DNA of 60,584 nt, counting the filler, from Platydemus manokwari (lineage: Eukaryota): assembly GCA_037951405.1 (NCBI GenBank). It is 5 parts of 5 records of this genome, joined end to end, with 100 filler letters (N's around TTAATTAATTAA, not from the genome) between each part and the next. Parts side by side here need not be neighbours in the genome. Positions count along the whole stretch, not along the records: positions 30,302 to 39,362 come from JBBMOY011305650.1; 4 more parts are not named here. One strand, given 5' to 3'. Below are positions 1 through 60,584 of the stretch, one piece after another. A model generated the notes under the pieces. The model saw only the letters and a list, made by a program, of their open reading frames with translations, had not been told where the DNA came from and searched no databases. The translations under genes and the position numbers were made by a program. Within the stretch, counting starts at the first letter, position 1, and each line of letters begins with the position of its first letter.

Positions 1-70
<70 letters not shown>
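1..70. repeat. (ATA)n microsatellite
   Basis: Perfect ata repeat from base 1 to about 70. Confidence 0.98.
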
Positions 71-71
<1 letters not shown>

Positions 72-489
72 TAGTAAATTATTGCTAATTATAATAACTG
101 GTGTCCATACCAGAGTTTTTCAATTTCTAACCCCATTTAAAAGAGGTATCTGATCGAAAATTAATTGACGCAATTCTCACGAAAATTACACTCGATCAAT
201 CATTATTTACACCAACATTTGACATTAAATGCAATCACTATAACAATTATTCCATTAATTATTGAACATTTTCTTCAAATATCCACGTAAAAATAGTTGT
301 CGTCATCAACGATTTATTTCTCCAGATAAAATATAAAAATATCCATTGTGGGTAAAATTATTAAAATTAATTTTGTTCAACAAAAACGTAATTCAGTTCA
401 ATGTATTTTTTGTTTTAATGTATCATTTTAATTTAATGTATCATCTAATGAATTTAAAATTTTGTTTAAACTTGTGATTGATTTATAAT

Positions 490-2400
490 AGGAAGACTCG
501 TCATCAGTACATCGATTATTAAAAACTGAAACAACAATGATAAGTTAAATATTAATGTAGAAATTAAGCTTCTTCAAAGAAAATTATAGAATCCATTCAA
601 ATGATCTACTTATAATTATAAGTAGTTTGATTCGAAGTTTGAATATCGAAAATTTTTAAGGAGAATATAAAGATTTATTAAAAGTACCGCTTCAATTTTT
701 AGTAACACCAAATACTGTTTTTTCCTTACAATTCATAGTGAACTTCGGATCGTAGAAGAAGATTGATTATAATATTAATATGTGCATTAGACTTAGACAG
801 CAAAGTGCTTCTATTTCAGTTAATTATGATTGGAGATAGGATTCTTGGGCTAGCTATCAGTTACACAAACCAATCTTCACTATCATATATTTCTTGGAAT
901 ACTCCTATATTTTTTTAACTTGATGACATCCTTATATTTCTACATTTATATGTGAATAAAGGAATATTGAGAAATTTCAATGAATAACTCTGATTTCTCC
1001 TTGTGTGATATTCTTTGCTGATACGAATAAAAAAGCATTGTATATACACATTATAATACTCAAGGTTTTCTTGAATTGATCCCATAAAAATTGAATTGAT
1101 ATTGTAACTAATGCACCCAACACTCGAACGGTCTTACTTTATTATAAATATAAAAATATATTTCTAAACGAATATTTCTTGCAAACTATGGTTTAGAAAT
1201 TTTTATGGAATCTAATGAATCGAGTCTCAAATGAGCTCTTATAACAATTTTTGAGCTTTGGTGGTTTTCTACTTCATAATTTTCCTTCTTTCCAGGCCAT
1301 CCTACTATTTTCAGACCTTTATATATCCTGAATATCTCAATGATCAGATCGTTTTTATCGCAGGATATTGCTCCTTTATAATAATTTATATCCATTTGCT
1401 GCTCATCATTTTCTCCACCGAACTTACTATCGAAGTCTGAATGTTTTCGGCAGTATTGATCTAAAGATTAGGAATTCTATCATGAAACATCATTGATTTT
1501 CTGTCGTGTATCTTGTAATTTTCTTTTAAATAGTTTTGTTCGATTTGGAATAAAAGTGCCAAAGAAAATAAGGGATAAAATCGCAAAATAAGTTGTTCAA
1601 GGAATTGTGCACGGATGCACAGTAATTACTTGTGCCGGTAGATGCTTTCAATGGACCAATAATATTTAACTACTTAATCCAACAAATTATACCTTTCTTG
1701 TATTCATTCATATGTTATATATTTGATAGAATTTGATGGTTTTTCTGCTTTTAAGATCTGCTTGGCTTGCGATATCGATGAAAGAATTTTATCAATATCT
1801 TACTCTTAGTAGTACCAAAGCGTAGGTAGCGTATATTAATTAAATAAATGTGAATATATCTTATGACAATAAATTGAGGTCAATGAAGTTTATTTACGAT
1901 TTAAAAATACCGCAATAATAACAAGTGTGTGATTTGACAAATATTTTGAGTAGCTCCGCCATGACCGGAAGATGTAAAGCAACTATTGTTGGGAATTAAT
2001 GCCACCCTACTCTGGATAAAAAGGTGAAATGAGGAATATACTAGAAAGAATTCAAATGTTCTTTGAGAATTTTGACAGGGTTAATACTCCCATAATAATT
2101 CCTTTTCCAGCATTATTATGCCATTGATTATAAAATCAAATTTTCCCATGGCTATGTTTCTATGACTTTTGAGAATAATTGTTGAAATTTTTTGATCAAA
2201 ATTTCATTGAAGGTCTTCTGATTTGAAATTTGGTTTTCAAAATTTTGTGACTCCTCTTACTATTGAACGTTTGTTGTAATACTTTTTTCATAATTTTCCT
2301 GACTGTCCCTTTCGGCGATGTGATTGGTTGACATTATTTACTGTTGTATTTATTTCCATGTGTTGCTATGGTGATTTATTAGTTATTTATTTGTTATTTA
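490..2400 (-). mobile_element. Highly decayed Penelope-like retroelement remnant
   Basis: Minus-strand CCAAT box and X-box-like motif at 2320-2375 resemble the ends at 28.6, 42.1 and 48.5 kb. There is an AGKG..VL stretch near 2100 resembling the PLE RT ADKG motif, and CTGATGA at 501-507. No intact ORF; boundaries approximate. Confidence 0.35.
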
Positions 2401-3445
2401 CATTGTATATTTTAAATTGTATCATTTATTTATTTATCGTCATTCAAATTATTTATTTTTAATTTATTCTTGAAAAAAAACTTGTTTAATTAAGTGAATC
2501 TGTATTATTTAGGCGATGTGGTACTCATTTAAGGAATGCTTGTTATTAACAATAATTCTTCAAAGTATAATTCGTATCATAAAATTATCAGTCGATTTTT
2601 TCAATTAGAAATGAACACGAATCAAGTTTTTTCAAGTAAAAATTTGCACGATAAACTTTTTGAACCCCCAATTCTATTGCATTTAAAATTTTCACGACAA
2701 TTATCTTTCAACTTTATGTATTGCTAATCTCTTAATGAATTTCCAATTTCTAAACTTTTCAAGTAAAATATTCAGTTCGTGATTCATTTAGATGGACATT
2801 GTAGACATAAAGAAATCCAGTCAACTATAAAACCAATTAATAATATAAATATCCTTGATTCTACTCGACAATATTTGATGTTCAAAGATAAGTTTTTTCG
2901 TAATTGCAGACATTTTAAGCAGTGGTTTTTATTTAATAAATAGGAAGATAAATTATAGAAAATCAATGAAATTTCCTGATTGATTTCAAAATAGCAGTTC
3001 AGTTTACTAGAACAAAGACATAACAGTCAAATTATTAATGCGTCTGAAATAAAAATTGTAACTTCAGTCTTCTGGGACATAAGTCAGACTTAAAAAATTT
3101 ATTTTTAACTCTCTACTAACACTTTTATCGCTTATATTTTCTATCAGAAATCTCAATTCATTTACTTCGCCGATTTGTATTTGTGACAATGACGTTTAAA
3201 TTAATTCAATATTTGCATTCAATATTAGCTGTATTTCGAAGGTGATTTCGTTGAAATTAAACTACTGATAAGTAAATATCGCTAACTGTCAGTTGGTTGA
3301 CAAAAGCAGAGAATTCGTCTAGAATTCAATACACAGCCTGTTGTCATTTTATTAAAAAATAAATATAGGTTTGAAAATATAGAATTTGAAGCAGTGACGA
3401 AATGTATTTCCACATTATAATCATTATTATCCATAAAATCTAACG

Positions 3446-4420
3446 ATGAACAACAAATCGTCGATTGATGTGCAAACTATATCTATTATTTCCTCCTTTA
3501 TTGGATCCATAGAAATATTGCTTATTGTTGGGGGTGTTTTTGGAAATATTGTCATTATTATTATCAATATCAACATGAAAATTCGTCCTTTTACCAAAGT
3601 CTTTGTCGTTTCGGAAGCAATTTGGGATAATGTTGTTTTATTGTTTCCGGGAGTTCAATTTTTTCTAAAGATTACCTATAATATAGAAATCCGTCATATT
3701 AATTCCTTTACTTGTAAATTGTTTTCCTTTGTCGGTTATTTTTCATCGGATTTATCCTCATGGATTCTCGTCGTACTGTCTTTGGAACGATTTCTCCTAA
3801 TCAAATATCCATTCAATTATCGACTGAAATCAGCAACCGGAAAGCAAGGGTTAATTATTTTGGTTTTCATTATCGGTGCTGGATTATTGAAAAATGGATA
3901 TTTTTTCATTTCATATTACGACGAAACCATTCAGATGTGTTCCCAATTTTCCCAAGTCGTCAGAATCATAATGTCGGAAATAGATTTGGTTTTCAATGTC
4001 CTTCTCCCATCGATTACAATTGTCATTTGTACTATTGGTATTCTGTATTTCGTTCTATCGAAAACGAAACGAATCATACCGAACAATATCAACCAATCGA
4101 TTGCGAATCCATTTCCGGAAATTTTAAAAATCGTTTTATCTATTTCGATATTCAATTTCATCGCCTCATTTCCGATGTCCGTTTTATCGATCTTATACAG
4201 TTATAAACCTTTATTAAGAGATAGTAATTATGCTAATGTTATTAGTTTGGTGTTGTCCAGAATGTTATACATCAGTAACAATTCTTTGAAATTTTATCTA
4301 TATTTATTTTTTTCCCGTGAATTCCGGCAACGGTTTTTCTCATACATAATGAGATTCGCCAGTGTTGTTTTGTTGATTAAAAATTTAATAGGCGGGCGAG
4401 TTTTTTATTTTTATCGATAA
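3446..4420 (+). CDS. Intronless class A (rhodopsin-like) 7TM GPCR, peptide-receptor-like orphan
   Basis: 324-aa ORF with seven hydrophobic segments: TM1 GVFGN, ECL1-TM3 FTCKLF, TM3 SSWILVVLSLERF (E/DRY equivalent), TM5 LLP, TM6 FP, TM7 NNSLKFYLY, helix 8 SREFRQ, and an N-terminal NKS sequon. Confidence 0.93.
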   Translation: MNNKSSIDVQTISIISSFIGSIEILLIVGGVFGNIVIIIININMKIRPFTKVFVVSEAIWDNVVLLFPGVQFFLKITYNIEIRHINSFTCKLFSFVGYFSSDLSSWILVVLSLERFLLIKYPFNYRLKSATGKQGLIILVFIIGAGLLKNGYFFISYYDETIQMCSQFSQVVRIIMSEIDLVFNVLLPSITIVICTIGILYFVLSKTKRIIPNNINQSIANPFPEILKIVLSISIFNFIASFPMSVLSILYSYKPLLRDSNYANVISLVLSRMLYISNNSLKFYLYLFFSREFRQRFFSYIMRFASVVLLIKNLIGGRVFYFYR

Positions 4421-4710
4421 AGGAATAATTGGTTTTATTGTCGTTATGATTATAGACGCTTTGTGAAATTATATTTCTCTTATCTTGTGCTGTTTTCTCA
4501 ACAAATACACAATTTGCAAATGTTTTTGGCTACTTTAAGTGAAATGAATTACAACTGAAGAATATATTATCGAACGCTGATGTGATAAATACCGCGTTTT
4601 GTTGTCTTGTGTATTAATAAAAATTAATTTACGAGCGTGAGAAAAAATTATATGACAAAATTCAATAATAATTTAATTAAAAATTTTAAATAAATAATTT
4701 ATATATATAT

Positions 4711-4845
4711 ATGCCTGATTAAGATTGGCCTTAAAAGCTCTCCGGAAATTTGTTTTAAAAATGTATGATAAGTTACGAAAATCGTATAAATAAATTCTTT
4801 CATTGAATTCTCAATTTTAAACGAAGTAGCTAATACTAACACTGA
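4711..4845 (+). repeat. Short dispersed repeat, copy 1 (copy 2 at 7713-7882)
   Basis: atgcctg..taagattg...tacgaaaatcg...tttaaacga.tagcta..actaa is shared with 7713-7882 in the same orientation. Confidence 0.7.
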
Positions 4846-5499
4846 ATATATTAAATAGTAAAAATGTTTGGTAAACACTTTTTTAACAATTTATTAATAA
4901 CTATTACTATATTAATTATCATTTTCTCTGATTTTGTTTTAATAAATTGTGTCCAAATATAGCAAAGGTGATACATCAGAAATTTCGGGACAAAATCAAT
5001 ATGAAGGAACCGACGATCAACTTGAGAAAGCTCTATCGTTTCTGGACAATCCAAATCAATCGAATTACCATAAAACTTACTCCGATGACGATAAATAACC
5101 AAACAGGAATATTAAGAGAAAAGAAGCTAGCTGCAAATGGATTGAAGACCCCTTATCGGAAAAATTGTCTTTTAAAATAAAATTATAATATAATTTATAA
5201 ATTATAATATAATTTCGAAAAACTTTAATTCTTAATTTTGAGTTTGTATGTATGGATTTAAACAAAAAAGGTCATTTATAGCTTATTTGGCTTAACATGA
5301 AATCCCTATCTAAATATAGCATCATTATTGTCTTATTTGATTCAATCCACTAATTCTGATTTTACGGATAATCTGACTCATGTTCTAATTCAGGCCATCT
5401 ACTGATTCAGAGTACTAAATCGATTCTGTTTGGAATTTTTGCAATGAATTAAATTATATTCTAATTTTTCTTACATTATTTATTAATAGATTTACTGAT

Positions 5500-6150
5500 A
5501 TGTAAATGTGCTGTGCATGTTTCTATAATTTTGATTTATAATAATTTGCACCTTTAATTTACCGTTGGAATCATAATTGGCACAAGAATCGGTTTTCTAC
5601 TTAATTATATTTTACAAACGGATTCATTTCTCTCTTTAATAATTCATATTTCATTCTCATAAACGTGTTTATTGGAGTTGCAATATTGATTTTGTTTATA
5701 TTTTGATTATTTCTTCTAATAATTTCTTCTACTTCACATCATGTTTACTGATATTTTATCAGCATGCCAACCGCAACAATTCAAACCTTTCTGATTTAAT
5801 TCCAAACAATCTCCTGTTGCACAATGGCTAATTTAATGCTCGATACTAATGATTGACTACTGCAAACACTTATTTAAGCTGATAGCAAAACAATTTTATC
5901 AATATTAAATGAGTAGAGCAATAAGTTGATATCCTGCTTGCAACATAGTGATTTGGTTTAGATCTTCCTGAATCGTTTGATTGCGATAGTGACGCATAAT
6001 AGCAGAAAGAATAAATTTTTAAAATATTTTACATTAAGGTGTTCCAGGAGTCATATTTATAATGGTTCATCATCGAAAAATCTCTAATTTTTTATTGATC
6101 AAATTTAAATTCAAGGTGGAAGTAATTCTGGTTGACGGCTATTTGATGGT
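5500..6150 (+). mobile_element. Decayed non-LTR (LINE) reverse transcriptase fragment
   Basis: Degenerate RT motifs in the expected order: GF (about 5588), a GV.QG-like region (about 5810), LI*AD as a YADD remnant (about 5870). Many stops. Confidence 0.4.
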
Positions 6151-6157
6151 ATCTACA

Positions 6158-6706
6158 TCAATTTACATGATAAGCATTCGATGATTTATCAATTATTTCC
6201 TCATCATCCATAAATGCAATGATTTCCTCATTGTTGTTTTTTAGATTTTCATCCACAAAAGAAGAGTACAAATCGATATGCTCCAAATCCGAATGAGCTG
6301 CAGTCGTATTGGTGAGATCAAAATCAATTGTTTTTAACGAATTCTGATCGGGTTGTATGAAGAATGAGTTTGATGGTTTTTTGGAAACCGGAACCCATCG
6401 TATTATTTTTCCGATAATCAAACATCCTTTGTCCGATATTAAAAACAAAACCACTAAACATAGAGCCATTGAATGTAATCCTATTATCAGTATGATATTT
6501 GGGTTGGAATCAATGAATGTGAAGAAGTGCTTATTGTAGGCATTGAATGATTTCTTGATATGATTTGACTGATATGCTGTTGTTGGAATCCTCACAAACC
6601 CATCCATAATTGTTAACACTCCAACAAGTTGAATGAAAAACGATATAAACAACAACACACCAAAGACGATTTGCAAAATCAACTTGCAATGTTTTGCAGT
6701 AACCAT
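6158..6706 (-). CDS. Orphan intronless membrane protein (2 TM helices, acidic C-terminal tail)
   Basis: A 182-aa ATG-initiated ORF is unlikely by chance in DNA this AT-rich. Hydrophobic segments LILQIVFGVLLFISFFIQLVGVLTIM and IILIIGLHSMALCLVVLFLI, with a D/E-rich tail. Confidence 0.65.
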   Translation of the reverse strand: MVTAKHCKLILQIVFGVLLFISFFIQLVGVLTIMDGFVRIPTTAYQSNHIKKSFNAYNKHFFTFIDSNPNIILIIGLHSMALCLVVLFLISDKGCLIIGKIIRWVPVSKKPSNSFFIQPDQNSLKTIDFDLTNTTAAHSDLEHIDLYSSFVDENLKNNNEEIIAFMDDEEIIDKSSNAYHVN

Positions 6707-7712
6707 GAATTGCCCAAAGTACTACTCCTTCCAATTAATTAGATTGGGGTTTTTTTACATTCTGACTGCTACTATTTCCGTTCATTATCGATTGACGATT
6801 TCAGTAGAAAAGTAATGCAATAGTATTTGAAAATGAATTTCAAATGTTCCCCACATGCACAATGGGTAATGGTGTATGTGTGCATTGCTATATTATATCA
6901 ATATTATTGTCTGGGCTAGAATTGGTCAACTATTGTTGTCCTAATTTATGTTTTTTTGAACAAAAAAAAGCTAGATAGGAAATTACAGTTGTTACGGATT
7001 GTTATGAAATTCAGGCGCTAGAAATTAATTTCAAAATAACTTCATAACTCTCAGGAAAATAAAAGAAAAAGTTTTAAGATTAAAAATTAGAGATTTGACT
7101 TGTTATTGTATAATTAATATGATCGCTCATATCTGATGGGATATTTATTATTTATAAAATTAAAATTCTGATTAGGTACAGATTGAATAAATTAATCATA
7201 ATGATAAAGAAATAATAATAAAAATTAATTAAGATAAAAGGGTTATCAATTAATTAGTTAGAAGACTAAAATGAGTATGTGATTAATGTGATATCTCGAA
7301 AAGTCATCAGAAAAGATTAAAGGTGTTATTAAAGCATAATACCGTAAGAATTGTGTCTTCTATTTAGTGTTCGAAATCAAATAAGGGTTTTTATCGCATT
7401 TATTCCAAAGTTAATAAAAGCAAATAATTTAATTTAATAAGCCATTCCTTTTATGCTATCATTACAAAATAATAATGATATGTATTTGTGAGGAAAATTG
7501 AAAGGAATAAATTTAATAATTTTATAACAACTTTAATAATGTTCTTAATAATAATTTCACTCATTTTAAAATGATGTATTTATATATTATGATGTATATA
7601 TATTAAATTTTATAAATTTAAATTTAAATAAATTATTTTAAAAAGTATTTAATATGAAGTGATTTTGAAATAATTCAAATATTTTTATTTATAGATAAAT
7701 ATTAATGTTTAT

Positions 7713-7882
7713 ATGCCTGTATAAGATTGCAAATAAAGAGGCTTTCTGGATCTTTATGTTTAAAATTTTTATTTAAAATTTTAAACTTTTTAATTAGTAT
7801 GGAATAATAAAAAATACGAAAATCGACTAAATGAATACTTTTAGTGAATCTTCGACTTTAAACGAGTTAGCTACCACTAATA
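7713..7882 (+). repeat. Short dispersed repeat, copy 2
   Basis: Aligns by eye to 4711-4845, with an AT-rich insertion. Confidence 0.7.
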
Positions 7883-8008
7883 ATATTAATATCTATTATT
7901 TAATGTTAGGTTAGAGTAGCTGTAATTGTTTACTTTAACAAGGTATGGGTCTAGTAATAAAAATCTTTCCTAAACTACCTATTAAACATAATAGATATAT
8001 TAGGCATA

Positions 8009-9182
8009 TTAGATTGTTGCATAAGTTACCTCTGTTACGTGAAACTATTTGTTCTTCAAAGACTTTTTGATGTTTGGCAAAGTGTTATATGCCATTAGAA
8101 ATCCCGTGCTATGTTCTACAAGATTAAAGTAATCGTTTTTGCCTATATTATTTTATGTCTTATTAAATCGCATTTTCAACATCTCGTTCTTTTCGCCTTT
8201 AATCGAGGTCAAAAAGCGAGTGAAGCTGCCAGAAATATTTGTGCCGTGCCCGGAGAAGATGATATTGCTGAGAGAACCTCAAAGACGTTCTTCGTTCCGG
8301 TAGACCAATCGGGATAGACGAAGATCAACTCGGGAATCTTTTGAAGGAAGATAGCCACCAGATATTCAGAGAATTGAGCGAAAAGATTTGTTGTGATTTT
8401 GTGACAATTTCACGCCACCTTCAGTTGATGGGTTTCACGTAAAAGCTCGGATTTTGGGTCTCGCATAAACTATTCAAAAACGAAATTTCGCTTGACACTA
8501 AGGAACCCATGGCCACAGGCAACGTTACTTATACAGAATCGTCATTGGAGACGAGAAGTGGTGTCACTATGTGAATATGAAGCAAAAGAAAGTGTTGGTG
8601 AGTACTGGAGAGAAGCCAAAACCCAAGATCAAGAAAGACGTGCACCCTATGAAGACAATAACTTGAGCATGGTGGAATTAGGAAGATATGATCCACTGGA
8701 AAATGCTTGGAAAAAACATGACAGTAGAGAAGAATCTCTACAAAGCCCAATTGCATCAAGTCAATGAGACAATTTAACAAAAAAAGACCGGATTGACAAG
8801 GCCTAGTGATCTTCCCTAATGACAATTTTCCACCGTACAACGCAAAAAATGTCAGGATGGCACTCCAAGATCTCGGTTGAGAGGTCCTTCAACATCCTCC
8901 CTATTCCCCAGACTTCGCTCCGATGGATTACTGCTTTTCAAATTAAATGAGGGGTCTTAACTTCGAAAACCAGGTTCATCTTTAGAATTGGCTCAACAAC
9001 TTCTTCGAGGCTGGACCTAAGGATTTCTATCGAAATGGAATCAATAAACCGGTGACAAGATGGGAAGAAGTAGTAAAGAATGAAGGTGAGTACATAATTG
9101 AGTGAATTGTTATTATTTTTGTTGTTAAAATTCTTTGAAAATCAATGTTTAAAAAACTGTGGTAACTTATGCAACAACCCAA
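8009..9182 (+). mobile_element. Mariner (Tc1/mariner, D,D34D) transposon, full length, defective transposase
   Basis: TIRs ttagattgttgcataagttacc (8009-8030) and ggtaacttatgcaacaacccaa (9161-9182), each flanked by TA. Transposase motifs KASEAARNIC, IVIGDEKW and HPPYSPDFAPMDY are broken by stops and frameshifts. The TIR resembles the cecropia-subfamily type. Confidence 0.95.
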
Positions 9183-9899
9183 TAAATATGCTCTATCATT
9201 ACCAATGGTTTGTTATTTTGTAATTCATGAAGTGAGATGCAATCACTTATCTTATTATTCCAGATTTCATCGTCAAACACCAATGATATTCCTTGCATTT
9301 TACGAAACTTCTCAACAAAATATAATAATCTATAAAATACAACCAGCCTTCAACGATATCTAAAAACAGCAAATGATGTAAGACGACAACGGTAACTAAA
9401 GTAGGCATGTGCTATAATTTTTACCGGCTACAATTATACTAGAAAGATCCAATTGAGTGTTTTTCAAATGCTGTTAAACAAGAATTTTATCTAAGTTTAA
9501 TTTTAATTTTATTATCGGCAAAAATCGAAGTTATTTATCATCAAATAAAATGAAAATACAATTGCAACCAATGATTATTAATTTAGAAATCTCTGCTACC
9601 GACATTTTATCAATAGCTAGTTTTTATAAAATGAAATTTAAACCCATATTTAGTTTTTTAATCTGAATACCATAGATTATCATTTTAAAAATCTTTTAGA
9701 ACTGGACCAATAATATTTTGTTGTAAATAGCAGTTTTTAAAAGAATATTTTTTGTTTTCTTTTTGGGATAATCGGCTTAAACACAAAATTCAAAAGACCA
9801 TGCTGCTTAAAAACTAATAAATATTTAAGTAAATCCATCAAATATTTTATAAATTTATTTATCTGCTTTATATTCTTGGTTTTAAAGGTCTATTCCAAT

Positions 9900-10850
9900 A
9901 ATAATGGATCGAAAATATATGCGATTTTTATCAATCGGCTGAAGTCAATGAATCTCAGAAAATAAATGATCATTCTCTCCCGACACCTATAGGATTCAGA
10001 GACTTTTTATTTTCATTATTATCTTCATAAAGAGTGAAATATAACAAATAACGGTTGCTTATTCCAATAGATAAATCATAATCTTTACCACCAGAGTCAC
10101 AAATTCCTGTAAATCAGCTTATAAAGACTCTATTTTGACATTCTTTCCAAAAGACAATCGCTATTAGTGATTAGTGGAAGTCCTATCAATCATTTTTGAG
10201 GTTTATTTGCCGACCTCTACCAGAATAGAGTTATGTTGATTACGAAAGAGAAAACCCCTCCATCACCACTGTTAGCGGGAAGTGCACGTTTAGTCGCTCT
10301 ACAAAGAAATATTAAATTCAGATCGCTTCTATGCTGATAAATATCAGATTATCAAAACGGATTTTCTTGATTGCATTCATTAATCCAGATGTATTATCAG
10401 TGTATTTATACGTACAAACATTAAGAGCAATTGGTCAGTATATATTGATCTACGACCTTCTTAACTTACCACATGAATAAGACTAACATCCACTCAATTC
10501 CGCAAAGAAACAATGGCTTTCTTTCAACTTATCAACAAGATCATTAATTGCCAATCAACGTCACGTTTGCTTTTCAAACTGACCCTATCACGGAAATTGA
10601 TTAATAAAATTATTGAGAGAAAATGAAGATAATCAGTACTGTGGTTTTCTTTATGATTTAATTATTCTAAAAATCATTGCGTTTAAACAATTAATAAATC
10701 GACTAAACAAGTCAAGCGAGCTTAGTATTCCTGTTTTAATCAACCGAAATGATGAGGCAGCAATCATTCAACACAAAGTGATTGAAAAGTTTTTTCGAAA
10801 ATATTAGACGGCTGTACAAATTGACTTTGATTAAAAATCTTCTTGACGAT
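9900..10850 (-). mobile_element. Decayed LINE reverse transcriptase fragment
   Basis: Minus strand YKYTDNT (YADDT remnant) at about 10390-10412, with an upstream G..EGS-like segment. Many stops. Confidence 0.45.
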
Positions 10851-12101
10851 TATTTATTGTATTTCTGTTGAAAATCTGTTTAATAAATATTTGTTTCCAG
10901 ATGACGGTTTTCTTATTATAGTATATCAACATTTATTCCCGGTGGGTGGTAATGTGATGACATGATTTAAGAGAATCAGTCAAATACGATTGGTATAGCA
11001 ATTTTATCGACGATATATATTTTTTTAGTTATCTCAATTATATAACTTGATTTTACGACACATTGGTTAGTTTATTGATAATAGGTATCATCAAACACAT
11101 ATACTGATGATTTATAATTTGTTATTTAATGTAACTGGTTATGTAATCTTTTCGGTTCTATCGATCGTTGATAAAGAGGTTCTCATATACAGAAAGATAA
11201 CCAAGCATTGCTTATTGCTACTGAGTTGTGACTAACAATCAATTTGTAATGATAAGTAACATTTATATTTAAAAAAAAATACAAAATCAAGATTATGTTA
11301 AATGATTTCGATAATCGAGGCCATTATGTACTTGCTGATTTAAGAAGAATTCAATCAGAAATTCCATAATCATTCCATGTAATTGTTTCCAAAACTAGAG
11401 CGGGTGTAGAAATACGAAATGAAGCTAAAGCTCATATCTCACCGCTACATTTATTCAACCGGGGAATAATAAGTCAGAATTAATTACCAGAGCAATGTTC
11501 TGCTGATATTAAATGAAACTAGCGAATAACTGCATCATAAATTCTTTTTGATAATCGTCGTCGATTATTTTGTTTCGCAAGAAATAAATTCTAAATTTAA
11601 CTTTTATTTTATTGGTTTAAATATTTTGTCTTTGTTAATAAAAATTTTAAGAAGACTGTCAGATATTTATTCCAAATAATAATATTATTATAAAATGAAA
11701 AATAATAATAATAGTTTCGTAATATTAATTATTGTTATATCTACAATGATAATAGCAGGAATAACTACAACGATATAAAAGTAGCAATGATTATTGTAAG
11801 CCATTAGTGTTTCATAAAGCATGAAAACGAACTGAAAAGCCACTCCACCAAATTATCTATTTAGCTACAATTATTTTAACAAATCAATTTTTTAATATAA
11901 AACCGGATCAAAATATCTTCAAATTTTTTTTATTTTTTTAAAATAATCTTCATTTTAAAAACCTCAAATCTCCATTTCTTTAAAATCTTTGATTTTCTAT
12001 GAATTTTTAATAATATCTGTATAAAATTCTTAAGATATTTGTCGTTTAAATTTTCTTTATATCTTCTCTTTGTCTTCTTGATATGTTCCTCCTTCCATAC
12101 T

Positions 12102-12201
12102 NNNNNNNNNNNNNNNNNNNNNNNNNNNNNNNNNNNNNNNNNNNNTTAATTAATTAANNNNNNNNNNNNNNNNNNNNNNNNNNNNNNNNNNNNNNNNNNN
12201 N
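12102..12201. other. Assembly spacer N44-TTAATTAATTAA-N44
   Basis: 100-nt gap with a central 12-mer that has stops in all six frames; identical at four positions. Confidence 0.97.
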
Positions 12202-15200
12202 TCTTATTTTATTGTTGTTTATTGAATTTTATTTTATTATCATTTATATTCTAAATAATATTTTTATTATATTTACCCAAGCCTTCTAGCAACAACAACC
12301 TCTTATCTGTTTGGAGTCCAGATAAGTTGAAGATTTAGGGTAACCACATCTTGGGAAATTAATAGCGTTAGAAAACCCTTCTGATCTTACAGCGTTGATC
12401 AATATCTTTTTATAAATTGTGCATTTGTAATCTGATTTTATATCTATTATATTAACACCCATCAATCTTTAACAGATATTTTTCTGTACCAGTATTGTTA
12501 TCACCATGTCTCGGATCGTCATAATACTTCTTTTAGCTAAGCCTGGTGTTAATATGGAAGGATAATTTTTTGCTTAATTCCAAAATGTATTGCTATCATT
12601 TCTTTTACTTTAAATACTCTACCCGATCTGTCAGCTGGTTTTGAAGCACTTTACCTACAAATCCAATTATCGTTAATAGATTTCGAAATACTTGTCTCGT
12701 CTTACTATATCTATTCACAATAACCAACAGATTTAAGTCACAAATTTCCCAACGTCTGCAACATCGACAACGCCATGTCCCAAAGGACTAACATCTTCCC
12801 TTGTAATCATAATCTCTTTAGTCCCTCTATCTCTAACTTCCATTTAGCACAAATATCACAATTGCGTATTTCATGTTCAATGCTTCGTATCATATTTGTC
12901 CAGACGTAATTCTGTTTAATGTAATCGATCAAATTCTTATTACCTATATGGCACAACTCCTTATAAAATATATATTTAGTTTCTGCAAATGTGCCTCTGG
13001 CAAAACAATTCGTTTCTTTCCATTCTCATTATACACCACTTCATATTTAGGCAACTCGTATTTCTTTAAACTGTTAAAATATTTGCTTTTCTTTATCACT
13101 GAATTGACTTCTGTTTCTTTTTTTCCTAACCAATTTCGAATGAAACCAACGACAATATCTTTTTTTGAATTTTTTTTAGTTCGCCAATATTTGCAATGAA
13201 AAACTCAACAGAATTAATAAACCAATTTTTGGCTTGCCTTCTTTAGTTCTTTGGTCTTGAGTTAAGCAATGTGAAAAAAATTCTTCGCCTTTTCTTGAGA
13301 GTCCATTTGCTTTTCCATGATCCCTTCCGGTATTGAAGTTCAAAATTGAATCCGGATAAGATTGTAAACCATGATTGAAGCTGAGGGGTAATTGGTTTGT
13401 TAGTATTCTTTATGTAAGTCAAGGCTTTGTGATCAGTGCGACTCACAAACACCTTTGCGAGTACAAACTGTTTAAAATTCATAATGATTTGGTGGATTAC
13501 CAAAAGCTCTGTTTTCTTGACGAAATAACTTTTTTTGATTGTTAAGAGTTCTTAAAGCAAAGGCTACTACTCTCTCTTTTCCAGTATTATTTAACTGGAT
13601 TGGAACAACGCTAATCGCTACGAAACCAGCGATAGTATTTGAAATCATCTCTTTATTTGTAACCGGAAAGTCAAAAATAGGAGCTGTGCTTTGTTAATCC
13701 CATGGATTTCCAAAACTGTCATCATACTTTGTAGTTCACTCCAAATTCACATAACATAGCTGTAATTAGTGCGCTCTCTTTGATTAATCATCTGTAAGAA
13801 TTGCATAAACTTAGGAACGTCCGAAATTGAGTTTCTTTTACTTCCTTAATCTTTGTCGTTATTAGTTCCTGTACCTTCTAGACTAACCGTATGGCACAAG
13901 AAATTTAATTTTCTAGTACCAAAACCACATTTTTCAAGATTCATTTTCAAACATGATGATTTTATCAATTTGGAAACCTTGGCGAGATTCTCATTGTGTT
14001 CCTATACTGTTCTTCCATACATTAAAATATCGAACGCCCTTGAAAAACCCTTGAATATTAGTCTTTGAAATGTTGCTGATAAGGTACATAATCCAAATGT
14101 TAGTCTGTTCAAAGAGAACTACCCCGTTCTAGTTCTGAACGCCGTTTTCAAATTAGATTCCTCCTCAAGTTGAACCTGATAATATAACGTTTGGATATCA
14201 GGTACGGGAAAAGAAAGTATCTAAACACATCCTGATCTATCATTTTTTCATTGGAACTACGACCAAATAAAGTGCCAAGGGCTTTTGCAAGGCGTTATGA
14301 CATTACTTTCGAGAAAACTTTCTATACATTCTTGAATTTTGCGTTGTAAATTTATTGGCTGCCTTTTGGTGCAATAGGGTCCCTTTTTGTTCCGATAAGT
14401 ATCAAATTGAAATGAAAAGCCTTAAAATGGAGCCATTTTTTAAACCCATATTCAACGAAATATCATTCTTTTCAGTAATACTATCCAGTGTCATTTTTAT
14501 TCTGTCTATATCACAGTTATTGCTTTCCGGTGTCGAAAGCATCAATTGATTCTCTCCTCTCAAGAAATATTCCACAAGTCTTCATCATATCCACTCCGCC
14601 GATAAGTCATAGTAAAATTTCTTTTACTACAATGATCTCCTTTACTAGGATTTTGTCGTTAGAAACTATTAGGATCATTATTTTTCAGGGCACAATTTGT
14701 GAATATAGGCGAATACACAAGCCAATTGAATATTTCATTTGCTCACTCCAATATGCCTCTAATCGGTCTTATTTGTTACTGTTATCGATGCACCAGAATC
14801 CCGTAAATTTTTAGTCTGTGTACCGTTAAAATCAATTGTACTCTACTGTCTATCATCTGCTTTGTGATAAATCTCTGAGTGCTTTCTCTTCCTCTTGCTA
14901 TATTCGTTCTTTACTTATATTCTATCTCTAGTTAACATGTGTCATACTGACTCAACCCACTGACGAGATAGCACAAGAAGTTCATTCCAGTTTTTTCGTC
15001 TTCCATAGAAAGTGAGCTAATACAATCACTTACTTCACTTTTGGTTTGAATATTAGCTTCATATTCTTCGTCATGGATGTACAGTATTTTTGTCGATCTA
15101 TTATAATAAGGCTTTCTGGCCAAATGGCATTCTCTGAACGTATGCTTTTATTTTTCGAATATTAAATATCTATTTCACAGAGGACATTCAAACTTTCGGT

Positions 15201-16100
15201 ATCTTAGCTCATAAAGCACTCTCCTGGTTTTAAATAATCACCATGTGATTTGGGTCTTCTTCTACAATCCTTGTAGAATTTAGACGCTATGGCCTGTATT
15301 TTTTGGAGATTTCATATGATTAACCGGTGCACGCGATATTCCTTTACACCAAAACCTCTTTCATGCACGATTGTGCTTAGATTTTTGAAGGACATTTTTC
15401 TGAAAGGCTTTTTTTGGGTCTTTTCAAATATTGACTGGGCATGTGAGTTCTTGATGATATTTATCGGCTTTGACGGAGTTAACTTCTTCTCATATTGTCA
15501 GAGAATAAAAGACTCTTTCAATTTTTGTTATTTGAACTTTTCAGAATTTGTTAGTCTTGAAATTTCATTATTGTTTTTCTTATCAAAACCTGCCTCACAA
15601 AGCTTATAACTGCGGCACTTTTCATCTGGTCTGTGAGATACTTTAAATGGAATAAATTTTTAATTCAAATTTAATTCTTATTTTATCTAAAATCAAATTT
15701 ATTTGTTTATATATTTGTATTTATAAAATAATAAAAAAATCCAAATCCTAAACCTTGTTGTCCACTGTTTTGCGATATGAAAGAGTTTTCATAAACCATT
15801 TCTCAATCTATTCATTTGAAATAGCTTCTTTAAAACTACTGAATTCTTACCATAGTTGTTTGGGGTCATCTCTCCAGAGTATGTCAAATGCAAATGATAT
15901 TTCCATTTGATTAAATGTGGCGAAATTCATAATTATCTGGAACCATTTTTTAGCATCCAATAATGATGTATCAAAGATGGTCTTCGGAATCGTGATATTT
16001 TGGGGCTGCTTGGTTAAACTTTTATGCCTTTTCTTTTGACTCTTATAAGAGCATTTATTTCGGTGTTTGTTTGCCTCAAAATTTGTTGTTTCAAAAATAG
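12202..16100 (-). mobile_element. Ty3/Gypsy LTR retrotransposon remnant (gag-RT-RNaseH-integrase), cut by the gap
   Basis: Minus-strand motifs in Gypsy order: gag (FDTSLLDAKKWF near 15970; zinc-knuckle remnant KHTFREC near 15135), RT (YYQVQLEEESNLKTAFRT, FGLCTLSATFQR, DILMYGR), RNase H (RTDHKAL...WFTILSGFNFELQYRKG), integrase zinc finger (IRNCDIC near 12860). Multiple disablements. Confidence 0.9.
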
Positions 16101-17616
16101 CATGTATTTTGTCTAATATTTAAACAAATCAAATATCTAAGATTTACCTAACTATATATATGTGTGTGTGTATGTATTTCGAAGTTAGTTTTTAAAATTT
16201 ATTAAATCATTAGGACATCCGTCAGGACTCTAAAATAATGATGATATTTAAAATAAAATTATTTTTTTAATCAAGAATATCAACACAATATTTTCAAAAT
16301 ATATTATGAAAATCTTTTCAAAGGCAAAGAATTGTTATACATTCTTATTCAGCAACTTGAATAGGGGCCATTCTTTCCTTAATCTAAATTAAAACAATAA
16401 ATTTTATAAATTTACAAAAAGCAAAATTAATTTTTAATAAATTAATTTTTTCAATATATTTGTGGCTTAATCTGGTTTTAGGTGTCATTTTGATAGATAC
16501 AATGATCGAACTAAAATGAGGGCGATGTTCCTCCTCTACCGACTAGTCAAAAGAGTAATCGATAAATACAGAGCATTTTAACGTCTTATCAATATATAAC
16601 GATACTACGCTAGTAATAAATTAATAATTTTTTTATCTTCATTTCTTAAAATTCAATGAAAATTAATTTTATTTTACTGGCTTTACACCAATAGGTATCA
16701 GATAAAATTTTTGCAATTCGTTATTGAATTTAATAAAAATTCAATAGAATTTAAATATTTCTCTGAGATTCCTCGATAACAAACATAAAATTAAGCAAAA
16801 TATTAATGGGAAAATACTTAATGCTTCTTTGCATTTAAAATTACATCACGTGATTAAATAGAACTCGCGAAATAAGCTAGGTATTGAATAAAAATAAAGA
16901 GATTGAAATAAAACGGAAATACTGCCTTTGAGAGCCTCACAAATCTAACAAATTCCACACCGTTAGTCAATTATTAATTAATAAGTGATATTAAAGTTCA
17001 CAGGAATTTAATTGTATATCATTTAATTCAATAATCGGTCTCCGTGCAATATTAGAACTCTGTCGTAGATAGAGAACTGGTCTAGCACATTAAATAATAA
17101 TCGTTCTGTTTTAGAATTTTGCTAAATCGATGAAGCCCTTAATTCATTCATTTTTCTTATTTATATCATAATTATTTCTGTTGACAGAAAACTGGAAAGT
17201 TTCGATGAGAAAGGGAAGAATATTTTATTAACAATTATATTGCACTGAAGCTCATATTCCTTCTTATTTCCAATTTAACCAATTCTTCATCACTTATTGT
17301 TTTATTGAACCATCATAACTAACTTTAAAAATGTCCATAAAGGAGCAAAATTTTAATTTTCTGAACCCGTAACCGGAATTCTTTTTTCTTATTTACCTTG
17401 TAATTAAACAGTAATGCTCCTCTGATTAATAAATTGTGTAATTAGCTATTTTCTCTTTCCAATTCGTAGATAAATTTTGAATTACAGCTGTTGCATTGAT
17501 TTTTATATTATGTAGAATAAATCGATATTACAATCAAACTTCACACTTGACACATTTAACTCGTGTCTAACGAGTTACATTACCAGTGAATTATGTTAGA
17601 TCGATAATTCGTACCT

Positions 17617-20600
17617 CTATAGAAGCAACGACACATTTCTCTATTATAGTTTAATATTATTGTATAATAAATAATCTAATTTAATCGATAATTATAAACA
17701 ATAAACAAATTCAACAAATCTATAAGTTATAAGAATTTTAGAAAAACTATAACTTACGGCAGATTGAATTATATCAAACATCGTATTTTTGAGTTCAGAA
17801 TTGTTCAAGGAAAAAGCACTTTTCATCAAATCATGCAAATTTTTATTCACATTTTCCATACTTATTAATGTTCTAGCAATCTCACACTTGAACTTTTCAA
17901 CCGCTATTTCCACTGGGGTTTTACCGTCGGAATTCGCTAAATTGACATCAAATCGTTCCGATTTTATAACGTAAATCACATCTTCTTCAGAAATCATATT
18001 GTTTCCAATAATTCTCGTGAGAAATGTTTCACCATCAATTTCAACAGAACTGGTATTGGCACATTTATTAATGAGTAATTCATATAACCTTTTATAATCA
18101 CAAGTGCTAGTGGAGCTTTTGAAATTTTCTAAACACTTTAATGCCAAATGAAGACAAATCGAAACGACTTCAACGATATCTGTTGGTTTATCAAATACAG
18201 ATAGAGCACGTTCAATCATTTTTAATCGTCCATCATCCATGCATTGCAAAAAGAAATCGAAAAGCGTTGGCCATATCTCTTTCATTATTAAAGAATCTTT
18301 TAAATATTTATCGATTGAATCAAATTGCTTGGCATTGTATAAAATCTGAAATAGTTGCAAGCGGTCTTTGGATTTTATTCTGCTTTCGTTGATACGAATA
18401 AACTCTATCGTTTGTCTTAAGAGAAATTCATTATAATTATCTGAAAAATGACTCAGATAAATTACATCGGATAAGAGCCAATAGCTTCTTCTGCAATCTG
18501 TAGAATACTGTCGTCAGAATTTCTTTTCAATAAAAGTTTTATCAGATTCTGTAAATAAAATATCCAATGTTTAGATTTTCTTTACAAAATTATTTATATT
18601 TTTATAATACGACACGAAAATATGGTTGAAACTGATATCTATCGATCCCAATTAATTTTTATTATAAATAAAAACGAAACTGTCGTGTTGATACTCACTG
18701 CGTAATAGGGCTTGGAGTTTGAATTTGTTGAAGCACATAAAATAATTCGTTTTAAAAAAGAAGTGATGAAAATTAATTATTTTAAACTAACAATCGTGAT
18801 AGAAATATATTTATACAAAAAATAAGTATTAGGTTAGTCCATGAGTTCACGTTGTTTTATTTATTTCCAATGAAATATTCCAAATTCATTCAGCTGAGTT
18901 ATCATTTCATATTAACTTTCACTTTCATTACCCTCAATAAAATGAAGTGTCACGTACATAAAAATGAACATTTCCAGCATCTTTTCCTTTTCTATTTTAG
19001 TCAACATTTAAACGCTTCAGAAGCCACTAGAATTACTTGTTGCGTTTTTGGTGAAAAGGCAGTCAGTGAAAATGCAGCATGAAAGTAGTTTTAGAAATTT
19101 AACAGTGGAAATTTTGATTTAAACGATCTATCTCAGTCAGGCCGACCTAGTAGTTTGATGAAGACTGTTTGAACCAATTGATTCACGATGACCCGCGCCA
19201 ATCGACACGAGAGCTTGGACAAGCCATGGATTTTTATCACACCACTATTTCTCGACATCTCAAGAAAATGGAAAAAGTTCAACAGCTTTTATCATAAGTA
19301 CCTAACCTTCTCAAAGAAAATCACAAAAATCAAAGTGTTTCGATTTCTGCATCTTTACTCATTCGCATTCAATATGCTGTGCAACAATGTCAATTTTCCT
19401 TTTCCGGGATCTTAACAGGCAATGAGAAATTGTGACTGTATAGAAATTTGCAACACAAAAAAGCTTGGGTGAGTCCTCAGAGGTAACGGCAACCAGGCAA
19501 AATATTGTTATTCATCACGAAATATTGCCAAAACACCAAACAATCAATGCTGAACTTCATTGTGAACCAAGAAAACGAGTAAACACAGAAATCAAAGCGT
19601 AGAGGACCAATTAGAACCAGATAATTTTACAGCATGACAATGCTCAGCCTCATGTCTTCACAATGACAAAGTTGACAATTGAAGAGTTTGGCTTGGAAGT
19701 TCTTCCCCATCGTCCATATTCGCCCACTTTAGCCCCGCAAATTTTTATCTTTCCCACTTCATGTCAAATCATCTCTCTAGTCTCTCATTTAAAAACGAAG
19801 AAGGGATAACAACCTGTATTGAAGAATTTTTCGACCGAAAATCACAAAGGTTCTTCAAACGTGGTATTGACAAACTGTCAGAACGGTGGAAGGAAGTGAT
19901 CGATTGTGGCGGAGGATATCTCACCGATTAAGACTGAGATATTTGTTTTTTCTAATGATTTCATAAATTCATTTTGTTATCTGGAATATTTTGGATGGTT
20001 TTTTTTCTTTACCAGTATGCACCAACATAATATTTACTAGAATCGATAAGGTGAATATTACTGGATATAGATTAAACATAAATTTTTATATTCCCAATTT
20101 TTTAAAATATTTGCTTTCCATTAAATTCTTCAAATTATTTTCTAAATTGAAATTTTTATTTCTTACCTTTTCATTAAATATAATTTATATTTTTTTGATA
20201 TTTTCTCTAAAACCTCTCTTCAACTTTTCTATATCTTCATTCTATTCTATAATTCCATGCCATGAACCTTCTCAGAATCGAGTACCATGTGTGGATACCA
20301 TAGTAGATGCTATTACTTTATATAACAACAGTTGTAAACGAATTGATACAGTCAGGACATTGATTATTTAATTACGAGAACAATTATTTAACCAAAATTA
20401 ATATTTTTTGACAATAATTTATAAATCCTTGAAATTTAAGTTCTTATATCCTCACAGATATAAAAACGATATATTCTTGATATTGTTTTCAAAAAACCCA
20501 TTCAAAAACGATATAATTTTTGAAATTAATTCGTCAGCAAATTAACTTGTGATCAATTTCTGGAAAAATTAAGAGTGATATGACACATTTGAAAATCTAG

Positions 20601-21051
20601 AGATCCTAACCAAGTTTGACATCAGATTAATTTAAAAATTTCTAAATCACATAAATATCGAATTTTCTTACATCTCGATCTTGTTGAGCTTTTGTATTTG
20701 TTTCCATTTCCATACCTTTTTCAACCACTTCGATGTGGTTATAGTCCACAATAATGCCATGATTTGGTTTGAAGCTAAACAAATTATGTTCCAATAAATA
20801 AATTTGAGGCAAAATAGGTGGCTCCATTTCCTGATAATAAATAACAAAAACCAATGGCAACATCAAATAAAATATAATCACTAGATCAAGTCCACAAACT
20901 AGATTTTTATTTTCAAAATTTCCAATCCACTGGAGAGTACCGACAAGGGGATTAACCTTTCTATTATTTTCAGGATAATAGTTTACAAGATTACCGATAT
21001 TTTGACACAATTCATCGTCATTATATGATGAATATGGTTGGTAATAAGAAC
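17617..21051 (-). CDS. Spliced gene, 5'-incomplete: CAP-Gly-like domain followed by ankyrin repeats
   Basis: Phase-compatible GT-AG exons at about 21051-20882, 20830-20672, 18548-18466, 18418-17758 and a probable last exon 17640-17617 (boundaries within a few nt). Translation includes GTLQWIGNFENKNLVCGLDL/EMEP...LFSFKPNHGIIV (CAP-Gly-like) and DGETFL..., FDVNLANSDGKTPVEIAVEK (ankyrin). Confidence 0.7.
18829..20030 (+). mobile_element. Mariner transposon (decayed) in an intron of the CAP-Gly/ANK gene
   Basis: Degenerate TIRs ttaggttagtccat and atgcaccaacataa flanked by TA. Motifs NASEATRI, SGRP, LQHDNAQPH, EVLPHRPYSPTLAP, GIDKLSERWKEVI. Confidence 0.9.
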
Positions 21052-21289
21052 CTGGACAAAAATTGAAAATTTATTAATGTGAGGAAAATTCAAATTAACT
21101 AATAATAACTCTAAATAAAAAATAATTTAAAATACAAACTTCAAAAAATACATTTAAATAAATATTAAGAAAATCGTAATAATGACTTCTTTTGTTGAAA
21201 CATCAATTTCAAGCGAAGAAGTCGTCACTAACAATTAATATAATTAAAAATTTATTATTATTCTGGTAACTTCATAGATAATAAATTAA

Positions 21290-21389
21290 NNNNNNNNNNN
21301 NNNNNNNNNNNNNNNNNNNNNNNNNNNNNNNNNTTAATTAATTAANNNNNNNNNNNNNNNNNNNNNNNNNNNNNNNNNNNNNNNNNNNN
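21290..21389. other. Assembly spacer N44-TTAATTAATTAA-N44
   Basis: Same 100-nt spacer. Confidence 0.97.

Positions 21390-21460
<71 letters not shown>
21390..21460. repeat. (TAT)n microsatellite at a contig edge
   Basis: Perfect tat repeat next to the gap. Confidence 0.97.
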
Positions 21461-22487
21461 TCGATTAATCTTTCTTCCATTTCTTAACAAATGTTATATA
21501 TGAAATTGCGAGGAATTTTATGGATAACGATAAAATGTGACTGCTAGTAATATTATTATTTTTCTAACAAATCCTCGAATTCACAGATTCATTAACTTAT
21601 GAACTAACGAATAAGATGATCAACAGATTAGTGAATTGTGGCAAAAATTTGGAAATAAAAATAGAGATAAAATTTTAAAATACTCGGAAGTGAAGGGGTT
21701 GTCATATAATTCAGTAGTATTACAGCTATTATTATATCTCAACAACTTATGTATCTCAACCATCTGGAAGGGAATTGAAAAGCCGTAATAGCACTATTTT
21801 TATCGATTTTGTTATTTGATATTTTATAAAATCTAACATTAACAACTCTTTTCTCAATTCTTCCAATGTAATTTTTATGTTCGTTATCTTATCATAATAT
21901 TACTTAATCAGCTAATAATATTGTCATATCATACTTTTAACAGCTTTTTCAACTTCAACATAAAATACAACAGACGATTCCTTTCTGTTAGATTGATTAA
22001 TAAAATCGCCAAACAATATCGACTGTTCAGAAAATTATTATTAAAATTAATTGGTTATTTATATCATGACAAAACAATAACAATGAAAGACTCGATTTTT
22101 AATCGTCTTTGACTCAAAATCAATTATGGTAAAATAGAATATATCAGACGATGATTAATATTATAATTAAAAATCCGAATCTTGCAGAATCAAAACTCAA
22201 TCTTTCCAAAGCATCGTGTACAATGGATAAATAATTAACTAAATTTTTATAATTAAAATTTAAACAGAAATTTTTAATAAAAAAAAATCATTACAGCTTT
22301 CAAAGATGGAAATAAAAGCAAAATTTTATTCATGATATCGTCTATAATTTATAAAAAGAAATCAATAGCTTATTGATATTGATAAAATCGATAAATGGCT
22401 TTATTTCGAATTTGACTTTAATTATGTTATTTTATGGAAATATTTGGTGAATTCTCAGGAGCCTTTTCGTTCCTTGGGAAATTGAAT

Positions 22488-22531
22488 CCAATCAGAGAGA
22501 AGTTTGTTTGTAAGAATTCGATATAAATAGT
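22488..22531 (+). promoter_or_regulatory. Putative CCAAT box and TATA box of the prohormone gene
   Basis: ccaatc at about 22488 and tataaata at about 22522, roughly 45 nt upstream of the ATG at 22570. Confidence 0.55.
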
Positions 22532-22569
22532 CGACTAATGTCCACGGGAAAAACCCATTAAACAGAAAT

Positions 22570-23177
22570 ATGATGTTTGTTTTTCTCTTGTTAGGATATG
22601 TAAGGATTATTATTTTTATTTAATTAATTTTAGATTCATTTCTTTTCTTTTAAAATGATTGATTCAATTATTCTATTATTATTAGCAACAACTGATTCAA
22701 ATACTTTTACAGCTATTAATTATCGTTTATTTAATAAATCCTATGCAATACACATGTCATTACACTCGTGGCCGCCATATTTCCTATTATAGTATTTATT
22801 TCTGATATCTAAGAATATTTTTTTTCAAAATTTTCAAAATAATTAAAAGAAAAATAACAATTTTATCAAATTTTATTGGTATAAAAAGTTCCTTTGATTT
22901 GGAAAATAATATGTTGATACTTTTATATTCCATGATATTCGTGGGGATAGTTTTAGTAATATACAAATTACAATTTGAAAAATATTATTCTTTTCAGATT
23001 ATCTTTGTTCAAGCTGAAAATGGACAACCTGAATACATGGATAGCTTGTATTTTCCTTATTCGAAAACCGGTAAACGTTTTGCCGATTGGAAAAGAATAG
23101 CGGATTGGAAGAGATCTGACATATATCTCAACAGATTACACAAGATTCTTAAAGGATCATCATTATCTGACTTTTGA
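22570..23177 (+). CDS. Two-exon secreted neuropeptide prohormone (69 aa)
   Basis: Exon 1 22570-22599 (MMFVFLLLGY, donor gtaagg) joins exon 2 22998-23177 (acceptor ttttcag) in phase 0. Product: MMFVFLLLGYIIFVQA-ENGQPEYMDSLYFPYSKTG-KR-FADW-KR-IADW-KR-SDIYLNRLHKILKGSSLSDF. It has a signal peptide, three KR sites and a GKR amidation signal. Confidence 0.85.
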
Positions 23178-25449
23178 ATGGAGATTGAAAATGTTAATAG
23201 AAAATAAAATCCTATAATTAATCGATCAATATTCGGTCTTTTGTACATCTGTTTTGCAAATATATTGCCATCAATTTGAAAATAATCGAATTATTTACCT
23301 AATAAATCATTAAAAATACCGGAGAGCACAAATTTGAAATTATGATAACCGTCGATATATATATAGCGATGATTAATGTAAAGACGTATTAAATATTCTG
23401 ATATTCGTAATTATAAATCATGAATATTTATTCTGAAATGACTACCGATCGCAACAGTGAAAAAAGAAAATGAAGAAAAAAGAAAAAAAAATTGGTTTTA
23501 AATTAATGACAAAATATTGATAACATGTTAGGTGAAATTAACAGGATAAGTTATCAATCGTACTTTTATAATTTTACATGTGTTTATAGTTTATCTATCT
23601 TTGTATGGAATTATCGAGCTTTTGAAGGTATTGGAAACACAATCTTTATGAATCATTGGACAAAACGCGAAATTAATCTTAAATTAGGGTTAAATGGATT
23701 TTAACAATAATTCAAAACTATTATTATTAATAATGATAGTAATTGTTGTATTTCTTACTATTTGGTATTATTTGATATTATTATTATTATTATTGATCAT
23801 ATTATTAACTAGTAGACTTAAACATATAACGTAATTATTACTAAACGTTCAGAATGAATTAATCTTATAAATCTTTATAATAGTTTTTCTTTATTCATTA
23901 GCTTCGTCTTTGCAACATGTGTTGTTTAACATATTTTTTTTTATCGTTTGTTATATACGGATTTTTTACCAGATTTATACATATTTTTAAACATATTATT
24001 TGGTTACAAATGCTTGTGTATGTTGAGAGATTTGAATCAATTGAGAGTATTGGCGAAACGGAACACGGCAAACTTTATGATGAAAATTACGACTATAAAG
24101 TTAGTGAAGTTTCTAATGCTATGAATGAAAGTCATCTAAGAATCTTAACATTTCAAAATCTTCGGTTTCTTGTATGCTTATAATAAACTTGAAATTAAAA
24201 TCTGAACGTGGAAGTCTTCACAAAATGAGGCCAGGGACACACCTTGTATTTATATATAATAATAAATCAAATAATACCTGATAGATGATTTTTTTTAAGT
24301 TAAATCTAATATTCGTGAATTAAGACTAGATACACTGGTGGGTCTGTTTACAATTTCTTCACTACAACATCAGATATTTATTAAAAATATTATTTCGCAT
24401 ATATGTTTATCTTTGTTGCTTCGGATGATTTATTTTAAATTTTTTATATATTTTAGTTTTTTATTAATTACTGCCATTAAATTTCACTACGGGTAATTTT
24501 TGTTTATTTGAGAAAATTCTTTTATTCTATTTTGCTAAGGATTATTTATTTATGGAATTTGTATATTATGTTTGATTAAGAATTTACCAATTCATAATAA
24601 TAATTTGTTCATAACTGGGATAACGGAACCAAGAAAAAGACAAAGATGAGAAATAGAAATCATAATTTACAGAATAAAGAAATGTTTTCGGATAAAAAAT
24701 AAAGAAATTATTACTGTGAAACGATTCTGAGTTTGGTTACTGTAACAATTGTCAACAAGAGACTCCAGCTACAGACGTAAATCATTTCTGTGCCTTACAA
24801 GTCTCTAAGAGCGACGTATTGTTAATAAATATTTATTATTTTTGTTTGATCCACGGAATATATATTTTATATTTGATTAAGAATTTACCAGTTAAAGATT
24901 ATGTATTTTTATGTATTAGAATTATTCGATTAAAATATTTTATTTACTAGGGTTATCGGAAATTTTTTAAGATTTGGCTTATCAGATATTACTTCTACTT
25001 GATAAAAACTGCTTAAGATTTTTCGGTTATTGCTAGACTAATTCTGATATCTAAAAATTTTTTATGCCGAACTGTTGGGAGTCCAACCCGATCACAAGCA
25101 TACATTTAATCCTGTACATAGCACAATTACGGGCATAAAAGATGCCTAGTAACATACCCACATATGCCTTTGCCTTTGACTATGGATGGGAAATGCACCC
25201 AAGTTTAAACCCAGTTCAATTCAGAATTAGAGCATGCCTCAATCCAAATTGTCAAATTGTCAAAAAAACATTTATTGCTGCTTCGAAACTTCGTGTGACA
25301 ATTTTATGATAATGATAACTCTTATGTTTTAAGTGTAATGACAATTTTTATGTTTTATGTGTTACGATTAACAATAATGACAATTTTATGTTTTACACAA
25401 TTTGATGTCTTTTATAATGTTATCTTTTATAATTTAAGGAAGTGGGGGA

Positions 25450-26110
25450 GAAAGGTTGGCAGATTTTAGGAATAATAGAGTAGCCACACAATGAATAATA
25501 AATGTAATGATATGCTAAAATCATAATAAAATATATATTAAACAAAAAATAAATATAATATTTTGTCAGAATTATAATGAAATATATATTAAAATATAAA
25601 TAGCTATAATAGAATAAAATAAAACATTGTCAGAAGTATTATATATATATATATATAAAAGTTATAATAGAACGAAATCACATAAGAAAAAAGAAAGCAT
25701 GATAATATTTTAAAATACTTCAAAACAATAACAAGTTAAGACACGAATATGGAAATGAAAAGCGGACGCCGTCAACAAAAGCCGAGTGGACTACTAAAAA
25801 TATTATCGCGTGGGACGGCACAGCACGGTATAAATACCAAAATGAAATCAGATCCGAATACACTCTCCAAAATCTGATCACAATGATAACTGATTTGCAA
25901 ATAGAAACAGAACACAATATCGATAAACAAATCATTACTCAGAAAACGAAGTGATATATCTTGAACTAAGTGAGAATACATTATGAAAAACTTATTGCGG
26001 AAGTGAAATCAACAGACCCAGCTAAACTCGAGGAGCATTATTTTTCAGCAGAAATTTGCTATGAAAAGGAATTTCGATAACTGGGCGGAGTAAGGATAAT
26101 TTAATTGTTA
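25450..26110 (+). mobile_element. Solo-LTR-like repeat, related to 32135-32630
   Basis: Both begin ttggcagat, continue through an A-rich ataataaaat region, a GC-richer patch and tataaatacc, and have similar tails (gcggaa...tttttcag...cgga.taag). Confidence 0.45.
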
Positions 26111-26282
26111 CACTAGTCATCATCTCATCTTTTCACCTTAACTTTTAATTTCTTACATTCTATTACTAAAGATAATTCATTTATATTTAATATTTGCTAT
26201 TGATAACCTATCGTAAACGTATCATTACATTAATAATTACTAAACTGTATGATAACTGTTGAGTTATAAATCTGCCAAATTT

Positions 26283-26390
26283 ATCTCCTATTTATTAGAC
26301 CTCTTCTCCGTCCACTTCGGATTTCGCTGGCTACTTGCCGGACAACTGCTCATATTTTTTGTGTTAATCACTTCGACTAGTGTGCCTTTT
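26283..26390. repeat. Dispersed repeat, also at 32790-32905
   Basis: ctatttat...ctccgtc..ttcggatttcg..ggctacttgc...tcacttc.act.gtgt is present at both sites. Confidence 0.8.
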
Positions 26391-27386
26391 TGTACATGCA
26401 TGGTAATTGTCTTCCGACTTTTGGATTTAATATCTCATAGAAGATACGCATAATAAAATATATAGATTGGATAGCACTCTGTTAAATTGGAACGGTTAAT
26501 TGATTAACTTCAGATTTCAGCGTTAATAGACCAGTTCCTCATCACTATTATTTTTAATTCGGTTAAGATATTCATCATCTTAGCCTTACTAAAACCTTTA
26601 GACAACAACAGTAATTGTTTTCCGATAACCTGGTCCTAATACCCGTTATTGAAGTCCCTTAAGAGCCAGTATAGGAATAAAATAAACCAACCCAATAAAA
26701 TATTTAATAGAATAATCGACCTATTTTAATTAGCTTTAAAATAAATTTAAGTAGTAAAATTGTAAAAATAGTTTTCACTTAAACCTAACCTTAAATAATA
26801 TTGCACTTCATTTCTTATTAAAAGTTTGAGAAGACTTTTAAAAGTTATATAGATATTTTGAATGATAAAAAAAGTGTTGTTTAATGAAAAATATATTATG
26901 AAAAATTATAGTTAAGTTTCTTGATAAATCAACTTGGAATTTTAAATTATAATTATTAAAGAACTAAGAATGCTATTTATTTATTTGGCGTTAAACAGTC
27001 AAAATAATATTTATAATAAACATAAGAATAGAAAGCCAATTTTGTTTTTACAACAAATCATTTTAAATTTGTACTTTTAATTAATAAGTAATATATTTTA
27101 TAAATAATTCTATTTTTATTTAATGTTTACCTATATTATTAACTGAAGGAGATTCAAATGCTGTATTGACATGATTATTGAATAGGTGACTTAATAATTC
27201 ATGTAACGGAAATGTTTTGAGACATCACAACATGTTTTAATAACGTGACTCTAAATGATGATTTAAACACGAGTTTCCTGCTAATATGGACAAGATACTT
27301 TCATTATAGTTAATGGAATAAAATCACGATTAAGACATATGTGGAAATAATTTATGGATTAGCCTTTAAACTGAAATCATATGTTA

Positions 27387-27413
27387 TTATATATATATAT
27401 ATATATATATATA
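27387..27413. repeat. (AT)n microsatellite
   Basis: Dinucleotide run. Confidence 0.9.
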
Positions 27414-28559
27414 ATAATTTAGCATTACCTGATTTGATTATTTATATTAAACGATTTGTCTTTGAATAAATATTGTGAGAATATTTTCTTTTAATACTGA
27501 TTATTTTAGTTTTCTATCAATGAAAATGGATCAACAAACTATATTAATATTGGTACAACGAATTTTCGAAATTATGTGAAGTGAAGTACTGCATGCGATA
27601 GGTCCGGGGGAATTAAAACCGAAATTTAAATTTTTTATGGTTGTAGTGAAATATATTGTCATAAGATAAATAAATAAGACTGCGTTGATATCAAGAATGA
27701 AAATTAAGTTATTGGGTAATAAAAGTTGTTGTAAAATATTTTAAAGAAATCCTTATTCTTAGAGTAGAGCTTAAAATAAGTTGAAATGATTTCAGTAAGA
27801 TGATTTACTTATATTTAAAATCTTTACGAAATGATGGACGGAAACTAGCTCATTTGTCACAAAAATAAAAGGAAATATGAGTACAAACAGAAAGACTTTT
27901 GTACAGAAATAAGAAAGAACACATGGGCAATATTGCAGAGTATTCAAATAACGAATAATAGATATTCCTAGGATAGTCTTTAGATTAAAGTGACAGAAAG
28001 CTAATGGAAATTAATGACAAAAACAACTTGCAAATAATAATTACTAAATAATAATAATAATTACTAAATAACATTATAATAGACTTTTCAAGGTAATGAT
28101 TTAGTATAAATTCTGCAAGTTGTCAAAAAGAACGATTTAATAGATAAAGAAAGACAAAATGGAGATTATAAACAACAAATCATTAACCAAGTGATAAAAT
28201 TAATTGATTAATTGATTTATTGAAAACTTTATTATGAGAAAATTTAGAGCGAACACGTGCTCATCAATTGATATGAAAAAATTAAAAATAATTAAAACAA
28301 ATAGTCATAGAAATATTTTTTATATGTGTTAGTAGAAGCTACTTCTCTTGAGATTGGTGTTACAACAAAACAACTCATTATTACGATTTTCTTAATATTT
28401 TTTTAATAACCAATCAAACATTTTTCAAAAAAATTTCCAGAGATCTTTTTTGTCAATCTTAATCAGATATAGATTAAAAATATTTAAATCATTTAATTAC
28501 TTTATTTTAAACAATCAAATATAAATTTCAAAATATTAAATTTTAAAATATTAAATTCT

Positions 28560-30050
28560 AAAACTGATTAAAAAACTGATTCGGACCTTGGAACCTTTGG
28601 TTAAGCACTTTAAACCTTTGCATGCCTACACAACCATACACTCATGACAACCAGCCAATCACACGGAGTTAGATGGTAAGCGGTAATTAGAAAAAGCTAC
28701 ATAGCCACACAATAACACACACATAAGGATTGACCAACCTAACTCATGCAAAAAAATGTCCAATAGGAACACGAAAAAGCAAAGTTCGAATCAAAATGTG
28801 ATACAACATGAAACAAAAAATTACACACAGATCTTGAATATAAATATAGATTTAAAAATGGCCAACTGCCAGTTGAAAACCAGTTTTGTTTCTATTTTGA
28901 GAAGTATGTTGAGTGTATTAATTTTATGATTTGCACTAAGTAGTACACGGTTGAAAATAAAATCAGTCTTGTAGTTTTTGGAGTCAGGGATTAGTCATTT
29001 GTTTAGAAGTATACCAACATTAATAGGCTACGTAATTAATATACAACGCCTCTGTGATTATTTTTGTTTTAAAAATAAACAGTCTTTGCAATCAAGTAAG
29101 TTAGTTGACTTATTACAATCGGTGTTATCTTACTTTAATTCGAATATGTTTTTGAATGTTATCATGGTTATGTACTATATACTTTGGAAATTACAAAATT
29201 TATATTTTAATATAATTTCTATAATGATTCTGCAATTAACGAATTCATAAATTTTCACTACATCATTACTAGTGCCATTTACCTTCAGATGATTAATGTA
29301 ATAAAAATGATGTTATGTTGATCCAATCAAATAAAGTAAAAATGTGCATTATAATAAAATAATTATTTTCTTTACCCTTAACATACAATTGTCATAATGA
29401 ACTTAAAAAAGACTTAATTCCGCAGTACAATATCAAATTATGTCTCCTAAATTAGTGATCTAGTTCTTGGAAAATTAATGATTGCTTTAAACATTTAATC
29501 TTGAAAGCACAGCATAAAGATGACATATAAAACACGATTTTTTTTAATAAAAAAGATAAAAAATTCTCATTTTTTAATAAAAATTGTCAATAAAGTTTTA
29601 AAATTGCAATAATCTATTTAATTTTAATAAATTTAATTAAATTGGTAGATAATGACTTCGTCAAAATAAAAGTGAAATTGTGTTTTAATTAACGATTTGT
29701 TTTTAATTTGATGCTGCGGTTTGAATATTTACATGAAAAGGGTCTTTGAAAGCTTATTATCAATTTTATGTCAATTTGAAAGTAAATTTTGATGCTTAGC
29801 CATTTATAATATTTTAATTGAATTATTTAAATTGTTACTAAATTTGCTATAATATTTTATCATATTGATGTCATGTTTTCAATATTTGGTATAACAATAA
29901 AGGTCTGTAAAGCTTTCAATTCTGTTATTTATTTGTTTCTATATTTAATGATATTAGTTTAAAAGTTTTATACTAAATTTAGACTGATGACGTGGCGTTA
30001 AAAACTGATTTTTTATAAATTTTATTAATATAATCTGAGTTAGTTTAATT
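28560..30050 (+). mobile_element. Decayed Penelope-like element
   Basis: Leader with catgacaac and ccaatcac, RT-like remnants near 29000-29170 (tataccaacatt = YTNI; LLQSVLSYF), and CTGATGA at 29984. Confidence 0.4.
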
Positions 30051-30201
30051 ATATTATTTAATCGTATTTAGCACTTTTTATAAAATGCCATTTGTTAGTT
30101 TTTATTAGTAATAAAATCCTTGAATAATCGTGATTAGTTATTTAATGGGAATATAATAAAGCATTAAAATTAGTCATTGATAAAGAAAATTATTCAGAAA
30201 T

Positions 30202-30301
30202 NNNNNNNNNNNNNNNNNNNNNNNNNNNNNNNNNNNNNNNNNNNNTTAATTAATTAANNNNNNNNNNNNNNNNNNNNNNNNNNNNNNNNNNNNNNNNNNN
30301 N
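30202..30301. other. Assembly spacer N44-TTAATTAATTAA-N44
   Basis: Same 100-nt spacer. Confidence 0.97.
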
Positions 30302-30499
30302 ATTGTAATATTTAATAATTAATTTTATACTTCCTTAACAAAAGCTCATTATTAAATATATACTTTAAGATTTTGGAACAAAAGATCAAGTTTCATATGT
30401 TTTTATTTGTGATATAAAATTATATCGATTCATATCTTTTTCAAGAAGTTTTCTACACTAACTTGATTGAATTTGTTAGTTCTATTTAACAATAAATAA

Positions 30500-31250
30500 A
30501 TTAGAAGTACCTTTTTATTTTGAGCATCTATTCTGCAATTCAGAATTCTATTAAAAACTATCTTATGAGAATTGTTTTAATTAAAAGGTAAAAATCAACC
30601 ATAAAGTGCGGAGAATTTTCCAATTATCCAAGATTTCTGAATAAAATATTTTTAATTATTATCTCTTAGCGTCCTAAAGAAGTAATCTTTTTAGATATAT
30701 TTAAAAAGTTTTTCGTAGCTATTAAGATTGTAAATTTGTTATATATTGAGTATCTTGATCGTAGAGGAATTATTAATATGATTTATGAGAGATTTAATGG
30801 TATTATTTTTGTCAATAATTAATTCTTGGTGATATCTGTTGATATCTGGAAATTAAATGAGGAGTTCACATTAGATTTATAATCAACATATTGCACAAAA
30901 TTTATATGATTTCTATTAAATTATTGTTGATGAGAATATCATCAATACACAATTAACAAAATCTTGATTAAATGATATTAATGTACAAAATAGAATATAA
31001 TGCATATTTGTATTGAACCAAAATTTACTTAAAATGGAATTAAGTAGAGAACAGGTCGATTCGATTAAATAATTAAGAAACCGTATTTCAACTCAATTTT
31101 TGAATTATCAATATGAAAAACAGCAAAATATTAGCGTTAGAGAAATACAGAAGAAAACTGAGAAATAAAGACGGTAATTTGATCAAATTAACTTTGTAAA
31201 TGATACTTGTGTTTAAGAAAATTTTGTTATTTTATGATAAAAATGAAAAT
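30500..31250 (+). mobile_element. Decayed LINE RT fragment
   Basis: SQLSKISE (an RPISxLxxxSK-like remnant) near 30620 and a YL...NL.W-like segment near 31000-31040. Confidence 0.4.
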
Positions 31251-31757
31251 AACAATTAGAATTGAAATTTCAATAAACATATTAATTTGGAATTAATATT
31301 TGGGATACAGAAATACAACCTCACTGACCCCTCAAGTGATGGTTTTTTTAGATTTGTTATTCGTTTTTAATTTTTAACTAAATCTTCTTTACTCTACGAA
31401 GGATTTTTTACATAATTCATCAGGCAATTGAATTTTAGCAAGGTAAAGATGTTAATTTAGGGGGCATTTCGTATGTATAACCGGAGTCTTCACAATATCT
31501 TTGAATTGGAAATCTCTCAGAGATGGATCTGCAGATTTTGTAATTATTAATATTCTCTATGACTGATGATTAGACATATTTGATGTAAATTTGCTACATA
31601 ATAAAGATCTCTTTATCCATGCACATCTCCACAGTCTTTTTCGGGTTTCCTTGGTACTATATTAATAAATTGTTTGAAGTACTCACCCAACCTATCCAAC
31701 TCACCCTCCTCATCCCTATCCAACCCATCCCCGTTATCCTCATAATTCATTGTTAAT

Positions 31758-31859
31758 AGAACAACGCACATATACCCTTGTGCACTACACAACATGTATT
31801 GCATTCAGAACAACAATACACATATACCCGTGTGCAGTACACACCCATGCATTGCATAC
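31758..31859 (+). repeat. Two-copy tandem duplication of about 50 bp
   Basis: agaacaacgcacatatacccttgtgcactacacaacatgtattgcattc is followed by agaacaacaatacacatatacccgtgtgcagtacacacccatgcattgcatac. Confidence 0.85.
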
Positions 31860-32134
31860 ACTCTTGGCTATGGATAATGGCTATAGATCAAATCAAATCC
31901 AAAGAAGAGCGCGAAAGAAAGTCAATTCAGAATCAAAAAGCAAAAGGGAATATAATCCTAAAACTGTTTTGATTTGTTTGCATAACATTAGATAATAAAC
32001 AACTTATTGTGTTTGAAGCAATTTTATATTTATATTTTGATACAATTTTTATAGCAATTTTATAATTGTTCAATTTAAGTTGTGAATTTCATATGTTTTA
32101 ATATTTTTATATTTTCATGTAAAAAAAGCGAATG

Positions 32135-32905
32135 GATAAGAATTTTGGCAGATGTGGAAATAAAAATGGAATAAGATAGTATAATAAAATAAACAATAGG
32201 AGGAGAAAAATATAATAAAATAATATAATATAAGAATAGCAGTGTAATAAAATAACATAATAAAAAAATAAAATAATGGAATAATAGTGTAATAAAATAA
32301 TATAATAAAATAAGCTATAACGTAATAAGATGGAAAAAGAGGCCAAAAAAGGGAGGCCGTAAAATAACCAGAAAATAACGGCCGGGGCCTCTTAGGCACC
32401 TAAAAATAGAAACGGTGTTGCGATATAAATACCGAGCAGTGACCGACACCAAAAACTACTTAAAAGCGAAACAGAAAGTCTGGACATAGAAATAGTCACA
32501 GTCGGAATCTATCTGAATACTATTCACTACATTAGGAAGCGGAATAAAATATTGACTTCGATCATCCAGGAGTTGTGGATATTTTTTCAGATAAAAAATT
32601 ACTTTGAACGGACTAAGAATCGTTAATTTTGTTTTGGATTTATTTTTCTCATTATCATTCTAACTATTTACCTTTCGATTAGAGTTTAATTACATTTTGA
32701 CACCATTTATTTTAATAAGGTACGTATAAGAACCTATTCAACACAATCGTACAATTATTATTTTAATTATTTGATAACATCTGTCAAAATCTCTTTTCTA
32801 TTTATCGATCGCTGCTCCGTCTGCTTTCGGATTTCGTCGGCTACTTGCTTAGGTAACTAGCTGACTATTGATTTAACTTTTTTGTTGTTCACTTCAACTC
32901 GTGTT
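32135..32905. mobile_element. Second copy of the LTR-like repeat plus the downstream shared block
   Basis: Same two-part arrangement as 25450-26390. Confidence 0.5.
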
Positions 32906-32999
32906 ATTTATTTTTATTTCTAAATATATCATTGTATAACGATTGTCTTGCAACGACTTATTTCGAATTTATAAGTGTGTTAAATATCAATAATTAATA

Positions 33000-35290
33000 T
33001 CATTAGCACCCTAATATCACAACCTAAATAATAATTGAATTAGTTTTAGATTGCAACAATGCATCTGAAGAGAGACAAAATAGATGGTCGCTGCACTACA
33101 ATGTCTGATTTTTAGAGAATGAGAATTTGTTTTTACCAGATTTTTTTGAATGTGTCCTCTCGTGCGTAACTGGGTTTTATTGAAATTTTGCTAGTCTTCT
33201 GGTTTTGAATACATATTATTTCTCTACATGTGATTCGAATATAGAATCCTGAGATTTCTTTTACGCTGTCATTATAAACTTTTCTAAGTTATAGTCTCCG
33301 CTTTCTCTATCATCTATTTGTTAGTGATTGTCTTTCCAATTATGGACTTTGCTTAATAATTTAGGATTGTTAGTAATATTCGTATTCAACGAGTATAATG
33401 GTTCTTCTTCTCAAGTACAGTCCTTGCCTAATCTTAATCTCCGTTTAAAAGATGTTGGTGTTCGTGAACTTTTGCAATATGTTAGGAATTTGAGGCTTAA
33501 ACAATATTATCACCTTTCTGGTCCTGCTTATCTAATTTCATTGTATATTACGTTTTGGCTCTGATTAATCTAATTTTCTCATTACGCTTAAACCCATTCG
33601 CACGAACTCCGATTTGTTCCTAATTTACTTCTACATATATTCTTTTTTTCTGATTACCTGGCTTTGATCAAAATTTTTCGTAGCTTAGCTTATGTGTGAT
33701 TTTAGTAACCAGTTTTTTATTACTCTTCATTCTGTTTTTGGCTTTCGGGCGCTGATCTCATCTTGAATGATTTTCTTTAAGAATTGCGTAAAGATTTGTT
33801 ATTCTTATTATTAAGACTTTGATCGTATTATTGTAGTTAGTACAGATTTCTAGATTCAAATTGTTGTTTGATAACACAACAATACGTAAATATCATGATG
33901 TGCTTGTCTTCATCTTATATCTCTTGCAACAGCATTATTACTTTCATGTTACGCAACGTCACGAATGTTCATACAGAGTCTATTATCTTAAGCTTTAGGG
34001 TTTAACCTGTTTTCAGTACTCTTCCGAATGGTACTCATCTTTAGCACCACTCTTTTATCCCTTCTTTTATATTTGGCCAATAATAAATTTAGCAGAAATA
34101 TGCGCGATTTTAGAAAGCCGTTAAATGTTCGATGCGAAATTAAAAGAAACAAAATTACTCATTATACTGAACGTTTGCGTAAGTATTTACTTTTTATGTA
34201 CTTTTCGATTGTACTTGGGTGTTTTTATTGCGTTCCTTGATCACCATCACCCACTGTGATTGGTTTGCTATTAATGCTTTTCATTTATTTACTGTTTATT
34301 TTCAATTTTCTTTTTCAATTCCCATTTTTCCTCACGGTATCCTGTAAATGATTGTGTTTACTAATCGATTGCTGTGATAGAATGATTCTTTATCTGTAAA
34401 TATGTGATAACATACACAGCTTTATATTGCTAATTATTACTTATCTTCATTTGCGCAGCTACATAATTATTTTTTGTGATTATCTCTAGAATTCATAAAT
34501 AAATATCTTCATTATTTTATTTTTATCGTTAGTCAAAAAGAATAGCTAGTTTTACATTAAAGCTTTACACTTACTTATTATTTATGTATTTTTATTTATT
34601 TGGTTCATAGGGTATTTGACTAAATTTGATTTTGATTTATTTACATTATAATTTATCACATTATCGACTGAAATTTTACTTAATTTGAAATTTTATCGTT
34701 ACTCAAATTCATTAAAATTTAAAATTTACAATTATCATTATGTGTTATTTATTGACCATACATATTAAGGTGTTTTGTCGAATTTGTAAAATTATTGTTC
34801 ATTCTTTTTTTACATTAATATGATATGTTCCTTGTACTTCTTCGGTATCACAATCAATTCTGTTCCATTGTCTTTTTTGCTGTTGTTTACTGTGGTTGTA
34901 AAAAAAACTTTTGGATCAGATTTGATAATCTGACATCTCTCACTGTTCTTCTGAAATCTCTTCCTGTCACAATCTTTCTCAATTATTCTCAATATCCTTT
35001 GTATTTCCAGACTTTTCTTTCTTTATCTTCAATCATTCTAACACCGCTTTACGCAGTTTTATGAACATTTCCACAAAGATTACTTCCGTAGTTTGTATAG
35101 TCAGTGTTCGACGTTATACCATCAAATATAATTATGAGATTTTTAAGATTAATTAAATTTTTCATTCAAATTGAATTCTAATTTTATATAAGATCATATT
35201 TATATAAAATTAAATTTATTTGTTTAAAATTTGTATTTAAATAGATTTTTGATGTCTTGACTTTTCAGTTCGTTTCTAATGTGCAATTTT
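33000..35290 (-). mobile_element. Mosaic of decayed Gypsy-like fragments
   Basis: 35150-35240 matches the gag segment at 15655-15725. Other remnants: VIPKKYKEHII (pre-integrase-like) near 34830, IKPGNQ (RNase H end-like) near 33660, RGHIQK (zinc-knuckle-like) near 33150. Confidence 0.5.
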
Positions 35291-35403
35291 TAAAATAGAG
35301 GGTAACAATAATGATAATGTATAATAAGTCAAAGACCAATGATAATATTCAATGTATAATGATAATATATGCCAAACATTGACAATGTATACTACTATAA
35401 TAT

Positions 35404-35463
35404 AATGAGTCGAAAACCAATGATTTTAAAACCAATGAGTCGAAGACAAATGAGTCAAAGACT
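35404..35463 (+). repeat. 15-bp minisatellite, 4 copies (aatgagtcgaaaacc), in frame with the ATPase remnant
   Basis: aatgagtcgaaaacc/aatgattttaaaacc/aatgagtcgaagaca/aatgagtcaaagact translates as NESKT NDFKT NESKT NESKT. Confidence 0.85.
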
Positions 35464-36050
35464 GTTTATCAAGAGGAATATCAAATTTTATATCAGGGAT
35501 TTAAAAATGAATTATCAAAAGAAAGTATAATAAAATTATTTGAAGAACAAGACATGTTTGATAAAAATCTAACAATAAAAGAAATCTGCAGAACTATGTT
35601 CTAACGAACTTATTGAAGGTGAAGGAACTTCGTTCGCAGAAAAATGTAAAAACCCCTCCATCACTATATCAATGGAATCTAAATGTGAAAAAATTATGAA
35701 TCCCTCAGATTTAAATAAAACAAAAATGAATTTAATAATTTTTTATGATTGTGTAACTGAGAAAAATCAGGAAATTATGAGTTATTATTATACAAGAGGA
35801 GGACATAATAATTGTAATTGTATTTATCTATCTTAAAGTTGGTTTGAGCTACCAAAGAAATCTATTAGAAATAATTCAAATTTCGTTATTTTGTTTAAAT
35901 TAAATTAAATTGATACCATGATTTATTTTCCAACACTTTAGATAAAGAAGATTTTAATTTTCATGTAAATAAACAATGCAGTGAGAAATATAAATATATA
36001 GCTTTTGATAAGGATAAAGATGCAATTCTTGCATATTTGTTTACAAATTA
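35455..36050 (+). pseudogene. Polinton/adintovirus-type A32/FtsK DNA-packaging ATPase, lacking Walker A
   Basis: SKTVYQEEYQILYQGFKNELSKESIIKLFEEQD ... PSDLNKTKMNLIIFYDC (Walker B) VTEKNQEIMSYYYTRGGHNNCNCIYLS*SWFELPKKSIRNNSNFVILFK. These match the RGRH, YLSQ and IRxN motifs of A32-like ATPases. Confidence 0.85.
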
Positions 36051-36099
36051 TATATAAAATTTTAAATTAAACTTTATATGTAGAATTAATTACTTAAAA

Positions 36100-36980
36100 A
36101 TGGATAGTTCTGGTTATAACATTGTTAAAAGAATAGAATAATTAAAAATGATTGTTTCCTTAAAAACTAAGTTAAATACTGAAGCTGAAGAAAAACTACA
36201 TTCTAAAATTTTGTTAAATCAAGGTATTGTTGAATTTTCCAAGCCACTATTAGCACCAGCTGTACAAAATCAAGAAAAACAACAATTAGCAATTGAGAAA
36301 GGAAATAAAGTTATACATGATGCTTTACAAGAATTTAAAGTTCTAATTGGAGCAAAACCAGGTAATATGAGCAGTGAAAATTTTATTATAAATTCAGAAG
36401 CATTTTTTGGATGGGATGCAACAGGAAATGGTGATAATATTTTTCCAAGTTTGGAGGAAGTAGTATATAATGAAGTAATTTTTCCAAAATTAATTATTAA
36501 TGGTCATGAGTTTTTAAATATTAAATCTGGAAATGAAAATTATCTAAATTTAGCTGATGGTTCTCTTTTTAAATTAAATGAAAACTTATATAAATTAAAA
36601 CTTGGAAGAGTTGATGTAGAAAGACTAAAACATGATGGAGATTTTCCTGTTAAGGGTATAGATGAATATTTATGAGTTTTAGAGAGTGCAGGAATTCCCA
36701 GTCGACAATTTGGAAAAATTAAATATTTAACAGGTCTTAAACAAGTTAAAACCAGAATGATTGAAAATTCGATTGAAGATACTGCATCGGGAACAGGATT
36801 AAATAATTAAATGTTAATAATCCGATAGAGTTATTTTGTGAACTAAGATAATTATTAGCTGCAAAGAAAGGAGGACATAATAATGTTTATAATTCAATAA
36901 ATAGTATTTTCATAAAATTATATAATTTAGGATATATAACTAAATACTGAAAAAATAAAATATTAAAAAAAACTTTAAAA
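36100..36980 (+). pseudogene. Polinton/adintovirus accessory ORF (contains ORF 36148-36675)
   Basis: The ATG at 36100 is in frame with ORF 36148. The reading continues past stops to SGTGL and, after a frameshift, NPIELFCELR*LLAAKKGGHNNVYNSINSIFIKLYNLGYITK. This resembles the P.EL..RL.LL.AA..AG.N..NEI..I...L...G.I tail of ORFs seen beside Polinton ATPases. Confidence 0.65.
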
Positions 36981-37039
36981 TATATTTCTCTTAGAAAAAA
37001 TCTTTAATTTTAATTTTTATAAAATTAAATTGAATTTCA

Positions 37040-37600
37040 TTAGATCAAAATATTTATAAATTTAATCAAAATATTAAGATATAAGATTTATATATTATTA
37101 ATCCATCATCAACAACCGCCACTAATTTAAATAAATCAACAGATATTGTTTCTTAATCTCAACAAACTTCTAATCCTGTAGATATTTGCAAAAGTTTTTT
37201 AAGATACAATATTGAAATTGAATTAAGAAAAACAAAGGAAAATAATGTAAAGGTTGATCATAATATTACTTTAGAAAATAACTTCTTTCTAAATTTATTT
37301 AACTATATGAGATTAATATTAGGAACACATGAACATGAAAATATTGAAAGTGTTTGAGAAGTATCTAGTTCACTGAATTTTTTATTAATAGATAAAACAG
37401 ATAAAGAAACCGGAGAATTAATAGGTTGGTTAAAATTTTGCATGCCAGAATTGATTTTAAATACAGACAGTGAATTAAGTCTCTAAGAAAGATTAAATAA
37501 CGATAAACCGGTTCAAGTAAATTATTTAAATAGATTATCAAATTTTATTAATATTCCAAAATGATCATCATATACATGGCAATAAATTAATACAAATTAT
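37040..37600 (+). pseudogene. Polinton/adintovirus major capsid protein (double jelly-roll), N-terminal fragment
   Basis: INPSSTTATNLNKSTDI...VDICKSFLRY...NITLENNFFLNLFNYMRLILGTHEHENIE...GW, matching the NxF..LF.....lG..IE pattern of DJR capsid N-termini. It lies downstream of the ATPase on the same strand. Confidence 0.7.
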
Positions 37601-37649
37601 AATAATATAACAATATTTATTGATCCACGTCAAACGAGAGTTTATTAAA

Positions 37650-38600
37650 TAAGTCGATATAATGCGATAAAATAATTTAATCAGGAAGATTTTGAAAACC
37701 TAAAGAGAGTAAGAGATAGACAAGTGTTATCGATACAACAATATAAATATAATTTTGAATCCATGTTCTCAAAATTCGAAATTGTTGATTATAGTATTTG
37801 ATTTCATTCCATTTATGTGCCATTATAACGAAATATTCATAAAATCCTTTCCCTAAACTCTAAAATATCTCATTAAATCGTAAAGTCTCATGAAGTGATT
37901 GACAACACTTCCGAAAAGCTTTCAACAGAGATTACAGTTAAAAACAAGGTCACTAATATAAAACAGTTATAAATTCCAATGTTTCAAATAGTATCTTTAA
38001 TGCATCATAAAGATAACAAGTCTAGTTTTATCATTATGATGAAAATTGTTATTTTTCATGTTTTTTGAAACAAATGATATATAAAACATGTTCCGGTAAG
38101 TACTTATATATTTTAATAAATACAATTTTTGAGTTTAACAAAAAGGAATTTGCGTTTTGCTTATCTTAACAATTGCAAGAATTACTTCGTTAAAGTTATA
38201 ACAAATGTTCACTGTTTCATTTATCTATTCTCCATCACAACAACATAATAATGCTAGCTATATAATATCTAGAAACGAAATGAGAACAATGATATAATTC
38301 AAAAATATGTTTTCCAAATATTCATTACATCAATTGTTTTAATTCACAGCAAGCTGCATCACCAAATACAGACATAAGATTCATAAGATTCATCTCATCA
38401 CAAAAATCTTCTCAATATTTTTCCCATTTTAAATCTATCAATCTATAAGTTATGGATTAAATTTCACAAACCACTTTAATAATAAATATTTCTTCTGTAT
38501 ATTTTGTGGTATATTTTTTAAAATTTATTTTAATCTTTAAAAATTTATTACTCCATCTAGGACTTTATATTAAGGTTTGGCATAAAAACTATTTTTTTGA
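37650..38600 (-). mobile_element. Possible decayed hAT transposase fragment
   Basis: Minus-strand SVFGDAA, HCSH and KWNEIKY fall in the order of the hAT TDNA, CxxH and RWNS motifs. Very degenerate. Confidence 0.25.
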
Positions 38601-39362
38601 TTATTAGGTATCTTCAAAAATGAAATGATAGCAGAATCATATGAATAAATTAAACAAAGCAGTTATATATACATAATTAAGTTATAAAATCATAATATGC
38701 GCGAAAATTCATTAAAACGAAACTAGGAAATCAATTTATATTTATTAGACCGAATTCGAATATACGATGTGAGTCACTTCTATTTAATTAAATTAGTATT
38801 TAAAGCGAATCTAGAAGCTCCAAACCACAGGAAGCTCAGACAAAAACCTCAAACAAGAACAAATAAAATTTTTATATTTTTCAAATACTTGAAACTTTTT
38901 GAAAAAACCTATTTAATATATTTGATTCGATCATTTTCAGATTGACTGATTTTAAAATCGCCACACATTGTTAAAATATTTTCGAAATACATCTGAATAA
39001 ATGCATCTTAGAAACATTTCTGCTATAAATTTTGTAGAAATTGGTGAAATGATATTTCATTGAAACCAAATTTAATGGATGTTAAGAGCTGTTTTCAATA
39101 ATATTGGTGTATTTACCAGTGAGATAAAAATTTAAAATATATCAATGCTATCATTCTTTAAAAAATCGAGTATTATGCGATGCATTTGAGTGGTTCTACA
39201 CAGTTGCTCATGTTTCGACATTCGATCGATAATTAAAAATTTGTTTTTTCTAAATTAGGCTTCTTAAATCTGTAATTATAAAAAGAATTACAAAATATAT
39301 TCTCTAAGTTTTAAATAAAATTTGGCGGGTATGAACATGAACTATGAACGGGTATAAAGCAA

Positions 39363-39462
39363 NNNNNNNNNNNNNNNNNNNNNNNNNNNNNNNNNNNNNN
39401 NNNNNNTTAATTAATTAANNNNNNNNNNNNNNNNNNNNNNNNNNNNNNNNNNNNNNNNNNNN
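39363..39462. other. Assembly spacer N44-TTAATTAATTAA-N44
   Basis: Same 100-nt spacer. Confidence 0.97.
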
Positions 39463-42130
39463 CAACTATTTAGATGTTTTTTTCTTGGAATAGACAACTG
39501 CCCTCTATGAATTCACCCTGATCATTTCCCATTTTTTATTTTTTGACTAATTATCTTTTTTATTAATTTTATATTTTATTTAGTTTATTTTTAGATTCCT
39601 ATGCATTTTTGGTTCTAATTTTGTAATTTATAATTATTTTATCTAATTATTAAATTATATTTTCTATTTTTAGAAGATTTTTGGTGTCTGAATTTTGAAA
39701 AATTTTATTTACTTTTATTATTTATTTTGGGTTATTCGATATCCAACATATCCAAAACAAATTATTTTTACCTTAGAATATGTATATAATATATAATTGT
39801 TAGGAATAAGAATAACAAATATAGTGATAATAATCCCAAAAATAGATAAGTTTCGGTAACTCGTATGAGGACGAAGTTACCCAATAGATCTCGGAAAACT
39901 CTGAAGGTTGAAACTTATAAAATTTGTTGACTGCTGCAACAATGATTGTTTATTCTACTGCAGTAAATATAGCTAGTACTGAACTCACAGAACAATAAGT
40001 TAATATGATTATAATTATGCAATGTGCGTAGAGATATGATGAATATGATAATCACTTGGTTAATATTGGTAAGATGTATTTAGAAAGAATGAAAATTAAA
40101 TAAGAACCGTAAGAACACAAAAATTCCCAAGCTGTGCAACGCACTAGACAAGTAGATTTCTGCAAAATATTCACATGAGGAATATCAGAAAATACCAAAT
40201 GGAGACGATTGTTAATAAGGTTAATTGATAATGATTGCGATAAGGACAGTACTATTAATCAAAATATAAAATGTACTCACTTTCAAAAATCTACTGCTTG
40301 TAATAATCTTTGCTCGCTTCTTGCAATGTTTTCACTCTGAATCCGAATTCAAGATATTTTTAGTGGATGGATGTTATGAAATATATCCCGCCTTTATTTT
40401 CTTACCATTTGTTTTGTTTTCATTTATTTTAAATTTTGATTTTTTCGATAGTGTTTCTTCATTTTTTATATATCATTGTCTGATTACTAGTTATATTTGT
40501 TCATAAAATACGTAACAATTTTCTGATTTACCATTTGTATGTCTAGCTTCTATTTCTATTCTCATTTTTTAATTTGGTAAAATTTTTTCTAGCATTGCTT
40601 ATTGCGATTTTATTATGATTATAATTTTAGTATTATTATTATGTTATTATTATTCAATTTTCTATAATTGTTTGTTTTAATACTTTGATTTTAGAATTTT
40701 AATTTATTATTATTATTTATATTTATTATTATTATTTGGTTTAAATGTTATTTATCATTTTAATCATTTGTTTAGAATTTGTCGCATCCCTTTAGTTCTT
40801 CCGATTTACTATTCACAAGATATATAAAACAATGACCATTTTATTAAAAATCATAATCATCCAAAAGATAATTAATCACAAACTAATATTATTACATATT
40901 ATCATTACGAATAACCGCATCAAGCTGAAGCAAAATAAAGAGAAAAGCAAGTCTTTTAAAATTCGAGTCAATCAATTCGTAAGTTTAAAGATCAGTTAGA
41001 TAAGTGTATAAAGTTTAATTAAGGTTTAAATAATAGTAAAAATATTGAATCATCTTTTCGTTGGTCGGATTGATTTGAAATCATAAAAATGAAATATATT
41101 TATTTAACACAATTAAATCAATTATAACATCTAAATATTGATTAATTAAGTAACAGTGCTTTGTGTGATGTTTTTATCTTGCCTTGACAAAATAGCTAGA
41201 CTTACAAGCTTACCAAACCTTACTTGATAATAAATATGAATCTTTTGTTCTTATAAACTCTGTCTGTGTGGACATTATCAACTAGGATTTGATTCCGAAA
41301 CTTCTGGACTTTGTTGCCCCAGTAGAACTTCATTCGTTCTTCTTTTATCAATTCCCCTTTTTGCAGCCTACAAACATTTAAAACTTGCTTTATGGTAACA
41401 GGAACTAAGTAAATTTAACGTTTTGTAAAATCGCATTTAAATATTACAAACTGTGTACTCCTACTACTATAGGGCTTTGTCTCAAATATTTTTCATTACT
41501 TTTGTCAAAATATTACGGGAGTATTACCGGAGGGATTCATTAACCATAATTTTTCGTTAGATTATTTTTACAATATAACACCTATATATTTTTAATCATA
41601 CTCATCATTGTTATTTCCATTGTTAAACTGAGTCTCACTAAAATTTTTAATCAGTAAAATATAGGGTAATGCTGTATTATTATTTATCAAGATAAACTTC
41701 ATACAATAAGAGATTCATAGCACAGAAATTAAATGATAAATACTGCAATGTCTTCTGCTATGCAAGATTTGTAAACATATGTAACACATTGTATAACACT
41801 AAATCATAACATCAGAATGAAAATAAGGCATAAAAATCATTCAATCATGTTAAAGAAATCTATAAAAATCTCGACTTGCTTTCAATTATGGTAAAAAACA
41901 ATTTATGTTAAAAATCGATAATGTTAAAAATGTTACAATTATGTTAAAATTGTAAAAAATCATCGTTAAAATTTAACAAATTGATCAATATAATCAATAT
42001 AATTTAAATAAGCAATCATTGAATAACTTTACATTCTGAATAAGCATGTTGTTTAAATCAAATAATACAAATATAATAATAAATTATGAGTACACACAAG
42101 TACAAAACAAACAATTATGACAATTCGTAC

Positions 42131-42210
42131 GTTGCCATGACAACTTATGTAGCTGCTATGGAAACTAAAAAACACCAAATCAAAAGAAACACAACAAAAA
42201 CAGCCAATAA
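42131..42210 (+). promoter_or_regulatory. Tandem RFX X-box-like motifs plus CCAAT in a repeat-derived segment
   Basis: gttgccatgacaac (42131-42144), gctgctatggaaac (42152-42165), ccaat near 42204. Homologous to 48523-48610. Confidence 0.55.
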
Positions 42211-43441
42211 TAGTGTAAAAGGAAAACAAAAACAGACAAAATTACACAAATAATTTTGGCAAACAAAACTTACTAAACAATTAGGATCTCATCAGTCACA
42301 TAATGAGTGATTTTTAGTTATTATTGTTCATATTTAATGTTAGTAATCACTGTATAATTGGTTCTGTGTTTTTTGCACTACATTTAGGAGTGGTCGGACT
42401 TGGGAAAAGGTATTTTATAATTTATTGAGGTTATTGTGCAAATTATTTGTTGGAATCTGGAATTGAAATTACTGTGTGAGATTCTCATTGTTTAGGATTA
42501 GGATATTTGTTATTATTTGTATTTTCTGCAGTCTCCAATAATGAGATGAATGTTAAAATTAGTAAATAAAATTTTGTTCAAATTATTGTTATTATTGGGA
42601 TAATGTTATTATTAGAATTGCTCCATTGAAACTGGAATTTAAATTGGACTTGACTTTGGTTTTCATCGGAATTAGAGAATACAATTCGAAACTTTATAGT
42701 ACGCAAATTGTACAATTCAATTTAAGGGTTTTGTGTGAATCCTACACAGATGTATTTAATGGCATAACTTTAATCATTGAGATTACTTTATAATAATATT
42801 TTTGTAATAACCTGTGCCAAATATTCATTTTCTAGCTGCAGATTGAAATTAAAATTCATATTATTAGCAATTTATTGTGGTGAATTTGAATTATTTACAT
42901 CGCTCAACATAAAGAAGAGTTTCAAATAGATTCTTAACGAAACAGATTGTTCCAGTTTTGTAGAACTATATGAGTCCCTGATCAAAAGATTAACGTATAA
43001 AAAAGACACGTTATAATATGAGTGATGGAAAACTGACCAACGAGAAAGCTTATTAACATTCTTTATTGTCTTCAAAACTTCATAGTGCAGGGTAGCTATA
43101 GAATAAGTCATAAAATTAATTTAATATATTATTTATTTTAAAATTTTAAGATGTAATGATTTTGTATCGGTGTAATTAATAAATGTCATATAGATCGAAT
43201 GGCTTTCAATTGTCACTAGAATGATTTTTAAAAATTATAATTTTGTTAAATTTATATATTTCTCATATTATAGCACATTTAATTCAAAATCTCTGATATT
43301 TTAATTTAATTTAAATTGTTAATAAATTTTAAATAAATTACAAATTGTATTACTTATTTAATTTCTTTTTATTGATTTTGAATGTATTTATTATATGAAA
43401 TATTTGTTTAAATATTCAGAATAAATGAAAATAAATTAATA

Positions 43442-44511
43442 ATGTCTAGACCCGAACATCAGTTACCACCAGAATTAGTATTGTTTTTAACTATTAATAA
43501 CTTTTCCTATCACTTATATAATTTATAGTTTTACAATGAAACTGAAGCAAATAAATATTCTAATAAGTACTATTATTTTTTATTAACAAAACAGAAATTT
43601 ATGTATGGCTAGTACACGAATAATGGAAATTCAGTCTGAATTATCAGCAAGAGCTTTAGAATTATTGAGCTTAGACAATGAATCTTCATTACTGTTAGAC
43701 ATAGGGTACGTTGAATATGTTTAATTTTATTTCTTATCTAATACCGTAGTTGTGGTTCAGGTATAAGTGGTACCGTTATTACAGAATCTGGCCATCAGTG
43801 GATTGGTGTTGATATTAGTTCAGCTATGTTAGGTTGGGTTTTATTATAAATATTCGAAAAGTTGTTTAATATTTGTAGCTATTGCCAAAGAAAAAAACGA
43901 AGGTGAAATAATTCATAATGATATTGGATCTGGTCTGCCTTTCAAAGGTGGTGTTTTTGATGGTGCAATAAGTATATCGGCAGTGCAATGGTTATGTTAC
44001 TCTTGTAAATCTGTTGATAATCCAAAAGCAAGACTAAAATCGTTTTTCACAAATCTCTATGCATGTTTGGTAAGCGCTTATGGCTTGGAAATAAATTAGT
44101 AAATTATAATTGATAATATTTGTTGATTTAGAAACGCGATGCCAGAGCCGTTATTCAATTTTATCCAGAAAACGCAGATCAATCAGCCATCGTTTTCGCC
44201 GCAGCCCAAAATGCCGGTTTCACCGGTGGCTTGATCATTGATTATCCAAACAGTTCTAAAAATAGAAAGTAAATTTCATTGGTTGGTTGTTAATCATTAG
44301 TTATTTATATTTCCCAAACAGGCATTTCCTCGTGCTCAATGTTTCACCAGCGAAACCTATGCCCAAAGCTTTGGACGATACGATCATGCTCAAGCGAATG
44401 GCTATCAAAGAATCGAAAGGCAATCGCACCAATATCAAACATCGACCACACAAAAATGATGGCAATAAGAAATCGAAATATTCTGGACGAAATAGAGGGC
44501 CTCGATTTTGA
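43442..44511 (+). CDS. BUD23: 18S rRNA (guanine-N7)-methyltransferase BUD23/WBSCR22
   Basis: Seven GT-AG exons: 43442-43477, 43529-43566, 43613-43705, 43750-43832, 43879-44069, 44132-44268, 44322-44511. Motifs MSRPEHQLPPELFYN, LLDIGCGSGISG, WIGVDISSAML, FDGAISISAVQWLC, RAVIQFYPEN, AGFTGGLIIDYPNS, C-terminal KYSGRNRGPRF. Confidence 0.97.
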
Positions 44512-45510
44512 AAAAAATATAATTTTTGATTAATCTCCATGACTACGAGTTTTCTCTAAATTATTTTTAATTTTTGCACAAAAGATTATTTGTCAGATTT
44601 TTTCGATTATATGCATTCCTGTTATTATGGTGATGTCTCTACTCGAGTTATTAACAGTATCTTCTTGTAACGATTTACCTGATTAGCCAATCATCGCTTA
44701 AATTTTGGAGAAATTAATTTATGACTTCAATGTTTAGCAAATTGATGACTACCAAAATATAATTTTTATAATGATGAAGAGTATCTGATCATTTTTTGCA
44801 ACCGGTCCAGAAACTTTGCTCGTAAAAATTGAATCAAATTACCATTCAAGATGTTGATTTCGTGTAGACAACTAAATATTCATCGATTTTCATAATTTTC
44901 TTTCTAAAATATTTAATCCTCGAATAATTTATTCTAAGCAGATACAATTTCATTCGTCAATTGATTGCACGAGACACACACACTCATTAAAAAAGAAATG
45001 AGTTGTACAATTTGTACGAGAAATTAATTTTATATTTTTAATCTGATCGAAATAAACAACCATTTTTCAAGATAATTTTCTTTAATTTTTGGTCAACATT
45101 GAAATGAATAAAATCGATCAATTCTTATTATTATTCGAAAAGATTGTTAGCACGTATAAACATTTTATTTCCACTATATTTTACAATTGAAGCGGAGACA
45201 TTTTCTAATTATTTTACGAAAGCTAAGGTTTTATTAATCATCTGCTTTCAATGCGGTCACTTCAATTATAAAAATTATTCTCCAAGGTACACCAATTTCA
45301 GTTAAAATATTGCCTTATTTGATTACTGCTATATCTATCGACAGAACTATATAGCGGCCAAAGTTGAAGCAAACAAATTATAAATAATTAAACATAGAAA
45401 CCGTATCTATGTTTCCATCGAAATATTTTTTATCCAAACAACATTCAACTCAGATATAAATTACATTGTGGTTTCAAAACAACGCGAAACAAAATTTATT
45501 GGGTGTTAAT

Positions 45511-46019
45511 TTATGAAACCAAAACTCCACTCGATGCTGCTGTTTCTTTAGCTTCAACTTTTTGATCAGTTTTTTCAGATCCAAATTTAATACCGTGTTT
45601 TTCTTTATAAGCTATGATATCCTTTGTTTTTTGATTACAATTGTTGTTAATCACTTCAATCATTTTTTTCAACTAAACGAATAATTAATAAATAAATACC
45701 GAAAATGATAAATATAACTTGTTCTTCATTTTCTTGTAAACAAGGTAATACTTCTTTAACCGTTTGTTCAACTAATACTCCACCTAATGTTCGGAAACAT
45801 TTTCTGTCAGAGTTAGCCTCGCTTAAAACTTTAATGACAAGACTAAACTGTTTGATAAAACTACAATTTGCAATTTACACTAATTTACCCATGTTCACGC
45901 AATTCCATTTCAAGTTCACTCAACTTTGAAGCCATTGCTTTCTGCTCCATTAGCATATTTTGAAATTCATTGAAAATTTCTTGTTGCGACTTCGGATTCT
46001 TATCTGACTTCTTATTCAT
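45511..46019 (-). CDS. PFDN2: Prefoldin subunit 2
   Basis: Three exons: 46019-45889, 45842-45719, 45672-45511. Translation includes EQKAMASKLSELEMELREHGLVIKVL...DRKCFRTLGGVLVEQTVKEVLPCL...SSGVLVS. Confidence 0.96.
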
Positions 46020-47899
46020 CGTTAATTTTAAAAATATTTAATAGTAATTTCAAATAAACAAAGTACGTAATAAAATAAATAACAAATGCCGTTAATTATT
46101 TTCGTAAAATTAGTAAGAAGTTCAATCGAATAAATTCTTTTGGAAATAATTTCGAAAATCATTATGAGATTTAAAAAAGTGTAATAAAAAGCTTAAAATT
46201 TGTAAGAATTGTTCCCTTATAATCAAGATTGTCTCTATCACAAGTTTAAAATTAAAAATAAATTTATATATTGTTTCCAAATTCATAATGCTACACTTAT
46301 TAAAATCGTAAAGAAACTCTGAAAATCAAAATAATTAATTAATTGCTAAAACACAATAAAACTGTTTAAATGTTGCTACTAAACTCAATAGAGTATGGGT
46401 ATAAACGTGTTGCTTAAATATGAAACCTCTAGATTATTTAAGCAATTAAATATCATAACAACAGTTTCTTTATCAAATTTATTAAATAAAACCCATCAAA
46501 TTACAGAAGAAATTGTAGATCATGCAGATAAACTCGCATTTCTATTTTACAAACAAATAACAGGGTTATTGTGTCGAGAGCGTAAGAATTTAGAGATTTC
46601 CTTTCGAATTTTTAAGAATAGGTTATATATGATATCTTATTTTTACTTCAAAAGATGAATACTTTTAGGATGTTAATTATTCTACTATTAAGATTGGAAG
46701 ACATCTATCACCATTAGCGCTTATGGTGCATGGAGGAGCATGATAGCCGATGTAGAAACAGCACAAACCAAAGCACTACATAGTACTTCGAATATAACCT
46801 AAATACCATAAATTGCTGTCCAAACAAGAATTGCGCCCCAGATAGTATTTAAAAAGCGGTTAACATCAATAGGGATTAATCGAGTATGGATAACATGGAA
46901 AAGAAGAACTGGAGCATGGATTTAGACGCTTATGGGTTATTGGACTTGGTACTGATCTCAAAAACGACTAGTCATTCCAATAATCAAACATTTGTGATTT
47001 ATATATCATTTTAAAAAAAATTATTAATTTTTGTGGGTTGTATAATCTTTGTATATTATATACAAAAAATATATGTTATTATATATAAAAATTTAGAAAT
47101 AAAATAAATTAGACAATTTCATATTGGCAAATTAAGTAGGAATAAAAAGAAAATTTAATTAATAATTTTAAAGTTTGACAAATCATATAATACAATTTCC
47201 AATGTCAGTTAAATTTAATAAATTTTTCAGTTTAAAAATTTTTAAAATCGTGAATAAATAAGGAGCAAAGTCAACAAAATGATAAAAATTTGTAAAAGTG
47301 ATGGAAAATCCTAAGCATAAAGCATCGAACTTCAACAACTATATAAGCTGATCGATTTTCATCGCAATTCACTCCTACGAAAAACTTCGAAAGTTAATTA
47401 CAATTTGTTGAAAGCTATTTGGCTATCTACAAAGAAAATGTGTGATAAATTTTGGTAATTTTTAAAGAAGAATGAACAGTTGTTCAAAAAGATCAGACCT
47501 TTTGAACCCACGGATAACTTAACTAATTTGTTGTTGTCTAATATCTCGTTAGAGTTTAATTTGTGTAAATTCTGTTTGTTAATATTTCAAATAAGAATTT
47601 ATATTGTTAGTTGATTTGATTTTCTAATTTAATGCCGTAAAAACAATAAAACTGTTTGATAATATAAAAACAATAGGAGCTCAAGCTGTTGAAAATAACA
47701 ACCATAAACAGCCTTTACAATCCATCACAAAAATCAGTTATCGTTCAGATTATATGAAAAATAGTTAAATCTTTCATATAAATAATAGTGATCAGCAGCA
47801 ATTTCTTTATTCTCGAATTTTTATAAATGTTCGAATATCAACTCGTCGACTTTAAAAAGGGATCAACTCTAAGCATTTTGAACCCAATGACAAATGTTT

Positions 47900-48295
47900 T
47901 TAATTTTTAAATTTTTGTTAGTTTTCTGTACTTTGTACCGTTTGTCACTTTCTATTTATCCATGGTTCATATGGGCTAACAGTCATGGACATTATTTCAC
48001 TTCTGTATTATCTGAATATAATAAGAATTGGTCGTTGTTCATTTTTCTGACTCTCTTGTGTTTTGGTATTTTTGGCTCCCCCAACACATTTTATAGATTT
48101 GTTGTGTGTGTTAGCTTGATGTGCTGCAGCTATGATTTTCCTTTATTAGACTGTTGATAAATTTCTTTCAGTCTCTCATGTTGTAATGTGCATATTAATG
48201 TTTACTGCCCTTTGTAAGGAAAACGATCAAACATCAAAGCACATCTGACATCCGAACAATCAATCACATCTGCATATCTGCAGGAACAGTATTGT
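47900..48295 (-). mobile_element. Penelope-like GIY-YIG endonuclease fragment
   Basis: Minus strand ETERNLST..IKE.H, a remnant of the YIGETxRxLxxRxxEH motif, near 48140-48178. Confidence 0.6.
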
Positions 48296-48329
48296 AAGAA
48301 ACAACAAGATATTACAAAGATATTAAATG

Positions 48330-50320
48330 AAAAATGAAATTATCTATTTAAGATTGAGAATGTAGATAATAAAGATATTATAAATCAACTCAAAGATATA
48401 ATAAACAAAAATTAACGAAGCATATGTAATGTTCAAATTCTGATCATTACAAAATGTGCTTAATTGGTGGATCAAGTAATTCAATTTTGAAAAATAACAA
48501 TATAAACACCACAATAAATACTGTAGCCATGGCAACTTACTAGTTGTCAAGACTACTTACCTGGTTGTTATGGAAACCAGATAGGAAAATAAAAATAAAA
48601 ATAACCAATCAGAAACAAAAATAAACAAACCAAATCAGGATATAAAGGAACATAAAATTACAAAATAGCACAAATGATTTTGTCAATCCTAAGAGAAGGA
48701 AGTAACTAGTACAGAAGAAAACCAGATGTTAGTAATTCGTACTTATTATTATTAATTATAAATAATGTTAATATTATCTGAAAGGAAATTATTAAATAAT
48801 AAATTAACCATGTCAAAGTTCTTTCTTTCTAATTTTAGCTTATCTCCGCAAACTTCTTTTTATACTAAAGTTGTAGGCTAAAGTTCCAAATACTGGTTTT
48901 TCAACTGTCTTCAGTGCACGTCAATGTTACAATCATAAAATCAGTAAAAGTTAAGATCATCTAGTTTAATTATTGCCATTGTATAATAATTCATATTCAT
49001 TAAATAAACATTAATGTTATCGACTATTTTATTATAAATAACTCAAATTTATATGCGCAATCAACGCTTTACACTGGGACGAGTCATACGTTGGTGGAAC
49101 TGTCTAACCATGTAATTACTCTCACAGATAATAAAGTATCACATATATCACCTAGATCCATTCCATTATATGAGTATGATGTGATTCAAATCATTTAGGC
49201 CATAAGAAAGCTTCTTGAAGCTATATTTTAAATATTATACAAGGCTTTGCAAGCTTTACATACCAATTAAGTACTAGCTCTTAGAGTTCAAATAAAAAGT
49301 CAAAGATGTCTTGAAGTGACGATGAAAAATTTTCAGCAGATCCTGGACATATCACGAGGTCCGAAATTCCTCAAATAATCAATCAATCCCAAATAAAAAC
49401 AATAATAGAAAAACAGAAATATAAGAACCATTTATAGGCAGTCAAAATAAAATGCATACATTTCAAATTTAAAATTTCAATATAGACCCAGGGCTATTTC
49501 AATTATCAACTATCGGACGCATTACTCCCACATATCAGGGCAACTATCAGCCTACATATGGAAGATAAACCCTCAATCTTGTATAAAAAGTTTGACTAGC
49601 GGAGAACAAATTTGTGCCTCGTAAGAAATGGAACCAAAAAAATTAAACAATAATAAGGAAGAACAAAATAAATGAAATAATTAAAATAATAATGAAGCAT
49701 CGGTAATGAACCAAACAAATTCAACATGCCGAATTTGTGATATATGGTAATGCATTGCTATCACAGGCACAAGTGAAAACAAAATCAAATGTCACAAAAC
49801 TAACTACTGCACCCGGACTAATCTCCATTGCGAAAAACTTGAAAAAATGCTGACATCTAAAATTAATCTGATGATTCAAAGTAACACCAGTAAAAAGCAC
49901 GATGTCAATATACAGCGAAAAATCAAATATTTGGACACTTAAGCTGAAGTTGTCCAAAAGCACATGACAAATCACAACAGAAAGTGCTAATGGCATATGA
50001 ATCAATCACCCCTGACAAATGGATAAAACTACAATAACTTAAACGCGAATACATGGAACAAAAAGTCGAGCAGAACGTCTTCGGGCTCAGTAAGAGTTCT
50101 GCGGAATGCTGTGATCGCACCGATCAAGGGACATTGTTAGCAGTTACAAACTCAGACAAGCTTGTAAACGAGAAATGAAAAAATAATAAAGTGTACTTAC
50201 CAACAAAACTTAATACAAGGCAAAGAAACCCAAAATGAAATGAAGAAACAGATATGTTTTTCACTAATGATGACTCACAATTTTGTGCCAAAATACGACA
50301 ACAGTTACACGAGCAAAGAG
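48330..50320 (+). mobile_element. Decayed Penelope-like element with X-box/CCAAT leader, RT and GIY-YIG remnants
   Basis: Leader with three X-box-like units (48523-48577) and ccaatc. RT-like Y.Q....G segment near 49050, CRICD near 49727, VLMAYESI near 49985, and a degenerate hammerhead-like core at 50264-50300. Confidence 0.55.
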
Positions 50321-50699
50321 GTAAATTTAGAAATTATACAAAAGGAAACAGGTAGTACGACTCAAAATGACCAATAAAGCACAGGAGTGTTGTGTATATT
50401 CAACACACATTCCACTACACATTAATAACATGAATAATCAACCCTAAAATTAATTCGGGAAATTTAAAAATTCGCGTTGTTATGGTGATTGAAAAATTTA
50501 ATTCACGTCACCATCGTGATTAATATATTGCTAAGGTGAAAGCATTAGTAACGCGGTGTTAAAAATTGTAGGTGTTTCAATAAAGATAGAACTTCAATGG
50601 AGTTCAAATTATAAATGTGTCGGGATAATATACCCACTCAGGATGCAAGCCTTATAATATAACATATTACACAATAATAATAAATAATAATAATAATCG

Positions 50700-52900
50700 C
50701 AAATAAAGCCACATGTATTAAAATGTAGGCATATGGGCGGATTTATATTAATAATAGCCATAAAATTTTTGAAAAATGATTATTAATCCACATTGCCATG
50801 GCATTAATAAGCATAGACATAGAAATTTAAATACAAATTCAAACTGCCATGACAACGGTGGATATTGCCAAGGAAATTGGCAAATTAAATTAATCATGCA
50901 CCCACATTGCAAATCACTATAAATCCTGAAGTAAAATTCAGTATTTTCTCCACAAAACCGAACAAATCTGACAGGATCATATATTTGAGTTTCAAGATAA
51001 CTCCAAGATCTATTCAACGTTCTAAGATTATTTTAAATCCGAATTTCAACGAGTTGCAGAATTATTCAGCGTTCGACAAATCACTTTGATAAAGCTTTAT
51101 TCAGCAACGTGTATATTCACAAATGGTAAACTTAATTTTTTCTATCAAACAACTGATATCATTCTCCGAATGGAGATTTGTTGTCAGCAATTGATACGCC
51201 TCACAAAGTTGTAATTGAATTTGTGAGTATTAAAATTAAAATTTCTTTAGTTTATATTTCCCGACCAGCAACGGATTTCCTGCATTGCGTAACCATAAAA
51301 CTATACAAACTATTTTGCCAACCAATTAAAAATGAGATGAGGGATTCTCTAACCGCCTCGTGAAGAACAACTTTATGTTTGATAAATATTAGTTTTTTTT
51401 GTTAATTTTTTATTTTTTTAAGTTTTAAAATTAATAAATATAAAATAAATTTGAATAGACGAATGTAGAGAACATGGCCAGAAATAATCAAGATATATAT
51501 TAAATAGAGTCCAGCAAATATAATCAAGATATAAATAAATAATGACAGAATAAATATACCATTTTAATAATTCAAACAAGATTTAAGGTAAAATAATTAA
51601 TAAATTCCTAGAAAAAGACGTAGTCTTTATATCAAAAATGAAATTTAGTGACCATCCGGTTTTACTCCATAATGGAGCAAGTAAAACGCTATAAATACCG
51701 AAGCAATTCAATTAAGATTGCCATTAACAAAAATGGTGTCAAACAGATCATAAAAATTATCGAGTAGAAATTTCTAAAGAGAATCAATCGCAGCTAGAAT
51801 AATTATTATCTGACGAAATCGATTTCCACCAAGTCATTTAGAATCAACTAAAATCAAAGATATTAACAAATCTCTGACCGACGAAATCAGGTTTTTCTCA
51901 GAGCCTCTCATAAAATAATAGCTAGAACTTCAGAAGAGGTAATTTAATTCCTTTTACAGCATGCAAAAATAGAATTTTTTTCACGCTTGAATAGCTAGTT
52001 CAGTTAGTAAAGCATCAAAGATGTCTTGACTTTAGCATTTGTATGGGCAAGAACAGTTTCTTGATAACTGAAATTTTATTATGGGCTTGGCCATTGTGTT
52101 ATCAGCTTAAATAATGTTGTTAAATTGATGTAAAGACTTATCAGTGAGAAAAATTGTTTACTTACTTGGAGTCGAATATCTAACGAGAAGTTGCGTTCTA
52201 CACTCAACAGGTAATGAACAATTGGTTTATGAGGAATGATTAAAACACTACTGATAATGACAATATTATTCATCGAAGCCACCTATTTATCAAATGCGCT
52301 ACCCTGAATATCAGACAAAATTGAATCCGTCAAAAGATCAATCACTACAACCTAGTGAACCAATAGAATATTTGCCGCCAGAAATCTCAGCAATCCACAA
52401 ATTGATTCTGAATTCAATCACCACAGTAATAAAATCCAACTAAAAGTCACTGATTTAGCGGATAAGACATACTTTTTCTAAGAAAATAACCGTGGCAAAT
52501 TCTCAGATATCCTACATGATTCACTATCCATGCTTTTCTTTAACCATTGGTCCACAATAAAAAAAGACACGGACGACTGAGCAATGTTTCTTAGCTTCTC
52601 ATCTCTATGTCGTGTGTATCCATGTCAATTGAAACCCTGATAACAACAAGGTCCATATATAAATTATCGGACACAACATGAAGCAAATATCGTTTATCTT
52701 GGAGTTCCTAATAAAGGAATTACTCAGAGATGCCTATATGACTTACAAGATTTACACGTACAAAAGAAGAATGTCTGTTGGAAGTACTAACTCTCCAGCA
52801 CTGGTCAGTCTAAAACAGCAAGTTTATAACATAACTATTCGACCATTTGCAAATTGAAGACTTCAAATAGAGAAATCTCGAATCAGAATATCAGATACAT
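50700..52900 (-). mobile_element. Decayed LINE (non-LTR) RT-bearing fragment(s)
   Basis: II*ADNT (YADDT remnant) near 52095-52115 and a GVK..G-like segment near 51660. Many stops. Confidence 0.45.
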
Positions 52901-53469
52901 CTATCTTCAGAATTTCGTGAGCTCTAATGGCTTTTAAAACAAAGAGCCAGTTAGAGATGATAAGCATCTAACAAGTATAATATATTAGATTAATTTTTAA
53001 TTGTTTGTGATTCATTCCAACGAAGTTATTTTTCTTCTCTTTCGGTTAGCCATAGCAAATTTAATTAGAAGGATTATATCTAGGTCTGGGTATAAGATTT
53101 TAAATGGAAATTTTAGCTGTTTTTTCTTTGGGTATTTAATATCGATATTAGTTTTTAATGAATTCATGGTTCTTTCTATGAAATTGTTCAGAAGAAAAAA
53201 ATATTAACTAATTGTCTACACAATTTCAAGATAAAACTCTTAAATCTGAAGTCCACAGCAAATAAAAAATTAATGAAAACTTTTAACTGAAACAAACTAA
53301 TAAAAATTGAACTTAATATTTTTAGTGAAAAATAAATAGATAATGTTAGAATAAAGTAATTTTTACTAAAAATAGATTTTAAAACAAAATAATATGAAAA
53401 ATGGATAATAAATTTAAATTAAACAAATAGAATTTGTTTATTTATATTAAAATTTATATTTAGTAAATA

Positions 53470-53960
53470 GTTTGCCAAATTAGGAAATATCAGGTAATTA
53501 TTGACTTGGCATTTTATGAATATCAAGCCAATGAGTGAGAATTTGCTGCTCAGTGTTGGAAATAAAATAGTATATGAAAGCATGACTGTCAATTGAAGAC
53601 TGCCATAAAAGGAGAACTACAAAAGAGAAGGATTTGCAGACAAGTATAATAATAACAGTATAATAAATTGTATCAGAGTAAAGGGCTATTGTAATAGTTA
53701 TGGCGAACACCGGTAAAACTATTAGAATAGCAAAAGTATTTAGGGATGTGGTTTTAAGGTCACTAGGAGATCCTTGACCAACACATACAATTTTGCGAAC
53801 GGACTCGATCCGCTTTTTCTTATCCATTCGACAGAACTTATTAAGGGCTCAGCAATTGTAAATAGATTTGTATATTCTAATATAAAATGTAACTTAGTGA
53901 TCAACTTATTGTTTTTGGAGTCAGATTAATAAATTATCAACTATTGTTGGACTCTACATC
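53470..53960 (-). mobile_element. Repeat copy 1 of 3, probable LINE ORF2 C-terminus
   Basis: LNKF...RIES...GQ.S and WQSSIDSHAFIYYFISNTEQQILTHWLDIHKMPSQ*. Homologous to 54990-55740 and 57955-58570. Confidence 0.6.
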
Positions 53961-54989
53961 AGGTAGACTAACAAATCAATAAAAATAAAAATTAATTTTT
54001 TATAATTTTCTTTTTAGTTATATTTTTATACAGAAATACATTTTACGATGGATGCGAAAAAAAATACATTTTTCACCAGATTATTAATATACAAGATTTA
54101 TTAATGTCGTTTCGATGATAATTGATCGTATAGGAATAAGTGTGCTTAGTTTACACCAGCCAAACGAAATCTATCGTCTTTACTATCTGAATATCGATGA
54201 ATACCAAATGATGACGCTGTTTCAATAAATCAATAACATTAACAACCAGCAGAACTCTAGTGATTAAAAACCTTATTTATTATCCAACGTTGGTTTGAGG
54301 AATTTATTTGATTCTTAGCAGATGCCATTTTTATTCAATATGCATTTGCTTTGCAAGCGATCAATTCTCAACAATAATGTACCAATGAAATAACACTTCT
54401 TTATTTAAGTTTTGTATTTACTTATCTATTAAAAGTAATAATTAAAAAATTAAAAGACTGATTACGTAAGAAAAGAAATGTAAGCAAAATCAATGCGTAA
54501 TGCAAGGCATGGAAATAAAGAAAATGGCTACGAAAATAATAAATTTATAAATTAAGGAAAACAATTATAAAAGCCGATTAAATAATTTTTTTCGAAAAAC
54601 TTAGTGGGGTAATAAATAATTATATATTATATAACAAATATATTATCATTATCACTATAATAATCATTCCTATTAATCATTATCGATACATCTTATCATT
54701 GTTATTATATATTTACAATTATACAAAATCCCCCATTCAACTACCAATAAAATTATGCAATTCGTTCCATGTCATAACAGGATCGATCGTCGTTAATAGC
54801 TGTAAATCATAATCTCTCTCTGTAATCACATCAATACTATTTATTAATTCCAGAACATGAGTAATTTTTTCAATATATCATGCATTATTTTGAAGAGCTC
54901 AGCAAATAAAAATAATAAATAAAAATGAAGCAATAAAATATAATTAACTAAAATAAATTCAAAGAATTCAATTTGGTATTTTTGAAAAT

Positions 54990-55740
54990 GAAAATAAATA
55001 AAACAAATTATTGAAAGAAAATAATTGCTAAAATAAAATTATTATCATTAAAAATAAATATTAAAATTAAATTAAATTAAAAATAAACAACAAAATTAAT
55101 TATGTAAACATTTTCGTTTGTTTATTTAAAGTAAAAATTATAAACAGTAAACAAATTTCCAAATTGAGAAATAATTGACAATTATTGACTTGGTATTTTA
55201 TAAATGTCAAGCCAATGGCAGAGAAATTGCTGCACGATGTTGGTAGCAAAACGATATTTAAAGAAATGACAGTCAGTTGAAGATTGCCATTAACTAAGAA
55301 GCAAATTTTAGAGGAATATTACAAGTGATTTTTAGGTTATTTTAATTAATTATGATAGGATATTAGCGATAGTGTTTTAAAATACCGGTAATTTGGAAAG
55401 TAATAGAGTAATATGGAAACGTTAAAGTATCTGTGATCACCGGTACCGTTTGTTTATTTCGTAACAGTATTTACGGGCGTAGTGGTAAAGTCAGGAGTAG
55501 ATCTCTGACCGGTATTTTCAATTTTGTATCAGAGCTCGATCCGATTTTTAGTGACAAACTTATTTAAGAGCTCGGTCCTTATCATTTAATCTTGTACAGC
55601 GAGAGCTCGCAAAGTGTATTAGTTAATAAATGTTAGTGATCAACTTATTTGTCTTTTGAAGCCAAATTGATAAGAGCATCATTGTGTTCTACACCAAGTA
55701 CTCCGTATAATTTTAAATCCTGTAGTACTCTAAATAACAG
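54990..55740 (-). mobile_element. Repeat copy 2 of 3, probable LINE 3' end
   Basis: attattgacttggtattttata...tcaagccaat...ttgctgca...ttgaagattgccat, plus an A/T-rich tail shared with copy 3. Confidence 0.65.
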
Positions 55741-57954
55741 CCATTCGATAATAAATCTATAATCAATGAAAATTCTTTTAATTAATAGATCACATGATGA
55801 GGAATGGGTAATTTCAAAGAATTATCATGAACCAACACAAGTTACTAATTTGCAACCGATCGGAAAAGATAGAACAAAAAAAGAATTACATTAAATCAGT
55901 AACACAAGAATTTACACAGGAACTTTAGACTAAACTAACTTCAAGTCTCAAGTGATGCCTGAGGTCTCCTGCTGTCGTCCCTTAAAATAGATTCTATCTT
56001 AAGAGCCTGAAGACATTAAATTTTAAACAATCTAATAATAAATCCTTTATATTTGTTCCTTAATCATTATTATAATCAAGATCTAATTATCATTTATCGT
56101 GCATTGATTGTAGTCAACACTAATATTTATTGCGCTTATTCTTTATTTTCTCATTTATTACTTATATATGAAAATGTCAAAATTTATAAAGACCACTCCT
56201 ATTGGAGTAAAATCAATAGTAAAATAATTATGGTATACTTGATTATAACATTTAAAAATCGCGATTTATATTTTGAACTTAAGTCACCATTTATTTATTA
56301 CAATTATATAACAAAATAATTCGAGCACATTTAGATTCTTAAATCTATCTTACAAATATTTAATCCTTTTAAACGATAACAATAGACATCGACTGTAAGA
56401 TTAGAACAGACGTTACACTTGAAAAGTTTATAACTTTTCTTTTCCAATTACACAAAATTACTAGTCTAGCACATTTGTAAAGCCATTACCGAGACTTTGA
56501 TGTATGTATAGAATTTAATATCGAGATGTCGAATTAACCAAGTAGTAGTGAACAATAAAATCTCTGATAATCTTTTATAAAAACAAAGTCTTTAAAAATA
56601 TGATTTTAAGTGTATAAGTGGATTATTATTCTCATAATCAGGAAATTGAGGAATACATCTTTATTAATTATTTTATTTTTCATCTTTCCTTTTTAATGTA
56701 AAAGTAATTAAAATAAGACAATTAATAAGGAACAGATTTAATAAGAATAAAATTAGAATTCAGTGGGGAATGATTTTGTAATAAATTATTTATAAATTTA
56801 AACAATTTTTGCACTACATTTATGAATGTCACACAAATAGTGTGATTAAAAGCAAACATTGTGAGTGCGTGGAGATCAAGAAAAATCCCACGTATGTCAA
56901 ATGAATGATGCGAGATAGTAATAAAAATCAAATCCTTTAAATTGAAATCGCATGTGACTACTACAGATCATGATCGATTGAAATGGTGGCTAAAATATAT
57001 AAATAGAAATAAGTATGAATTTATGACGAGAGTATAAGAAAACATAATCTGAATGATCATAAGCACAACAAATCCAATTCATTAATTTGTCAAAAATAAT
57101 TCTAAAAGCAAAAAGACAAGATACAAACAATTTTCATCAATTTAATAATTCAAAGTAAAATTTTCAAAGCTTTTGATCTGCATAAAAATAATTTGGGTCA
57201 TATTGTGTGTCAATTTCAAAGAGAGAAAAGTATAGAATTTCAACAACGAAGCATCAGAGACAACAATGAAAGACCTGTACTTATCTTCTCGACTCTCAGA
57301 GAATAATTTGGAGTAGAGAATAACGTATATTAATAAAATAAATAAAAAAGATACACGATAAAGAGAAATTTGTGAATATAGTGAAGCCAGAAAAATAAGA
57401 ATAAATTGAAAATTTAATGACAAAAAGGTGAAGTAAATCAGAGATTTTAAAGGAAGTGGGTGTGAGGATTTAAATTCCATATTAATAATTTTGAATAAAA
57501 AAGTTTAATAAAATATGAAAAATTTAAAAGTATCAAATTAAATGTACTTTGTGGGTTGACTTTCTTAAATTCATTTTCAATTCGTATTCAATAAAATTAC
57601 AACTGCTAACAAAGGCCAGAAAGAAAATTATATAAAATTAAAATAGATTTTTAAGTATTAACAAATAATTTTTATCGAATTTTTAATAAATAATATGAGA
57701 AAAAACATCAAGCGAAAAAAACCAGAATAAAACAATGTTAATTGTCTGAAATACTCAATGGTAAACAGTAATTAAAATGTGAATAAATCAATGGTTTAAT
57801 TTCGAACCATCACTCGAAAAGAGCGACGAATTAATTTTAAGACGTACTTGAACGTGAACAGACCAGCAAATAAAATAACTAATTAAAACAACGTAACAGA
57901 AATTAATTGACTAAAATAAATACAAAGAATTGAATTTGTTATTTTAAAAGATAA

Positions 57955-58570
57955 ATAGAAATAAATAAAACTGAAAGAAAGAAAATAATAATTGCTAAAA
58001 TAAAATTATTATTACTAAAAATAAATATTAAAATAAACAATGAAATTAATTGTTTAAACTTTTCATTTTATTTACAGTAAAAATTATAAATGGTAAATAA
58101 ATTTCCAAATTAGGTCATTATTGATTATTATTGACTTGGCATTTTATACATATCAAGCCAATAGTAGAGAATTTGCTGCACAGTGTTGCGAGTAAAATGA
58201 TACATAAAAGAACGACAATCGGTTGAAGATTGCCATTTCGAATATGGCAAATTCAAGAATTTTATCGAAACAGATTTCATTAAGGACAGTTTATTTCATT
58301 TTGTATTATTTTATATTATATAGGACATTCGAGAATAGTAATTCGGAATATCGGTAAAAAATAGAATATTTAGTGTTAAGCCAACGTAATAAAATTTACG
58401 AACGCTTGTAATTTGATTCGCACTATAATAGTACTTTAGCATGCATTAGAAAAGTCAGAAGTAGATCTTCGACCGGTATTTGCAACTTTGTATCAGGACT
58501 TGATCCGATTTTTATTGACGAAATTATTCGAGGGCTCGGAACTTGTGAATTATTATTTGTACAGAAAGCT
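57955..58570 (-). mobile_element. Repeat copy 3 of 3, probable LINE 3' end
   Basis: Same core and tail as copy 2, with in-frame stops. Confidence 0.65.
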
Positions 58571-60534
58571 TTTACAGTGTGATAGTAAATAAAACTTATT
58601 TACAATATTGTTGAATATAAAAATGGCAAACAATTATACAAATTTACCTCCAAACAATTTAATAAAATGTTCAACATAAACACTTGAACAACTGACTCCG
58701 CTGACTCCAATACACTCGCATTTGACCATCTCAGTCTCAGTATTTATATTCGTGTTTTGTGTGTTTCACTTTTAATTGATTGTTTTATTTATTGTATATG
58801 CATTGGATCTATCGATCATAAGATGTGGGGATTAGTCAATCCCTATGTGTGTCTCTTTGTGTAGTTATGTTTCTCGTAAAATTATAATTTTTCTATTTAA
58901 GTCATCTGTGATTCGCTGGTTGTCAAGCTTGTATGATTATGTAGGTGTGTCAATGCTTAAATTGCTAGAACAAGGGTTTCAAGGTACGAAATCGTTTTTC
59001 TTTATCAGGATTTGGTCTTCACTCAACAATACTCATCTAATTATAATTTAGGTGTGTTATATTAATTATTTTCGATCAAAATGCAAATGTTATAAGTTTA
59101 CTGTATAAACAGTCTATAAATCCTTCAAATTTAAAATATATAATACTTTCCCCATTACTCCTGATCTTGACGAGTTTCCTATCCTATTCTTAATATAAAA
59201 TAACTCGCCAAATCTCTATGCGTATTTCATTTATTATCGAGTGTAGATTTTTTGATTGATGAATAAATCCTTATACAATAATTTATATTTGTGTCTCGGA
59301 GTACTAAAAACCATCCCAAACAGGAACAATAATTAACACAAATTTTATTTAAAGAAAAATCTAAAAATAGATATGAAAATAAAAATAGTAATAATAAAAT
59401 TCTAAAATGGAATTATGAAATTAAAATAGCTAAAAATAGTATCAAAAATTAATAAGTCAACAAAAGTATAAATCAACCCAAAGAAGTCAGTTCCGCACCC
59501 ATTATTGCCAAACATCCATCATTAAAATATGAAAATTTCAGAAACAACATTATTTTATAGTAACCCCATAACTTAAAAAGAAGTATTTTTAAATAAACAT
59601 CTACAGAAAAATATACGCGGATTATTCTATTTATGAGGAGAAAATTTTATTAAACGAAAAACCGATTGAGCGATAGGAATAAATGTATAAAAACGAAAAG
59701 AGTTTACTGACAAATTAGAATTATTTTGTCGCCTATATTGATTTTAAAGTTCAAGTAATTTGAATTTCGTTAAAATGGTTTTTATAATTATTATTGTAAT
59801 AATAAATTTATGTAACTCTAACATAACTTTATATCGATTGGTTCAAATCCAACCATTCAATTATTTACACCTAATTTAGTAGCGTTGATTTATATCAATA
59901 AGAGGGATTGCCGGTAAATATAGATTCACATACAAGGGGTCTAGCCTGAAAGAACAGAAAACTAAAATTCATTTCTATAGGAACAATAGAACCATAGATA
60001 AATTACTTAATTAAAAGCCTGCCTATTGTTTCATCTAAATAATTATTATTGTATTCGTGTAGCCAAGTAAATTTATAATTTATTAATTTATACTTGTTAT
60101 AATTTTAATTATATATTAAGAAACAATATTCGTTATTTTAACTGTTGGTCAGATATCACTGGATATAATTCTTGATATTTTATTTATAAAACTGCATATT
60201 TTCTTATTACATTTCTATAAAACCCACAATACGCCAACATAATTATCGTGTAAATTAGAGCATATGATAAATTAAACCATAAATAAATTGAAAATTTTAA
60301 ATGGGAAAACAATTTTATCATTTTGAGACTGATTTTATTCACAGTGAAATTGGTAATTGCGATTGATAAAGTAAATCACTTTCGACAAATAAATATCGAA
60401 TTTACACTGTTGAATTACTATTGTTGGATTTATACTGCTTGAGAGTTGTTATTTAACTTTTTAACCGTTAATTATGCTAATGTTTTCCATTGATAATTAT
60501 TTAATTATAATATAACATGTTCATTATTTTTTAT

Positions 60535-60536
60535 CA

Positions 60537-60570
<34 letters not shown>

Positions 60571-60584
60571 TTATTATTATTCTT
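60535..60584. repeat. (TTA)n microsatellite
   Basis: Trinucleotide run at the end of the window. Confidence 0.93.

What the first reader, a model, noticed from the sequence alone, without database searches (positions are those of the whole stretch)
22570..23177. Hidden 69-aa neuropeptide precursor releasing FADW/IADW tetrapeptides and an amidated ...FPYSKT peptide
Seen: a TATA box, a 30-nt first exon and a 398-nt GT-AG intron together build a clean signal peptide (..VQA/E). It is followed by ENGQPEYMDSLYFPYSKT-GKR, FADW-KR, IADW-KR and a 20-aa tail. Known: KR is the prohormone-convertase site and G-KR signals amidation. I do not recognise non-amidated xADW repeats among the named planarian npp/spp prohormones; they are at most distantly reminiscent of Trp-terminal Wamide/APGW-type peptides. 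Inference: a candidate novel neuropeptide signalling system of the size that gene predictors miss.
Basis: partly seen in the sequence, partly recalled or inferred. Interest (0 to 1): 0.78.

Follow-up and report, generated by a model that had tools for sequence, protein, structure and literature searches.

The report
Conserved small FADW/IADW secreted-peptide precursor gene
A tiny two-exon gene for a 69-residue secreted precursor is really in the sequence, and its two four-residue peptides FADW and IADW are identical in one distant relative, so it is probably a real, uncatalogued peptide-hormone-like gene, though no RNA data exist to prove it is expressed.

Summary
Exon 1 is 22570-22599, a GT-AG intron of 398 nt follows, and exon 2 is 22998-23177. 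Together they encode 69 aa: a hydrophobic N-terminus ending VQA|E, then ...SKT-GKR, FADW-KR, IADW-KR and a 20-aa tail.

It is more than chance:
- The open frame is the longest in the 8.8-kb piece.
- Exon 2 has 34% G+C, against 21% in the intron.
- Three KR pairs are seen where 0.14 are expected (P about 4e-4).
- A first exon this good arises in at most 0.6% of simulated upstream regions.

The decisive result is the exhaustive protein search, which found one relative (P0001, 82 aa, E 1.3e-5 across 1.84 billion proteins). Its similarity starts at the predicted splice acceptor, KRFADWKRIADWKR is 14/14 identical, and both proteins end in SLSDF followed by the stop. The spacers between these blocks are diverged.

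Several things remain untested. No RNA run holds the locus, so splicing, expression and neuronal identity are open. The organism could not be identified, so "planarian" is unverified. The motif is absent from the Schmidtea mediterranea prohormone tables and from searchable full texts.

Verdict: a probable new family of prohormone-like precursor.

The parts
22522..22529 (+). TATAAATA, a candidate TATA box 48 nt upstream of the ATG
   Evidence: TATAAATA occurs about 0.5 times per kb per strand in this piece, so its position is suggestive only.
22570..22599 (+). Predicted exon 1 (coding part): MMFVFLLLGY, the first half of the signal peptide
   Evidence: It is the best of 14 candidate first exons, with chance at most 0.6% in simulations. 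It is not confirmed by RNA or by the relative, whose contig is too short.
22600..22997 (+). Predicted phase-0 intron, 398 nt, GTAAGG...TTTTCAG, G+C 0.21
   Evidence: In-frame translation of its 3' end shows no similarity to the relative apart from SFQ, which is the pyrimidine tract plus CAG read through.
22998..23015 (+). Start of exon 2: IIFVQA, the end of the signal peptide, with predicted cleavage after VQA
   Evidence: The relative has ISYIHA followed by E, so the hydrophobic stretch, the small residue at -1 and the Glu at +1 are kept. Hydropathy falls sharply after this point. No SignalP run was possible.
23016..23078 (+). N-terminal spacer ENGQPEYMDSLYFPYSKT plus GKR (Gly + dibasic site)
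   Evidence: It is poorly conserved, and the Gly is replaced by Tyr in the relative.
23079..23114 (+). Tandem 18-nt units encoding FADW-KR and IADW-KR, the conserved core
   Evidence: KRFADWKRIADWKR is 14/14 identical in P0001. The two DNA units differ at 4 of 18 bases, and ADWKR is kept through two synonymous changes, GCC/GCG and AAA/AAG.
23115..23177 (+). C-terminal tail of 20 aa ending SLSDF, then the TGA stop
   Evidence: SLSDF and the stop position are conserved. The relative has an extra KR just before ASLSDF.
23203..23208 (+). AATAAA, a candidate polyadenylation signal 26 nt after the stop (a second lies at 23301)
   Evidence: The motif is common here (3.9 per kb per strand), so this is weak evidence.

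Best explanation
This is a real single-copy, two-exon gene for a 69-aa secreted precursor of the prohormone type.

Inferred steps:
- The signal peptide is split by a phase-0 intron and is removed after VQA.
- In the regulated secretory pathway, a PC2-type convertase cuts after the three Lys-Arg pairs, and a carboxypeptidase trims the basic residues.
- This releases the two free-acid tetrapeptides FADW and IADW, or the decapeptide FADWKRIADW if the middle site (Ile at P1') is spared.
- A variable N-terminal spacer and a C-terminal piece ending SLSDF are released as well.

The conserved xADW pair, and perhaps the SLSDF end, are the functional products, most likely acting as intercellular signals on a receptor.

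Shown: the sequence anatomy, its statistical oddity, single-copy status, and protein-level conservation in one relative that begins at the acceptor. Inferred: the position of exon 1, secretion, cleavage, and a signalling role.
For: The anatomy was confirmed.

Statistics: it is the longest open frame in the piece and shows a G+C bump. KR is enriched with P = 3.7e-4. Exon 1 is the best of 14 candidates and rare in simulations.

Conservation: phmmer against 1.84 billion representatives gave P0001 with E 1.3e-5 and 41 bits. Pairwise BLASTP gave 2e-17. The alignment starts at SFQ|I, the acceptor, even though both open frames continue upstream. The core is 14/14 identical, SLSDF plus the stop are identical, and the spacers are about 30% identical with conservative swaps (F/Y, V/I, E/D). 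High identity within the bioactive peptides and variability outside them is what is described for neuropeptide precursors (PMC4200219, read).

P0001's own N-terminus is not hydrophobic, so in that species too a signal peptide must come from an exon further upstream.

The DNA depth of 7-11 over the gene is close to the 7-20 of most bins outside the repeats, and a run contig over 22639-24318 is identical to the window, so this is not a repeat or transposon.

Non-amidated peptides, including one ending in Trp (1020HH-1 YSYLKGGIRW) and acidic Trp-containing ones (EYE53), were detected by mass spectrometry in S. mediterranea (PMC2953531 supplement).
Against: No RNA evidence exists. The only run holding the locus is DNA-like, so the splice, transcription and tissue are unknown.

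Only one relative exists in 15 billion proteins, it is a singleton on a 1049-nt contig, and its DNA could not be fetched. This means no dN/dS and no check of exon 1.

No SignalP or NeuroPred run was possible. The n-region has no positive charge. From my own knowledge of convertase site preferences, Ile at P1' of the middle KR is reported as disfavoured for dibasic cleavage.

Hydrophobic N-termini are cheap in DNA with 25% G+C. Free-acid tetrapeptides are unusual neuropeptides.
Confidence: 0.62

Rival explanations
1. Exon 2 is a real coding exon, but the gene model is different. One option is that the first exon is ATG 22911 to 22955, joined over a 42-nt intron (GTAATA...CAG), which gives a 21-aa signal peptide. 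Another is that exon 1 lies elsewhere. A third is that exon 2 is the last exon of a longer protein.
For: One search lists MLILLYSMIFVGIVL|GTAATA as the next-best candidate with a long hydrophobic run. The frame is open back to 22806. No RNA decides between the models.
Against: Its donor is weaker, 4 of 8 against 6 of 8. In the relative the matching upstream stretch (METIYVK, then NSRYFLHLYINSFQ) is not hydrophobic and not similar, so a short-intron model fails there.
Confidence: 0.17
2. It is a real secreted precursor but not a neuropeptide. The peptides would be made by gland or epidermal cells as a pheromone, defence or antimicrobial peptide, or toxin-like product. Alternatively, the conserved basic/aromatic block works uncleaved.
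For: Nothing here shows neuronal expression. Signal peptide plus KR processing is shared by many non-neural secreted peptides (established knowledge). Relatives are very few, which fits a fast-evolving lineage-specific secretory gene.
Against: The pattern of identical short KR-flanked repeats with diverged spacers is the pattern described for neuropeptide precursors (PMC4200219). Tetrapeptides are too short for membrane-active antimicrobial action (inference).
Confidence: 0.15
3. It is a chance open frame in AT-rich non-coding DNA, and the reader assembled the prohormone look from common motifs.
For: TATAAA, AATAAA, Lys codons and hydrophobic codons are all frequent at 25% G+C. Other open frames of about 90 codons exist in the piece without any homologue. 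No RNA is available.
Against: The homologue is significant across the whole library, with boundaries that coincide with the acceptor and the stop. There is also the KR excess, the G+C bump and the exon-1 simulations.
Confidence: 0.04
4. The coding strand is the opposite one. The 63-aa frame 23248-23057 (-) has its own hydrophobic N-terminus and reads LFQSAILFQSAKR over the repeat.
For: One search lists this frame. Third codon positions of the two frames coincide, so the synonymous changes between the two 18-nt units do not tell the strands apart (reading).
Against: The relative's called gene is in the + frame, with the same stop position and a conserved C-terminus. Its similarity is bounded by a + strand acceptor, and it shows conservative replacements in the + frame. 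The + frame is twice as long.
Confidence: 0.02

Closest known systems
Achatin-type precursors (molluscs, annelids, nemerteans): tandem KR-flanked free-acid tetrapeptides G-F-x-D
   Same: The architecture is the same: short acidic, non-amidated tetrapeptides released from between dibasic sites (PMC4200219: GFWD, GFGD). The first copy, FADW, shares the letters F-A-D with achatin-I GFAD (that sequence is from my own knowledge).
   Different: The defining N-terminal Gly-Phe and C-terminal Asp are absent. Here the peptide starts with F or I and ends in Trp, and the second copy has Ile rather than Phe. No sequence relative among achatin precursors was found in the exhaustive search.
Schmidtea mediterranea non-amidated prohormones 1020HH and eye53 (Collins et al. 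2010, PMC2953531)
   Same: They are small precursors of about 80 aa with a signal peptide, KR/KK sites and free-acid peptides. 1020HH-1 peptides end in Trp before KK/KR with no Gly, and EYE53 peptides carry acidic Asp-Trp motifs such as AVVDPADWDWEI.
   Different: Those peptides are 8-13 residues long and show no recognisable similarity by eye. None of 12 motifs from this precursor occurs in the paper's sequence tables as part of a matching protein. They did not appear in the homology searches.
Trp-amide families (APGWamide, MIP/Wamide, planarian npp-5 ...DMPWamide)
   Same: They have a C-terminal Trp and repeated short units between dibasic sites (npp-5).
   Different: Those precursors have Gly before the basic pair, which gives a Trp-amide. 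Here Trp is followed directly by KR in both species, so the products are free acids.

Membership tests
Prohormone / neuropeptide precursor (general class) | N-terminal cleavable signal peptide | tested here: inconclusive
   There is a hydrophobic run of 14 residues, V at -3, A at -1 and a sharp hydropathy drop. The exon-2 half is conserved in kind in P0001. No SignalP run was possible, and exon 1 is unconfirmed by RNA.
Prohormone / neuropeptide precursor (general class) | Several dibasic sites that flank short, repeated peptides | tested here: met
   GKR, KR and KR are present, with KR 22-fold above expectation. All three KR pairs are conserved in P0001.
Prohormone / neuropeptide precursor (general class) | Conservation concentrated in the peptides, with variable spacers | tested here: met
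   The core is 14/14 identical and SLSDF is 5/5 identical, against roughly 30% identity elsewhere. This rests on one relative only.
Prohormone / neuropeptide precursor (general class) | Expression in neurons or endocrine cells, with processed peptides detectable | not testable with these tools
   No RNA run holds the locus, and there are no peptidomic data for this organism.
   The Gly is present here (T-G-K-R) but replaced in P0001 (T-Y-K-R), and the surrounding spacer is diverged.
Achatin family | Tetrapeptide motif G-F-x-D | tested here: not met
   The peptides are FADW and IADW. The achatin motif was taken from PMC4200219.
Wamide / APGWamide-type | C-terminal Trp followed by Gly + basic site (Trp-amide) | tested here: not met
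   W is followed directly by KR in both copies and both species.
Catalogued S. mediterranea prohormones (Collins 2010) | Sequence present in Tables S2-S5 | tested here: not met
   ADWKR, DWKR, YSKTG, FPYS, LSDF, FADW, IADW, NGQPE, YLNRL and FVQAE are all absent. ADW and DWK occur only in the unrelated EYE53-2 and npp-5. Later flatworm catalogues such as Koziol et al. 2016 were not available.

The most novel reading that the evidence does not exclude
FADW and IADW are the ligands of a so-far undescribed peptide signalling system that uses free-acid, Trp-terminal tetrapeptides. The system would have its own receptor and would be restricted to a poorly sampled animal lineage. It would have been missed because the gene is a 210-nt, two-exon reading frame and the products are lighter than usual peptidomic mass windows.
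Probability: 0.3. Interest if true: 0.6.

Novelty: new member of a known kind. Interest (0 to 1): 0.48.

Why it matters
Small prohormone genes are routinely missed by gene predictors, and each new peptide family adds a testable ligand for orphan receptors. This case gives a concrete candidate: two tetrapeptides held identical across a divergence that erased most of the rest of the precursor. The architecture (free-acid tetrapeptides between KR pairs) has few precedents, achatin being the main one.

If the host is a flatworm, the peptides could be synthesised and tested at once on behaviour, regeneration or reproduction, and on receptor panels. If the gene is not expressed, or the products are not signals, it is only one more lineage-specific secreted peptide.

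Tried and rejected
- RNA evidence: the run search found one DNA-like holder and no RNA. Laying it gave only DNA contigs.
- The word-index protein search with exon 2 alone was blank. With the two-sequence profile it returned only P0001.
- P0001's contig DNA could not be served, and its cluster has one member.
- Scans of JGI metagenome, GTDB genome and IMG/VR contigs with the profile confirmed no relative.
- Pfam found nothing for exon 2. Among nine neighbouring open frames the only hit was one weak sub-threshold match to SPMIP1.
- Rfam found nothing.
- A neighbouring 90-aa frame has no homologue, so the organism could not be named.
- The bacterial promoter/terminator scan is irrelevant here.
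- Paper searches for the motifs and for the ENA accession found nothing relevant.
- The full spliced 69-aa protein was not submitted to any tool because it has no reference. Exon 2 was used instead.
- EYE53 and 1020HH sequences were compared by eye only, not by alignment, to avoid typing long strings.
- I first took the synonymous differences between the two 18-nt units as evidence for the + frame. I rejected this because the antisense frame shares third positions.

Full report
**Observation**

The piece given to me is 21390-30201.
- ATG ATG at 22570 opens 30 nt that encode MMFVFLLLGY.
- The next bases are GTAAGG.
- The 398 nt from 22600 to 22997 end in ...attattcttttcag.
- From 22998 the same frame, in phase 0, reads IIFVQA-ENGQPEYMDSLYFPYSKT-GKR-FADW-KR-IADW-KR, then a 20-aa tail ending SLSDF, with TGA at 23175-23177.
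- TATAAATA lies at 22522 and AATAAA at 23203 and 23301.

**Is it more than chance?**

In DNA this AT-rich, stop codons are dense, yet the frame 22806-23177 is open for 123 codons. That is the longest open frame in any of the six frames of the piece. Exon 2 has 34% G+C, against 21% for the intron and 25% for the flanks.

KR occurs at 0.0026 per residue in the six-frame translation of the piece. That predicts 0.135 in the mature part, and three are seen (P = 3.7e-4). TTTTCAG occurs twice and GTAAG six times on the + strand in 8.8 kb.

I listed every ATG that runs open to a phase-0 GT in the 1.6 kb upstream. In 3000 order-2 Markov simulations per length, a candidate as good appeared in 0 to 0.03% of upstream regions. 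With relaxed thresholds it appeared in 0.4 to 0.6%. I chose the thresholds after seeing the data, so these figures show rarity and are not exact probabilities.

**Relatives**

The word-index search with exon 2 was blank. The exhaustive phmmer search of 1.84 billion representatives gave one real hit, P0001: 82 aa, E 1.3e-5, 41 bits. A second row, a 4132-aa protein with no aligned stretch, I take as spurious.

P0001 reads ...NSFQ-ISYIHA-ES...TY-KR-FADW-KR-IADW-KR-...RKR-ASLSDF and then stops. Three features go beyond the score:
- When the whole unspliced frame of the window is compared with it, the alignment begins at SFQ|I. That is the pyrimidine tract plus CAG of the predicted acceptor read through. 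It does not extend upstream, although both frames stay open there.
- KRFADWKRIADWKR is 14/14 identical. The five C-terminal residues and the position of the stop are also identical. The rest is about 30% identical, with conservative replacements.
- P0001's own N-terminus is not hydrophobic, so in that organism too a signal peptide has to come from a further exon. Its contig has only 58 nt upstream of the call.

P0001 is a singleton from ENA assembly ERZ27256860, and its DNA could not be served. No further relatives turned up in JGI metagenomes, GTDB genomes or IMG/VR.

**Copy number and expression**

The only public run that holds the locus is a short-read DNA data set of 2024. Its contigs cover the gene at depth 7-11, close to the 7-20 of most bins outside the repeats, and one contig over 22639-24318 is identical to the window. 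The stretch from about 25100 to 26700 reaches depth up to 580 with many variants and is a dispersed repeat. The gene is therefore single-copy and not part of a mobile element.

No RNA run was found. Splicing, transcription and tissue therefore remain untested. This is the main gap in the case.

**What it most likely is**

High identity within the peptides and variability outside them is what is described for neuropeptide precursors (PMC4200219). That pattern is seen here: short KR-flanked repeats are conserved and the spacers are variable.

I therefore read the locus as a real two-exon gene for a secreted prohormone-type precursor. The following steps are inferred:
- Signal peptidase cuts after VQA.
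- A PC2-type convertase cuts after the KR pairs, and a carboxypeptidase removes the basic residues.
- The conserved products are FADW and IADW as free acids, or FADWKRIADW if the middle site is spared. Ile at P1' is reported as unfavourable, from my own knowledge.
- A C-terminal piece ending SLSDF is also released. In the relative it is set free by an extra KR.

The Gly is a Tyr in the relative and that segment is diverged, so it is more likely a spacer.

**Rivals**

1. A different first exon. The next-best option is ATG 22911 to 22955 with a 42-nt intron. It has a weaker donor, and the matching region in the relative is neither hydrophobic nor similar.
2. A secreted but non-neural peptide. 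This cannot be excluded without expression data.
3. A chance frame. The homologue and the statistics make this unlikely.
4. The antisense 63-aa frame 23248-23057. Its third codon positions coincide with those of the + frame, so the synonymous changes between the two 18-nt units (GCC/GCG, AAA/AAG) cannot decide the strand. The shared stop, the conserved C-terminus and the + strand acceptor boundary favour the + frame.

**Comparison with known families**

The motifs ADWKR, DWKR, FADW, IADW, YSKTG, FPYS, LSDF and others are absent from the sequence and mass-spectrometry tables of the S. mediterranea prohormone study. ADW and DWK occur only in the unrelated EYE53-2 and npp-5. ADWKR occurs in one unrelated protein-design preprint, and KRFADW and KRIADW occur in none of the roughly 8.4 million searchable full texts. 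The motifs are also absent from the two neuropeptide papers I opened. Supplements of other papers and the later parasitic-flatworm catalogue were not available.

The closest in architecture are three groups:
- Achatin-type precursors release free-acid G-F-x-D tetrapeptides. The defining motif is not met here.
- Trp-amide families require Gly before the basic pair, which is absent in both species.
- Planarian 1020HH and eye53 precursors show that free-acid peptides, Trp-terminal in 1020HH-1 and Asp-Trp-containing in EYE53, are made and detected in a flatworm. They are not similar in sequence by eye.

I file it as a new member of the prohormone kind, not as a member of any named family.

**Limits**

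- The organism could not be identified. The fact that only one run holds the locus argues against a heavily sequenced model such as S. mediterranea (inference).
- The full spliced protein was not submitted to tools because it has no reference.

**Verdict**

My estimates are:
- About 0.8 that exon 2 is a constrained coding exon.
- About 0.6 for the full prohormone reading.
- About 0.3 that FADW and IADW define a new signalling system.

Noticed in passing
window 25100-26700 (also 24022-24209): This is a dispersed multi-copy repeat. Contig depth in the DNA run rises from about 8 to 100-580, with dozens of variant letters, small indels and many joints. It has slightly higher G+C (0.30-0.32), only short broken open frames and no real Pfam match (one frame gave a weak sub-threshold hit to SPMIP1). 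It is probably a decayed mobile element.
   Followed up: partly
window 25497-25611 and 25310-25362: Tandem repeats of 51 nt (2.3 copies, 78% match) and 26 nt (2 copies) lie inside the multi-copy region.
   Followed up: no
window 21390-21460: A perfect (TTA)n microsatellite of about 24 units lies at the very edge of the piece.
   Followed up: no
window 23057-23248 (-): An antisense 63-aa open frame overlaps exon 2. It has its own hydrophobic N-terminus, and its third codon positions coincide with those of the + frame. It is treated as a low-probability rival.
   Followed up: partly
window 22911-22955: Inside the predicted intron, an in-frame ATG opens a hydrophobic stretch (MLILLYSMIFVGIVL) followed by GTAATA. 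With a 42-nt intron it would give an alternative signal peptide. It is not matched in the relative.
   Followed up: yes
window 28978-29250 (+) and 23917-24183 (+): Two further open frames of about 90 codons, unusually long for this composition, have no Pfam match. The first also has no homologue in the word-index search. The second overlaps a repeated stretch.
   Followed up: partly

Follow-up and report, generated by a model that had tools for sequence, protein, structure and literature searches.

The closest described relatives of the locus reported here are the Polintons/Mavericks of animals, for which a cycle involving an integrase, a protein-primed polymerase, an A32 ATPase and a double-jelly-roll (DJR) capsid has been proposed (available text of PMC4028283). 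Table S1 of that paper lists four such elements from Schmidtea mediterranea (Polinton-1_SM, Polinton-2_SM, Polinton1_SM and Polinton2_SM), all with an ATPase and a penton and three of the four with a capsid, and planarian polintons are described as piRNA targets in the accessible part of PMC8532177. For vertebrates, the accessible part of PMC8097293 gives degraded fossils as 96% of Maverick loci and a gene order of atp, then pm, then pz; the Maverick relics on human chromosomes 7 and 8 look similar, as far as the available portion of PMC9683012 describes them. Orthopolintovirales insertions have been reported in Rhabditophora, with flatworms poorly represented in references, in the available sections of 10.1101/2025.04.19.649669. 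The available main text of PMC8502044, which treats Alpha and Beta adintoviruses, does not mention flatworms, and it distinguishes the two groups by PLA2X (Alpha), by GasderminX and Cupiennin (Beta) and by the class of PolB. The accessible parts of PMC10748475, PMC6431247 and 10.1101/2025.02.07.637071 add nothing specific, and our literature search found no paper devoted to flatworm polintoviruses. An earlier note on this DNA had called the lineage poorly described; as a reason for particular interest this is not supported, given the Schmidtea Polintons with a capsid, the planarian piRNA targets and the vertebrate fossils cited above. A description at the level of the family could be new; the kind of element is already known.

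The window, that is, the whole stretch of 60,584 nucleotides from Platydemus manokwari that was analysed, consists of five contigs with N spacers between them (12102–12201, 21290–21389, 30202–30301 and 39363–39462, each with a central TTAATTAATTAA); its G+C content is 25–30%, and CpG depletion is absent. Parts of it are present in five sequencing runs from five studies (X1–X5), of which X1 may be the source sample. The locus of interest lies on a contig of 9,061 bases (30302–39362, 26% G+C), to which the genomic context was limited, the genes of the four other contigs not being counted as neighbours. Elsewhere in the window there is an intact, intronless ORF of 327 codons for a rhodopsin-type GPCR on another contig (3437–4420, plus strand; 7tm_1 E 1e-15, also Srsx/Srw), a broken mariner/Mos1-type transposase, likewise on another contig, with HTH_48 and Transposase_1 above cut-off (about 8100–9200, plus strand), and a minus-strand ORF of 273 codons (17692–18513) with ankyrin repeats slightly below the Pfam cut-off. 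The GPCR ORF and the transposase remnant indicate an animal genome, and the G+C content together with the absence of CpG depletion is compatible with a flatworm without being diagnostic of one. Two to three diverged copies of a unit (73–91%) occur at 53224–53607, 54868–55593 and 57872–58557, spaced by about 1.7 and 3 kb, and may form a local array of genes or repeats.

We propose, with a probability of about 0.87, that the three-gene remnant spanning 35455–37582 (Table 1) is the dead, internally deleted ATPase/accessory/capsid remainder of one copy of an integrated, high-copy Polinton/Maverick-type family. Six-frame translation agrees with the earlier note in placing three co-oriented pseudogenes on the plus strand here, and recovers every motif that the note had quoted. 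That all three genes are pseudogenes is evident from their stops, frameshifts and deletions, the total over about 2.1 kb being 11 internal stops and 3 frameshifts. The uninterrupted reading frames of an intact autonomous Polinton are missing, owing to stops, frameshifts and both terminal and internal deletions. For all searches described below the broken genes were translated frame piece by frame piece, with X for each stop.

Table 1. Features of the remnant and its surroundings, in positions of the window.
Feature	Position	Strand	Basis or remark
AT-rich sequence, about 70 bp	35229..35298	.	Deeply covered in X1, with loose ends at 35229 and at 35298
Mosaic made up of short local repeats, including a 15-bp tandem unit	35299..35455	.	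Occupies the place of the missing ATPase 5' part
A32/FtsK-type packaging ATPase pseudogene	35455..36057	+	Homolog alignment; two frameshifts, two internal stops
Accessory-gene pseudogene, DUF8207-like family	36100..36998 (3' end approximate)	+	C-terminal helix match
Double-jelly-roll major capsid pseudogene	37034..37582	+	One frame, five stops, profile match
Scrap similar to an rve/chromodomain integrase in its C-terminal region	38397..38537	-	Profile, iE 2e-4, 9.3 bits

All 18 significant matches of the ATPase piece at 35579–35938, among 94 candidates, carry PF04665 (Pox_A32), which bears out the A32-like assignment made earlier, and the best homolog (P0001; 71% identity, E 8e-44 in a search among 5.8 billion proteins) is itself above the Pox_A32 cut-off. 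Three frame pieces (35455–35589, 35591–35938 and 35914–36051) align to residues 57–250 of P0001, with 148 of the 194 aligned residues identical, while the first 56 residues of P0001, which include Walker A, are without counterpart in the window. Walker B and the motif following it have altered positions. A 29-row tree places the piece from the window (only 43% of the columns filled) beside P0001 as its sister (99/94), on a branch of 0.62 as against 0.045 for the intact P0001. Five of 46 near-invariant positions are changed in the window, compared with 0–2 in 16 of 17 intact homologs and 9 in the most distant one, a count that carries little weight, being partly circular, as the columns were picked from the same homologs. 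Searching the PDB sequences with this piece gave nothing significant. No close relative was found in IMG/VR or in the phage collection.

Upstream of the ATPase, repeated 9-mers account for 73% of the mosaic at 35299–35455, compared with no more than 62% in any of 52 control windows, and it is likely that this mosaic is a scar at a deletion junction. Relatives of the adjoining AT-rich sequence in X1 run on into other sequence, and this segment may be a non-coding part of the Polinton-type family itself. We also observe that the mosaic consists mostly of short copies of adjoining sequence, in which it resembles a templated insertion at a repaired break.

The middle gene extends over 36100–36807 with two stops, is frameshifted near 36807 and then enters the LLAAKKGGHNN helix, which has two more. 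This C-terminal helix is the only part of the gene that matches significantly: it is found in 3 of 39 fetched loci, directly downstream of their ATPase, and it matches an alignment of five ATPase-following ORFs (92%, E 6e-7). These positional homologs support the earlier view of a Polinton-type ORF ending in that helix, with the helix lying one frameshift on. The middle gene may be PZ or GasderminX. Its N-terminal 236 residues have no significant match in protein searches or by profile comparison (probability 1%); a word-indexed protein search with the gene retained none of 346 candidates, and atlas searches with the middle open frame and with its relative gave no usable match. A motif search in the accessible part of the PMC8502044 supplement gave no match. 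Two further candidates, HLH for the C-terminus (E 0.025) and INTS7 in the six-frame Pfam scan of the contig, fell under the cut-off and were rejected. A model of the accessory protein of a related locus (L024; pTM 0.40) has one significant match in BFVD, the DUF8207 protein R9XLH4 of Cotesia sesamiae Mombasa bracovirus (E 5e-8, 23% identity), and a wide structure search with the accessory protein gave generic helices alone, with Z < 7. Cotesia sesamiae bracovirus is entered as a Polinton carrier in Table S1 of PMC4028283.

The capsid family was found by exhaustive search of 1.84 billion proteins, in which a query of 37019–37642 has 36 matches (E 2e-24 to 9e-29), a word-indexed search having retained none of 728 candidates; a PDB sequence search with the capsid alignment found nothing significant. 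Seventeen of the 36 matches were scanned, and 12 of these reach the cut-off of PF21738 (double jelly roll), two are below it and three have no match. The best full-length homolog, P0041, is intact, with 448 amino acids, 40% identity and E 2e-24. The window gene covers profile positions 7–136 (37034–37432) and resumes at position 218, continuing to about 270. Because the profile match jumps from 136 to 218 with the frame unchanged, we conclude that about 80 codons have been deleted in-frame near 37431. The match is reliable up to about 37582; the C-terminal third is also absent, and more than half of the gene length is gone. Contigs of runs X2 and X4 have extra sequence at 37430–37432 and diverge at 37566–37582, in agreement with the deletion and the break. 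A weak continuation of the profile match to about 37770 was rejected as over-extension, as depth drops to about 78 past 37574 and the X2 and X4 contigs diverge at 37566 and 37582.

Scanned directly against Pfam, neither the window pieces nor the six frames of the whole contig match a viral family, Pox_A32 and DJR included, and the window pieces are assigned to Pfam via their homologs only. The profile comparison that the earlier note had suggested succeeds for the homologs of the ATPase and the capsid, which match PF04665 and PF21738, and fails for the window pieces themselves. Small profiles built from unrelated loci locate the capsid (8.6 bits), the accessory helix (10.3 bits) and the integrase-like scrap on the contig, whereas 20 shuffles of the window give at most 1.9 bits. 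Because of this control, together with the E values of the ATPase and capsid searches among billions of proteins, we conclude that the three-gene remnant is not a chance match.

The loci of relatives provide the gene neighbourhood of such elements. With an alignment of the 18 ATPases as query, at least 17 viral and at least 22 metagenome loci were obtained (39 in all), and ORFs were examined in ten. In five of the ten, the ORF that comes after the ATPase has the same helix motif at its end; capsid genes above the PF21738 cut-off are present in L020, L021 and L030, in the first two downstream of the ATPase and the helix-ending ORF. Both L019 and L020 contain rve/chromodomain integrases; a polymerase-like and a protease-like ORF in this pair of loci were identified by eye. 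All these loci are distant (their ATPases are 25–46% identical to P0001 in long matches) and hence represent the genes of a wider family rather than those of the nearest kin. In L020 a single ORF (603–1889) fuses a phospholipase A2-like domain with an rve/chromodomain integrase, and similar-looking genes are separate in L019 and L026.

On the contig itself the only further candidate for a Polinton gene is the integrase-like scrap, which comprises 47 codons without the catalytic core, lies 815 nt past the capsid break and could derive from another integrase-bearing element. The other hallmarks that had been suggested for inspection were not found on the contig. There is no protein-primed family B polymerase by Pfam scan or with a profile from a single fragment that by eye looked polymerase-like (best iE 0.98), nor any penton or adenain-like protease with profiles of five penton-like ORFs and one protease-like ORF labelled by eye and position, the copy being truncated in each case; a PLA2X profile has no match on the contig, and the two flanks yield no convincing pair of terminal inverted repeats (best 20 bp, E 0.03), a further search also showing none for this element. 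The description of the locus as a morphogenetic module goes too far: the ATPase and capsid are two of the four morphogenetic genes, both of them truncated, and penton and protease were not found on the contig. Upstream, at about 33300–34150 on the minus strand, there is an A-rich remnant, with a summed depth of 11,400 in X1 for the bin 33635–33937 and no Pfam match in the six-frame scan. By eye it resembles the terminal part of a LINE reverse transcriptase.

The lack of any trace of a polymerase on the contig would also be expected of a non-autonomous or split Polinton, in which a capsid/ATPase/integrase half is amplified without the polymerase and copied by a partner element. Consistent with this, the parts of high depth in X1 that match the element are the virion genes and the integrase scrap, pieces of which occur in X2–X4 as well. 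However, the copy breaks inside genes at both ends, so that the missing polymerase is uninformative, and we regard a split element as improbable.

Fold comparison bears on a different alternative, that the fragment belongs to another lineage of Bamfordvirae (a Polinton-like virus, virophage or giant virus) and not to an animal Polinton. A model of P0041 (15-row alignment, pLDDT 80.5, pTM 0.82) matches the capsids of iridovirus, mavirus, PBCV-1 and Sputnik (E 3e-14 to 6e-12, structure search; 3e-14 to 1e-12 for the first three), and in BFVD it matches viral capsids that include Adintovirus and MELD virus entries. The top fold matches are iridovirus, pithovirus and chlorovirus capsids, and A32 ATPases and DJR capsids are common to the whole kingdom. 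These fold matches, however, are just 8–13% identical, whereas the sequence homologs at 27–61% identity are PF21738 proteins of 408–460 amino acids or fragments of such; moreover, the IMG/VR ATPases are only 25–33% identical in long matches, and the accessory family matches a DUF8207 protein of a Polinton-bearing bracovirus. A lineage outside the animal Polintons is for these reasons very improbable. That the third gene encodes a capsid-like protein, as first suggested, is confirmed in the form of a double-jelly-roll capsid by its PF21738 homologs and by the fold of the P0041 model, and homologs, fold matches and gene order together support a Polinton/Maverick/adintovirus-type identity for all three genes.

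The sequencing runs provide an indication of abundance. In X1 the flanks are represented by contigs with 0–1 differences at a depth of about 12, as is a piece inside the module (36626–36733, depth 11.8). Relatives at ≥80% reach summed depths of 13,000–80,000 over 35150–37573, across thousands of short divergent contigs, and among 10,130 contigs placed, 3,684 are less than 90% alike and 3,817 are 90–95% alike, and their internal skips are many and varied. Such a sum of depths does not give the number of copies, for which rough bounds are 35 to 6,700, and overlap of short contigs can inflate the sum up to 31-fold. Among the contigs listed, none bridges either module junction. In runs X2–X4 parts of the module are present, but long stretches of the flanks are not. 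These data suggest that the module belongs to a large high-copy family of diverged copies, and the very high depth of related sequence in X1 supports the earlier expectation of relatives elsewhere in the genome. The pieces in X2–X5 were not taken as a sign of horizontal transfer, as trace host DNA in other samples would likewise assemble only high-copy repeats. It is extremely unlikely that a free replicating virus population, of which the window holds one integrated fossil, produces this depth, notwithstanding the ~1,000–6,700-fold excess over the flanks if depth is summed directly and the intact ATPase homolog on a short branch in public assemblies, since this depth is made up of thousands of contigs that are short and divergent, as expected of many decayed genomic copies, and may be inflated by their overlap.

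We therefore return to a decayed copy of an integrated family. In this model the linear DNA of the parent element would have been inserted by an rve integrase and copied by a protein-primed polymerase, and its A32 ATPase would have pumped DNA into a double-jelly-roll capsid. This full gene set is attributed to the parent, the polymerase, penton, protease and terminal repeats not being found on the contig. The present copy has lost both ends in addition to the Walker A part of the ATPase and most of the capsid gene. As Walker A is absent, more than half of the capsid is gone and all three frames are broken, this copy is unable to produce the three proteins, and its long branch and its stops make it likely that it decays as neutral DNA.

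The fragment marks a previously unnamed, apparently very abundant Polinton family, whose close ATPase and capsid relatives in public assemblies are likewise unnamed. The host is a reasonable place to describe Polinton diversity, and a dead copy reveals no new mechanism. The family would be more important if its polymerase and capsid proved to lie in separate halves, or if distant hosts shared it at high identity. We consider it unlikely that this is a recently active, very high-copy polintovirus family from an unsampled animal lineage, with virion genes and integrase apart from the polymerase and with close relatives in several other organisms.

Compared with the animal Polintons/Mavericks (PMC4028283, PMC8502044), the fragment is alike in its A32/FtsK ATPase, its PF21738 DJR capsid, its intronless, close-packed genes and the integrase-like scrap nearby, but unlike them it is broken and only 2.1 kb long, with no polymerase, penton, protease, terminal repeats or target duplication found. 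Its capsid directly follows the accessory gene, whereas in the relatives' loci there are genes between them or the capsid lies further on. R9XLH4 is the sole significant structural match of the accessory-gene family, although that match was made with the L024 relative and the window gene is tied to the family by its C-terminal helix alone. The four Polintons of Schmidtea mediterranea, compared by description, are alike in their listed ATPase and, in three of the four, capsid genes, and are elements of the kind that the earlier note had proposed. In intact vertebrate Mavericks, as far as the available sources describe them, the ATPase module is on the opposite strand to the integrase and capsid, whereas in the fragment the capsid is on the strand of the ATPase and the integrase scrap on the other. 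Vertebrate Maverick fossils resemble the fragment in their stops, frameshifts, lost terminal repeats and surviving pieces of ATPase, PZ and capsid, and differ from it in that the fragment's family appears to be high-copy.
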